Positions 1-64,000 of a stretch of DNA of 64,000 nucleotides are shown piece after piece. The notes beneath the pieces are model-generated. The model worked only from the letters and a program-made list of their open reading frames with translations, made no database searches and was not told the origin of the DNA. This DNA comes from Macrostomum lignano (taxonomy: Eukaryota), in contig NIVC01001735.1 of the NCBI GenBank assembly GCA_002269645.1, positions 118,888 to 182,887 of the forward strand. Reading direction: 5' to 3'. Each line of letters starts with the position of its first letter. Within the stretch, counting starts at the first letter, position 1. The position numbers and the translations under genes were made by a program.

Positions 1-519
1 TATTAGCCATTTTGTCAACTGTCCGTGTCTTATTATTGCTTATTACTACTTACAGTAGTGTGGCAGTGCCTAGTTATTGTTGATTTATTAAAAAAATTGC
101 CCTACTTTGCATTGCTATTTCGTTATGTTTCTGACTTGATCAAAGGCTATTATTGTGTGCATAAAAATGGCTTGCAAATCATTCCGATATTAGAATTTGA
201 AGCTTTTTGAGGCGTAGAAACATTTATTTGTATAAAAAATTCTCTGTTTTATTACACTTTCTGTTTGATTGGCGCTATCGTGCAGAGTTTTACTGAGCAC
301 TTTGAATTCTTGGAATCATTTTGTTATTTTATAAGCACTTTTTTTGCGTTGTTCCTTGATGCAGCTGATCTGCCGGATAAAAGGGCTGTGCAGCTGTCTT
401 TGTGCAATTCCGCCCAATCCGCCCCATTAGTGGATACATCAAGTTGAAAATGTGTCTGCATCTAGATCGTAAATACTTAGTTTAATGCGCCTTTTAACTC
501 AATAGGCACTCAATCCATG

Positions 520-1130
520 CCTCTCTGCAAACCCACCTCACCCCTTCCACACACCCACCTCACTCCCTGCCCCTTCCACACACCACCTCACTCCCTGCCC
601 TCCACACACCCACCTCACTCGCTGTCCCTTCCACACCCACCTCACTCCCTGCCCCTCCACACGCCCACCTCACTCCCTGCCCCTTCCACACACCCACCTC
701 ACTCCCTGCCCCTCCACTCGCTAACCTCAATCCCTGCCCCTTCCACACACCCACCTCACTCGCTGTCCCTTCCACACACCCACCTCACTCCCTGCCCCTC
801 CACTCGCTTACCTCAATCCCTGCCCCTTCCACACACCCACCTCACTCCCTGCCCTCCACACACCCACCTAATTCCCTGCCCTCCACACACCCACCTCACT
901 CCCTGCCCCTTCCACACACCCACCTCACTCCCTGCCCCTCCACTCGCTAACCTCAATTCCTGCCCCTTCCACACACCCACCTCACTCCCTGCCCTCCACA
1001 CACCCACCTAATTCCCTGCCCTCCACACACCCACCTCACTCCCTGCCCCTCCACTCGCTAACCTCACTCCCTGCCCCTTCCACACACCCACCTCACTCCC
1101 TGCCGCTCCATACACCCACCTCACTCCCTG
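520..1130. repeat. C-rich minisatellite, ~29-31 bp variable unit (core CCACCTCACTCCCTGCC)
   Basis: Tandem cacacacccacctcactccctgcccc(t/tt)c units; boundaries approximate. Confidence 0.9.
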
Positions 1131-1920
1131 CTTAAGCTAGTTAAAAATTAACTAAAAAATGCTGGGAAACAGCTTTGCTAAGAAGTTCCACTTTGTCAGC
1201 AGCGGATCTACAGGTATCTTGTGGAAGAAACCAATAATACTTATGTCTAACCTGTTATTGACAGTAGCCATTTCGTGTTGTTTTTACACCAAGCAGAATT
1301 AAATCTCTTTATTGATAATCAGGTAAGGCGTTGCTCTGATATTATATAAACTTTAAATTACTTATAGGGGCATATTGTCCATTCAGAGATGCTTTTCTAT
1401 TTTCCGTCCCGACAAAACTGCGTTTTTTCCTGCAGTTCAGTTTTTCCTTGTACGCTGTCCGTCCAAAGTTCTTGGGTGTTTGCTAAAATTAAGCGATTTA
1501 TCAAGCTTCTCCGTCTCTGGAATCTTTGTTTGTACATACGTATACACAATTTCTATTAATTAGTCTTTGTTGTCGGGCACTGCTACACAGTAGAGTAGCA
1601 TGCAGATAGCTATCCTAGATAGATTCTATGCCGATTAAATTCTCTGCAGTTGATTTAATAGTACAGTCTACTTCCCGTTGAGTTTCCCGTAGTAACTACT
1701 CTGAAACCCTTTTTATCGGATATTGTTTTAGTTCGAGCTAATTGGATAGCCATGTCTTGATTAATGATAAAATGAATTACATTTTGTTTATCTGGCTCCT
1801 TCATTTTAAATATATCTTACTTATAATCCTATAAAATACGTAGGTTGCCTGAGTTTTCATTCTTTTGCTTTGTTACGAGCATATTTAAAACATTTGGCTT
1901 GAGTAACTGCTTCCGTCAAC

Positions 1921-2930
1921 TTTCCACCTCACTCCCTGCCCTTTCAAACACATCCACCTCACTCCCTGCCACTCTGAACACATACACCTCACTCCCTGCC
2001 ACTCTGAACACATCCACCTCACTCCCTGCCACTCTGAACACATCCACCTCACTCCCTGCCACTCTGAACACATCCACCTCACTCCCTGCCACTCTGAACA
2101 CATCCACCTCACTCCCTGCCACTCTGAACACATCCACCTCACTCCCTGCCACTCTGAACACATACACCTCACTCCCTGCCACTCTGAACACATCCACCTC
2201 ACTCCCTGCCACTCTGAACACATCCACCTCACTCCCTGCCACTCTGAACACATCCACCTCACTCCCTGCCACTCTGAACACATCCACCTCACTCCCTGCC
2301 ACTCTGAACACATCCACCTCACTCCCTGCCACTCTGAACACATCCACCTCACTCCCTGCCACTCTGAACACATCCACCTCACTCCCTGCCACTCTGAACA
2401 CATCCACCTCACTCCCTGCCACTCTGAACACATACACCTCACTCCCTGCCACTCTGAACACATCCACCTCACTCCCTGCCACTCTGAACACATCCACCTC
2501 ACTCCCTGCCACTCTGAACACATCCACCTCACTCCCTGCCACTCTGAACACATCCACCTCACTCCCTGCCACTCTGAACACATACACCTCACTCCCTGCC
2601 ACTCTGAACACATCCACCTCACTCCCTGCCACTCTGAACACATCCACCTCACTCCCTGCCACTCTGAACACATCCACCTCACTCCCTACCACTCTGAACA
2701 CATCCACCTCACTCCCTGCCACTCTGAACACATCCACCTCACTCCCTGCCACTCTGAACACATACACCTCACTCCCTGCATTTTCAAACACACCCACCTC
2801 ACTCCTTGCCACTCTGAACTCATCCATCTCACTGCCTGCTTCTCCGCACACACCCATCTCACTGCCTGCTTCTCCGCACACACCCATCTCACTCCTTGCA
2901 CTCCTTGCTCCTCTGCACACACCCACTTGC
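1921..2930. repeat. 30-bp minisatellite (catccacctcactccctgccactctgaaca), degenerate at right end
   Basis: Exact 30-nt period visible in line alignment; same core as the 520-1130 array. Confidence 0.95.
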
Positions 2931-2958
2931 GACATTATTAGCTATCGGTAGAACCAAT

Positions 2959-3482
2959 ATGACTAGCGCTCTGAATCACCACAGCAGTGCTCTCCACAGC
3001 TCTGCTTCATATTATTATTTGTCTCTTTGCATGCATTCAGAGCTGCCAATGGGTTCTAGTGGGAACATAGCGACAGCGCATCTGAACGATCCGGATGTTG
3101 ACGATGAGCGAGCGTCTCTTGAAGCAGCGGCCGCTTCAACGGCAGTGGCAGGCGACGGAGGGCAGCGGTACCGCGGCAAGCCTCTGACAGTAAAAGACGT
3201 GCTTTCCTGGCGCCGCCTGCAGCTGAGCCGGGCAAAGCTGAAAGCCAGTAGCCGTACATCCGCTCTTCTATCCGGCTTCGCCATTGTCGCCATGGTTGAG
3301 CTGGAGATCTCGTCCGGCAACAGTTCCTCGACCTCGTCGTCGCCGGCAGCGGCGGTGCCCAGCTGGCTGCTGGTGCTGTTCGCCAGCTCTGCCGCGCTGC
3401 TAATTGCCGTCCACATGCTGGCCTTGATGATCAGCACCTGCCTGCTGCCCAATCTGGAGAGCGTCAGCGAGAACGATGCCAG
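2959..3482 (+). CDS. Orai: Orai (CRAC channel pore subunit), exon 1 of 2; start codon uncertain (ATG 2959, 3031 or 3049)
   Basis: [32 protein letters not shown] matches Orai TM1 with the E106-equivalent; [16 protein letters not shown] matches TM2; GT donor at 3483 (phase 2). Confidence 0.93.
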
Positions 3483-3564
3483 GTACATTGTGCTTGTTGA
3501 CCTTTATTGTTCGATTCTTTATCTGGGAATGTCAATGGTGATGCCGTCAGCATTTAAGTGCTGG

Positions 3565-4742
3565 GGACATTTGACTGTCAGTGACATTTGACTGCCAGTG
3601 ACATTTGATTATCAGTGACATTCGACTGCCAGTGACATTTTACTGCCAGTGACATTTGACTGCCAGTGACATTTGACTGTCAGTGACATTTGACTGCCAG
3701 TGACATTTGACTGCCAGTGACATTTGACTACCAGTGACATTTGATTGTCAGTGACATTTGACTGCCAGTGACATTTGACTGTCAGTGACATTTGACTGCC
3801 AGTGACATTTGATTGTCAGTGACATATAACTGCCAGTGAAATTTGACTACCAGTGACATTTGATTGTCAGTGACATTTGACTGCCAGTGACATTTGACTG
3901 TCAGTGACATTTGACTGCCAGTGACATTTGACTGCCAGTGACATTCGACTGCCAGTGACATTTGACTGCCAGTGACATTTGACTGCCAGTGACATTTGAC
4001 TGTCAGTGAAATTTGACTGCCAGTGACATTTGATTGTCAGTGACATTTGACTGCCAGTGACATTTGATTGTCAGTGACATATAACTGCCAGTGAAATATG
4101 ACTACCAGTGACATTTTTGACTGTCAGTGACATTTGACTGTCAGTAACATATAACTGCCAGTGAAATTTGACTACCAGTGACATTTTTGACTGTCAGTGA
4201 CATTTGACTGTCAGTAACATATAACTGCCAGTGACATTTGACTACCAGTGACATATAACTGTCGGTGACATTTGACTGTCAGTGAGATATAACTGCCAGT
4301 GACATTTGACTGTCAGTGACATTTGACTACCAGTGACATTTGACTACCAGTGACATTTGACTGCCAGTGACATTTGACTGCCAGTGACATTTGACTGCCA
4401 GTGACATTTGACTGCCAGTGACATTTGACTACCAGTGACATTTGACTACCAGTGACATTTGACTACCAGTGACATTTTTGACTGTCAGTGACATTTGACT
4501 GTCAGTAACATATAACTGCCAGTGACATTTGACTACCAGTGACATATAACTGTCGGTGACATTTGACTGTCAGTGAGATATAACTACCAGTGACATTTGA
4601 CTGTCAGTGACATTTGACTACCAGTGACATTTGACTACCAGTGACATTTGACTACCAGTGACATTTGACTACCAGTGACATTTGACTGTCAGTGACATTT
4701 GACTACCAGTGACATTTGACTACCAGTGACATTTGACTGTCA
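3565..4742. repeat. 17-bp minisatellite (cagtgacatttgactgc) filling the Orai intron
   Basis: 17-nt period, e.g. cagtgacat at 3613 and 3630. Confidence 0.95.
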
Positions 4743-4976
4743 ACAGCGATTCCAACTGGACTCTGAAACAAGTCCTGCGCAGTGAGCCAAATTCCGCAGA
4801 GATCGACATTCCCATACTTTATAGAATTGCCTATGACAAAACAGCAAAAAGACAATACTCGTATCTTCTTACTTTTAGAAAATTAGCATGCATATATATT
4901 TTACATTTGTGGTATGTCATCCGTTTACCCCTGAGCTGCTCCGCATCTCCCATCAACCCCCGTCCCTGCCTTGCAG

Positions 4977-5298
4977 AACCATTCGAGCATCGCCGCACGA
5001 CAAAATGCGCTTCTACATCGAGACATCCTGGATATTCAGCACCGGCTTAGGCATCCTGCTATTCCTAGTTGTTGTGGTGCTGCAGACCTGGGTGAAGTTC
5101 TACGCCGTCTCCAAGACGGCAGCCATCGCGGCCACCGCCATCATCGCGCCCGTAGTGGTGGTGTTTGTCGTGTTCGCCCTGGTGTTCTATCACCAGCTGA
5201 CTCTGCACAAGTTCCGGCGCGCCGCACTCATGGTCGAGCGGCTCCAGCTGGATTTGCGCGCTTTTAGCGCCGCCGGCGACGACGTGAAGATGGTGTGA
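4977..5298 (+). CDS. Orai: Orai exon 2 of 2 (TM3, TM4, C-terminus)
   Basis: Acceptor ttgcag at 4971-4976 joins in frame (DAR|TIRASPHDKMRFYIETSWIFSTGLG); E190-equivalent, TM4 Pro and LTLHK nexus-like motif; TGA stop. Confidence 0.93.
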
Positions 5299-6889
5299 CG
5301 CAATCAGTGTACTTTTATAACTGTGTGTCACGTGATCAGTGCAGAGTTGCTCAAATGGATAGCTAAAGTACAAGGGGCGCTATCGAAACAAATTAACAAT
5401 TTTCAAATCAATCAATTCACAATATCTCTCATGCTGGACTCTCGAATAGCAAACAAAGTGAGCATTTGTTTTGCCGGAGGCTTCTCAAACTTTTTAGTAG
5501 CGGGCGGAGCAGCTCAGCAGTTACAGAGTCCGACTCTCGTGTCGCGACCCCTGGTCTTTTAGTTGTCCATCTTGTACGCCTTACTTATCGTATTGTGTAA
5601 ATTTTTTTAACGGAACAAGCATTCTGAAACTATTCACGTGCAATTGTCATTTATTCTGTGTTCATTCCAATTCCATTGAAGCAAATGGCACCAGTAATAA
5701 ATAAACTGGAACGTCTTCCCAAGCACAATTATTTTTATAAAGTATATTATCGGTTGAGATCAACAGGCCACCAAGTTGGCACAGCAGTTTTACTACTACA
5801 TGCATTTGATTTTAAAGCATTAGAAATTATAATATAAATAAATATGCACATATATTATAGTGAACTCTGGCAGCTACAAGGCGTATAAAGGAGCGCAGAA
5901 GTAGCGCATTCAATCATTCATTAATTAATAGTCATGTGCGCAATAGTTATGTTTATAGACTCTAATGAATAATATCTCCGGGAGTTACTGGGAGCGAATG
6001 CAGACTTACAATAGCTTATTTATTATAAAACCATTTATTTAAGCGCGTTACTAAGGCGCATCATCACAAACAGCTATAGAATATAAAACAAAACAGTCCG
6101 TCATAAATAAGAAATCAAAATAGTGCTGTTCACTACTGTACAACGCGCATGAAATTATGATTTATATAATAATTTTCATGCTCTGAACTCTTAAAATTAA
6201 TCATTTGCTACTGTTAAACCGATTGCAATAACCGATAGAATAAGAAATGCAATGAAAAATAATTCAGCAACTATTGATGATAAATTAATCGAATAACCTG
6301 TTCAAGAAGGTCCAAGTATAGGAGTCCATGGCTACACTATACTATGTCAACCCGTTTCCAGTCCAAGTAGGTTCATCAGTCCATGGCTACACTATAGCAG
6401 CCAGTTTCCAGTCCAAAGAGGTTCAGGAGTCCATGTCCATGAAAAATTATACATGTACTAAAGAATAAAAAAATCAACGGCCTGAGAATCAAGGACCAGC
6501 AGCAGGAAGAGGATGTCGTGTAATTCAATATTTACAAGAAAATCAAATTGGCAATGCGTATTTTTAATCCAAAATTGGCACAAAATAAGCGCGCTACATC
6601 CTCATAAACTAACTAGTGGTCCTTGATGCAAATAGACACGAATCTGAAATCTGATTATACTGAAACAGACAGCATGCTGTCCTATTAAAACAAAAGTCAA
6701 AGCATGCAAACTGCTTCATTTTGTTAATCAAATAAACTTAGTAAAGAAATTTACGCGAGGCGAGTACAAGGCAGGAGTGAAACAAAATAACTTAGCTACA
6801 AACAGCGATTAGCTACGTGTGAATAGAAATTGATAACCCGGACTAGATAAAGCCTAGTGAACCACTAATTTTAACACTCATAACATAAC

Positions 6890-7475
6890 ACTCACAGTGG
6901 GACCGGAAGTGGCAGTCACAAAGAGGGAGAGTAGCGGCTCACAGTGGGACCGGAAGTGGCAGTCACGAAGGGGGAGAATAGCGGCTCACAGTGAGACCGG
7001 AACTGGCAGTCACGAACGGGGAGTAGCAGCTCAGAGTGGGACCGGAAGTGGCAGTCACGAAGGGGAGAGTAGCGGCTCACAGTGGGACCGAAAGTGGCAG
7101 TCGCGAAGGGGGAGAGTAGCGGCTCACAGTGGGACCGGAAGTGGCAGTCACGAAGGGGGGAGAATAGCGGCTCACAGTGGGACCGGAAGTGGCAGTCACG
7201 AAGGGGGAGAGTAGCGGCTCACAGTGGGACCGGAAGTGGCAGTCACGAAGGGGGGAGAGTAGCGGCTCAGAGTGGGACCGGAAGTGGCAGTCATGAAGGG
7301 AGACAGTAGCGGCTCACAGTGGGACCGGAAGTGGCAGTCACGAAGGGGGAGAGTAGCGGCTCACAGTGGGACCGGAAGTGGCAGTCACGAAGGGGGGAGA
7401 ATAGCGGTTCACAGTGGGACCGGAAGTGGCAGTCACGAACGGGGAGAGTAGCGGCTCACAGTGGGACCGGAAGTA
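6890..7475. repeat. ~46-48 bp G-rich minisatellite (cacagtgggaccggaagtggcagtcacgaagggggagagtagcggct), ~13 units
   Basis: Direct tandem units seen in sequence. Confidence 0.92.
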
Positions 7476-7616
7476 GGTCCAAATGTCCATAAGAAGAGTT
7501 TGGCGCGATTACGTAAAAAATAAAGCAATTCAAAAAGCTTGGATTTTGGAGCACCGCACTTTAAACTTTGGCTCAATGAGTAACTGTATAAGCATGATAA
7601 AATTCGAATCGCACTT

Positions 7617-8327
7617 TCAAGAATTTGTTGAACTAGCATCGCTATTAGCAGTAGTAGCTGTCAGAGCGGCTGCGTCTTTGAAAACGCCATCAAATTCTAA
7701 TTGGAAAAAGTCGTGAAACACTTCGTGGCACATTTGCAAATCCTCGCCGCCACCGCCGCTACTGCCGCCGCTAGCGGCGCCGTTGAAGGCCTCGGCGGCG
7801 CCAAGTTCGTTGAGCTGCGCCAGCCGCAGCAGGGTGACAGAGTCAGCATTCACGGATCGCATGGCCAGGTCGAATGCGGTGTCGCCAGCCGAGTCGGGCA
7901 GCCGTTGACTTGCCCGACGACGCAGCAGATGGAAGACGCATCTGGTCAGCTGCAGTTCGCAGGCGTGGTGCAGCGCAGTTTTACCTTCGGCGTCGGGCAG
8001 GTCGACACGAGCCCCGTTCAGCAGCAGCAGCTCGCAGCCGGCCACGCTGCCCGCCCTGGCGCAGGCGATCAGCGGCGTCCGGTTGGCCGAGTCCAGCCGG
8101 TTCACCGAGGCGCCGTGCGCCAGCGCCGCCAACATTCCGGTCAGGTCGGCGTCGGCGGCCGCGGCCGAGGCCAGTGCAGCGTCTGGCTCCAGACCGTCTG
8201 GCAGCGGGCGAAGATAGCGGCGGTGCAGCCACTTGTCCGTGATGAACTCCTTGCGGCGAGCGGGATCGGCAGTGGGCCCCAGACGCGGCTGGCTGTCTGG
8301 TCGGCTGTGCTCTTGGATGGCGTTCAC
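7617..8327 (-). CDS. ACAP: ACAP/centaurin-beta-like ArfGAP, exon 5 of 5 (end of ArfGAP, ankyrin repeats)
   Basis: Acceptor ccccttag at 8328+; GNAK|VNAIQE join; RKEFITDKW and ankyrin motifs TPLIACARAGS, TALHHACEL; TGA at 7617. Confidence 0.9.
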   Translation of the reverse strand: MNAIQEHSRPDSQPRLGPTADPARRKEFITDKWLHRRYLRPLPDGLEPDAALASAAAADADLTGMLAALAHGASVNRLDSANRTPLIACARAGSVAGCELLLLNGARVDLPDAEGKTALHHACELQLTRCVFHLLRRRASQRLPDSAGDTAFDLAMRSVNADSVTLLRLAQLNELGAAEAFNGAASGGSSGGGGEDLQMCHEVFHDFFQLEFDGVFKDAAALTATTANSDASSTNS

Positions 8328-8459
8328 CTAAGGGAGGGGGCGGTGTGGGACGAGCATCTCTGACTATGGGGACGCGACAGCGAGATCAATAGCGGCAAGG
8401 CAGGAGCAGTGGCGCAGTCTGAGCATTTGGGGCATACCCTGAGAAACCTTAGCCCGAGA

Positions 8460-9277
8460 ATCTGGGATAACAGCGGCTTAACCTGAGGATCTGGGATAAC
8501 AGCGGCTTGACCTGAGGATCTGGGATAACAGCGGATTAACCCGAGGATCTGGGATAACAGCGACTTGACCTGAGGATCTGGGATAACAGCGGCTTAACCT
8601 GAGGATCTGGGATAACAGCGGCTTAACCTGAGGATCTGGGATAACAGCGGCTTAACCTGAGGATCTGGGATAACAGCGGCTTAACCCGAGGATCTGGGAT
8701 AACAGCGGCGTGACCTGAGGATCTGGGATAACAGCGGCTTAACCCGAGGATCTGGGATAACAGCGGCGTGACCTGAGGATCTGGGATAACAGCGGCTTAA
8801 CCTGAGGATCTGGGATAACAGCGGCTTAACCTGAGGATCTGGGATAACAGCGACTTGACCTGAGGATCTGGGATAACAGCGGCTTAACCTGAGGATCTGG
8901 GATAACAGCGGCGTGACCTGAGGATCTGGGATAACAGCGACTTGACCTGAGGATCTGGGATAACAGCGGCGTGACCTGAGGATCTGGGATAACAGCGACT
9001 TGACCTGAGGATCTGGGATAACAGCGACTTGACCTGAGGATCTGGGATAACAGCGACTTGACCTGAGGATCTGGGATAACAGCGGCGTGACCTGAGGATC
9101 TGGGATAACAGCGGCTTGACCTGAGGATCTGAGATAACAGCGTATTAACCTGAGGATCTGGGATAACAGCGGCTTGACCTGAGGATCTGTGATAACAGCG
9201 TATTAACCTGAGGTTCTGGGATAACAGCGGATTAATCTAAAAATGTGGGATAACAGCGGCTTGACCTGAGGATCTGG
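8460..9277. repeat. 29-bp minisatellite (tctgggataacagcggcttaacctgagga) in ACAP intron 4
   Basis: 29-nt period. Confidence 0.95.
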
Positions 9278-9363
9278 GAGGTTAGCACTACAGCATGGTA
9301 TCATGATCTGGTAGGAAGCAGGACACGAATAGAAGCCAATCCAGGGAGCTTGATATCACTCAC

Positions 9364-10107
9364 CTTGGCATTGCCCAGCGCTAGCATGAGCCTCAGCGTG
9401 AACGGCTCCCACGTGTCCAGCGTGAGCGACTTGACCTTGGAGACGTGAACACCCAGAGATCTGTGCACCCCAGAGCAGTCGATGCACACCAGTATGCCGC
9501 GATTCACACATGACCAACGCGGCTTGTCGGCGCCGCAGTCGCAGCAGACGGAATTGCCTGGCACCGATTGGATGAGGCGAACAGCGTCCTGATGCTGCGC
9601 CTCCAGCTGACCGGCTCGTTCAGCGGCCGCTGCGGCCGCGTCAAAGGCGGAGGCTTGATGAGTTGGCTGATTGGAAGATCCCGTAGAAGAAGAATTTACC
9701 GACGCCGACGCGTTGCCGGATTCCGACAATGACTGCAGGCCTTCAGATGCGGAGCCGGGCGTAGAAGCCGAGGTGAGCGTGTTGGAGCGGTGATGCTGCC
9801 AGCCGCTCTGCAGGGCGGTGCACCACAGCAGCAGGTCGGCGGGATTCTCAGCCTGCAACAGGTGAGTCCGCTCGGGCGCGATCAGCTCCAGTACGTAGCG
9901 CCTGTCGTCCTGCGGTCGCGACTTTGCCGTACAGATTCGCAAATCGTCCTCCAGACAGGTGACATCGGAGGCGTCGGTCTTCTTGCAGTAGTACAGGCGA
10001 TTGTCTTTGATGAAGAACCAGCGACGGACCCAAGGCTTGAACTTCTTGTGCGCCTTGCGGAACAGGTAGCCTTCCAGGTTCCGGCCAGTGGGCGACGCGG
10101 GCGTCTC
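9364..10107 (-). CDS. ACAP: ACAP exon 4 of 5 (PH domain and ArfGAP zinc finger)
   Basis: [31 protein letters not shown] (PH); [31 protein letters not shown] (ArfGAP with Arg finger); donor GTGAGT at 9363; 744 nt, phase 0/0; 5' acceptor choice less certain. Confidence 0.88.
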
Positions 10108-10139
10108 CTGCGGTGGGAACGTAGTCGGAGAATTGTAGC

Positions 10140-10860
10140 TGTTAGCAGCCTGTTGGTCAGCTATTGACAGCCTGTTGGTAAGCTATTAACAGCCTGTTGG
10201 TCAGCTATTGACAGCCTGTTGGTCAGCTATTGACAGCCTGTTTGTCAGCTATTAACAGCCTGTTGGTCAGCTATTAACAGCCCGTTGGTCAGCAATTATT
10301 AACCTGGTGGTCAGCTATTAACAGCCTGTTGGTCAGCTATTAAAAGCCTGTTGGTCAGCTGTAAACAGCCTGTTGGTCAGTTATTAACAGCCTGTTGGTC
10401 AGCTATTAAAAGCCTGTTGGTCAGCTGTAAACAGCCTGTTGGTCAGCTATTAACAGCCTGTTGGACAGCTATTAACAGCCTGTTGGTCAGCTATTAACAG
10501 CCTGTTGGTCAGCTGTTAACAGCCTGTTGGTCAGCTATTAACAGCCTGTTGGTCAGCTATTGACGGCGTCACAGCCTGTTTGTCAACTATTGACAGCCTG
10601 ATAGTCAGCTATTAACAGCCTGTTGGTCAGCTATTAACAGCCTGTTGGTCAGCTATTAACAGCCTGTTTGTCAGCTATTGACAGCCTGATAGTCAGCTAT
10701 TGACAGCCTGATAGTCAGCTATTAACAGCCTGTTGGTCAGCAATTATTAACCTGTTGGTCCGCTATTAACAGCCTGTTGGTCAGCTATTGACAGCCTGTT
10801 GGTCAGCTATTGACAGCCTGTTTGTCAGCTATTGACAGCCTGTTGGTCAGCTATTAACAG
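10140..10860. repeat. 22-bp minisatellite (cagcctgttggtcagctattaa) in ACAP intron 3
   Basis: tgttgg recurs at 10151, 10173, 10195. Confidence 0.93.
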
Positions 10861-11829
10861 TAATGCGTTAGAATACCAGAAAAGCATAAAATTACACCTG
10901 GATTATACACAGACCGTACAGAGAAAGGCCCTATCGCTAGGCTTGGCAAGCATCAGTTGGCATAAACTCTATGCAAATGTTGGCAGCTGATTTATAATCT
11001 ACCCCCCCCCTTCGTCTCTCTGCCACTTTGATTACTGATCTGGATAACCTTCAAACATTTCCTCATGCAGCCTTAGTGCAGATCGATAAAAGCTGATAAA
11101 AAATGAATACGCTTAGCTGCAGCGCTCTGCTAGCATCAGTTTTAGCCACATGGCAAAATTCATACTGCAATTTTATTATATAGAATTTCTATATGATGCA
11201 TCACTATATAAACCAGCAGATCTGTCCTCTATAAATACAATCTAAATGATGAATATTATACGGCAAACAGTTGTAACTCGCTTAAATTTCAATGGTTTCG
11301 AAGTCTTCCAACTTGCACTAACTTTACCAACTGGTTGCGCAGATATTGATAATTCACACTTAATTGGAATGTAATTAAATACAATCAAAATTTGTTGAAA
11401 TGATTAAAAATCAATTATTATCATCAGTTAATAGGTGATCACGTATGAAATTCAAGGCTTTACAATTCAATTAATTCAAAGTACTTACACTTCGACAAGT
11501 CTGCAAAAATGTCACGAGAGGATGGTAAATACAGAATCACACAACGTATTGTTCTGAATAGTAATTATAATTATTTTCTAATTAACACCAAATTTCTCTG
11601 TTTATTACAAATGGAAGCGTTAATAAAAGTTTTAAGCAAGTGGTTTTAAACACAGAATAAACATGCACTCGATGAACCCAAACACCATAAAGACTTCACT
11701 GCCAATTTGGTGGAAGGCTTGGCGAGAATACACAATGTAAACATTCTACTGTATAAGGCCTTTGTTTTGTTTTTTATTATACCGTTGAAAATTGGAGCAC
11801 TGCTTTTGTGCCAGTATGACGGATAAACA

Positions 11830-12410
11830 TTAAACACACTGACAGACTCAAAACAAACCGAAACACACAAAGACACACTGACAGACACAAAACAAACCGA
11901 AACACACAAAGACACACAGACAGAAACAAAGAGACACTGACAGACACAAAGACAAACTAACAGACACAAAGACGAACTAACAGACACAAAGACACACTGA
12001 AAGAAACAGACACACTGGCAGACACAAAACATATTGAGACAAAGATACAGTGACAGACACAAAGACACACTGACAGACACAAAGACACACTGACAGACAC
12101 AAAGACAAACTAACAGACACAAAGACACACTGAAAGAAACAGACACACTGGTAGACACAAAACATATTGAGACAAAGATACAGTGACAGACACAAAGACA
12201 CACTGACAGACACAAAGACAAACTAACAGACACAAAGACACACTGAAAGAAACAGACACACTGGTAGACACAAAACATATTGAGACAAAGATACAGTGAC
12301 AGACACAAAGACACACTGACAGACACAAAGACACAAAGACAGACACAAAGACACACTGACAGACACAAAGACACACTGGCAGACACAAAGGCATGTGTGA
12401 GACACAAACA
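11830..12410. repeat. Compound GACACA/GACAGA low-complexity repeat with longer-period duplications in ACAP intron 3
   Basis: acagacacaaagacacactg units plus repeated aaaacatattgagacaaagatacagtg blocks. Confidence 0.85.
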
Positions 12411-12554
12411 TACACCATCATACACCAGACAAAACGAAACACCAGAATACCCAGAGAGACAGAAAATACTATTTTAGCACGATTTTTAAGCCGAAAATAC
12501 TGGCGCAACGGTAACCAAGCAGGGATGATGAAGAGAGCTATTCCAGACTCTCAC

Positions 12555-12752
12555 CTGTCGAAGCAGCTCGTGCCGGGTCTCCATTCGACGCAGCTCCGCG
12601 TCGGTCTGGGCCCGAACGTCGCTCATCTGCTGCTGCACGAACTCCATCCAGGGATTGGTGTCGCTTAAAAATGCGGCAGAATTCGATATGCAAGCCTTGT
12701 ACCTGTCTACTAGGCGAGCTAAGCAGTCCAATAAGTTCACGTTCTTGCGCAC
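12555..12752 (-). CDS. ACAP: ACAP exon 3 of 5 (C-terminal BAR helices)
   Basis: Acceptor ctttccag and donor GTGAGA; 198 nt; VRKNVNLLDCLARL..RMETRHELLRQ fits the end of an ACAP BAR domain. Confidence 0.82.
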
Positions 12753-12794
12753 CTGGAAAGGCAAAGGAGGGAAGGAGGCCAACGTTGGATTCGG

Positions 12795-15700
12795 GGCTGA
12801 TTGGGAATTCAACTGACATGGATTCAGAGCTGATTGGGAATTCAACTGATATGGATTCAGCTGATTGGGAATTCAACTGAAATGGATTCAGAGCTGATTG
12901 GGAATTCAACTGATATGGATTCAGCTGATTGGGAATTCAACTGATATGGATTAAGCTGATTGGGAATTCAACTGATATGGATTCAGCTGATTGGGAATTC
13001 AACTGAAATGGATTCAGAGCTGATTGGGAATTCAACTGATATGGATTCAGCTGATTGGGAATTCAACTGATATGGATTCAGCTGATTGGGAATTCAACTG
13101 AAATGGATTCAGAGCTGATTGGGAATTCAACTGACATGGATTCAGCTGATTGGGAATTCAACTGAAATGGATTCAGAGCTGATTGGGAATTCAACTGATA
13201 TGGATTCAGAGCTGATTGGGAATTCAACTGAAATGGATTCAGAGCTGATTGGGAATTCAACTGATATGGATTCAGCTGATTGGGAATTCAACTGACATGG
13301 ATTCAGAGCTGATTGGGAATTCAACTGACATGGATTCAGCTGATTGGGAATTCAACTGAAATGGATTCAGAGCTGATTGGGAATTCAACTGATATGGATT
13401 CAGCTGATTGGGAATTCAACTGACATGGATTCAGCTGATTGGGAATTCAACTGATATGGATTCAGCTGATTGGGAATTCAACTGAAATGGATTCAGAGCT
13501 GATTGGGAATTCAACTGATATGGATTCAGAGCTGATTGGGAATTCAACTGACATGGATTCAGAGCTGATTGGGAATTCAACTGACATGGATTCAGAGCTG
13601 ATTGGGAATTCAACTGATATGGATTCAGCTGATTGGGAATTCAACTGATATGGATTCAGAGCTGATTGGGAATTCAACTGACATGGATTCAGAGCTGATT
13701 GGGAATTCAACTGACATGGATTCAGCTGATTGGGAATTCAACTGACATGGATTCAGAGCTGATTGGGAATTCAACTGATATGGATTCAGCTGATTGGGAA
13801 TTCAACTGACATGGATTCAGAGCTGATTGGGAATTCAACTGACATGGATTCAGCTGATTGGGAATTCAACTGATATGGATTCAGAGCTGATTGGGAATTC
13901 AACTGACATGGATTCAGAGCTGATTGGGAATTCAACTGATATGGATTCAGAGCTGATTGGGAATTCAACTGACATGGATTCAGAGCTGATTGGGAATTCA
14001 ACTGACATGGATTCAGAGCTGATTGGGAATTCAACTGACATGGATTCAGCTGATTGGGAATTCAACTGACATGGATTCAGCTGATTGGGAATTCAACTGA
14101 CATGGATTCAGCTGATTGGGAATTCAACTGACATGGATTCAGCTGATTGGGAATTCAACTGACATGGATTCAGAGCTGATTGGGAATTCAACTGATATGG
14201 ATTCAGAGCTGATTGGGAATTCAACTGACATGGATTCAGAGCTGATTGGGAATTCAACTGACATGGATTCAGAGCTGATTGGGAATTCAACTGACATGGA
14301 TTCAGAGCTGATTGGGAATTCAACTGATATGGATTCAGCTGATTGGGAATTCAACTGACATGGATTCAGCTGATTGGGAATTCAACTGACATGGATTCAG
14401 CTGATTGGGAATTCAACTGACATGGATTCAGCTGATTGGGAATTCAACTGACATGGATTCAGCTGATTGGGAATTCAACTGACATGGATTCAGCTGATTG
14501 GGAATTCAACTGATATGGATTCAGCTGATTGGGAATTCAACTGACATGGATTCAGCTGATTGGGAATTCAACTGACATGGATTCAGCTGATTGGGAATTC
14601 AACTGACATGGATTCAGCTGATTGGGAATTCAACTGACATGGATTCAGCTGATTGGGAATTCAACTGACATGGATTCAGCTGATTGGGAATTCAACTGAC
14701 ATGGATTCAGAGCTGATTGGGAATTCAACTGACATGGATTCAGCTGATTGGGAATTCAACTGACATGGATTCAGCTGATTGGGAATTCAACTGAAATGGA
14801 TTCAGAGCTGATTGGGAATTCAACTGATATGGATTCAGAGCTGATTGGGAATTCAACTGATATGGATTCAGCTGATTGGGAATTCAACTGACATGGATTC
14901 AGAGCTGATTGGGAATTCAACTGACATGGATTCAGCTGATTGGGAATTCAACTGACATGGATTCAGCTGATTGGGAATTCAACTGAAATGGATTCAGAGC
15001 TGATTGGGAATTCAACTGACATGGATTCAGAGCTGATTGGGAATTCAACTGATATGGATTCAGAGCTGATTGGGAATTCAACTGACATGGATTCAGAGCT
15101 GATTGGGAATTCAACTGACATGGATTCAGAGCTGATTGGGAATTCAACTGACATGGATTCAGCTGATTGGGAATTCAACTGACATGGATTCAGCTGATTG
15201 GGAATTCAACTGAAATGGATTCAGAGCTGATTGGGAATTCAACTGACATGGATTCAGAGCTGATTGGGAATTCAACTGATATGGATTCAGAGCTGATTGG
15301 GAATTCAACTGAAATGGATTCAGAGCTGATTGGGAATTCAACTGATATGGATTCAGCTGATTGGGAATTCAACTGATATGGATTCAGCTGATTGGGAATT
15401 CAACTGACATGGATTCAGAGCTGATTAGGAATTCAACTGACATGGATTCAGAGCTGATTGGGAATTCAACTGACATGGATTCAGAGCTGATTGGGAATTC
15501 AACTGATATGGATTCAGCTGATTGGGAATTCAACTGATATGGATTCAGCTGATTGGGAATTCAACTGACATGGATTCAGCTGATTGGGAATTCAACTGAC
15601 ATGGATTCAGCTGATTGGGAATTCAACTGACATGGATTCAGAGCTGATTGGGAATTCAACTGACATGGATTCAGCTGATTGGGAATTCAACTGACATGGA

Positions 15701-18700
15701 TTCAGCTGATTGGGAATTCAACTGACATGGATTCAGCTGATTGGGAATTCAACTGACATGGATTCAGCTGATTGGGAATTCAACTGACATGGATTCAGCT
15801 GATTGGGAATTCAACTGACATGGATTCAGCTGATTGGGAATTCAACTGACATGGATTCAGCTGATTGGGAATTCAACTGACATGGATTCAGAGCTGATTG
15901 GGAATTCAACTGACATGGATTCAGCTGATTGGGAATTCAACTGACATGGATTCAGCTGATTGGGAATTCAACTGACATGGATTCAGCTGATTGGGAATTC
16001 AACTGACATGGATTCAGCTGATTGGGAATTCAACTGACATGGATTCAGCTGATTGGGAATTCAACTGACATGGATTCAGAGCTGATTGGGAATTCAACTG
16101 ACATGGATTCAGAGCTGATTGGGAATTCAACTGACATGGATTCAGCTGATTGGGAATTCAACTGACATGGATTCAGCTGATTGGGAATTCAACTGACATG
16201 GATTCAGCTGATTGGGAATTCAACTGAAATGGATTCAGAGCTGATTGGGAATTCAACTGATATGGATTCAGAGCTGATTGGGAATTCAACTGATATGGAT
16301 TCAGCTGATTGGGAATTCAACTGACATGGATTCAGAGCTGATTGGGAATTCAACTGACATGGATTCAGCTGATTGGGAATTCAACTGACATGGATTCAGC
16401 TGATTGGGAATTCAACTGAAATGGATTCAGAGCTGATTGGGAATTCAACTGACATGGATTCAGAGCTGATTGGGAATTCAACTGATATGGATTCAGAGCT
16501 GATTGGGAATTCAACTGACATGGATTCAGAGCTGATTGGGAATTCAACTGACATGGATTCAGAGCTGATTGGGAATTCAACTGACATGGATTCAGCTGAT
16601 TGGGAATTCAACTGACATGGATTCAGCTGATTGGGAATTCAACTGAAATGGATTCAGAGCTGATTGGGAATTCAACTGACATGGATTCAGAGCTGATTGG
16701 GAATTCAACTGATATGGATTCAGAGCTGATTGGGAATTCAACTGAAATGGATTCAGAGCTGATTGGGAATTCAACTGATATGGATTCAGCTGATTGGGAA
16801 TTCAACTGATATGGATTCAGCTGATTGGGAATTCAACTGACATGGATTCAGAGCTGATTAGGAATTCAACTGACATGGATTCAGAGCTGATTGGGAATTC
16901 AACTGACATGGATTCAGAGCTGATTGGGAATTCAACTGATATGGATTCAGCTGATTGGGAATTCAACTGATATGGATTCAGCTGATTGGGAATTCAACTG
17001 ACATGGATTCAGCTGATTGGGAATTCAACTGACATGGATTCAGCTGATTGGGAATTCAACTGACATGGATTCAGAGCTGATTGGGAATTCAACTGACATG
17101 GATTCAGCTGATTGGGAATTCAACTGACATGGATTCAGCTGATTGGGAATTCAACTGACATGGATTCAGCTGATTGGGAATTCAACTGACATGGATTCAG
17201 CTGATTGGGAATTCAACTGACATGGATTCAGCTGATTGGGAATTCAACTGACATGGATTCAGCTGATTGGGAATTCAACTGACATGGATTCAGCTGATTG
17301 GGAATTCAACTGACATGGATTCAGAGCTGATTGGGAATTCAACTGACATGGATTCAGCTGATTGGGAATTCAACTGACATGGATTCAGCTGATTGGGAAT
17401 TCAACTGACATGGATTCAGCTGATTGGGAATTCAACTGACATGGATTCAGCTGATTGGGAATTCAACTGACATGGATTCAGCTGATTGGGAATTCAACTG
17501 ACATGGATTCAGAGCTGATTGGGAATTCAACTGACATGGATTCAGAGCTGATTGGGAATTCAACTGACATGGATTCAGCTGATTGGGAATTCAACTGACA
17601 TGGATTCAGCTGATTGGGAATTCAACTGACATGGATTCAGCTGATTGGGAATTCAACTGATATGGATTCAGAGCTGATTGGGAATTCAACTGACATGGAT
17701 TCAGAGCTGATTGGGAATTCAACTGACATGGATTCAGAGCTGATTGGGAATTCAACTGACATGGATTCAGCTGATTGGGAATTCAACTGACATGGATTCA
17801 GAGCTGATTGGGAATTCAACTGAAATGGATTCAGAGCTGATTGGGAATTCAACTGACATGGATTCAGCTGATTGGGAATTCAACTGACATGGATTCAGCT
17901 GATTGGGAATTCAACTGACATGGATTCAGAGCTGATTGGGAATTCAACTGAAATGGATTCAGAGCTGATTGGGAATTCAACTGACATGGATTCAGCTGAT
18001 TGGGAATTCAACTGATATGGATTCAGAGCTGATTGGGAATTCAACTGATATGGATTCAGCTGATTGGGAATTCAACTGACATGGATTCAGAGCTGATTGG
18101 GAATTCAACTGACATGGATTCAGCTGATTGGGAATTCAACTGATATGGATTCAGCTGATTGGGAATTCAACTGATATGGATTCAGCTGATTGGGAATTCA
18201 ACTGATATGGATTCAGCTGATTGGGAATTCAACTGACATGGATTCAGCTGATTGGGAATTCAACTGACATGGATTCAGCTGATTGGGAATTCAACTGACA
18301 TGGATTCAGCTGATTGGGAATTCAACTGACATGGATTCAGAGCTGATTGGGAATTCAACTGACATGGATTCAGAGCTGATTGGGAATTCAACTGACATGG
18401 ATTCAGCTGATTGGGAATTCAACTGACATGGATTCAGCTGATTGGGAATTCAACTGACATGGATTCAGAGCTGATTGGGAATTCAACTGACATGGATTCA
18501 GCTGATTGGGAATCATACATGCGCAACCTCCAAAATTCGGTCGGCCATGCGACTTAGTTTTAACAAAAATGCGACGTAGTTTTTGACCAAAAATGCGACT
18601 TACATGTAATAAAAACTGTAAAGCAAAATTAACGCAACTTTGGGTAAACGGCAGGAGTAACTATGACTGTCTTATTAGGGCAAAATGCCTCGTCAGCTAC

Positions 18701-19080
18701 TTAGTAATACTACTTAGGTTTTTTTGGGTGGGCATTTTTGCGACTTCCTTGATTGGCTGCCAAATCGGTCGGCCGGATCGGCCGACTCGGCCGACTGTTG
18801 CGCATGTATGTTGGGAATTCAACTGACATGGATTCAGCTGATTGGGAATTCAACTGACATGGATTCAGCTGATTGGGAATTCAACTGACATGGATTCAGA
18901 GCTGATTGGGAATTCAACTGACATGGATTCAGAGCTGATTGGGAATTCAACTGACATGGATTCAGCTGATTGGGAATTCAACTGACATGGATTCAGCTGA
19001 TTGGGAATTCAACTGACATGGATTCAGCTGATTGGGAATTCAACTGACATGGATTCAGCTGATTGGGAATTCACTGACAT
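12795..19080. repeat. 6.3-kb satellite of mixed 31- and 33-bp units (gctgattgggaattcaactga[c/t/a]atggattca[ga]) filling ACAP intron 2
   Basis: Periods 33 and 31 measured at 12801/12834/12865; interrupted by the MITE at 18514. Confidence 0.97.
18514..18810 (+). mobile_element. hAT-type MITE with an internal 28S-rRNA-like segment
   Basis: TIR CATACATGCGCAAC..GTTGCGCATGTATG; 8-bp TSD TTGGGAAT on both sides; no ORF. Confidence 0.9.
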
Positions 19081-19176
19081 GGAGTCACATGAAATTCATT
19101 CAACGTGGATTTAACATAAATTACATAATAGTCAGTTCCAATCGTCACTGATGCAAGCAGTCATAAATTAACCAAC

Positions 19177-19425
19177 CTTCAACTCTTTGATCGCGTGCAA
19201 ATAGTCCAGACTAGCAATGCAGTACTGGTTGCGATGCAGCTGAGCTAAATTATCCAAATCTGTTTCAACTTTAGTACGCGACTGGCCCAGGCTCTTAGCC
19301 AGCGAAGCCTCATAATCGTCGCTAGCTTTTTCGAAGGCTTTGGCCAGGTCAGCCAGCGGCTGCAGCGAAGTGTTAATAAAAGTCTGCATCCTGGTCTGCG
19401 TGTCGCGAATTGAAGCCACCAAATC
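19177..19425 (-). CDS. ACAP: ACAP exon 2 of 5 (BAR)
   Basis: Acceptor ctcttcccaaacag, donor GTTGGT; 249 nt; AFEKASDDYEASLAK..SLDYLHAIKEL resembles the ACAP BAR. Confidence 0.82.
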
Positions 19426-19606
19426 CTGTTTGGGAAGAGTTTTGGCAAATATCAAAGCGACAGTCAGTCCTGATAACCTACTTATTCTAATTCCATTGGC
19501 TAGCATAAAAGCAGATATTCGCAGGACTGTCCCGCAACCAGCGGTGCAGCCATTCTACCGATTCGCAGATACTGTACATCTACACACGACAATTTTCGTG
19601 CACAAG

Positions 19607-19897
19607 CATACATGCGCAACAGTCGGCCGAGTCGGCCGACCGATTTGGCGGCCAAACAAGGAAGTCGCAAAAATGCCCACCCAAAAAATACCCAAGTAGT
19701 AGTACTAAGTAGCTGACGAGGCATTTTGACTTAATAAGACGGTCATAGTTACTCCTGCCGTGTACCCAAAGTAGCGTTAATTTTGCTTTACGCTAGGTTT
19801 TTTTACACGTAAATCGCATTTTTGGCCAAAAACTACGTCGCATTTTGTTAAAACTAAGTCGCATGGCCGACCGAATTTTGGAGGTTGCGCATGTATG
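19607..19897 (-). mobile_element. Second copy of the rRNA-containing hAT-type MITE, in opposite orientation
   Basis: Same TIRs; 8-bp TSD TGCACAAG (19599-19606 and 19898-19905); internal sequence is the near reverse complement of 18514-18810. Confidence 0.9.
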
Positions 19898-19974
19898 TGC
19901 ACAAGCCCCAAGGCCCAAACACGGAATCGAACGAATCGTTGGTGGCGCGTTTACCGCTGAGCATCTCTGTCCCG
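19898..19974 (-). mobile_element. tRNA-derived SINE head adjoining the MITE
   Basis: Minus strand gctcagcggtaaacgcg..gttcgattccgtg has A/B-box-like motifs; similar to 33709-33787 and 57290-57363. Confidence 0.6.
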
Positions 19975-20029
19975 TTTTCAAGCTAAACGCAGGCATACAA
20001 TTCCTTTTGCAACTGGAAACCAAACCAAC

Positions 20030-20320
20030 CTGAAAATCGTCTTGAAAGTGTTCAACAATTTTGACTAGTTTCTTTGACGAACTGGTAACTTTATCGTTGT
20101 CAACAAAGGATTCGGTCAGCTCGGTCAGACTGGACGTTAACAGTCCCAGGGAGGCGGCAAACTGCCTGCCAGCTTCGGTCACTGTGGCTAGAATCGATGC
20201 AGTCTTCTGGTAGCGGCACTTCAGCATAGCAACCTCGCGCTCGCTAGCAGCCAGGGAGTCGCGGAACCGAGGCGTGTCCTTGATACCAGCCTCAAATGTT
20301 AGGCTGTTGAGCACTTCCAT
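20030..20320 (-). CDS. ACAP: ACAP exon 1 of 5 (BAR N-terminus)
   Basis: MEVLNSLTFEAGIKDTPRFRDSLAASEREV resembles the ACAP N-terminus (L.FEE..KDSPRFR); 291 nt; GT donor at 20029. Five exons total 2193 nt in frame. Confidence 0.85.
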
Positions 20321-21927
20321 TGTGCAGTAGTTATTAGCTAATGTCAATATTAAAGTCAATGAATTCAGTGGACAGATTGAGTCACATCTGATTTGATTGG
20401 CACAGCAATAAGTATTGGGATGAATATGAGAACATTTGTAATGTGTTACAATATATAGGGCTTACTGCAAAAGGAAAAATCAAAAGCATTTTCCATAAAT
20501 TTTACATGGGTCTTATTTTCTCTATAATAATATATTTGCAATCTCTATATTTGCTAGAGACTGCAAGGACAGACTGACAACTATCACTTATTTGCTGAAT
20601 AGGGTCAATGCCAAAGTTAAAATGTTCTATGTTGCATTGCATTTTTGAGCTACAATTTTAGACCTCTGTGTTGCATGTCTGTAGGCTTTCTACACTTATT
20701 CTAATAGGGATATCCATATATCAATAACAAATGTAGGCTTTGGCATACAAATTTGTACTCAAGCTTCACATAATGCATACTCAAAGATTATATCAAAATA
20801 CATTTCCCCACACATGTGATACAACCCTAAGTGTAGGTTTCATAGAGAGGATTTCAATGGTTTTTAGTTTCAAAAAAGAAATTAATAGATTTTTTACAAA
20901 GTTTTAATTGATAAACTATAGTTTTACCAAGAGAATTTTAATGGATTTTAGTCCTAGTACTCAACTTCTAATGTTCAACTTCCTTATCTCAACTTCTATT
21001 ATTCAACTACTATATAATTTTTTAACTTTTAGCTTGTAATTAAAAACATACTTTTTGAAAAGGTTAAGCAGACTTTTTGACTTGAAATGCATTATAAAAA
21101 TGCTATAAAAAACTGAATGGCTGAATTGTAATTTTTTTTATCATACTAGGCTTTTTATTTATTGTCTGTTTGCTTATTGACAGTGAACTGAATTGTGTCA
21201 CAGTGTTAAAATCACAATGTTTAAGCATAGGCCCCCTAGCCCTATAGTACCAGACTTGATTCAGATTGCTTAACCTTAGTGTTAACTTTAATTAAAACAG
21301 ATACTGACTTGCCTGAAAAATGGATTATGTCATAACTAGGCCTAATTTATAACTTTTAGTCAAACTGATTTGGTATAAATATTCAATTATAATAGAAGTA
21401 CTACAATTTATTTAAAGATTTGAATAGCCTAAACTGCTAATGCAACAACTTGGGTTTGAATCTTAGTATCATAAATTTTTCATTAAAACTTAAAAGCTTA
21501 GCATTTTTTTGTTTTATGATACCCATATTTGCATCAATTTTGTTTTTCAATACTTAATGGAAAGTAATCAAAATTGAAATAGACATAGCCATGATTGCAA
21601 AAATATTACAATTGTAACTTATTAGACCTAGAGCACAACCCTTATATTCAGCTTTGTTAGGCCTGTACAATTCCCTAAATGGAGACTTTGTTAATAATAT
21701 ATCATAAAATAAAAGTGAAGGGGTAGAAATGAAAATGAGGGACAATTTGTTAATATTGTCATATCTATTCCTTTCTAGCCATGGTAGCAAGACACAATTC
21801 TCCTGGCTCTTTAAATTTAATAAATTTTTGCTTCCCTATCTCACTTTTGTTTTACAATGCATTCTTAACAAATTCTCCATTGAGTGAATATAAGGATGAT
21901 GCTTTAGTAATAAGTTACAATTATACT

Positions 21928-22213
21928 CATATATGCACAAACCCCCTGATTTGCACTGGTCATGCGACTTACTTTTTGACCAAAAATGCAACTTACTTAT
22001 GAAAGAAACCCTAGAGCAACATTAATGCAATTTTGGGTAAATGGCAAGAGTAACTATAACTGTTACTCCTAACTGTTACAAGGGCTAAATGCTTCATCAT
22101 CTAATTAGTACTACATCTGTATTCTTTGGGGTGGGCATTTTTGCGACTTACCCCTAGTCTACCATAATTTAGTGGCCAGATCGGCCAAGTTGGCTAGCAG
22201 TTGCACATGTATG
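21928..22213 (+). mobile_element. Older diverged copy of the rRNA-containing MITE
   Basis: Degenerate TIRs catatatgcacaaac..gttgcacatgtatg; flanks ATTATACT/ATTATATT (7/8); internal blocks colinear with 18514-18810. Confidence 0.75.
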
Positions 22214-25200
22214 ATTATATTTATATAGCATTTATATAATCATGGCGGATCCTAGAATATTTGTCAACTTTTTTTATCAACTAAGAGTTGACAAAAATTA
22301 ATTGGTAGTTGGAATGTTCATCAACTGCCAATAGGAACAATGGAATATTTGGCAAATACCAATGAGAAAAGTAGAAGCATATTTTAATAAGTAAATTTAT
22401 TAAACTTTATTGTTCAATAATTACTTGGCGGAAATTAAACTTGCCAGCCATACTACATTTTACTTTTTTGTTTTTCACTTCCAACTTTGACAATAATGCA
22501 GTAAATATGTCTTTATTGTTTAGATATGTTGTAACCAAGAGCTGCTACTATATACTGGTTCTAGTAGCACCATTCGGTGCAATTTTTTTTGGTGCAGTTG
22601 TCAATATTGTTGTTCATTCCATGCAAGTAACAACAAAACAAAACAAAAGAAAATGCATAAGTAGATATATACTCCACAAATCAGTCGCACCTAGCATATT
22701 TTCTCTAAATTGTGTTAGACACTGCCAACTCGCGAGTCATGTACATCTGCTAGCTAGTTCATGCTCAGATTGTAATACACAACAACATTGCACAATTGCA
22801 ATCAACATATATTGAATACACAATACAGTGTATGCAATAAAACATATACAAAGGCAGTTCTCTGATGCCTTCAAACTGGCTGTGGAACTTTTGTCAATAG
22901 GCAGTGAAAGATTTGGAATATTTGTCAACTGCAAAAATGAGGGTTAGAACATTTGTCAACCAAGTTGACAAAAAAAGTTGACAAAAATTCCATAAACTAT
23001 CATGGCTATATCTATTTCAATTTTTACAATTTTTCATTGGGTAGGCCTACTATATAAAACAAAATTGATGCAAATAATAAATAGGGCTATAAGCATTATA
23101 AAAAAAGAATGCCAAAAGCTTTTATTAAATAATTTAGGCCCTATAAAAGACAAGGATTATTGTATTTAATGAGTAAAAGATTATTGCACTTGCACTTATT
23201 GATATATTAATTATTGTACTTGATGAGTTAAGCATTATTGCACTAAATTAGTAAAGGTTTTTGAAATAGCTGAAAAAGTAATTATTGCACTTGTTCTTGC
23301 TGAATAATTTTTTCTCCTTACTTAGCTGGCCAATAGGGGAACTAAATTGCTAGTTTTTACTATTATTATAAATTATATTATAGGGCCTAATACCTCCATA
23401 ACTCAGTCACATTTAAAATAAAAATTTGGGTCACTTTGAGATAATGACAATCAGTCCTACTCCCTACGTTAGCTAGGTAGGCAGTTTTAGCGCGTCGCTT
23501 TTCCATCTTATTTTCTTCACATTTCTATCTTAATAAATATACTCAATCAATCAAGGTGAGCTCGTTGTCGTTCAGTAGTAGTAGTAGTAGTTGTAGTATT
23601 AGTAGTAAGAATTTGGCTCAGGCAATTAGCCTGCTTGGCCAATATATTGTATTGCCATAGGGCAATGTATTTGGAAAATTTTTGAAATTTTTACAGAAGA
23701 TTCGACGAAATTGTAAAGATAAAGTATTTGAAAGCGCGCCAGAATTTTTTACGGTATTTTTGGACGAAAAGTGACGACTTTTTTTATAAGAAACCGACAA
23801 ACTTAAAGTTTTTAAATGAGTGTGAATATGAATATGGATGAGTATAAATATGAGTACAAAAATAAGTACGAATTATTGCTTTGATTACGAGATTACGAGA
23901 TAAGGTACGAATGAAGTTCGAACAAAAAATCGAAAAGAAAAAAATTGATGTAGACCAGTTTTAAAATGATCGCGAATAAGAATAACGATAAATAACCGTA
24001 TTTTATGTCAATATATCAATGCATATATAACCGTGTTACCGTATTACAATAGCATTTAAATATTTGTGTTACCTGTTAAATAAATTGTTTTAACATTTGT
24101 AAATAATTAAGAGTATGCGAAAGGGTATGCGTAATTCGTAAAAATGCATAGAGAAGTTTTGAAAGGCTAACATTTGACGCACAGAAAAGCGGGAAAAAAG
24201 ACAAAATAGCGCCTCAGAGAACGAAGAAATGCAAACAGATAGCACCCAGGAAGAGAAAGCAATTCATGATATCAACAAAAAGAGGAAAGTAGAGAACAAA
24301 GATTCCCTCTTATCATAGTTTCGGGTATTTAAAGAACCAATTAATCAATTAATATTAATAATCTAGTCAAATTTGTGCCAAAAAGAGTTGTTAAACGCCT
24401 GAAAAACACTAAGTGTTTTAGGAATTTTAAGCGTGAACTTAAGAATAAATGTACAAAAATAAAATAAATAACCTGATTTTGGAATGCCAAAAGTGATTCT
24501 TAAGGGTTGTTTGTCATTGTTTAACAAAATTCCTTGGCGCGTTTGTTAAAGGGTTAATTTTAACGAGCAGTTTAAATTAATATGGCTTCCATTTTCCATG
24601 CGGGTTATTTTCCGTTACGTTTTGATTTCTTGGTTCCTAGTCAGTTTGTCATCTGCCATCATTGTCGTGATCTTCATCTAGTGTTTCTAATACCCCACCT
24701 CGATTCGAGTCACTTAGGCTAGTGATTTTAATTAGCGTGCACTAACTATGAAGGGAGTCAGTTCATCAGACCTCAGTCAATGTTAATTTCTAATTCCAAG
24801 GGAATTATTGCGGAAATTTGTGTATATTAGGCCTACACTAAGGGGGCTATAAATTAGGTAAATGAAGGTTTTTTATAAAAAATATATTTTGAAAGACTTG
24901 ACGTCTATTTTTGGCAATTTCTCTTCTAATAGTGGATAAAGAAGGATCCAGATTTCCAGTTTTAGTTTTGTGTAGGCCTATATCATTATCATTGCCATTA
25001 TTGTTGTTTTGTCTATGTATGTTACAAAGCCTGAAAGCCAAGACAAGAATTGTTATCTACCATTTCACTGATTTGTTGATAACAAAGTATTATAAGTAGG
25101 CCTATTCAGCTATTAGTATTTGATAATTTAGTATTTGGTATTTATAAGATATTTCTAAACTAAAGTCATTTTATAGCCATAGGCCTATCATATATATTTA

Positions 25201-25430
25201 CAAGGTTACTTTGCTTAGCCCCATTCTAATCCTAATCAATTCTATAATCCTAGTTTATATCAATAGTAAAATAACTTTGAAAGTTTGATTTTTTCTTTTT
25301 ATATCTTCAATCTTTTTATAGGCCTACTTATTGTTAACCTATGCCTATAGCTTCAATTTAATTTAGATCATGGCAATGATAACATATATTTTTTACAAAA
25401 ATTTAAAGATATAGAGCCTAGGCCTATAAG

Positions 25431-25780
25431 CATACATGCCTAACACCTGTCCAACCTATCCAAACCAGATAGGTGAAATCGCCGCTAGCCAAGGTAAGTC
25501 GCAAAATCAAACATGCAAAAAACAAAAAACAAGGGTAAGAAAAAAGAAGAGGAAGAGAAAAAAATAAAGAAAGAAGTAAGAGAAGAGAGAGGGGAAAAAG
25601 GAAAGAGAAGAAAAGAAAAAATGCAAGAAAATTCATATACAAAATGATAATTAAGTTGCAATTGGGGGAGCAAAGTTGCAATCAGGAGGAACTAAGTCGC
25701 AATTGGGAGAAACTAAATCACAAATCTAGACAAAACTAAGTTGCACCAGATAGGTAAAATTTTGAGGTTAGGCATGTATG
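25431..25780. mobile_element. hAT-type MITE, second subfamily (different interior)
   Basis: TIR CATACATGCCTAAC..GTTAGGCATGTATG; 8-bp TSD CCTATAAG (25423-25430 and 25781-25788). Confidence 0.85.
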
Positions 25781-26100
25781 CCTATAAGCCTAATAAAGTT
25801 AAGCAATAGGCCTATAAAGTAATATAGACCTAATAAATATAATATATTCTATTTCTATGTTAGACTAATATATATTAACCTAAAATTAAAACTTGTTACC
25901 ATATTTTGAATCATGTAGTATATATTCAAAAAATTTTATATGTAAATTTCAAGTTTTCTGGTTTTTAAACTTGTAATAGACATTTAAACAAATGTTTATA
26001 TATATATGTATATATATAATTTAGTCTTTTAGTCCAATTGCAACTTAGTCTTTCTTGCCTTTTTGACTAAACTATCTTTAGTAAAAAATCAATATATATA

Positions 26101-26249
26101 TTTTTGGTAGATAATTTGGTTGCTTATTTATCTTTCTTGCCTTTTTGACTAAACTATCTTTAGTAAAAAATCAATATATATATATATATAAGATAGTTTA
26201 GTCAAAAAGGCAAGAAAGATAAATAAGCAACCAAATTATCTACCAAAAA
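26101..26249. repeat. Perfect 60-bp inverted repeat with a 29-bp (TA)n-containing loop
   Basis: 26101-26160 is the reverse complement of 26190-26249. Confidence 0.9.
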
Positions 26250-26764
26250 GATTATTTATACAATACAAAAGGTCATTTATTGTTGCAACACTAACAGATT
26301 TGAAAGTGTAGGCGTACACTAATTTTTTGGTTGCATTTATAACTATTCAATTTTTGTTCATGCATGCATTAAGCATGATCTGGATTATAGAGTTGCACTA
26401 ATTAATTTAACTAAAAGTAGGTACTAAGGCCTATTTATAAAATGGTGCCTATTCTATATAGTATAGATATGCCTAGATGGTGGGTCAAATTAAGCCATAT
26501 AGAGTTTAATGTCTTATTCAAAAAAGTATTTCAAGTAGTTTAGTTAGTAATAAGTAAGTAGATAGTTATTAGGTAGGTTAGAAATCAAAACTTTGACCCT
26601 TTGATTTTATAAATCTAATGCTCTAACTAACCACTAGTCTATAACTTAAATACTTTTGGATATTAGACTAAATGTTATCTATTTTTTACCTAATTGTTTA
26701 TTGCCTAACTATATCTTTAAATGTTATAATTTGGATGAATAGATATAAACACATATAAACATAT

Positions 26765-26975
26765 GAGCAGACTGCAATATGCAGATGAGCAGACTGCAAT
26801 ATGCAGATGAGCAGACTGCAATATGCAGATGAGCAGACTATAATATGCAGATGAGCAGACTGCAATATGCAGATGAGCAGACTGCAATATGCAGATGAGC
26901 AGACTATAATATGCAGATGAGCAGACTGCGATATGCAGATGAGTAGACTGCAATATGCAGATGAGCAGACTGCAA
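26765..26975. repeat. 22-bp minisatellite (gcagactgcaatatgcagatga)
   Basis: gcagact at 26767 and 26789. Confidence 0.92.
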
Positions 26976-27030
26976 TATTAACACTGCAATATTGAGCAGA
27001 CTAATATCAGTTATTTGAACTACTGGCTTC

Positions 27031-27348
27031 ATGTCTCTCCGTCGACTTGTCCAATTCGCCACTGTTGGCACTGCATCAGCATGGCGACGGCGTCGGCCCT
27101 ACCTTCTGGTTGGCATGGCAACCGTGGCCACATCGGGCGCGGCGCTGGCTCTGTCTATTAAAAGAGAAAACTGGCCGGAATTGCCACTTCCAGCTGTTGT
27201 CAAATCGGCACCCGTGTGCAGCGCGGCCAGCATTGGGCGGCCGCAGCACTGGATGACCGACCCAGTGTCCGAGACAGGCTGGCTATGCGATCCGTCCAAT
27301 AGTGCCGAGCCCCGAGTCGGCATGGAGCGACTCTGTATGGATTTGCAG
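27031..27348 (+). CDS. CPOX: Coproporphyrinogen III oxidase exon 1 of 3 (probable mitochondrial presequence)
   Basis: Arg/Ser/Ala-rich, acid-poor N-terminus then MERLCMDLQ; donor at 27349 (phase 0) joins exon 2 in frame. Confidence 0.8.
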
Positions 27349-27469
27349 GTTTGACTGGCTTGTGTCTATGCTGCTCCTAGATAGTGCGTGTTTTCATTGC
27401 CTAGGTCATTGATTGTTTCCTTAGGAATGCCTGTTTCCTAGATTTGCGTCTAATCTTATCGCCCTCTAG

Positions 27470-28622
27470 AGTCGTGTCTAATCGCCATCTAGATTCGTAT
27501 CTAATCACCATCTAGAGTCGTGTCTAATCGCCATCTAGATTCGTATCTAATCACCATCTAGAGTCGTGTCTAATCGCCATCTAGATTCGTATCTAATCAC
27601 CATCTAGAGTCGTGTCTAATCGCCATCTAGATTCGTATCTAATCACCATCTAGAGTCGTGTCTAATCGCCATCTAGATTCGTATCTAATCACCATCTAGA
27701 GTCGTGTCTAATCGCCATCTAGATTCGTATCTAATCACCATCTAGAGTCGTGTCTATTCCCATCTAGATTCGTATCTAATCACCATTTAGAGTCGTGTCT
27801 AATCAACATCTAGAGTCGTGTCTAATCACCATCTAGAGTCGTGTCTAATCAACATCTAGAGTCGTGTCTAATCACCATCTAGATTCGTATCTAATCACCA
27901 TCTAGAGTCGTGTCTAATCGCCATCTAGATTCGTATCTAATCACCATCTAGAGTCGTGTCTAATCGCCATCTAGATTCGTATCTAATCACCATCTAGAGT
28001 CGTGTCTAATCGCCATCTAGATTCGTATCTAATCACCATCTAGAGTCGTGTCTAATCGCCATCTAGATTCGTATCTAATCACCATCTAGAGTCGTGTCTA
28101 TTCCCATCTAGATTCGTATCTAATCACCATTTAGAGTCGTGTCTAATCAACATCTAGAGTCGTGTCTAATCACCATCTAGAGTCGTGTCTAATCAACATC
28201 TAGAGTCGTGTCTAATCACCATCTAGATTCGTATCTAATCACCATCTAGAGTCGTGTCTAATCGCCATCTAGATTCGTATCTAATCACCATCTAGAGTCG
28301 TGTCTAATTGCCATCTAGATTCGTATCTAATCACCATCTAGAGTCGTGTCTATTCCCATCTAGATTCGTATCTAATCACCATCTAGAGTCGTGTCTATTC
28401 CCATCTAGATTCGTATCTAATCACCATTTAGAGTCGTGTCTAATCAACATCTAGAGTCGTGTCTAATCACCATCTAGAGTCGTGTCTAATCAACATCTAG
28501 AGTCGTGTCTAATCACCATCTAGAGTCGTGTCTAATCACCATCTAGATTCGTATCTAATCACCATCTAGATTCGTATCTAATCACCATCTAGATTCGTAT
28601 CTAATCACCATCTAGAGTCGTA
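27470..28622. repeat. 23-bp minisatellite, often alternating as a 46-bp dimer, in CPOX intron 1
   Basis: tctaatcaccatctagagtcgtg / tctaatcgccatctagattcgta. Confidence 0.95.
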
Positions 28623-28702
28623 TAATTTCTCCAAGTGACATGTCTCCATAGACTGAGTACAACATTGTATGACTATAACATAATTAAATCTACATATTCA
28701 AG

Positions 28703-29151
28703 GGCCGCCTATGCCGCGCCATGGAAGAACTGGACGGCGAAGCCCGTTTCATAGTTGACAAATGGGCTCGGCCCTCCGGCGGCGGCGGCATCTCCTGCGT
28801 GCTAACCGACGGTGTCGTGTTTGAACGGGCCGGCGTCAACATCAGCGTGGTGCACGGCAGCCTCACCCAGCAGGCTGTGCGCCAGATGAACTCGCGGCCG
28901 GATCGGCACAAGCTGCCCGAGGGCAAGGAGCTGCCATTCTGCGCTATCGGCATTAGCTCGGTTATCCATCCGCGCAATCCGTTTGTCCCAACTATGCACT
29001 TTAATTTCCGCTACTTCGAAATTGACGATGGCAAAGGCGGCGTCTCTTGGTGGTACGGCGGCGGCGCCGATCTGACGCCGACGTTTCTCGATAAAGACGA
29101 CGCGACGCATTTCCACAGGACGCTGAAGGCCGCCTGCGATAACCACGACAA
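28703..29151 (+). CDS. CPOX: CPOX exon 2 of 3
   Basis: [44 protein letters not shown] and [11 protein letters not shown] are HemF/CPOX motifs; donor GTGAGC at 29152. Confidence 0.95.
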
Positions 29152-29334
29152 GTGAGCGACGTTGCGTTACGTTTATTGACCTTGGGTAGGCAGGGGTAAC
29201 GCCTCTGTAGCGCAAGCAGTCAATCATGGCTTGAATCGACACAGTCGGTTAATAGCCGATCTAGAGTTTTATTAGGCATAAACACCTTTTTAGATCTTCA
29301 GACCTTTAATGGACCTTACATTTCAATAGGCATC

Positions 29335-30265
29335 CAGACCTTCAATACACTCAGACCCTCAAAAGACACACCCAGACCCTCAATATATATACAGTCAGCC
29401 CCTCAATAGGCACCCAGACCTTCAATACACTCAGACCTTCAATACACTCAGACCTTCAATACACTCAGACCTTCAATACACTCAGACCCTCAAAAGACAC
29501 ACCCAGACCCTCAATATATATACAGTCAGCCCCTCAATAGGCACCCAGACCTTCAATACACTCAGACCTTCAATACACTCAGACCCTCAAAAGACACACC
29601 CAGACCCTCAATATATATACAGTCAGCCCCTCAATAGGCACCCAGACCTTTAATACACTCAGACCTTCAATACACTCAGACCCTCAAAAGACACACCCAG
29701 ACCCTCAATATATATACAGTCAGCCCCTCAATAGGCACCCAGACCTTTAATACACTCAGACCTTCAATACACTCAGACCCTCAAAAGACACACCCAGACC
29801 CTCAATATATATACAGTCAGCCCCTCAATAGGCACCATACATGCGCAACCTTGGGATTCTCTCGGCCGTTTCTATTGGCAACACACACATGTAAGTCGCT
29901 ATTGGCTGAGAGCAGTCACGTGACTACTATTCTGTCCAATAGCGACTTACATGTGTGTGTTGCCAATAGAAACGGCCGAGTGAATCCCAAGGTTGCGCCC
30001 AAGCATGATAGGCACCCAGACCTTCAATACACTCAGACCCTCAGTAGACACACTCAGACCTTCAATAGGCACTCAGACCCTCAATAGACACACTCAGACC
30101 TTCAAAAGACACTCAGACCTTCGATAGACACACTCAGATCTTCAATAGGCACACTCAGCCCCTTTACAGGCACTCAGACCCTCAATAGACACACTCAGAC
30201 CCTCAATTGACACACTCAGCCTCTCAATAGACACACCCAGACCCTCAATAGACATCACAGACCTT
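29335..30265. repeat. Compound cagacc(t/c)tcaata-based minisatellite with ~100-bp higher-order units in CPOX intron 2
   Basis: Repeated cagaccttcaatacact and cagaccctcaatatatatacagtcagcccctcaataggcac blocks. Confidence 0.88.
29836..30007. mobile_element. Fold-back hAT-type MITE (third subfamily)
   Basis: Left TIR CATACATGCGCAAC; 8-bp TSD ATAGGCAC (29828-29835 and 30008-30015); whole element is a near palindrome centred on gtcacgtgac. Confidence 0.85.
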
Positions 30266-30323
30266 TACAAGATATCCAGGCCTTTATTAGCTAGCTACGT
30301 ATACCACTACAATCTACTGCCAG

Positions 30324-30759
30324 ATCGCTGTACCCCAAGTACAAAGCCTGGTGCGACAATTACTTCGTCATCGAGCATCGCGGCGAGCGACGCGGAGTTG
30401 GCGGCATCTTTTTCGACGACGTTGACTCGCCCAACCAGCCAGCCGCGTTCGCTTTCGTATCCTCGTGCGCCGACGCCATCGAAGCCGCCTACCTGCCCAT
30501 AGTGCGCCGGAACATGCGACGCGGCTATTCCTACGCTGACCGGCAGTGGCAGCTGCTCCGACGGGGTCGCTACGTAGAGTTTAATCTGGTGTACGATCGG
30601 GGCACCAAGTTCGGTCTGTTCACTAAGGACGCCAGGATTGAGAGCATCTTAATGAGCTTGCCGCCGCTGGCTCGCTGGGAGTACTGCCACGATCCCGACT
30701 CTGATCCGGTCAAGGCTCAGCTGATGCGGGTGCTCAGGGAGCCAGTTGACTGGGCCTAA
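30324..30759 (+). CDS. CPOX: CPOX exon 3 of 3
   Basis: Acceptor ctgccag (phase 2); [51 protein letters not shown]; TAA stop. Confidence 0.95.
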
Positions 30760-30809
30760 GTGCGCTAGTGATCTAGCTATTGGCACTAGGAGCTCTAGAT
30801 AAGATTTCC

Positions 30810-31168
30810 TCAAGCTGCTGGGCAACTCGCCAGCCTCCCAGATCCTCAGCTGCTGGGCCACCCGCCAGCCTCCCAGATCCACAGCTGCTGGGCCACCCGC
30901 CAGCCTCCCAGATCCACAGCTGCTGGGCCACCCGCCAGCCTCTCAGATCCACAGCTGCTGGGCCACCCGCCAGCCTCTCAGATCCACAGCTGCTGGGCAA
31001 CCCGCCAGCCTCCCAGATCCTCAGTTGCTGGGATACCCACCAGCCTCCCAGATCCTCAGCTGCTGGGCAACCCGCCAGCCTCCCAGATCCTCAGCTGCTG
31101 GGCAACCCGCCAGCCTCCCAGATCCTCAGCTGCTGGGCAACCCGCCAGCCTCTCAGATCCTGAGCTGC
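30810..31168. repeat. 35-bp minisatellite (gctgctgggccacccgccagcctcccagatcctca) just 3' of CPOX
   Basis: gctgctggg at 30849 and 30884. Confidence 0.9.
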
Positions 31169-31727
31169 TCGTTAATCTTCTTAGCATAAGTCAGTCCTGA
31201 AAAATATGTTATAAAGTGTAACCACTCGATTTGTGAGTTTTGCTAATCATCGTCTTATCTATTACTTTTTCATTACATATACACTCTGGCGCTGGTTTTC
31301 CCTAGTTTGAATTGGTGCTCTTTTGCTTATACTATGCGCATATTTGCATCCTGTGTAGTTTCCAGTTTAGCGACCAAGAGATTCATTGATAATTTGACAG
31401 CAATCACTTAATTAATGCACTTAGTTATATGCGCTTTAATGTGCATTTTTATTGCCCTAAATATACGTTATTTCCTAATTAATCTTTCTAATGCTTCAGC
31501 TTTACTCATAGAATGTGTTTTTTATCGGAAAGCTTGTTTCGCAAATATCTGGATTGTATTTTACCCCTAATTCTGCATTAAAAATGAACAGGGTCTGGAT
31601 GCTTAGTAAAGCATATTGGGTCGCATTTTCCTGGTTTATATTTTTTTAACCAGACAATTACTTACAAGTCAGGCATAGCAGGCTTTAGTTTGATCAATAC
31701 AAGCATTAGACAGGCAACTTTAGTTTG

Positions 31728-32030
31728 GATGGGTTGTAGCATACTGGTTAGAACGTTCGGATTAACGACTGAAACCTTGGGGGCTCGATTTCGACCCAAC
31801 TCGGAACAATTTGTGTCCTTGAGCAAGACACTTAACTCTGCATTGCTTCAGTTCAACCAGCTGTAAAATGGGTGCCAGCATTAGCTGGGGTAGTTGAGGG
31901 TGTGTGTGTGTGTGTGTGTGGTGACCCCCCCCCCAGTCTTTGGACTGAACAGCCGTACGCAGTCTTCAGCTGTCGGTTGCACATCAGCTTATTAGAGCAG
32001 GTGTGATCAATGGTTATAATTATAATTATT
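31728..32030 (+). mobile_element. CORE-type tRNA-derived SINE
   Basis: tRNA-like head, then tgtgtccttgagcaagacacttaactctgcattgcttcagttcaaccagctgtaaaatggg resembling the MIR/CORE domain as remembered; ends in a ttataa-type tail; boundaries approximate. Confidence 0.7.
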
Positions 32031-32054
32031 TTGTTTGACCAATAATTTCATTAG

Positions 32055-32918
32055 ACAGGTAGCTTTAGTCTGACCAATACAAGCATTAGACAGGTAGCTG
32101 TAATTTACCAATAGAGACATTAGGCAGACAGTTTTCTGTTCCATACAGACATTAGACAGGTAGCTGTAATTTACCAATAGAGACATTAGGCAGACAGTTT
32201 CTGTTCCATGCAGACATTAGGCAGGTAGCTGTAATTGACCAATAGAGACATTAGGCAGACAGTTTCTGTTCCATGCAGACATTAGGCAGGTAGCTGTAAT
32301 TGACCAATAGAGACATTAGGCAGACAGTTTCTGTTCCATGCAGACATTAGACAGGTAGCTGTAATTTACCAATAGAGACATTAGGCAGACAGTTTCTGTT
32401 CCATGCAGACATTAGACAGGTAGCTGTAATTTACCAATAGAGACATTAGGCAGACAGTTTCTGTTCCATACAGACATTAGACAGGTAGCTGTAATTTACC
32501 AATAGAGACATTAGACAGACAGTTTTCTGATACATACAGACATTAGACAGGTAGCTGTAATTTACCAATGGAGACATTAGGCAGACAGTTTTCTGTTCCA
32601 TACAGACATTAGACAGGTAGCTGTAATTTACCAATAGAGACATTAGACAGACAGTTTTCTGTTCCATACAGACATTAGACAGGTAGCTGTAATTTACCAA
32701 TGGAGACATTAGGCAGACAGTTTTCTGTTCCATACAGACATTAGACAGGTAGCTGTAATTTACCAATAGAGACATTAGGCAGACAGTTTTCTGTTCCATA
32801 CAGACATTAGACAGGTAGCTGTAATTTACCAATAGAGACATTAGGCAGACAGTTTTCTGTTCCATACAGACATTAGACAGGTAGCTGTAATTTACCAATA
32901 GAGACATTAGGCAGACAG
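32055..32918. repeat. 65-66 bp minisatellite between CPOX and the macrodomain gene
   Basis: tagacaggtagctgtaatttaccaatagagacattaggcagacagttttctgttccatacagacat units. Confidence 0.92.
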
Positions 32919-33003
32919 CCTTGGGTGGTCCGCAGAGGCATTGTACAGACTCACCTGAGCTTGGTAATTAACAATTAAATCATTTAATATATTCCATGCC
33001 TGC

Positions 33004-33208
33004 ATGTTGCGCATTGCAGCGAAAGCCGCTAAACTGCTGCCAATCAGTGCACACAGGCTCGGCAACTCAGTAACTAATCACTACCGTCGACTTCTTATTG
33101 CATCGTCCGCCACAATAGCAGCAGCAGCAACAGCAGTCGTCATGTCCGATAGAGGCCGAGCCAAGCTGCACGGTGCTTTTGGCACCAGTTACGATCCCAA
33201 GCATAGAG
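33004..33208 (+). CDS. MacroD-like protein, probable exon 1 of 3 (presequence-like)
   Basis: Basic/Ala-rich N-terminus; donor GTTAGT at 33209 (phase 1) is in frame with exon 2; an extra exon cannot be excluded. Confidence 0.6.
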
Positions 33209-33708
33209 GTTAGTTTGAAGATTTCGGCGGTATTGAATCTTGCAGTCTGTCAGTTTGTCAGGTTCAGTGGGTGGGGCTTTCGGGCGCAGCCGCAGATCTA
33301 CGAGTATGCGACTGTTGGCCCACAGCCAATGAGGAGGCAAGCAGTCATGTCCATTTCGCACTGGCCACAGAGCACGCGGATACTTACGCAGGCACAAAGT
33401 ATACTCAGCAACATTGAAAAGTCACCACTCTATGCGCCATTGAGCAATTCTCTTGGACTATTCTGAAATAAAAGATACAAGAAAATTGAGGGGTACATGT
33501 AAGCTTTAATCCGTCCAACCCTCGCACATCGCTCCCCCACTTGATTCCTCAACTCAAGTCTGCATCGGCGTAGCTAAGTTGCGTCACTCGCAAAGACCTG
33601 CACTTTCAAAAGTGGCGACCACAGACGGAATCTTAAGCGATGACTTTTCAATGTTGCAAAAGCCAACCCCAAGGCCGATTTTCAAACAGAGCATAGCCAA
33701 AAATGGAT

Positions 33709-33787
33709 GTGGCCGTGCTCGGAATCGAAACTAGTACTTTGACGCGAGATAGTCGGTCGCGCTTACCGCTGAGCTACTCTGTCCCCG
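33709..33787 (-). mobile_element. tRNA-derived SINE head in macrodomain intron 1
   Basis: Minus strand gtagctcagcggtaagcgcg..gtttcgattccgagcacggccac. Confidence 0.6.
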
Positions 33788-33866
33788 TTGCAATCTGTTA
33801 GATATTGATACTTAGCTCGAATATGGCAAATAAGACAACTTATCGCTAAATCACCTCCCACCCCAG

Positions 33867-34215
33867 ATGAGTTCCTGTCCATGCCGCTGGAGGAGCGCCG
33901 GAAGCAGTACAGCTGCGGCGAGAACTACACCCCCATGGTCGACATTCCAACCTGGGCGCAGCAGGCCGGCGCAGCCAAACAACCCAACGACGGCGACCCG
34001 CTAGCCAGACGCGTCTCGCTGCACGTTGGCGACATCACCAAGCTGGAGATCGACGCCATTGTTAATGCCGCTAATAGCAGCCTCTTGGGCGGCGGCGGCG
34101 TTGACGGCGCCATTCACCGAGCTGCTGGGCCGCTATTGAAGGCCGAGTGTGCTCAGCTGAAGGGCTGCGAAACCGGCGATGCCAAGGCCACCTGCGGTTA
34201 TAAACTGCCTGCTAG
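33867..34215 (+). CDS. MACROD: MacroD-type macrodomain (mono-ADP-ribosylhydrolase), exon 2 of 3
   Basis: [35 protein letters not shown] signature; acceptor ccccag; donor at 34216. Confidence 0.92.
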
Positions 34216-34254
34216 GTACAGTGCAGCTTGGATTGCTCAAGGCTACCGCCAGCA

Positions 34255-34600
34255 TCCCAGTTCCTCAGTTGTTGGGTCAATTGCCACCCTCCCCCATCCT
34301 TAGTTGCTGGGCCACCGCCAGCCTCCCCGATCCTCAGTTGCTGGGCCAGCCTCCCCGATCCTCAGTTGCTGGGCCAGCCTCCCCGATCCTCAGTTGCTGG
34401 GCCAGCCTCCCAAATCCTCAGTTGCTGGGCCACCGCCACCCTCCCCGATCCTCAGTTGCTGGACCAGCTTCCCCAATCCTCAGTTACTAGGCCAGCCTCC
34501 CCGATCCTCAGTTGCTAGGCCACCGCCACCCTCCCAGATCCTCAGTTGCTGGGCCACCGCCACCCTCCCAGATCCTCAGTTGCTGGGCCACCGCCAGGCT
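34255..34600. repeat. Variable 28-35 bp minisatellite (gatcctcagttgctgggcc..) in macrodomain intron 2
   Basis: Tandem units related to the 30810-31168 array. Confidence 0.85.
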
Positions 34601-34657
34601 CCCAATCTCCATCATAAATATCGGGCAATTTCAGCATCCCAAAACATGCCCGCCCAG

Positions 34658-35300
34658 GTACGTGCTGCACACGGTCGGGCCAATGGGCTCCGGTGACAAA
34701 GCCCTGAGAAGTTGCTACAGCCGCTGTCTGGAATTAGCGCGTCAGCACGGCCTCACCAGCGTCGCTTTCCCCTGCATCAGCACCGGAGTCTATGGCTTCC
34801 CGGCTGAACGAGCGGCCAAAATTGCCTTGGAGACTGTGCGCGATTTTCTAGCCAACGACAAGTACGGCGAGAAAATTGAGCGCATCATATTCTGCGTGTT
34901 TCTCGATGCGGACTACCGCCTGTACACCCAGCTGCTGCCCGAGTACTTCCCCACTAAGCGACTGCCCACCAAGAAGCAGAAGGAAGAGCAGGAAGCGGCC
35001 GCTGAGACATCCGCTCCTGCCGGTGAGACATCCGCCCCTGCCGGTGAGACACCCGCTCCTGCTGGCGAGACATCCGCCCCTGCCGGTGAGACATCCGCTC
35101 CTGCCGGTGAGACATCCGCCCCTGCTGGTGAGACATCCGCGCCTGCTGGTGAGACATCCGCCCCTGCTGGCGAGACATCCGCCCCTGCTGGTGAGACATC
35201 CGCCCCTGCCGGTGAGACATCCGCCCCTGCCGGTGAGACATCCGCCCCTGCCGGTGAGACACCCGCCACTGCCGGTGATACCACCCAGCCAGCCACTTAA
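34658..35300 (+). CDS. MACROD: MacroD-type macrodomain exon 3 of 3, with APAGETS repeat tail
   Basis: PAR|YVLHTVGP join; SVAFPCISTGVYGFP; IIFCVF; TAA stop. Confidence 0.92.
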
Positions 35301-36282
35301 ATGAATTTAATTTCAAAAGATTCGTTGTGCGACTATTAACACTGCCATTTTTATAAGTTTTTAACATGTCTTAAGTCCCATATATTCAAGCTGTTTTCCT
35401 TTCTCTTATTCAGAAAAATTTTCAAGATCGTGTTTTGGCTTTTTTCGTTTTATTTTTCTAACTCGATCTTAATATACGAAATCTACGAATATACGACTTT
35501 TGCATAGGGATCGCTGCAGGTGGATTGGCCACTATTTTATGGTAAAGTGATTACAATGCATACAAAACTGAAACACCAAACCAAAAAAACTTGCTACAAA
35601 ACTTTTTGTTGCGCTCATTCTAAAAAAATATTGAAGTCGCCAGCCTTCTGGACCATCGATATTTTGAAAGATTCTGTCAGAAGGTTGGATTTTCTTCTAT
35701 GAATGCTAGTGTAGTCCCCTGTTTAGTCCGGCCTTGCTAAGTCTTCAACTTTCATTAGTGCGTTCATCTCTGACTTCGTTGGCCCTCTGGCCTTCAGCCA
35801 GGTGGAGCTTCTGGACCTTCAACAGGGTAGCACCAGGTGACTATGGACACCCTGTTTGCAACTATGTCAGATTTCGCTGACTAATTAAGCCTTGACCTCA
35901 ACTGCTAGTTATCCTCCTGAACTAGTCTCTCAAGCATTCCGTCTGTGGGCCTTACCACGAGGTATTTCTAGCTCGTACTGTTAATCGGATGCTTACTGTT
36001 GGATCCTCAAGCACTAATTCTCTTGTACAATATAATAAAATGATGAATAACATCGACACGGCTCTTTGAGAACAGAAATATTTGGCTGCTTCTGCTCATT
36101 AGAAACCGAGCAGCCGCGACAAGTCCCGATGTATTTCTCTTTGTTGGCAAATAAATGAACGCCGGCAACTCTAAAACAGGACGCTCTCTAATACAGGAGC
36201 GCGATTGATTATTGGCCAGAAAATGAAAATGCTTGTCCACACAATTGTTATTAAACTATATAGGTTTAATATCGGGGCCGGG

Positions 36283-37215
36283 TCAGCCGTTCACCTTGCT
36301 CAGAACCAGCTCGGGCGCCATGCGGCCGGCCTTGTCCGCCACTAGCGACCACTGCGACACGAGCGCGTACTTGGACATCGGTGCCTCTCCGTACTTGAAG
36401 CCCATGAAAGTGTGCAGTATGCCGCCGACGTCGCCTTCGTCGTCGTCTTCGTCGTCATCCTGGCCGAGTCGGAGCATGGGCGACTTGGCGCCTGGACTGC
36501 GCGGAATCGGGCCAGCCGCTTCGTCGTCCACTATCAGGGCCCGATGAATGACGGCAAAGTTGACGCGCGGCCTGCGGTACTTCTTGATCGGCTTCAGCAC
36601 TGGCTGGCCGTTTGCCTCGTCGTTGGCGATCTTCAACAGAAAGTGGCAGTGGATCAGCTCGGACGAGGTCACGCTGGAGATGCGGTAGTCTCCGACCGCC
36701 ACCTTGGGCAGTTCGCAGTACACAAAGTATTTTTTGCGCTTCTTATCGCCGTGCCTTTGCCGACTGCTGTCCCGACGACGGCGCTTAGTGTCCTCAGCCC
36801 CGGAGTCTGGCGACGCATCCGCTTGCTGCCGCTGCAGCTCCTCTTGGTGGCGTCGCTCCTCTTCTTCCTGCTTCTGCCGCTGCAGCTCTTCCTCTCTCTC
36901 TGCTTCTTTCGCTGCAGCGGCACTGCCTTTGCGGAAATCTTCCTCCAAATTCTCCTGTTGCGCCTCGCCGCCTGCCTCATCTTGACCGTAGCGAATTAAG
37001 GGACTCTTCACGTCCGGGCTCTTCGGTATGGGACCTCTAGCATCCTCGTCCTCGATAAATGGTCGGTGAATGACGGCCACGTTGACCACTGGCACTTTGT
37101 AGGCCTTGATCGGCAGTAGAGTCAGTGGAACGTCTTCATTCTCGGAGATCTTCATCAGAAAGTGGAACCGAAGTATGCTTCCAACTACGCAGCTTGACTT
37201 GTGATAATCACCGAT
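36283..37215 (-). CDS. Orphan protein with a twice-repeated ~95-aa domain, exon 2 of 2
   Basis: Acceptor tttttag at 37216+; open frame to the stop; internal duplication continues across the splice junction. Confidence 0.75.
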   Translation of the reverse strand: MGDYHKSSCVVGSILRFHFLMKISENEDVPLTLLPIKAYKVPVVNVAVIHRPFIEDEDARGPIPKSPDVKSPLIRYGQDEAGGEAQQENLEEDFRKGSAAAAKEAEREEELQRQKQEEEERRHQEELQRQQADASPDSGAEDTKRRRRDSSRQRHGDKKRKKYFVYCELPKVAVGDYRISSVTSSELIHCHFLLKIANDEANGQPVLKPIKKYRRPRVNFAVIHRALIVDDEAAGPIPRSPGAKSPMLRLGQDDDEDDDEGDVGGILHTFMGFKYGEAPMSKYALVSQWSLVADKAGRMAPELVLSKVNG

Positions 37216-37334
37216 CTAAAAAATAGTTCAGTTATAAGCAGAAAATAATTACATTTTACGAGGTACTGTTATTAATATTTAGCCAATCGTAATACACGTC
37301 ATTGTTCTGTCATTCTTCTGCTCATTAAACCTAC

Positions 37335-37514
37335 CTTGACCTTCGGCAACTCCATGTAGACCAGGTAGCGCTTGGTAATGTGCCCCTGATTGGCATAGTT
37401 GTTGGCATTCTTCGTTTCATTCAGCTCACAACTTTCGATGCTGCTTTCGTGTGAGAAGTCCCGCGATAGCAGCTTGTGTCTGTCTACTACCGCCATTGTT
37501 TTTTGTTGTGCCAT
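37335..37514 (-). CDS. Orphan duplicated-domain protein, exon 1 of 2
   Basis: Donor GTAGGT at 37334; the join gives YLVYMELPKVK|IGDY, matching repeat 2 YFVYCELPKVAVGDY. Confidence 0.72.
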
Positions 37515-38342
37515 TCGGTCGCGATTTTAACTGCGTGTTGGTTCTCTCTACTAAAGTAAGCAGGTGGCTTAAGCAAAATTTATGTCCTGTCTAGACCTGG
37601 AGAGCCGCCTAACGTCTAAAACCCTCTCTTTTGAAGTTCGGTGTATGACCGAAGTTCTTTTTTTATGCCATAGACTATAACATTAAACCTACATGATAAC
37701 TAAGACCTATTCAACAACAAAACAAGCATGAAGTACTTTCTCAATCATAAAATGCTAATGTAGAACTAATTGGATGAATTCTGTAGATTTTATACTTAGT
37801 GGAAGCAATATTACGAGTATACTGCAGTTAAAACATTAACAGAGCCTATCTGACAAGATTATAATAATAACTTGTCGTTAAGTTCGGGGATTAAAACTAC
37901 ACCTTAAGGCAAATACACAATAGAGACAAAGAAGAATTAGTTGGGCTCGAAAATAATGCTATTGAAGTAGTATATACAAACACAACACTACAACGTACTG
38001 TACATGTAAGACTGACGAAGTAGGCATAAACGTATAAGAACCCAAGTAAACAAAAGCTACTGTTATAAGCACACGTTGAAGCTAAATTGCCATGGGTGTG
38101 TTTTTCTATACAAACTCTGCATAACCCTCTTGTGGTTTTAGGGTAGATCTTAGGCTTTTGTTTTAGCTCTCGAGCACAAGCTGTAGCTAACCTTTCGTTC
38201 GGATGAAATATTTGACAGAAAGCTGGAAGTTGATGGAATTCAAACATGGCGAGTCTTTTAATGACTTGAAAGGTGTCAAGAAATGCACGTTGAACCAATG
38301 CGAGTGTATTTAGAATTTTATATTGCAATAATTTGACCACAA

Positions 38343-38975
38343 GCCCTATTCCACTCGCCCCTCAATGTACACACAGCTTGACCAGAGCCGTATTCCACTC
38401 GCCCCTCAATGTACACACAGCTTGACCAGAGCCCTATTTCACTCGCCCCTTAATGCAGACACAGCTTGACCAGAGCCGTATTCCACTCGCCCTCAATGTA
38501 CACACAGCTTGACCAGAGACCTATTTCACTCGCCCCTCAATGTACACACAGCTTGAACAGAGCCCTATTCCACTCGCCCCTCAATGTACACACAGCTTGA
38601 ACAGAGCCCTATTCCACTCGCCCCTCAATGTACACACAGCTTGACCAGAGACCTATTTCACTCGCCCCTCAATGTACACACAGCTTGAACAGAGCCCTAT
38701 TCCACTCGCCCCTCAATGTACACACTGCTTGAACAGAGCCCTATTCCACTCGCCCCTCAATGTACACACAGCTTGACCAGAGCCGTATTCCACTCGCCCT
38801 CAATGTACACACAGCTTGACCAGAGCCCTATTTCACTCGCCCCTTAATGCAGACACAGCTTGACCAGAGCCCTATTCCACTCGCCCCTCAATGTACACAC
38901 AGCTTGAACAGAGCCCTATTCCACTCGCCCTCAATGTACACACAGCTTGACCAGAGCCCTATTCCACTCGCCCCT
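38343..38975. repeat. 44-bp minisatellite (agccctattccactcgcccctcaatgtacacacagcttgaccag)
   Basis: tcaatgtac at 38537 and 38581. Confidence 0.93.
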
Positions 38976-39621
38976 CCAAAACACACGGCCTTGATTAGCC
39001 CGATTTCATGGACGCCGAATTGTACAGATTTATATTATTGGAAATTTGTTTTGCCCGGCAATTTACAGCATTTTATATGAGCTTTATTGCAGGTCAGAAC
39101 TCTATACGAGCTCTGCATAATCCTCTGTGTTTTAAGGTAGATCGTAGGCTTTTGTTTTAGCTCTCGAGCACATTAATTGTAGCTAGCTTTTTTTGGATCG
39201 GATGAAATATTTGACAGAAGGCTGGAAGTTGATGGAATTCAAACATGGCATGTATTTTAATGGCTTGAAAGGTGTCAAGAAATGCACGTTGAACCAATGC
39301 GAGTGTATTTAGAATTTTATATTACAATAATTACTGTTACAAAAAAGAAGTAATGCCAACAGGTGTTAAAAAGCACGAAAAATTAGGAATACGATCGAAT
39401 AGCTATTTTGTATTGATTTGATACACTTTAAGTGCAAGATACAATCGAACTGAAACATAAAATATACGAACTTCTACTTGTACAGGTGTAAAATGAATAA
39501 AACTGACAATACATGCTTGCATTTAAGCCGAGGCTAGTGAAAGTGAAACGGATGTGACATGCAGTTCAAAACAGCAAGTCTGCAAAACACGAGTACAGTA
39601 CATTAGTGCCATACGGTGAGT

Positions 39622-40449
39622 TCACTGCTCTGTGGCCTTCTCCGTTTCCATGGGAACGTCCTTCAGCTGCGGCTGCTCCCGAGCTGCCGGAGCCTCGAAC
39701 GGCGCCTCGATGCACAGCCGGCCATCGTGGCTGAGCTTGCTCACCACCTGGTCCAGCTTGGTGCCGTCGGGCAGCTGGTAGATTCGCTCCAGCCGCTTGT
39801 GGACCCGCTGCCCGCCGGCCTCCTCCTTGTGCTCCGCCTCCACCAGCACGCAGTCGCCCTGCTGTCGCACGCGAATCTCGTCCGGCTTGAACTCGCGCAC
39901 CGACAGCTCCGCCTTGAACCGCTTGCTGCCATCGTCCGCCTCCACCAGCTGGCCGGACCCCTCAGACTGCAGGTCGCCTCGCAGCAGGCCGCGCAGCTCG
40001 TCCCACACGGAGTCGCCCTGCGGTTTCTGCTGCTGCTGCTGCTGCTCCTGCTGCTTCAGCTGCTGCTGCTTCTGCTGCTCCTTGAACGGCGCCTGCAGCA
40101 CCAGCATGCCGTCCCGGGTGAAGCCGCTGTTCAGCTTCTCTGCGTCCACTTCCTCCGGCAGCTCCACCGTCCGCTTCACCTCCGTCACGTCCTCGCCGTT
40201 CTCCAGCCGCGCCACCACCCGCACCTTCCGCTCCTCCCGCTTCACCGACACGTCCTTCGGCGAGAAGCCGCGAAGGTCCACAGTCCGGCTCCACTGACGC
40301 GGTCGCCTCGGACCTCTGTGCCGCAGCAGCTGCACCAGCGGGTCATACTCCGGCGTCAGCCAGTCGTCCAGCTCGCTCATGGCTGCCACGAGCGGCAGAG
40401 AGTGCGAGAACGGCGTGTACACGTTGCTCGGTGCGATCCACAGAGACAT
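39622..40449 (-). CDS. Small heat-shock protein with two alpha-crystallin domains, copy A
   Basis: VDLRGFSPKDVSVK..LPEEVDAEKLNSGFTRDGMLVLQAP and LSVREFKPDEIRVR..YQLPDG..LSHDGRLCIEAP; ATG chosen downstream of TATA. Confidence 0.92.
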   Translation of the reverse strand: MSLWIAPSNVYTPFSHSLPLVAAMSELDDWLTPEYDPLVQLLRHRGPRRPRQWSRTVDLRGFSPKDVSVKREERKVRVVARLENGEDVTEVKRTVELPEEVDAEKLNSGFTRDGMLVLQAPFKEQQKQQQLKQQEQQQQQQKPQGDSVWDELRGLLRGDLQSEGSGQLVEADDGSKRFKAELSVREFKPDEIRVRQQGDCVLVEAEHKEEAGGQRVHKRLERIYQLPDGTKLDQVVSKLSHDGRLCIEAPFEAPAAREQPQLKDVPMETEKATEQ

Positions 40450-40571
40450 GCTTGCTGTGTCGCTTGTAAATGATAGAGTTTGGCGATTGATTCGCTTTGC
40501 TTGAGATTGCTTTGCTTGCGGTTGCTTTGTGTGCTCGAATCCTGCCTCACTCTCGGATCCAGCTGTCTCGC

Positions 40572-40747
40572 TTTTATAGACTGGCACTGAGGACGCTTCT
40601 CGAATTTTCTCGCCCACTGACTCATTCTGGAAATTTCTAGAAATCGAGCCGCCTACCCAAATTTAGACAGCAAAATGTTCATATTTCTACTGTTAGTAGA
40701 TGAAACGCGCGTGCCTGTTTATCGAATTAGAAAATTCTAGAACTTTC
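40572..40747 (-). promoter_or_regulatory. Heat-shock promoter of copy A (TATA and HSE clusters)
   Basis: TATAAAA 40572-40578 on minus; nGAAn/nTTCn arrays at 40625-40642 and 40730-40747. Confidence 0.85.
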
Positions 40748-41605
40748 TGACTGTGGCTACGCCAAAAGTAAACATGTAAACAGGCCAAAGCAAAACTTGT
40801 TTACGAGACAAAGTAGCATACGCTCGTGCATTCGAAAAAAGGATTGCCTTCGAATGACGCTTACGTATTAGCGAAAATATTTGTGTAACAAAGGCGGGTT
40901 TGCGCTTGTTGCGGCCAGTGGCACGTTCAATGGTGAGCAGCGGCCGGGGGTAGGCCTGGGTACTTTCAGTTTGGCCGCTGCCCCATTGGTACTTGCATCC
41001 TTTCTCATTGCTTGTTGAATAAATTTGTAGCCTAGCTCATACATAAATCTCAGTAAAAACGGCCATGATCTCTACTTTAAAAAACTAATCATGTTTTGGC
41101 ATTCTATTTCGAGTATATTAAGCTCAGATATTCTCTGGTATGGACGGGCTTAAGAGGCTCAAGAGGTTGAAGGTTGAATGAAACATTTTGGACAGAAATA
41201 GTCGCTTTTGCAGATTTTCTATTGTATTTTTGGCAGTCTTGGCAAGCCTTAAACTGCAACATCAGTCTATGGGCCAGGCTGCAGTGAGCATCAGAGGAAA
41301 AGCAACTCAGGAGCCCCAGGCACAAGCGCAAAGAACTGAGAATTTCAACAAAGTTCAATTTCAACACAAGTAACTTCTATTTACTAACAAGAAAGCGCTT
41401 GTGCATCGAAAGAAAGGGGCAAAGGCCGAAAATTGTCTATGGCAATCATCAACCAATGAAAAGGCACGGGGGGGAACTGGATGCAAAAGAGTCAAAAACG
41501 AAAATAGCCAGAGCCAGAATAGCAATCCATTCTATTCATTCATCCATGGCTCCATCCCGCTGCCACTGCATAAAGCACAATCAGCCCTGGCAGTGCACAG
41601 AAGCC

Positions 41606-42448
41606 ATGGTCTCCGTTGAGTTCAACTGCGCCAACCTCAACCACACGATCGACAAGGTGGCCAAGTGGATGGCCATGTCCGACTCGCAGGTCTGCCTGTT
41701 CGCAAACGACACTTCCGTCTCCATTCCGTCGTCATTGTCGACGAACTCGGCAGGCAAGCGGGGCCGGCAGGTGCTCATCGACCGGCTGAAGGGCGACGCG
41801 GTGAGCCGCATGAAGTCGCTGCTCCGGAGCACGGCCAGCCAGCAGAACAACCACAACGAGTTCAAGAGGAAGTCCGGCGACAGGCGCTCCGCCGTCATGG
41901 ACTCGTGCAGCTCCGACAGCTCCGGCGCGACGCTGAACCGCAACCGGAACAACCGGCACGGCACCGAGGCGGAGCACCGGCGCAAGACGCACTCGGACAG
42001 CCGGCACAGGCGCCAGTCGCAGCCGTCCAACAGCCACTCGGCTGCCATGCAGCGCAGGGACAGCGGCGACGGCAGCGGCGACTTCAAGGAGGACAAGTAC
42101 CTCGAGCGCATCATCGAGCGGGCCACTCAGGAGATTCGAGTCGCAATCTACAAGCTCAGCGCCGAGAACAAGCTGCCGGAGAAGTGCCACCTCAAGATGA
42201 AGCTGTCCATCAAGCCGCAGCGGGCAGCCAGCGAGGCCAACAGCCCGAAGGAGCAGCACGGCCGGCATCGAGGCGGCGCCCGAGGCAGCAGAGACGAGGA
42301 CGAAGGACGCCACCGGGTGTCGAACTCCGGGCGTCACAGGACCTCGGAGAGAGACGGCAGGGGCAAGTCGGACAGGGAGAAGCGGGCCAGCTCGACGTCA
42401 AACAAGCGGGAGCAGCGCGAGCAGCGGAAGGACAAGCGGAAGCGCTGA
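41606..42448 (+). CDS. Orphan Ser/Arg/His-rich protein in the palindrome spacer; 5' end uncertain
   Basis: GC3-rich open frame like neighbouring genes; ORF is open from 41399 but composition changes near ATG 41606; no family recognised. Confidence 0.55.
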   Translation: MVSVEFNCANLNHTIDKVAKWMAMSDSQVCLFANDTSVSIPSSLSTNSAGKRGRQVLIDRLKGDAVSRMKSLLRSTASQQNNHNEFKRKSGDRRSAVMDSCSSDSSGATLNRNRNNRHGTEAEHRRKTHSDSRHRRQSQPSNSHSAAMQRRDSGDGSGDFKEDKYLERIIERATQEIRVAIYKLSAENKLPEKCHLKMKLSIKPQRAASEANSPKEQHGRHRGGARGSRDEDEGRHRVSNSGRHRTSERDGRGKSDREKRASSTSNKREQREQRKDKRKR

Positions 42449-43231
42449 GCCGTTAGTTGAGAAGCCTCTGAGCTTTTCACCGCTGCTTCTGCTTGGCTCT
42501 GAAAACTGCAACTGAGAATGGCGCTGAATGCTGCTCAGCCAGTTTACTGAAGTCTTAATTTTTAACAATAAGTCTCGTACGGTCCAATATTCCCTTTGCT
42601 GTGCTGGAAAAGGTTGAGCTGCCTACTGGGCTGCCGATACACGCGGACCGCCAGCGCGAATGCCATCCTCAGCTTCACTTTTTAACTCCTGACACCTGCT
42701 GATCTAAGCATCATGACTTTCAATTATATACTCCACGCAACAGTGTGCCATCAATATTAGTAGCGCTTTGAGCAGTGTGGAGGCCTGGGAAAAGAAATAT
42801 TTATTTACTCACAATTGTAGGAAAAGATGGCTTGCTTTCGCAGCTTAAAATACACAATTTACGCGCTACTTCCTGTTACTAATGGGGACGCATTTTTATT
42901 TAATACCACTACAACTAGAATTTCTTTTGCTTTTGTTGAACGAGAAGAATAGACTATCAGCTTTTTCCCATAACGCTATTACGAAAAGGGGATGAAACTT
43001 CAGTAGATGCATGTACAGAGTCACTGCATTTAATTATTGGCTCAATAGGTCATGGTCAACTATGGTCACATGCTTCCCGTTTCAGTATTCGTAAATGTTC
43101 ACAGTATGCTCACCGCAACGAGAAAGCGACAGACAATTTTTTATATCACTCAAAATATTAAAAAGAAACGGCCGTTTCATCTACTAACAGTAACAGCCTG
43201 TTTACATGTACTTTAGGCGTAGCCACAGTCA

Positions 43232-43407
43232 GAAAGTTCTAGAATTTTCTAATTCGATAAACAGGCACGCGCGTTTCATCTACTAACAGTAGAAATATGA
43301 ACATTTTGCTGTCTAAATTTGGGTAGGCGGCTCGATTTCTAGAAATTTCCAGAATGAGTCAGTGGGCGAGAAAATTCGAGAAGCGTCCTCAGTGCCAGTC
43401 TATAAAA
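43232..43407 (+). promoter_or_regulatory. Heat-shock promoter of copy B: three HSE clusters and TATA
   Basis: GAAagTTCtaGAAttTTC 43232-43249; TTCtaGAAatTTCcaGAA 43337-43354; GAAaaTTCgaGAA 43370-43382; TATAAAA 43401-43407. Confidence 0.88.
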
Positions 43408-43529
43408 GCGAGACAGCTGGATCCGAGAGTGAGGCAGGATTCGAGCACACAAAGCAACCGCAAGCAAAGCAATCTCAAGCAAAGCGAATCAATCGCCAAA
43501 CTCTATCATTTACAAGCGACACAGCAAGC

Positions 43530-44357
43530 ATGTCTCTGTGGATCGCACCGAGCAACGTGTACACGCCGTTCTCGCACTCTCTGCCGCTCGTGGCAGCCAT
43601 GAGCGAGCTGGACGACTGGCTGACGCCGGAGTATGACCCGCTGGTGCAGCTGCTGCGGCACAGAGGTCCGAGGCGACCGCGTCAGTGGAGCCGGACTGTG
43701 GACCTTCGCGGCTTCTCGCCGAAGGACGTGTCGGTGAAGCGGGAGGAGCGGAAGGTGCGGGTGGTGGCGCGGCTGGAGAACGGCGAGGACGTGACGGAGG
43801 TGAAGCGGACGGTGGAGCTGCCGGAGGAAGTGGACGCAGAGAAGCTGAACAGCGGCTTCACCCGGGACGGCATGCTGGTGCTGCAGGCGCCGTTCAAGGA
43901 GCAGCAGAAGCAGCAGCAGCTGAAGCAGCAGGAGCAGCAGCAGCAGCAGCAGAAACCGCAGGGCGACTCCGTGTGGGACGAGCTGCGCGGCCTGCTGCGA
44001 GGCGACCTGCAGTCTGAGGGGTCCGGCCAGCTGGTGGAGGCGGACGATGGCAGCAAGCGGTTCAAGGCGGAGCTGTCGGTGCGCGAGTTCAAGCCGGACG
44101 AGATTCGCGTGCGACAGCAGGGCGACTGCGTGCTGGTGGAGGCGGAGCACAAGGAGGAGGCCGGCGGGCAGCGGGTCCACAAGCGGCTGGAGCGAATCTA
44201 CCAGCTGCCCGACGGCACCAAGCTGGACCAGGTGGTGAGCAAGCTCAGCCACGATGGCCGGCTGTGCATCGAGGCGCCGTTCGAGGCTCCGGCAGCTCGG
44301 GAGCAGCCGCAGCTGAAGGACGTTCCCATGGAAACGGAGAAGGCCACAGAGCAGTGA
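43530..44357 (+). CDS. Small heat-shock protein with two alpha-crystallin domains, copy B
   Basis: Translation identical to copy A; ATG 43530 lies downstream of TATA, whereas the ORF-track start 43362 lies upstream. Confidence 0.92.
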   Translation: MSLWIAPSNVYTPFSHSLPLVAAMSELDDWLTPEYDPLVQLLRHRGPRRPRQWSRTVDLRGFSPKDVSVKREERKVRVVARLENGEDVTEVKRTVELPEEVDAEKLNSGFTRDGMLVLQAPFKEQQKQQQLKQQEQQQQQQKPQGDSVWDELRGLLRGDLQSEGSGQLVEADDGSKRFKAELSVREFKPDEIRVRQQGDCVLVEAEHKEEAGGQRVHKRLERIYQLPDGTKLDQVVSKLSHDGRLCIEAPFEAPAAREQPQLKDVPMETEKATEQ

Positions 44358-45004
44358 ACTCACCGTATGGCACTAATGTACTGTACTCGTGTTTTGCAGA
44401 CTTGCTGTTTTGAACTGCATGTCACATCCGTTTCACTTTCACTAGCCTCGGCTTAAATGCAAGCATGTATTGTCAGTTTTATTCATTTTACACCTGTACA
44501 AGTAGAAGTTCGTATATTTTATGTTTCAGTTCGATTGTATCTTGCACTTAAAGTGTATCAAATCAATACAAAATAGCTATTCGATCGTATTCCTAATTTT
44601 TCGTGCTTTTTAACACCTGTTGGCATTACTTCTTTTTTGTAACAGTAATTATTGTAATATAAATTTCTAAATACACTCGCATTGGTTCAACGTGCATTTC
44701 TTGACACCTTTCAAGCCATTAAAATACATGCCATGTTTGAATTCCATCAACTTCCAGCCTTCTGTCAAATATTTCATCCGATCCAAAAAAAGCTAGCTAC
44801 AATTAATGTGCTCGAGAGCTAAAACAAAAGCCTACGATCTACCTTAAAACACAGAGGATTATGCAGAGCTCGTATAGAGTTCTGACCTGCAATAAAGCTC
44901 ATATAAAATGCTGTAAATTGCCGGGCAAAACAAATTTCCAATAATATAAATCTGTACAATTCGGCGTCCATGAAATCGGGCTAATCAAGGCCGTGTGTTT
45001 TGGA

Positions 45005-46085
45005 GGGGCGAGTGGAATAGGGCTCTGGTCAAGCTGTGTGTACATTGAGGGCGAGTGGAATAGGGCTCTGTTCAAGCTGTGTGTACATTGAGGGGCGAGT
45101 GGAATAGGGCTCTGGTCAAGCTGTGTCTGCATTAAGGGGCGAGTGAAATAGGGCTCTGGTCAAGCTGTGTGTACATTGAGGGCGAGTGGAATACGGCTCT
45201 GGTCAAGCTGTGTGTACATTGAGGGGCGAGTGGAATAGGGCTCTGTTCAAGCAGTGTGTACATTGAGGGGCGAGTGGAATAGGGCTCTGTTCAAGCTGTG
45301 TGTACATTGAGGGGCGAGTGAAATAGGTCTCTGGTCAAGCTGTGTGTACATTGAGGGCGAGTGGAATACGGCTCTGGTCAAGCTGTGTCTGCTTTAAGGG
45401 GCGAGTGAAATAGGGCTCTGGTCAAGCTGTGTGTACATTGAGGGGCGAGTGGAATACGGCTCTGGTCAAGCTGTGTGTACATTGAGGGACAAGTGGAATA
45501 GGGCTCTGGTCAAGCTGTGTGTACATTGAGGGGCGAGTGGAATAGGGCTCTGGTCAAGCTGTGCGTACATTGAGGGGCGAGTGGAATAGGGCTCTGGTCA
45601 AGCTGTGTGTACATTGAGGGGCGAGTGGAATACGGCTCTGTTCAAGCTGTGTCTGCATTAAGGGGCGAGTGAAATAGGGCTCTGGTCAAGCTGTGTGTAC
45701 ATTGAGGGGCGAGTGGAATAGGGCTCTGGTCAAGCTGTGTGTACATTGAGGGGCGAGTGGAATAGGGCTCTGTTCAAGCTGTGTGTACATTGAGGGGCGA
45801 GTGGAATAGGGCTCTGGTCAAGCTGTGTGTACATTGAGGGGCGAGTGGAATAGGGCTCTGGTCAAGCTGTGTGTACATTGAGGGGCGAGTGGAATAGGGC
45901 TCTGTTCAAGCTGTGTGTACATTGAGGGACAAGTGGAATAGGGCTCTGGTCAAGCTGTGTGTACATTGAGGGGCGAGTGGAATAGGGCTCTGGTCAAGCT
46001 GTGTGTACATTGAGGGGCGAGTGGAATAGGGCTCTGGTCAAGCTGTGTGTACATTGAGGGGCGAGTGGAATAGGGCTCTGGTCAT
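45005..46085. repeat. 44-bp minisatellite, reverse complement of 38343-38975 but longer
   Basis: gggcgagtggaatagggctctggtcaagctgtgtgtacattgag units. Confidence 0.93.
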
Positions 46086-46620
46086 GCAAGGCCGTGTCCT
46101 GGTCACATGTAAAATTACTTTACTTTGATCCAAATACTAAATGTACATACGGCAAATTGGCATCAGGGAGGCGATGTTTACAGTGAGCAAATATAATCCT
46201 CAATAATCGACCACTGAGAATGGTACAACTATTCGCCAGCGTGAAAATACGAGTGAACATATTTTCTTATTTAAGGCTAGTTTGTAAAACCTGTTTACAG
46301 AGACAATAACTGATTGCCTGTCGGTTTTGTGTCAATACACATTAAATTTTATCCAGCAGATAATTAGATCTATCACGCAGTGAGACATTTTATTGGAAGT
46401 CGCTCATGCAGCACTGCACAAGCCAATCAATCTACTTTGCTTTACGGGTATGGTTTTAACGACTGTTTAACTTTGCTCAGCAAACACACCTGGTCTGTGT
46501 ACTTTATTTGCACTTCCAGTATATAGACATATCTTTACTTAGTTTCTTGTATATATTGGCTTCATACAGTTAAAGAGCCAGAATTCAGCAGCCAAATCCA
46601 ATCAAATCATCAAACCAACT

Positions 46621-48519
46621 ATGACTGACAGAATTTCGCTACACTCGGTCGGTTCCGATGCTTCGCGTTCCGACCCGATTTCCAGCAGTTGCACCGCAAG
46701 CAGCGTCGCTTCCGCGCTACTGGAGGCAATGCGAAACGGACAGTGGGACGAATTCAGTGACCAGCTTGAGAAGCTCGATGCAGACGAGATCCAGGACCTG
46801 CTGCTACCGAACTCGGTTGTAGAGACTGCGTCTGTTCACTTCAAAAGTGGAAGTCGATCTTCTTCAACGGATTGCGAGATCGCGCCGCTGGTTGAACTCA
46901 TGCTCTGCCGGAAGCCAAAGCTGACTAAACGTGCTGTGGAGTTGATGCTCATCCCCTGCTCGGAGAATCTCGTCGACTGTCCGATGGTCTCACTAGTGCA
47001 GAGAGCGAGATTCGCTCTATTCCAACTGGTTGACTTCTGTCATGATCACGAAGATTACGAGCAGCCCATGGCGAAGCTGTTTCAGCTGCTGTGCAATGAC
47101 CAGCCAGCATTCTGGGCCGCATTGCTGACTGTAGAGGAAACTGTTGACGCGCTGACTGCCTTGGAGTATGCAGCCGTGCGGCGCTGCTTCCGCCTGGCCA
47201 GGGAGTTCATTGAAGCGCCCCAAAGCATTAGAACTACTCGAGTGTCCAATGCAGACCGCAGGATGCATCTGGATAAGTATGACCTATCGCGTTATCACTG
47301 GCTCAGCGGTGACAGATTCTCGAAATCGCCGTTTGTCCAGCTGGGATGCGCCACCACCCGACGACTTCAAGACCAGTTACCCGACTCATACGAAGAGTTC
47401 TACCGCTGCCCAGTAGTTCAAGGCTACATTCGCAGCTCCGGCAACGTCATATTCTCTCCGGCTAGCGCCATAATAGCGGCGATATTTTACTTGGCCTATT
47501 ATATTATCTATATTGTAACGTTCACAGCTCAGCTTTTTACCCGCGGTCAGTTTCGAGTCGACGCTGTCGTTCGAATCGCTGGCGAATCGGCGGGAATCAA
47601 CTCGACAATCTGCTATTTGGAGAATTTACCTCAGTCGCTATTGACCGTCATCGATTTTGCTAATAGCGGGCGCATAGCGTTGCAGGCTGTTACAGCTGTT
47701 ACTGCGGGCATGTTCCTGCTCTTCTCCTGCTTTGGCAATTGGAGTCTGCCAAGACCCTCAAGAAGGAATTGGATTGTCCTGCATTGGCTGCGCAGCGCCT
47801 GCACCTATGCAGCGGATATTCGCGAGGGATCGATTCTCAACCTACTATTGTTTCAGCTGTATTATTTTGTAAATCAGTTCGAATATTTGAAGTGGGACTA
47901 TGTCTACTGCAATGGAGTTGCCTACGTTGATCCCCTGAATCTGAAATGTCTATTTTTAATCCACTCTGTGTACCTAATTATGGTGATACTTTTTCTAATC
48001 AACCACTTGTCTCACCACTACAAGATATTCTTCTTTCTAATGCACAGCCTCCAAGAGTCTGTGAATGTTCTACTCATCACTATCACGCCGATTTTCATGC
48101 TGTGCATGTCCGCTGTGATCTGCTATCCCTTCACTCCTTCCGGCAGCGTTCACATCCTGGATCAGCTGTTTCAAATAGCCATTGGCGCCTGCCGGTTTGT
48201 CTTCGGTCTCGCTGAATATCCCGATTCAAAAAATACGATTCTGCAGTGGATTCAGCCGATTTTTTTCGTTCTCGTTGCGATATTTTTGACAAATTTTTGC
48301 ATCGCTCTACTAACCCAGCGTATATCAATATTGGAGCGCCAAGTTGACCTCAAGCAGGCGATGGCACAAATAGATTTGCAGCATCAAATTCTGCTCGGCA
48401 TCCGGTATTTTGGCTTCATCGACCGCGTGTTCATCAGGAGGCGGCGAAAGTTAATCGTGGAAAATATTCAACTGAGGGTCACGGTTGAGAATAGAGTCAC
48501 AGTCACCTGCGAAGACTAA
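46621..48519 (+). CDS. Intronless, divergent TRP-like (TRPA/TRPV-like) six-TM membrane protein
   Basis: 632-aa ORF; ankyrin-like LTALEYAA; pre-S1-like CPVVQGYI; several hydrophobic helices; pore-like RFVFGLAEY; S6-like FVLVAIFLTNFCIALL. Confidence 0.6.
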   Translation: MTDRISLHSVGSDASRSDPISSSCTASSVASALLEAMRNGQWDEFSDQLEKLDADEIQDLLLPNSVVETASVHFKSGSRSSSTDCEIAPLVELMLCRKPKLTKRAVELMLIPCSENLVDCPMVSLVQRARFALFQLVDFCHDHEDYEQPMAKLFQLLCNDQPAFWAALLTVEETVDALTALEYAAVRRCFRLAREFIEAPQSIRTTRVSNADRRMHLDKYDLSRYHWLSGDRFSKSPFVQLGCATTRRLQDQLPDSYEEFYRCPVVQGYIRSSGNVIFSPASAIIAAIFYLAYYIIYIVTFTAQLFTRGQFRVDAVVRIAGESAGINSTICYLENLPQSLLTVIDFANSGRIALQAVTAVTAGMFLLFSCFGNWSLPRPSRRNWIVLHWLRSACTYAADIREGSILNLLLFQLYYFVNQFEYLKWDYVYCNGVAYVDPLNLKCLFLIHSVYLIMVILFLINHLSHHYKIFFFLMHSLQESVNVLLITITPIFMLCMSAVICYPFTPSGSVHILDQLFQIAIGACRFVFGLAEYPDSKNTILQWIQPIFFVLVAIFLTNFCIALLTQRISILERQVDLKQAMAQIDLQHQILLGIRYFGFIDRVFIRRRRKLIVENIQLRVTVENRVTVTCED

Positions 48520-49182
48520 AAAGCAGGTGCGCTTGTATTCATTCATTACTGTTTTTGACTTGCAACAATATATAAGTTCTTGGGTTCTAACCTACTATGA
48601 TATTTAGTTCACTTGTGTTTGTTAAAAGAGGTAAATTATAAATTTTTCCCCGAAATGTTTTAAACTTTTTGTAAGCGCAGCTGTATGTGATTAATAGATG
48701 ATATTTAAATTCGTCCAATCGCCACTCGTCAGATCACTCAATTATAAATGGATTTTTATACTTGCAGAAATGTGCAGCTTCTTACTGTTTTTTTATTATT
48801 CAAATTAATACAAAATAAACGTCTCCGGAAATATAAAGTTCGAGAGACAACTGCACATTACACCCGATGGCTGATGCATGGTTTGCAATGCAAAGCAATT
48901 GTTACTCTCATACACCGGTAGGAGTGCGATATCTCCGAAAACTCCTACGAAGCATTTGCATGGGACCGAAAAGTTGGACAAAATGGGTGTGCTGTATAAG
49001 CGGATCGGGGTTTTGAGATGGCAGTCCCTGCATCTGTTGACATGGTGGAGAGAACTATAGAGCCGTAGGATTTTTTCAGCAGTGATGCTATTCCTCCATT
49101 TTCTCCACCTTTAGCCTCCTACTCCTTTAGCCTTCAAAACTTTGGCTACTGAAATGAGTCGTCTAACACCATTTGACGAATG

Positions 49183-49386
49183 CAGTGGCGTACGCAGAGG
49201 GATAGAAAGGTAGAGAGGGCCGGCTGCGGCCTATACCCCAACCGCCCCTGAAAAATTTACGCTCCTCCAAAACACAAATGAAAGGCAATCAACATCCCAA
49301 CAAAAAGGCCGCCCATTAACAAGACACCAAATTTTTGGCGTCCCTGGTACGGCCCTCTGCAATTAAAATTTATGCGTACGCCACTG
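49183..49386. mobile_element. Short MITE-like element
   Basis: TIR CAGTGGCGTACGCA..TGCGTACGCCACTG; no TSD found. Confidence 0.5.
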
Positions 49387-50195
49387 CATCAATAGATTCA
49401 CCACGAATTTCTGCCATTGGTAGTTCCTCGGCAGGTCCATCCTGCACAGGTTGCGGAAGAGGCAGCAGGGTCAGACTCCTTCCGGAGAGGATGACGAAAA
49501 ATGAGGACTTCCAGCTGGTTGTGGGCCACGCCGGGAAGGTGGCCCTCGTTACCATTATAAATTGATTAATTAACTTTTAACTAATTCAATTAGTATTTAA
49601 AATTGTGCAAAAATGTGCATTTAATTTTAATGATAACAGTTTACTAAACTTATTATTATTTATCTACGTTCTAAAATTTTTAACGGCAAGCCATATATTT
49701 ATTTAGTATTCTCTAACCCAGCAGTCTAGTCTAGCAAATAAATTGTTTAAACATGACGATTTTTCAAAACATGCAAAAAAATAAAATTCATAATTGGGTA
49801 AGGGGTAAAACACTACCCGAAAAATGGGGTAACAGGCTACCCGATGATTTTAGGCGTCTACCGGCTTCAAATCGTCCAGAAAATGCGCCTAACATATGCA
49901 GCTTCTAGTGTGGAATTTTTTTAGGTGAAAAACTGAAAGATTATTATGAAATTCACGTTTATTTTTGTTGGTAGTGTTTTACTCCAAAAAGCTACCCGAC
50001 CCCCACCCCCGTCATTGAGAATCGAAAATCAATAGCTAAGCTTACTTTTACATTTTCTGCCATAATGTATAATATCAAGTGGTTTTAACGTGTATGAGCA
50101 AAGTTAGGGTAATGGGTAATTTGTTTTACTGTATTTTACTTTCGCATTTTTAACAGGCATTTTCGTTTACGTTTGACTTAGTTATTGTGTAAGCC

Positions 50196-50474
50196 CGTTA
50201 AGCTAGCGTAAGGTGCAAACTAATATTAAAGCATCGTTTTTTAGTTGATGCATAGTATAGAAAATATGGCATTTCATACTTATACTTTACACAATCTGCT
50301 TAATTTTTAATGAATAAATTTAATGTTAACCATAAAAAACTTAGACAGTGAAATTCACTTTGAATTGAGGCAAAAATATACCGAGCCTCTATTAGAGGTA
50401 ATTTATTTTCTATACTATGCATCAATTAAAAACCGATGCTTTAATATTAGTTTGCACCTTACGCTAGCTTAACG
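50196..50474. repeat. 71-bp imperfect inverted repeat pair around a 137-bp AT-rich loop (possible MITE)
   Basis: 50196-50266 is the near reverse complement of 50404-50474. Confidence 0.75.
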
Positions 50475-52031
50475 TAATATAAATAAAATTTTCTTGCTTG
50501 CTACAAGCCTAATTAGACCTGTGCACTTACGGTAACCTGGTCACAAGTTCACAACCAAATGCTCACATTAAATTTCACATCGTCAGCCTTCAACATCAGG
50601 AAAATATGCCATCGGCATCTGTCAGCTTCAACTGGTACATAGTCATAGACTCATAGTCATACTCATAGGCCTGCCCAAACTGACTACCTAGGTTAGGGCT
50701 AGGCCTAGGCCTATGGCCTCAGTGCACCAAGCATTTTTTAAATCCGCGCGGATATAGGCCTAACTGGGGCATAGTCAGGAATTTCTCACGAGGATGCAGG
50801 GATATGAGTAACTGCTGCTACTTGTACTACTGGTCTAATAGGCAGTTCAGGAAAATTAAGCGCTATAAATCAATTTGACAATTTCTTACACCCATCGACC
50901 AGGCCCTGGGCCCATAGGGAGGGGATAAATCCCTATAACCCCCATGCCTACGCCACTGCTAACTGTCTGTATGCCATCTGAATAAAATTTGCATTCATTT
51001 TATTATATCATAGGGCCTATTTGTTGCCTTATTTAAGTACAATGCCTTATAAAAGTTTAAAGCACTATTCAACAGATGATAGGCCCTAAATTTGCTGCAA
51101 AGGGAACCCCTTTAATTCATTTTAGAAATTTTAAAAACATTTTTACAGTTGAAGGTTGAAGCATTTTTTCTATTTGGATTTCATTTTGCAGCTAGAATAT
51201 AAGTTTTAAGATAGACATAAAACAGAGTATAGTCATAGATAAGACAATAGACATTAAGATGAAAATAGATTGACAATCACTAGGGCCTAGTGGATAGGTC
51301 TAACTTTGATAACTTGATAGGTTATTGTTTAGGCCTATTCTTTATTATGACTTTCTATGTCTATATCTTCTATCTTATGGTAACTATCAGAAAAAGAATA
51401 GATTTTTCATACATTTCTAGGGATTTTTCCTAAATATAAATAGTATAAAACCAAAATGGCCATATACTAAGATGGCCACAATAACATCAAATCTTTATTT
51501 TATCTATCTCTCTTTACTATTAATTAGTAACTTAATAACTCTTGCCATATTATCACAATATCAGCCCCCCTCCCTATATTTAATCAATCATATTCATAAA
51601 TATTGATACAATAATAATAATAGGTTTGAAACTAATTATCTAAAATATAAAAAACTTAATTTCAGTGTATATGCCAATTTATTCCCTATCATTATATCTA
51701 TCAAGTCTTTCATTATCAGTGTAGGCCTATTAAGAAACTATTATTAGAGCCTAGTGCCATAATAATGATATGCAAAAAATAAGATAAATGTGTAATAAGG
51801 TATTTATTTTGTGCTAGGTTATTTGCTTTATTTAGTAGATAAATATCTATAGGTCAGGCTACTATAAAAGCTAAAGCCAAAGGGAATGATTATAACTATA
51901 ATTCTATTATAGCATCTATCTCCGTAATTGCTTTCCTTAATTAATCTTACTACTAATAGGAAATGAATGAAATGTATAGACCTAGGCTTTTTATTATTTA
52001 TTTAGACATTTAAAAGTCTGGCCATCTTGGT

Positions 52032-55001
52032 CACGCCTATGCAGAAGCTGAAAAATGGGGAAAGAAAATTCCCAAAGAAACTGATGCTTTTCGCAGCCCC
52101 AAGGACCTATGCAGATTTCAAAAACAGTGTCAGACAAATCTAATCGCCTTGTCAAAAATGGTAATATGAATTTTTTATATTATATGCAAATTACATGTAA
52201 TATGATAGGTATTTAAGGCGAAACCCATCGATAATATTAATGTTAATATAAGTTCGTAGTTTTAATATTATTTTTAATCATTAAAGGAACGTGCAAATGT
52301 ATTAGTATTAATATTATAAAATGAGAACCATGCACTTATTATTGCTAATGTCCGTATGGAATAAAGTGCGCATGGATGTTAAGTACACAAGCTAAATCCT
52401 AGAAATCTTGGCAGGCATAAAAATGCTTGACATCAAATATGGCTGGAATTGTAGCTAACAACTGCGCGCAGCAGGCATTCTGCATACTGCACATGCCCCA
52501 GAGGCCTGCGAAACCGCTGCCACGTCAAACGAAAGTCGCTGTGTGCAGACTCGACTGCCTGCTCACTGAAGGTCCCAAGGCCTGAGTTGAATCGCTCGCA
52601 GAACTCCGGAACATGGTGGAAAAGGGCGTGCATCTTAGGTGTCGGCACCAGCTTCAGTTCAGCGCAGCAGGATTCCAGCTGGGCAATCTTCTGGCAAAAG
52701 TCGCTCATCAGCTGTTGCCCAAAGCATGCTTGGCGAACAGCATCGAATGCCATAAGAGCAGACGCATAGCCCTGGAGCCTTGATGGCAGGTTGCTCTTGA
52801 GCTCTTGAGCTTTAAGCAGCAATCTGACACACGCAGGGCCTTCCAGACACCCGCCGTGGTACTGCTCGCGACAGATTCCAGCTGAATGCGCCCACTTGTA
52901 TGCCTTGTCGTCGCCCCAAGCTGAGTTCAGCTGATCGAGCAGTTTGTTGGTCACACCAAGCATGATGTGCAGCTCTGGTGGTGGCACGAGGTCCAGCATT
53001 GGCGTAGAATCAGCCCCAGGGAGAAGAGGCCGTCTGACACAGCTTGCGTAGTTTCTTGCCAGTCGCTGGCAGCTACCAGCAGCCTCGAATGCCGTGGCCA
53101 TCCGACGAATGGATCCAAGGGTTCTCATGGAACCGGCAACTTGCCACGGCGCCTGCCCCTCACAGTAGAGACAAGGATGAGCTGCGGCATGACTTTGAAG
53201 GCCACACAGGATGTTGGCTAGCTTGAAGTCGCAAGCGACTGTGAACTTAATCGATGTCAAGTCTAGCTCATCTAGAAGTGCTCGCACATTTGCATAGTTC
53301 TCCTGGACATCCTCAGCAATCGCGATGATAAACAGTTTTTTTATGCCAAAGTTGCTTATTCGCGACTCCCTGCTCAGCTTCTTAGGTGTGGACTCTGCCT
53401 GTGGTTCGGTAGGCAGTACTGGGGCGACACTAAGGCAGATTTTTAGCGAGCCACCACCTCCGTCCATCCCTAGCTTCAATCTCACATCGAACTCACTAAA
53501 TCCTCGCTTTGAGCAAATGAAGCTCAGCAGGCCCTGCAGATCGGGGCATATGACGGAACATCTTGTGGTATCAGTAAAGCTGCCACCTGAGGACTTTTGA
53601 GTGAATTTGAGCTGCCGCATCTCAAAAAAACTCTCTGCGATGCTGCCTGCGGCTGCCAGAGCTGCCCGCAGTCCGGGTTGCACGGCCTTACGACTGCCCT
53701 CCGCCTGCCTGATAATTGTGGCTGCCATGTTTGTCTGCCGGTCACTCAGATTGAGAGATGTCTTTAACGTTACTAGTGTCTCGGTCCTCAGCGCTCTCTG
53801 CTCATTTGAATCACTTGCATGCCTCAGCTGCATTGGTGGGCCACCGGTGGCGCTGGAAATAGAAGCCGTTGATCCATGTCCTGATGCTGCTGCTGCTCTT
53901 AGCTTTTCACGCATCACGTCATGAGCGATGTGCTCTTTTGATGTAGGGCTGAGCGTGCGCAGGTACTGCAACTTGCTGGAGACGCTGCACTTGTGCCTTA
54001 GGCCTTTGCCCACAAGTGAGTGGCACCTAGTGCAGCGCTTCTCCGAGTCTCTGTCCTGGCTTCGAGTTGTTTCTGCAGGTCGTCCTTGGGGCAATTTATG
54101 GTTGGCCCGGCTGCTGTCAGACATGTATGGGTGCCAGACCGCCACCCGCTTGTTTGATGGGCTGGAAACTACCTGGCAGATACAGCAGGAGCAGTGCGGA
54201 TGCTCACGTGTGAGTTGTGGCAAAACCTCCAAATCTGCAACAATTTGAAGGTATGGCAGTCGAGCAGGCAGTTCTTGCGGTACAGGTGACGTCTGTGACT
54301 GCAATTTCTTGCTGCAGCAGCTGCACATGCCTCCTGGCAGAGTATTACGGATGTAGGCATGACAGAATTCTGGCAGGATAAATTGCTCGATGAGTTCTGC
54401 TTGAGCAGCTGAAATAACGCGATCGGCTTTGCGGAAGCAGAGGATGCAGCACCAGATACGATTCTCTTCATGTGTGCGTCGAAAGTTTGGCATCGCGAGG
54501 CCAGAGAACTGATTTGAGTACTGAGGGTAATTGTTTCAATTGACTGCAACTTTATTTTCAAAGGAAGTCTGCGTGTTAGCAAACTTGTGATAAGAGGCAT
54601 GTTCTACTTTATGAATGTACATAGTCTATTCATTGTTTCTCAATCCCTTAATCACAATAGATCTCAATAAATATGTACATTTGAGTTGTCTGCCGAAATT
54701 TCTATCTAATAATGTACAGCATTTTATGACGCCCTTAAATTTATGCTCTAAACTTTGCAATTGATGCCTGCTCTTGTTACGCAATTGTTTTCACTACTTG
54801 CAATGGCGCAACTGACGAATCTAATACTGAACATGCAGCTGAGAACACATAATTTCAATTTTCCATTCTATTATTTTTGGACAAGGCGATTAGATTTGTC
54901 TGACACTGTTTTTAAAATCTGCATAGGTCATTGGGGCTGGGAAAAGCATTAGTTTCTTAGGGAATTTTCTTTCCCCATTTTTCAGCTTCTGCATAGGCGT
55001 G
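52032..55001 (-). mobile_element. Full-length Chapaev-like (CMC/Transib-related) DNA transposon, 2,970 bp
   Basis: CAC..GTG termini; 122-bp TIRs (52032-52153, 54880-55001; 5 mismatches by hand); 4-bp TSD TGGT; one long ORF. Confidence 0.88.
52433..54493 (-). CDS. DDE transposase with N-terminal Cys/His zinc-binding region
   Basis: MDGGGG (D1), VACDFK (D2), HPCLYCE, PPELHIMLG, PKMHALFHH, SEQAVESAH (E); N-terminal H..CCILC..MCSCC. Confidence 0.88.
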   Translation of the reverse strand: MPNFRRTHEENRIWCCILCFRKADRVISAAQAELIEQFILPEFCHAYIRNTLPGGMCSCCSKKLQSQTSPVPQELPARLPYLQIVADLEVLPQLTREHPHCSCCICQVVSSPSNKRVAVWHPYMSDSSRANHKLPQGRPAETTRSQDRDSEKRCTRCHSLVGKGLRHKCSVSSKLQYLRTLSPTSKEHIAHDVMREKLRAAAASGHGSTASISSATGGPPMQLRHASDSNEQRALRTETLVTLKTSLNLSDRQTNMAATIIRQAEGSRKAVQPGLRAALAAAGSIAESFFEMRQLKFTQKSSGGSFTDTTRCSVICPDLQGLLSFICSKRGFSEFDVRLKLGMDGGGGSLKICLSVAPVLPTEPQAESTPKKLSRESRISNFGIKKLFIIAIAEDVQENYANVRALLDELDLTSIKFTVACDFKLANILCGLQSHAAAHPCLYCEGQAPWQVAGSMRTLGSIRRMATAFEAAGSCQRLARNYASCVRRPLLPGADSTPMLDLVPPPELHIMLGVTNKLLDQLNSAWGDDKAYKWAHSAGICREQYHGGCLEGPACVRLLLKAQELKSNLPSRLQGYASALMAFDAVRQACFGQQLMSDFCQKIAQLESCCAELKLVPTPKMHALFHHVPEFCERFNSGLGTFSEQAVESAHSDFRLTWQRFRRPLGHVQYAECLLRAVVSYNSSHI

Positions 55002-56004
55002 TGGTATGTGGCTATCTTGGTCATGTGCCATACAAATAGGCCTAGACAAAACAACTTTTCTAATAGGCCCTTAAGAATCAATTAGGGAATGGGTCCTATC
55101 CTATTGTATTAATTTGATGATTTGGTTGACAAACAAATTTAGTTATTAGAAATTAGCAAAATAAAATAAAGTAAATTAAATGTTTTTAATAAATGCGTAA
55201 ATATAGTGTAATATTAATAGGTAGGAGCTAATTGAATATTTAACCTATTCCTATAATCCAATATACTATGTTCTTTCTTATTTAACAAATCAAATATTAT
55301 TATACTTATATTAATTATATAATAATATAACAATATAATATTAAATTACAATAAAAGCCTGTACTTAAATAGACTTTATTAAATTTAAACTAATACTTAG
55401 AACCTTAGCAAAAGTTTTATAAGCAACCTATAAAAATTGAGCCTAAAAAAGAAAATTCTAGTCTTGGACTATTAAGTAAAATAGGTCCTATCATAATTGA
55501 CTGATAGTTTCTGTACAAATATTATCCTAGTTTGCTTAAGTTTCTAAATATATATTTAAGTAAATTTTTTTATTTAAACAAAACAAAATAGACAATTCTT
55601 AAAGTAGTAAACAAAAAACTTATAAGTGACAAATCTAGTTATATATTATCTATGCTTTTTTAGCTAATAAAGCAAAATCTTATTAATGAAAACAAAATTT
55701 AGTTATGATTCAATGGAAAATTTAATTTAATATATATATATATTAAAATAATTTAATTTAAGTCTAAAAATAATTTATAGTTAATTGCAATGTGGAACAT
55801 CACTAAAATATAAGTAACCAAAAACCCCATGTTCAATTCTATGCTTAGCCATATTAACTTAGAGCTTTTGCACAAAAAATTGCCTGGGTATTTTGCAAAT
55901 CATACCAATGAGAGCCAACCCCAAGGCACAGAGTGTACATGTCTGACAATTAAAAACACTGTTCATGTTCCGCATTTGATCTCTTCAAATCACTGGCCCA
56001 AGTC

Positions 56005-56601
56005 ATGTCTCTGGCCGCCGCGCTGCGCTCCCTCTCTCTGCGTCAAGCTGCCCCCATTGCCAGCCTGTGCCCTCGCCTGCAGATCCAGCACCGGCAGCAG
56101 AGGCGCCATCTGTCCTCGCCGGCGCCCCAGCAGCTGCAGCCAGCTGGCATCGATGGCGGACCAGCCGCCACTCAGTCCTCGCCAGCTGTTCGCGACTTGG
56201 CCCAGCGAATCTGCCAGCTGAGCCTCCTGGAGGTTGCCGAGCTCAGCCGCCAGCTGCAGTCGGATCTGGGCGTCTCGGCCCAGCCGGCCCTGCCTGCCGA
56301 AGCCTTGAAGGCTCTCGTTGGCGGGGCTGCCGAGGCTGCATCAGCCGACGCAGCCGCCGATGCCGGCGCCGGAGCCGCGGTGAAGACTGCATTCAATTTG
56401 AAACTGGTGAAATTCGACGCCGCCAAGAAGGTGGCCCTCATCAAGGAGTTGAAGTCACGCAATCCGTCGCTGAATTTGGTGCAGACTAAAAAACTGGTGG
56501 AATCGGCGCCCGCTGTGGTAGTGAACGACCTCACTAAGGACGAGGCCGAGGCGATGAAGTCCGCCCTGGAACAAATCGGAGCCACCATAGAGATTGAGTG
56601 A
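56005..56601 (+). CDS. MRPL12: Mitochondrial ribosomal protein bL12m (L7/L12), intronless
   Basis: Presequence, then ICQLSLLEVAELSRQL and KTAFNLKLVKFDAAKKVALIKELK..LNLVQTKKLVESAP..EAEAMKSALEQIGATIEIE. Confidence 0.93.
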   Translation: MSLAAALRSLSLRQAAPIASLCPRLQIQHRQQRRHLSSPAPQQLQPAGIDGGPAATQSSPAVRDLAQRICQLSLLEVAELSRQLQSDLGVSAQPALPAEALKALVGGAAEAASADAAADAGAGAAVKTAFNLKLVKFDAAKKVALIKELKSRNPSLNLVQTKKLVESAPAVVVNDLTKDEAEAMKSALEQIGATIEIE

Positions 56602-57289
56602 CACTTCGGACTGGTTTCACTGTCTGCGATGCTTGTTTAAATCTGCTTTCAGTTGACACCCAGCCAGCAGCCTTGTTGTAGCTAAGGGAGGTTTCTGGAT
56701 TGTTGCTAATTGAAGGTTAAATAATTATAGTTAATTTAGTCAAAATAGGTGAACTCAAGCTTGTAAGACCCAACTTTGTACGTAGTTGTTTCGATCCTTT
56801 GTTGCGTATTTTCAATTCTGCAGCTTCATCCGTTCGCGCATATTTGCTCTTCTTTGATAGTTAAATAAAATCAAATATTTGGCAACAATGTGCACTGCCA
56901 GATGCGTTTATTTCCCGATGATGAAGCGAAGAATTTCATTCAGTGTGTTTAATGACCCGACTCTTTATTTTGCGCTGCAACCTGCACTGGCGAATTAGTC
57001 GGTTTGAACTACTTATAGTAGCTTATAATGAACTACGAATAAGGAACTTTGAAGGATGCGGTTTTCATGACTTGATTGTTGATTCGTGCTCGTAAGGGCC
57101 CGAATCCAATGCAGGGGTGTGTGCACTTGCCTTCCAAGCTTTTTGTGTCGAACTGACTTTGCTCTTTGGTCAGAAAGTCTGGGACCAGGCCCTATACAAC
57201 CCAAGCGTCTGGTCTTCGATAACTAAAGTGCTTGCATTCCGAATTCTTATGCTCCTATAGTCTTGTCACATTCTATCGCCTGAACCATA

Positions 57290-57363
57290 TAGCGGCTTAA
57301 CGGTAAACGCGTCACGACCCCGGGTTCGATTCCGTGCGGGTGGCCACATTTGGGGCTTGTGCT
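57290..57363 (+). mobile_element. tRNA-derived SINE head
   Basis: ggcttaacggtaaacgcg..gggttcgattccgtg..ttggggcttgtgc, shared with 19898-19974. Confidence 0.55.
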
Positions 57364-58294
57364 CGACACTTGGCCGGGAGGTTGTGCGATTTGCATCCCA
57401 ACCCCCAAGGCCAAGGCACAGAGATCAGTGCAGAAGTTGCCTCGTGGTTGTGTGACGATGTCGCCAAAGGCGTGTGCGGCCAGGGTGCCCACAGTCGTGC
57501 AGTTATTGTATCTCCTTACGTATTATTGTCACCTGAGCCATATCCACTTATACCAGGTGCTTTGGGATTTCAATAATATGCCATGCAATCGCTACTGCTT
57601 AGCCTAGCAATGTGTGTGGAGATTCGCGTGAAAATGAGATTTTTAGCGGGCGAGTTATGATGGACGTGCGGTAGGCAGCTGCTGGATGGACAGACCATCG
57701 CTCGCAGACCGACTAATCGGGTAGGGGAGATGCGAGCCATCTGTGTGGAAGCTATTTTTAGTTTTTTACCTTCTAACTGCGTCTGGCTAGGTAATCCTCT
57801 CTTAAATCCCCTCATTTATTCCCTTTCTCTCCTCTCTCGCTCTCTCCTGTTCCTCCAGCTCGCGTGAGCCCTCGGGCCACATAGCGGCAAAAAACTCCGT
57901 GCGGGATCTGCAGCATAGGCAGAGGTTGATGTTATATTTAGTAAATTTTCGTATGCCTTCAATTGCCATTGCTGGTCAGCGATAATTCCCGGTGTGTAAG
58001 GGTCGTCGGGGACGGGGCTTTTGGGGTGAAGAGGAAGGGGAGAGAAGGCGCGGAGAGACCGGTGGGTTAAGCAATCGATTTGGGCAGTCAGAGGGGGTGG
58101 TTAGGAGATTCCCGCCAAAGCACCGTTAAGGTAAGTAAAGAGGCGAGACGAATTGGTCTGGTCCCGCTCTTCATCGTGTAATCATCCCATGCTGCCCAGA
58201 CTCCTCATCTGAACTGTTAGTTGCCTGGCTATAATCCGGCCTTATACTGTAGTAGCTAAAGCTATTGTACGAATACTCGATCATACTTTGTACG

Positions 58295-58748
58295 ATGGGC
58301 AATAAACAGGTCGTTGGTTCGAGTCCCAGCTCTGCCGGGTTTCCAACGCGACGCAGTAGAAAATCTGTCCGGCCGGCGGACGCGCCGCCGTTCCGCTCGC
58401 CAGGAAAAAAGCCAACGCTCCCGACGCCGCCGACGCCGCTCCTACCCCCGTCTACTGCGCCGCAGTCGCCACTCCCGCCGCCTGCAGTACATGTGTGTGC
58501 ACCTCCGCCATCGAATCCGAACTCGTTAAGCGTCCGCAACGACGACTACCTCTTCCCGGACGCTGTCACTCCGGTTAAGGTGGACCGGCGTCTTGTCGAC
58601 AATTACGACGTTCCTTACATTGACGATATTGGCGAATGCGACGAGCCTGAAGCCGAGTCCTGCTACTTCACCGAAGACCTGCGCTGGTCGCTTATCCTGC
58701 TGGACTCGGCGCCTCGGCTGGCGGAGGGCGAAGAATTTCCGGAGCTAG
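58295..58748 (+). CDS. Probable first exon of an unknown Pro-rich protein (MGNKQ..); exon 2 may be 59418-59743
   Basis: GC-rich ORF with a strong GTGAGC donor at 58749, followed by a minisatellite-filled intron as in other genes here; no family recognised. Confidence 0.45.
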
Positions 58749-58869
58749 GTGAGCGTCTAGCGATGTGGTTTGGGTAGCGGCAGGGCCTTGAGTCAGGAGA
58801 CACATGGTCCTGAGTCAATGAATGAATTTTAAGTCATGAATTTAGGGCTGAATAAAGAAGCGCGTGTTT

Positions 58870-59336
58870 CTGAGTTACCAGATGTGGCTCTGAGTTACCA
58901 GATGTGGCTCTGAGTTACCAGATGTGGCTCTGAGTTACCAGATGTGGCTCTGAGTTACCAGATGTGGCTCTGAGTCACCAGATGTGGCTCTGAGTTACCA
59001 GATGTGGCTCTGAGTCACCAGATGTGGCTCTGAGTTACCAGATGTGGCTCTGAGTTACCAGATGTGGCTCTGAGTTACCAGATGTGGCTCTGAGTTACCA
59101 GATGTGGCTCTGAGTCACCAGATGTGGCTCTGAGTCACCAGATGTGGCTCTGAGTTACCAGATGTGGCTCTGAGTTACCAGATGTGGCTCTGAGTTACCA
59201 GATGTGGCTCTGAGTTACCAGATGTGATTCTGAGTTACCAGATGTGATTCTGAGTTACCAGATGTGGCTCTGAGTTACCAGATGTGGCTCTGAGTTACCA
59301 GATGTGATTCTGAGTCACCAGATGTGGCTCTGAGTC
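58870..59336. repeat. 20-bp minisatellite (ctgagttaccagatgtggct)
   Basis: Exact 20-nt period visible in line alignment. Confidence 0.96.
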
Positions 59337-61503
59337 AAGATGGATAAAATGCTTTGAGTTCACTCTGTCAACATGCATTCTTCTGGAAAAATGTGCCAGT
59401 CAAGTAGTTCATGCCAGAAACCGCTATCGACTCTCCTCGATCCATTCCCAGTCGCCACGTACGACCCCGTGTCCAACCTGGGTGCCGTCGGTTCCAAGCG
59501 TCACCGGTTGGGACTTTTGACGCGGCTATTCCGTGGAAACAGACGAAGACGGCGCCGCCAGCATGGCGAGGCGTCGCGGGCATGAGAAACAGGAAAAAGA
59601 GCTGGAGAGCAGAATTCCTTTTTCTATTCTTAACAGTCGCGCCTGGCCTGTTTCTCTCTTGGCCTCATAGCGTTCCAGGAAGCGCCGATGAAATGTGCAA
59701 TCTTGTGCGGAATGTGATCGCACATGCAAATCGCAGACACTGAAACGACTAGATTTGTCACTCGCAAAAAGTGCGTATCTACTTTATTTAGTAGCAAAAT
59801 CAGCGTTTTATTTTATAATAGCTTTTAGCTTTTGAATCAGCAACAACGGCATCTGGCTTTCTACAAGCAGACCCACTAGATAGATTAGCATCTTTATCCC
59901 GTTTGAAGCTGCATCAGAATCCAGTGCGTGTGCATAGCAGAGCAAAGGGGTGGCGCCCCAACCATAAACAGTTTGGCTTTCCTCTTTCCCGCTTGTGTCT
60001 GATTTTCACCTCTCTCCTTACTGATCTCTGATTGGATGAGCTACGTCGTAGATTGAGCCTGCCTTATAGGCTGGGTTTCGTCCGTCTAACTTTGACCTCT
60101 CTCCTTACTGCTCTCTCATTGGCTGAGCTAGATTGGGTCTGCCCCCCCCCCCAAGCTGAGTTTTGTGTTTTGTGTACACTGAGTTGTTTATTCCTAACCC
60201 CATATGCTCCTGAGGCCGCAACCCCGAGGAAGAAAAGGAAATTTTAACTGCCACATTCAATTAAAATGACACTGTACAGATAAACTACTGAAAAAAGAAT
60301 AGACGCTCTAATTTTTCACAAATTTAATTGTAAGTGACATACCTCTAAGTATCTAGTTCCTAGTCCCTAGTTCCTCTAGTATCTGTGCATGCAACCAGTA
60401 ATTGCAACTTGTCAATGTCTTATAGTTCGCTTTTTACTTCAATATACGAGTGCATTGTCAAATGTCATATACTTAAAAATCTTTAAGAAGAAACTCCAAA
60501 AACCCAGTTTTTTTCAAAGCTGGATGCCATTTAATTTAAGGTCGATATTTTCTGTAATTCTCATTTTATTTGAAGTATCAATAATTTCAAAAGTTATTGG
60601 GATTCTTGAGCTGTCAAGATCCAGTTCAATTGTAAAAGTTGAGTAATCTGTTAATGTGGAGTTTGCAGACTCCTGTGGGTCAGAGAGGCTTAGTAGGGTA
60701 AGATGCGCTGGCATCATGATTTTCAGTCTGGCACCCAGGAGGCCAAACAACACTGCAGCGATTCTTACGCCTTAAAGAACCCAGGTTCGCACTGGATACA
60801 GGTATAGCCATTGACAATAGGCAGTCAGAAGTTGCTTTTCACACCGGCAAATGCAGACCATAGACACCATCTTCCGGATTGGATAAGCGCCAGAGAAACT
60901 GTGTCTTTTTTAAAGCAACTTTTAAAGCCACAGACACTACATGATCGGCAGCTGACAGATGACGGGGCCAAATTTAGTTTGGCCTTGAATTTGGGGGTAA
61001 AAATTTTGCTCCGCAAAGTCCCCGTTTGTGCCGATCGGCTACTGAATACCCTTAGTTGTCTATGGTAAAACCTGCACGGAAAGTTTATTGAGGGGTTCAA
61101 TAAGCGGTTTTGAGTGCTTTAATATCTAGGCCACGAGTGCTTCTCCAATTAGCTTCTCCATTCAGTCTATTTTTCAGTTCAGTCCCATAAAATCTACACA
61201 TCAAATTCTGTCATTTTTCACTAGCTACTTTTGTTTGGTGTGGTGTGTTTATCAAAACTGCTGGCACTGTATAGCCTGGAGAATTAGTCTTCATGCCATA
61301 AAATCTGAGCGGTGGTAGTGGGCAGAATACTGACTGTACTGTACTTGACCACTGTACACTGGCTGCCTACTCTGTACTAAGCCACTCCTACCCCTAGCTT
61401 TACTCAGAGCTTGGGGCAGGCGTACAAATATAGTATAAACAGTTAAGCAGACAGGGAGTCTTGTCTGGTTCTGCCATAAGCCCAGCAACTAAATCAGACA
61501 ATC

Positions 61504-62202
61504 ATGCAGCCATTCGCTTCCAGAACAGTCGACGGCATTCGCTACCGTCTGGTTGCTCCGTCGGACGCCGCCGCCTTGGAGGAGTTGGCGTTGAAAGAGT
61601 TCTGCGGCCGGATGCCGCTCTACCAGCAGGTAGGCGCCACCTCCCGGTCCGATGTGGAGCTCTCCATGGATTTTCTGCCCAAGCTGGCGCTGGCTGGCGA
61701 GTCTCTGGTGGCCGAGGACGCCGGCTCCGGCCAGCTGGTCGGCGCTCGGCTCTCCGCCGTTGAACGTCGCGACTCCTGGCCGCCGTCGAAGCATCCGCTG
61801 ATGGTGGACGCCGAGCTGCAGGCCCGCTATCCAAAGGAGAGCATCGTGATGCGAGCCGCTGACGCCACGCTGACCGCGGCAAACTATTTCGGCGCCTATT
61901 CCGACGTGAGCGCCGCTATGGTGTCGCGCATGCTGGCCGTGCGCGAGTCCCACGGACGGCGCGGCATCGGGCGCCGTTTGCAGGAGTTCGCGCTCGAGCT
62001 GGCGCCAAGCATAGGCGCCCAATTGGTGGTCGGCCTGACGCAGAGCTATTATTCTCAGCGGATCTACGAGGATCTGCAGTTTGAGAGGGTCTACGCCGAG
62101 ACCATCCCGGATTATGTCGATCCGGCCACTGGCGACAAACCGTTTGCCGGTCTGGCGGGCACAGTGCACCAGGAGGCTGTGGTCTTTGCCAAGCGGGTCT
62201 GA
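61504..62202 (+). CDS. GNAT N-acetyltransferase, insect-aaNAT-like, intronless
   Basis: IRYRLVAPSD..EFCGRMPL; acetyl-CoA loop LAVRESHGRRGIGRRL; TQSYYSQRIYEDLQF. Confidence 0.82.
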   Translation: MQPFASRTVDGIRYRLVAPSDAAALEELALKEFCGRMPLYQQVGATSRSDVELSMDFLPKLALAGESLVAEDAGSGQLVGARLSAVERRDSWPPSKHPLMVDAELQARYPKESIVMRAADATLTAANYFGAYSDVSAAMVSRMLAVRESHGRRGIGRRLQEFALELAPSIGAQLVVGLTQSYYSQRIYEDLQFERVYAETIPDYVDPATGDKPFAGLAGTVHQEAVVFAKRV

Positions 62203-62262
62203 CTGAGGCTATTCGTCTGGGTAGAGGTTTATCGAACTAGAGTCCTAAGTGCTGAGTCCCTT

Positions 62263-63030
62263 GATTCTAGGGTCAGAGACGCAGATTCTAGGGTCTGCGA
62301 CGCGGATTCTAGGGTCTGAGTCACGGGTTCTAGGGTCTGAGACACGGATTCTAGGGTCTGAGTCACGGATTCTTGGGTCTGAGACGCAGATTCCAGGGTC
62401 TGAGTCACGGATTCTAGGGTCTGAGTCACGGATTCTAGGGTCTGAGACGCAGATTCTAGGGTCTGCGACGCGGAGTCTAGGGTCTGAGTCACGGATTCTA
62501 GGGTCTGAGACGCAGATTCTAGGGTCTGCGACGCGGAGTCTAGGGTCTGAGTCACGGATTCTAGGGTCTGAGTCACGGATTCTAGGATCTGAGACGCGGA
62601 TTCTAGGGTCTGAGTCGCGGATTCTAGGGTCTGAGACGCAGATTCTAGGATCTGAGACGCAGATTCTGGGTCTGAGACACGGATTCTAGGGCCTGAGACG
62701 CGGATTCTAGGGTCTGAGTCGCGGATTCTAGGGTCTGAGACGCGGATTCTGGGTCTGAGACACGGATTCTAGGGCCTGAGACGCGGATTCTAGGATCAGA
62801 TACACGGATTCTAGGGTCTGAGTCGCGGATTCTAGGGTCTGAGACGCAGATTCTAGGGTCTGAGACGCGGATTCTTGGGTCTGAGACGCAGATTCCAGGG
62901 TCTGAGACGCGGATTCTAGGGTCTGAGTCACGGATTCTAGGGTCTGAGTCACAGATTCTAGGGTCTGAGACGCGGATTCTGGGTCTGGGACACGGATTCT
63001 AGGGTCAGATACACGGATTCAAAGGTCTGA
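62263..63030. repeat. 20/21-bp minisatellite (gattctagggtctgagtcacg variants)
   Basis: Tandem units seen directly. Confidence 0.94.
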
Positions 63031-63422
63031 ACAAGGAAAACTTGATAACTCAGGACCGGAAACGAGCCAATTCATGGCGAAAAAAGTATGAGGCTCGTTT
63101 AAAAGCATTGTTCTATGGCCCGTCCGTATGCGCATGCTTTCAGTTGCCAATGTATACTCGTATCATATTTGACTTTTTGATAGGCACTCAGAAGGCGGGT
63201 GCAGGGTCGGTTTTCTTAAATGTTGAATATTTTTATTACATTAAGTAACCGTCGTGAAAATACACAATGGGAAAGCTGTACATGCAGCACATGTATAAGG
63301 AAACTCGAGAAAAATTTACGATTCTTTCTTCATCTGAACTACAAACAGAGAAGAAAATAACAGTCACAGAACGGGACAAGAGCTGACTATGATAAATAGT
63401 GAAGTGTTTGCTCCAGGTTCGC

Positions 63423-64000
63423 TCACTGTCCACTCAGCTTCAGTATTTTTCTATCGTGCACTTTATCCGGTGAAGGAGCGCTCTTTGCTCCTCGTTGAAC
63501 ATAACCCTTGAAGAAACAGTTGGTGAGGCGCACGCAGCATCCCAGAACATCTGCTTCAGGGAAGTAAAACTCGCCAACGGCAGCAAACAATTTGCGCACT
63601 CGCAAAGCACATGACGGTGATCGCAGCGAAATGAAGCATCCGAAATAGAGGCAAGCAAAATTGAACAGCCACTTTGGCGGGTGCTTCAACTTTCCCCGGG
63701 AAATCATTTCAGTGAATTCACCGAGTGGGGTGTTTAAATTTTCGGCAGGATCATCACCGGCAATTTTCTCCTTTAACGTTATGTAGCCTGAAATGTTATT
63801 ATTATGCCTCAGTTGTCCTTCGCCTCAGCAATCGTTATTTCCATCCAAGTTTAAGTACACAAATGCATGCCTTACCTGCAATATAATAAACAGATGCCTT
63901 TTCGGCCATTGATAGGCTCTCAGCTTTGCGTAGCAGTCATCGAGCGTCGAAAGTTCTTCGTCTGAAAGGGGCGTGTCGCAGCAAAGTCCTTTGTTGTGCA
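63423..64000 (-). mobile_element. 3' part of a P-element/THAP9-like transposase (exons 63876-64000 and 63423-63787), with an apparent frameshift; truncated by the window edge
   Basis: Spliced EKASVYYIA|GYITLKEK and MISRGKLKHPP resemble P-superfamily C-terminal YIAGY and SRGGL.YPS motifs; GTAAG..TTTCAG intron 63788-63875. Confidence 0.68.

Follow-up and report, generated by a model that had tools for sequence, protein, structure and literature searches.

A 64-kb stretch of the Macrostomum lignano genome (assembly Mlig_3_7, contig NIVC01001735.1; hereafter the window) contains three copies of a short element, 286-297 bp each, whose interior resembles 28S rRNA. The locus raises two questions: how a segment of an rRNA gene came to lie inside a mobile element, and why the segment departs from 28S mainly at TTAAGG/TAGCC, the site used by R2, I-PpoI and Pokey.

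Structure, copies and mobility of the MITE family

Copy 1 (18514-18810, plus strand; 297 bp; nhmmer 348.9 bits) is bounded by exact 14-bp TIRs and a perfect 8-bp TSD, TTGGGAAT, at 18506-18513 and 18811-18818. Its host site is one unit of a 31-bp intronic satellite, with ATTCCCAA duplicated. Copy 2 (19607-19897, minus strand; 291 bp), with exact TIRs and the TSD TGCACAAG, lies in intron 1 of an ACAP-like gene. Copy 3 (21928-22213, plus strand; 286 bp) is found about 1.5 kb upstream of the same gene; its TIRs carry three and one mismatches, and its TSD is ATTATACT/ATTATATT. It belongs to a diverged subfamily with about 73% identity to copy 1. Two further independent copies (4 and 5) were obtained from neighbouring and homeologous contigs, copy 4 from a homeologous one, and the family comparisons rest on these five independent copies. 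The ends follow the pattern CATACATGCGCAAC...GTTGCGCATGTATG, the 14-bp TIR being CATACATGCGCAAC, exact in copies 1 and 2 and with 1-3 mismatches in copies 3 and 4. The TSD measured 8 bp in six of six elements; copies 1, 2 and 4 and the two related elements described below have perfect duplications, and copy 3 matches at 7/8 positions. The family members (251-301 bp), for which the consensus is 266 nt long, contain no ORF, and their interior consists of subterminal repeats and the 28S piece.

The left subterminal repeats, GCGAC(T/G)T, occupy 18549-18601 of the plus strand in copy 1, with starts at 18549, 18571 and 18595. A fourth repeat, in the same orientation, was located near the right end (18740-18746) inside the box GGGTGGGCATTTTTGCGACTT. 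The three window copies share this box without variation, and its identity between subfamilies is 98% (box conservation between subfamilies, 0.89 and 0.98).

The genome of M. lignano has a three-subgenome structure with a divergence of 1.4-2.4% (PMC10733133). Copy 1 is confined to the subgenome of the window. At its position, the homeologous contigs L012 and L014 (about 98% identical) carry uninterrupted satellite, the array being intact over at least 20 units. Because this site is empty in the other two subgenomes, the family has moved recently. All three subgenomes carry copy 2, with 98.6-100% identical orthologs at L012:10474-10774 and L014:10470-10751, and all three carry copy 3 as well. 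An empty site was also sought for copy 4; its flanks had no counterpart in the window because the stretch is not collinear. A look-up for a second subgenome version of the L12 region returned the same contig only. The TIRs, the 8-bp TSDs, the lack of an ORF, the several copies and the empty site show that the elements at the three window loci constitute a MITE family, as had been predicted, and that this family is mobile.

Two other elements in the window share these ends. The first is a different non-autonomous element (25431-25780, plus strand; 350 bp) with a related TIR, CATACATGCCTAAC, the TSD CCTATAAG and AAGT(C/T)GC subterminal repeats; it is probably served by the same transposase as the MITE family or by a related one. 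The second is shorter (29836-30008, plus strand), with an exact left TIR CATACATGCGCAAC, a degenerate right TIR, the TSD ATAGGCAC and a palindromic interior. Neither contains the 28S module. Since these two MITE families combine the same ends with unrelated interiors, the interior is interchangeable cargo.

Assignment of the family to the hAT superfamily is plausible but unproven. The Hermes transposase prefers nTnnnnAn targets, and Hermes ends bear asymmetric subterminal repeats (PMC10368747). Among our six TSDs, T was found at position 2 in four and A at position 7 in five, that is, at 9/12 diagnostic positions of this Ac/Hermes-type target pattern (binomial estimate of about 0.002 at p = 0.3, from a small sample). 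The subterminal repeats are asymmetric in a Hermes-like manner, with three on the left side and a single one on the right. The TIR starts with CATAC, which mismatches the 5'-YARNG start typical of hAT TIRs, a rule with exceptions. The original prediction had proposed rDNA capture by a hAT derivative. Its 28S-derived interior was borne out, as described below, while its hAT component stays at plausible given the CATAC start and the missing partner: a search of about 110 kb from M. lignano (the window plus about 50 kb of extra loci) revealed neither an autonomous element with these TIRs nor a hAT transposase. A 686-aa ORF (52433-54493) was considered as the autonomous partner and rejected, because it has 127-nt TIRs of its own unrelated to CATACATGCGCAAC and no Pfam domain. 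Membership in piggyBac/Pokey was discarded on the basis of the TSDs, which are 8 bp long and never TTAA. A scan of JGI metagenomes yielded no match to an invariant 21-mer and eight matches to the TIR plus GCGACTT, about the number expected by chance; the three inspected (L003-L005) represent one GC-rich locus unrelated to the MITE.

The 28S-derived module

In copy 1, the module (18642-18705, plus strand) corresponds to positions 2244-2307 of the Rfam LSU_rRNA_eukarya consensus, the H69-H71 region spanning TTAAGG/TAGCC. The 64-mer is as quoted in the original prediction, and so is its gapless identity of 54/64; the 28S sequence given there equals the Rfam consensus at these positions exactly. 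A blastn search of the 64-kb window with a 113-nt Rfam consensus gave E 4.9e-16 for this module. The predicted recurrences were likewise retrieved, at 19704-19767 in copy 2 (minus strand; 51/64 ungapped; E 3.1e-12) and, more diverged, at 22035-22109 in copy 3 (plus strand; about 73% with gaps; E 8.3e-7). Within the copy 3 module, 11 nt are duplicated in tandem, and TCATCTAATTAGT is unchanged from 28S. Beyond these three modules, the same search of the window returned nothing below E 2.7. A 26-mer from the module occurred three times at up to 3 mismatches in the window, as compared with zero occurrences in 100 shuffles. The 28S reference here is the Rfam eukaryotic LSU consensus and not the host gene, and the universal conservation of the stretch was assumed to hold for M. 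lignano.

The covariance model gave a weaker signal. Infernal (cmscan, RF02543) scored copy 1 at 16.5 bits (E 0.076) and copy 4 at 24.4 bits (E 0.00041) and gave a third score of 14.2 bits, with a gathering score of 50 bits. At the gathering threshold, Rfam produced no match in the whole window, and the module appeared in E-value mode only. Because these scores are far below gathering, the module is not an rRNA gene. In the cmscan alignment, pairs of H69 are broken by G12A and C28G, without compensation. A functional-rRNA reading was rejected on both grounds: the module is a decayed rRNA gene fragment, non-functional as rRNA.

The sub-gathering Rfam score would also be expected if the similarity were due to chance, or if the repeat were an rRNA-derived SINE or retro-pseudogene instead of a DNA transposon. 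Both can be practically dismissed in view of the blastn E value of 5e-16, the occurrence of the module in all three window copies and two elsewhere, and the TIRs and 8-bp TSDs, with no poly(A) or LINE-like tail. Membership among SINE28-like retroposons was rejected for the same features (TIRs, TSDs of fixed 8-bp length, no A-tail).

The five-copy consensus was identical to 28S at 56/64 positions. Only two of the differences lie outside the site, and the remainder of the module matches 28S at 54/56. The subfamilies retain different ancestral states; TCATCTAATTAGT, the 28S state, is kept in copies 3, 4 and 5. Common to all copies are the 3' boundary (..TTAGT|ACTA), G12A, C28G (A in copy 5) and the lesion at the site. 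These matches show that the MITE interior originated from 28S. Upstream homology to about model position 2209 was hinted at by cmscan, but it was not significant relative to shuffles (p 0.15 local, 0.09 anchored), and we leave this extension as possible.

Between subfamilies, the identity of the module was 0.78-0.83, as compared with about 0.3-0.56 for the rest of the non-box interior. This difference leaves room for constraint, and the module might act as a source of 28S-related small RNAs, as a protein-binding or nucleolar-association site, or as a cis element for propagation. The original prediction had suggested rRNA-complementary small RNAs, an idea that stays conjectural here. Copies 1 and 2 form an inverted pair of about 290 bp (about 95% identical overall; arms 86-100% complementary) around exon 2 (19174-19428, minus strand; tblastn of protein P0034) of the ACAP-like BAR-PH-ArfGAP-ANK gene, and could fold into module-containing dsRNA in the pre-mRNA. 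The excess over the whole-element family average (about 0.72) is, however, marginal, and indels riddle part of the low-identity sequence. The broken rRNA pairs have no compensating changes, and the module is absent from the related MITE families. We regard a functional module as very improbable, and the 28S piece is probably passive cargo.

The lesion at TTAAGG/TAGCC and the history of the family

Five of the ten mismatches in copy 1 fall inside TTAAGGTAGC, as had been noted from the sequence (hypergeometric P of 0.006 for this pre-named window). The five-copy consensus sharpens the picture: six of its eight differences from 28S are inside 8 nt at TTAAGG/TAGCC. The scan p value for this clustering was about 4e-4, with 74 of 200,000 random placements as good. 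The MITE form of the site reads CTTATTAAGGCT, and the intact 28S form TTAAGGTAGCC. Two readings of the lesion are possible: a duplicated TTA, a deleted TAG and one substitution, or six substitutions. Since the lesion is common to all copies, it argues for a single capture and a single change in the ancestor, both preceding amplification. The expectation that mismatches would concentrate at the site across copies was thus correct as to position; recurrent loss finds no support in a lesion that all copies have in common. Judged from the alignments, the lesion would fit a single complex mutation or a founder effect as well as selection at the level of the lineage.

Such selection, which transfers the idea of the original prediction to the founder, would mean that R2, a Pokey-like piggyBac or an I-PpoI-like enzyme attacks an intact site by cleavage or insertion, so that only a founder with a destroyed site can amplify. 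The concentration of the consensus differences at the site, in a module otherwise nearly identical to 28S, is what this explanation would predict. R2 is present in Platyhelminthes (PMC5035012), and this very TTAA is used by Pokey, whose preferences for the adjoining bases agree with GGTAGCCAAATGCCT (PMC3849761). A lesion common to all copies, however, represents one historical event (n = 1), and a TTA duplication with a TAG deletion, arising in a single complex repair event, accounts for the cluster without selection. Two flatworm R2 families (in Schmidtea and Clonorchis) were reported to lack target specificity, and rDNA targeting is not phylum-wide (PMC5035012). We consider selection unlikely.

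The gapped reading of the consensus invites another explanation, in which the lesion is the fossil of an injury in a 28S pseudogene that was copied as the source. Aligned with 28S CTTAAGGTAGC, the consensus becomes CTTA+TTA+AGG-(TAG)-C, and the missing TAG falls where R2 nicks. The sequence CTTA-TTAAGG looks like a TTAA duplication that a piggyBac-type element left behind and that healed imperfectly, and the lesion coincides with the Pokey TTAA (PMC3849761) and with the R2 site. This argument is built on 3-nt features, the ungapped reading with six substitutions is equally possible, and piggyBac excision is normally precise. Damage in the donor appears decidedly unlikely.

The reading that we prefer, with a probability of roughly 0.7, is that the elements are short non-autonomous MITEs whose founder captured 28S once and whose descendants have carried it as passive cargo. 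A transposase made elsewhere in the neopolyploid M. lignano genome would move them by cut-and-paste. It would recognise the 14-bp TIR, and probably the subterminal GCGACTT repeats as well, and would make 8-bp staggered cuts at nTnnnnAn-type targets; a hAT-type enzyme is most likely. The founder would have gained the 64-nt piece (possibly up to about 100 nt), with helices 69-71 and TTAAGG/TAGCC, in one event. The likely route is that an internally deleted element was repaired with rDNA copied in as filler; the capture junctions display no clear microhomology. Either the founder or its donor rDNA unit would already have had the lesion, and the fragment would have remained non-functional while the family divided into at least three subfamilies.

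Relation to known systems and significance

Transposable elements with rDNA-derived modules form a category defined in a review (PMC10946416), and the MITE family falls within it: an internal segment with significant similarity to rDNA is common to its members. Class II elements bearing coding sequence of 28S are absent from the table of such cases in a 2024 review. A close parallel is Pokey with its mPok derivatives (piggyBac, Daphnia), which are class II, generate MITEs, harbour internal rDNA-derived sequence and involve the same 28S TTAA site (PMC3849761; PMC10946416). Pokey, however, makes TTAA duplications instead of 8-bp TSDs, and its cargo consists of IGS and ITS2 repeats and not of 28S coding sequence. 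For Pokey the 28S site is a place of insertion, whereas in the MITE family a copy of it is part of the cargo. The IGS repeats of Pokey undergo concerted evolution with rDNA; the MITE family shows no sign of such an exchange.

SINE28 of mammals, the 5S-derived SINEs and the Cassandra/Ajax TRIMs are also mobile elements with a module derived from rRNA genes, but these are retrotransposons, in contrast to the present TIR/TSD DNA element. A clear function, that of a pol III promoter, is served by the 5S modules, whereas no promoter role is known for the 28S piece. An actinopterygian R2 lineage acquired 28S-derived sequence in its 3' UTR (PMC5035012). This lineage is a non-LTR retrotransposon in rDNA, with the piece linked to a shift of target site, while the MITE family is dispersed in genic introns. 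In their short TIRs, 8-bp nTnnnnAn TSDs and asymmetric subterminal repeats, the MITEs resemble the hAT MITEs Mar (Drosophila) and BniHAT (Brassica) and the ends of Hermes, where the subterminal repeats bind the BED domain. They differ from hAT-derived MITEs in the CATAC start (not YARNG) and in the rDNA cargo, and no cognate hAT transposase turned up in the sequence covered. Pack-MULE-type transduplication and the gap-repair fillers of Ac/Ds and P elements constitute the general class of host-sequence capture. As in these cases, host sequence was gained inside a non-autonomous DNA transposon, but here the cargo comes from the universally conserved core of rRNA and is very short, and how it was captured is our inference.

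The family is thus a genuine if minor curiosity among the transposons that carry rDNA-derived modules. It has practical consequences: the MITEs yield spurious "LSU rRNA" matches in repeat and rRNA annotation of the M. lignano genome, and their insertions can serve as subgenome-specific markers for the S/L1/L2 haplovariants. The recognised list of rDNA-module transposons is short (5S-derived SINEs, Cassandra/Ajax, SINE28 and the IGS repeats of Pokey), and this flatworm family would add one. The captured piece spans the most frequently attacked site of eukaryotic rDNA, and its differences are concentrated at that site. The destroyed site may represent a disabled target that let the lineage amplify, or a scar left in the donor unit by an rDNA-specific agent, and the MITEs would then be a dispersed record of rDNA conflict. 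Small-RNA pathways might also receive dsRNA related to 28S from inverted pairs, of which copies 1 and 2 are an example. We regard this reading as quite unlikely. The lesion offers a cheap, testable handle on the past or present activity of rDNA-specific elements in Macrostomum, a laboratory model flatworm.

Origin of the 28S-like module

The segment at 18642–18705, a 64-nt module inside a 297-bp element (MITE copy 1), was found to read exactly as quoted in the original prediction. The 28S sequence given there proved to be, letter for letter, the consensus of Rfam LSU_rRNA_eukarya over model positions 2244–2307, and the ungapped identity of 54/64 was reproduced. The module of copy 2 matched 28S at 51/64 positions. 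Searching the window by blastn with the 113-nt Rfam consensus recovered copies 1, 2 and 3 (E = 4.9e-16, 3.1e-12 and 8.3e-7), the next best match having an E value of only 2.7. In the Infernal check of the MITE, the eukaryotic LSU model was chosen over the bacterial, archaeal and organellar models. The scores of copy 1 (16.5 bits, E = 0.076) and of copy 4 outside the window (24.4 bits, E = 0.00041) were far below the gathering score of 50. A low covariance score is expected, because the family-wide substitutions G12A and C28G each break the helix-69 stem and are uncompensated. The module is accordingly a decayed piece of the 28S gene and does not represent a gene for rRNA. The cmscan alignments suggested ~35 additional homologous bases upstream; this extension failed against shuffled controls (p = 0.09–0.15) and is thus only possible.

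Architecture and superfamily of the element

Copy 1 (18514–18810, plus strand) carries a perfect 14-bp TIR (CATACATGCGCAAC / GTTGCGCATGTATG) and the TSD TTGGGAAT. Copy 2 (19607–19897, minus strand, TSD TGCACAAG) is 94.8% identical to it, and copy 3 (21928–22213, plus strand, TSD ATTATACT/ATTATATT) ~73%. Searching the window with a profile of copies 1–3 detected no additional full copy. Profile searches of other loci yielded the full-length copy 4 (L011:755–1005, TSD TTTAGTAG) and the truncated copy 5 (L013:32040–32215), which lies just past the left edge of the window and is also present in the homeologous contig L012. The five independent copies represent at least three subfamilies with a mutual identity of ~70–73%. 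In the elements of the window, GCGAC(T/G)T repeats lie close to the left end, and a single one sits close to the right end within the box GGGTGGGCATTTTTGCGACTT. This box does not vary among the three copies there, and its identity between subfamilies is 98%. Scanning of JGI metagenomes revealed no relatives.

A hAT TIR typically starts with 5′-YARNG; that of the MITE begins with CATAC. Searches of the window and the extra loci revealed neither an autonomous element nor a hAT-domain protein. The short TIR and the 8-bp TSDs, seen in 6/6 elements with these ends, favor hAT, as do the asymmetric subterminal repeats and the TSD base pattern (T at position 2 in 4/6, A at position 7 in 5/6). Hermes prefers nTnnnnAn targets, and its BED domains bind asymmetric subterminal repeats of this kind (PMC10368747). 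Taken together, these features make the predicted hAT-type label likely, not established.

A single gene in the window is transposase-like, a 686-aa ORF at 52433–54493. It was rejected as the MITE's partner: it has no Pfam match and lies in another element, of ~2.97 kb, whose 127-nt TIRs are its own. This autonomous-looking DNA transposon (52032–55001) has TIRs that are 95% complementary and start with CACGCCTATGCAGAAGC, a possible 4-bp TGGT duplication and the ORF intact on the minus strand. Homologs sharing 30–51% of residues are found on short contigs in assemblies from JGI, ENA, Logan and NCBI, and the ORF may represent an unclassified transposase family.

At least two other MITE families have an identical or almost identical TIR, AAGTCGC-type subterminal repeats and interiors unrelated to the 28S MITE, one purine-rich and of low complexity, the other palindromic. 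Their representatives lie at 25431–25780 (TIR CATACATGCCTAAC, TSD CCTATAAG) and 29836–30008 (TSD ATAGGCAC). The region homeologous to the latter in contig L014 (257–395 and 580) includes the right TIR at 395, which is intact, and a further TIR-like site at 580.

Subgenome distribution and the inverted pair

Three contigs of assembly GCA_002269645.1 were compared, taken from three 90%-cluster members of the MITE-containing ACAP-like gene. L013 (NIVC01001735.1) is the reverse complement of the window, base for base; L012 and L014 are homeologous copies, ~98% identical. The contig data agree with the published S/L1/L2 subgenome structure of M. lignano, with a divergence of 1.4–2.4% (PMC10733133). 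By profile search, copies 2 and 3 occupy orthologous positions in 3/3 contigs, and copy 1 occurs only in the window's contig. It interrupts the ninth 31-bp satellite unit, counted from the exon-2 side (TGAATCCATGTCAGTTGAATTCCCAA, MITE, ATTCCCAATCAGC). The array of either homeolog runs unbroken for at least 20 units from the same anchor, leaving an empty site with one ATTCCCAA. Insertion of copy 1 thus postdates the divergence of the subgenomes, two losses being the less simple alternative, and the MITE family has been active recently. For copy 4, no empty site could be demonstrated, the surrounding stretch not being collinear between subgenomes.

Copies 1 and 2 (~95% identical) are mutually inverted and lie on either side of exon 2 (19174–19428) in the ACAP-like gene. 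This arrangement is confined to the window's subgenome, since copy 1 is absent from both homeologs. In the pre-mRNA, they could pair into a ~290-bp dsRNA stem including the module. Such pairing might give rise to small RNAs, exon skipping, or back-splicing and circular RNA. There is no sign that the module itself works as an RNA. The idea of a constrained module stems from its between-subfamily identity of 0.78–0.83, compared with ~0.3–0.56 for the remaining non-box interior, whose poorly conserved segments are indel-rich; the excess over the whole-element average of ~0.72 is marginal. The antisense of the copy 5 module (L013:32134–32170, minus strand, left of the window) weakly matched the C/D-box snoRNA family snoR442 (E = 0.9, 15 bits). 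Both are complementary to one 28S stretch (AGUAACUAUGACU), and the match almost certainly stems from the 28S origin, not from a snoRNA.

The ACAP-like gene spans 12.8, 10.3 and 8.7 kb in its three subgenome copies, and minisatellite array lengths vary among them. Long arrays fill the introns (12796–19087 and throughout); intron 2 has ~190 copies of the 31-bp unit, and arrays elsewhere have units of 17, 22, 23, 29, 44 and 66 bp. Tandem repeats at 34245–35300 and 30807–31169 are coding or near-coding. The ORF of a macro-domain protein ends in (ETSAPAG)n, for which a 21-bp array codes, and related 28–35-bp arrays (..CCTCAGTTGCTGGGC..) lie upstream of the macro-domain exon as well as in the region of the adjacent CPOX gene. 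A large inverted duplication (38333–46084) holds two small heat-shock protein ORFs (39622–40617, minus strand; 43362–44357, plus strand) that are 100% identical and have two HSP20 matches each. They are flanked by a 44-bp minisatellite in opposite orientations (38333–38976 and 45003–46084), and a lysine/arginine/serine-rich 349-aa ORF occupies the centre (41399–42448). The window also holds a single-exon GNAT gene whose product matches a Macrostomum lignano protein at 100% identity.

The rewritten R2/Pokey site

The majority consensus of the module in the five independent copies (GGGTAAACGGCAGGAGTAACTATGACTGTCTTATTAAGGCTAAATGCCTCGTCATCTAATTAGT) is identical to 28S at 56/64 positions, with mismatches at 12, 28, 34–38 and 41. 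Six of these eight differences lie within a single 8-nt window at TTAAGG/TAGCC, the target of R2, I-PpoI and Pokey. Only 74 of 200,000 random placements matched this clustering, and 54/56 positions beyond the window are identical. The mismatch concentration noticed in copy 1 is thus confirmed, and is sharper in the family. Either six substitutions or a TTA duplication, a TAG deletion and C>T describe the change (28S CTTAAGGTAGCC, MITE CTTATTAAGGCT). Almost all copies share it, together with G12A, C28G (A in copy 5) and the 3′ boundary; the retained ancestral 28S states differ by subfamily (TCATCTAATTAGT in copies 3, 4 and 5; TCAGCTACTTAGT in copies 1 and 2). The simplest reading is a single capture of a 28S fragment in the family's common ancestor, with the site change, one complex event, already present or soon gained.

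The original prediction correctly named the site, and also proposed selection against cleavage. A lesion common to the copies counts as one event and is no evidence of recurrent selection. Lineage-level selection is possible, spread being open only to a founder whose site was dead, as is descent from a damaged rDNA unit that passed on its scar. The flanking bases preferred by Pokey in Daphnia match TTAAGGTAGCCAAATGCCT (PMC3849761). R2 is present in flatworms, where two of its families no longer show target specificity (PMC5035012).

The rDNA-derived TE modules tabulated in a 2024 review comprise 5S-promoter SINEs, Cassandra/Ajax TRIMs, SINE28 and Pokey/mPok; SINE28 carries its 28S module on a retroposon, and Pokey/mPok carries IGS repeats on a piggyBac element (PMC10946416). 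One R2 lineage has a 28S-derived 3′ UTR (PMC5035012). Our searches, which covered the literature, yielded neither a MITE nor any other class II element with 28S coding sequence, and nothing on M. lignano MITEs. Non-autonomous DNA transposons are well known to capture host fragments, and the 28S MITE is therefore a further case of a known phenomenon. The rewritten R2/Pokey site is the sole feature that could raise the interest of this MITE family.
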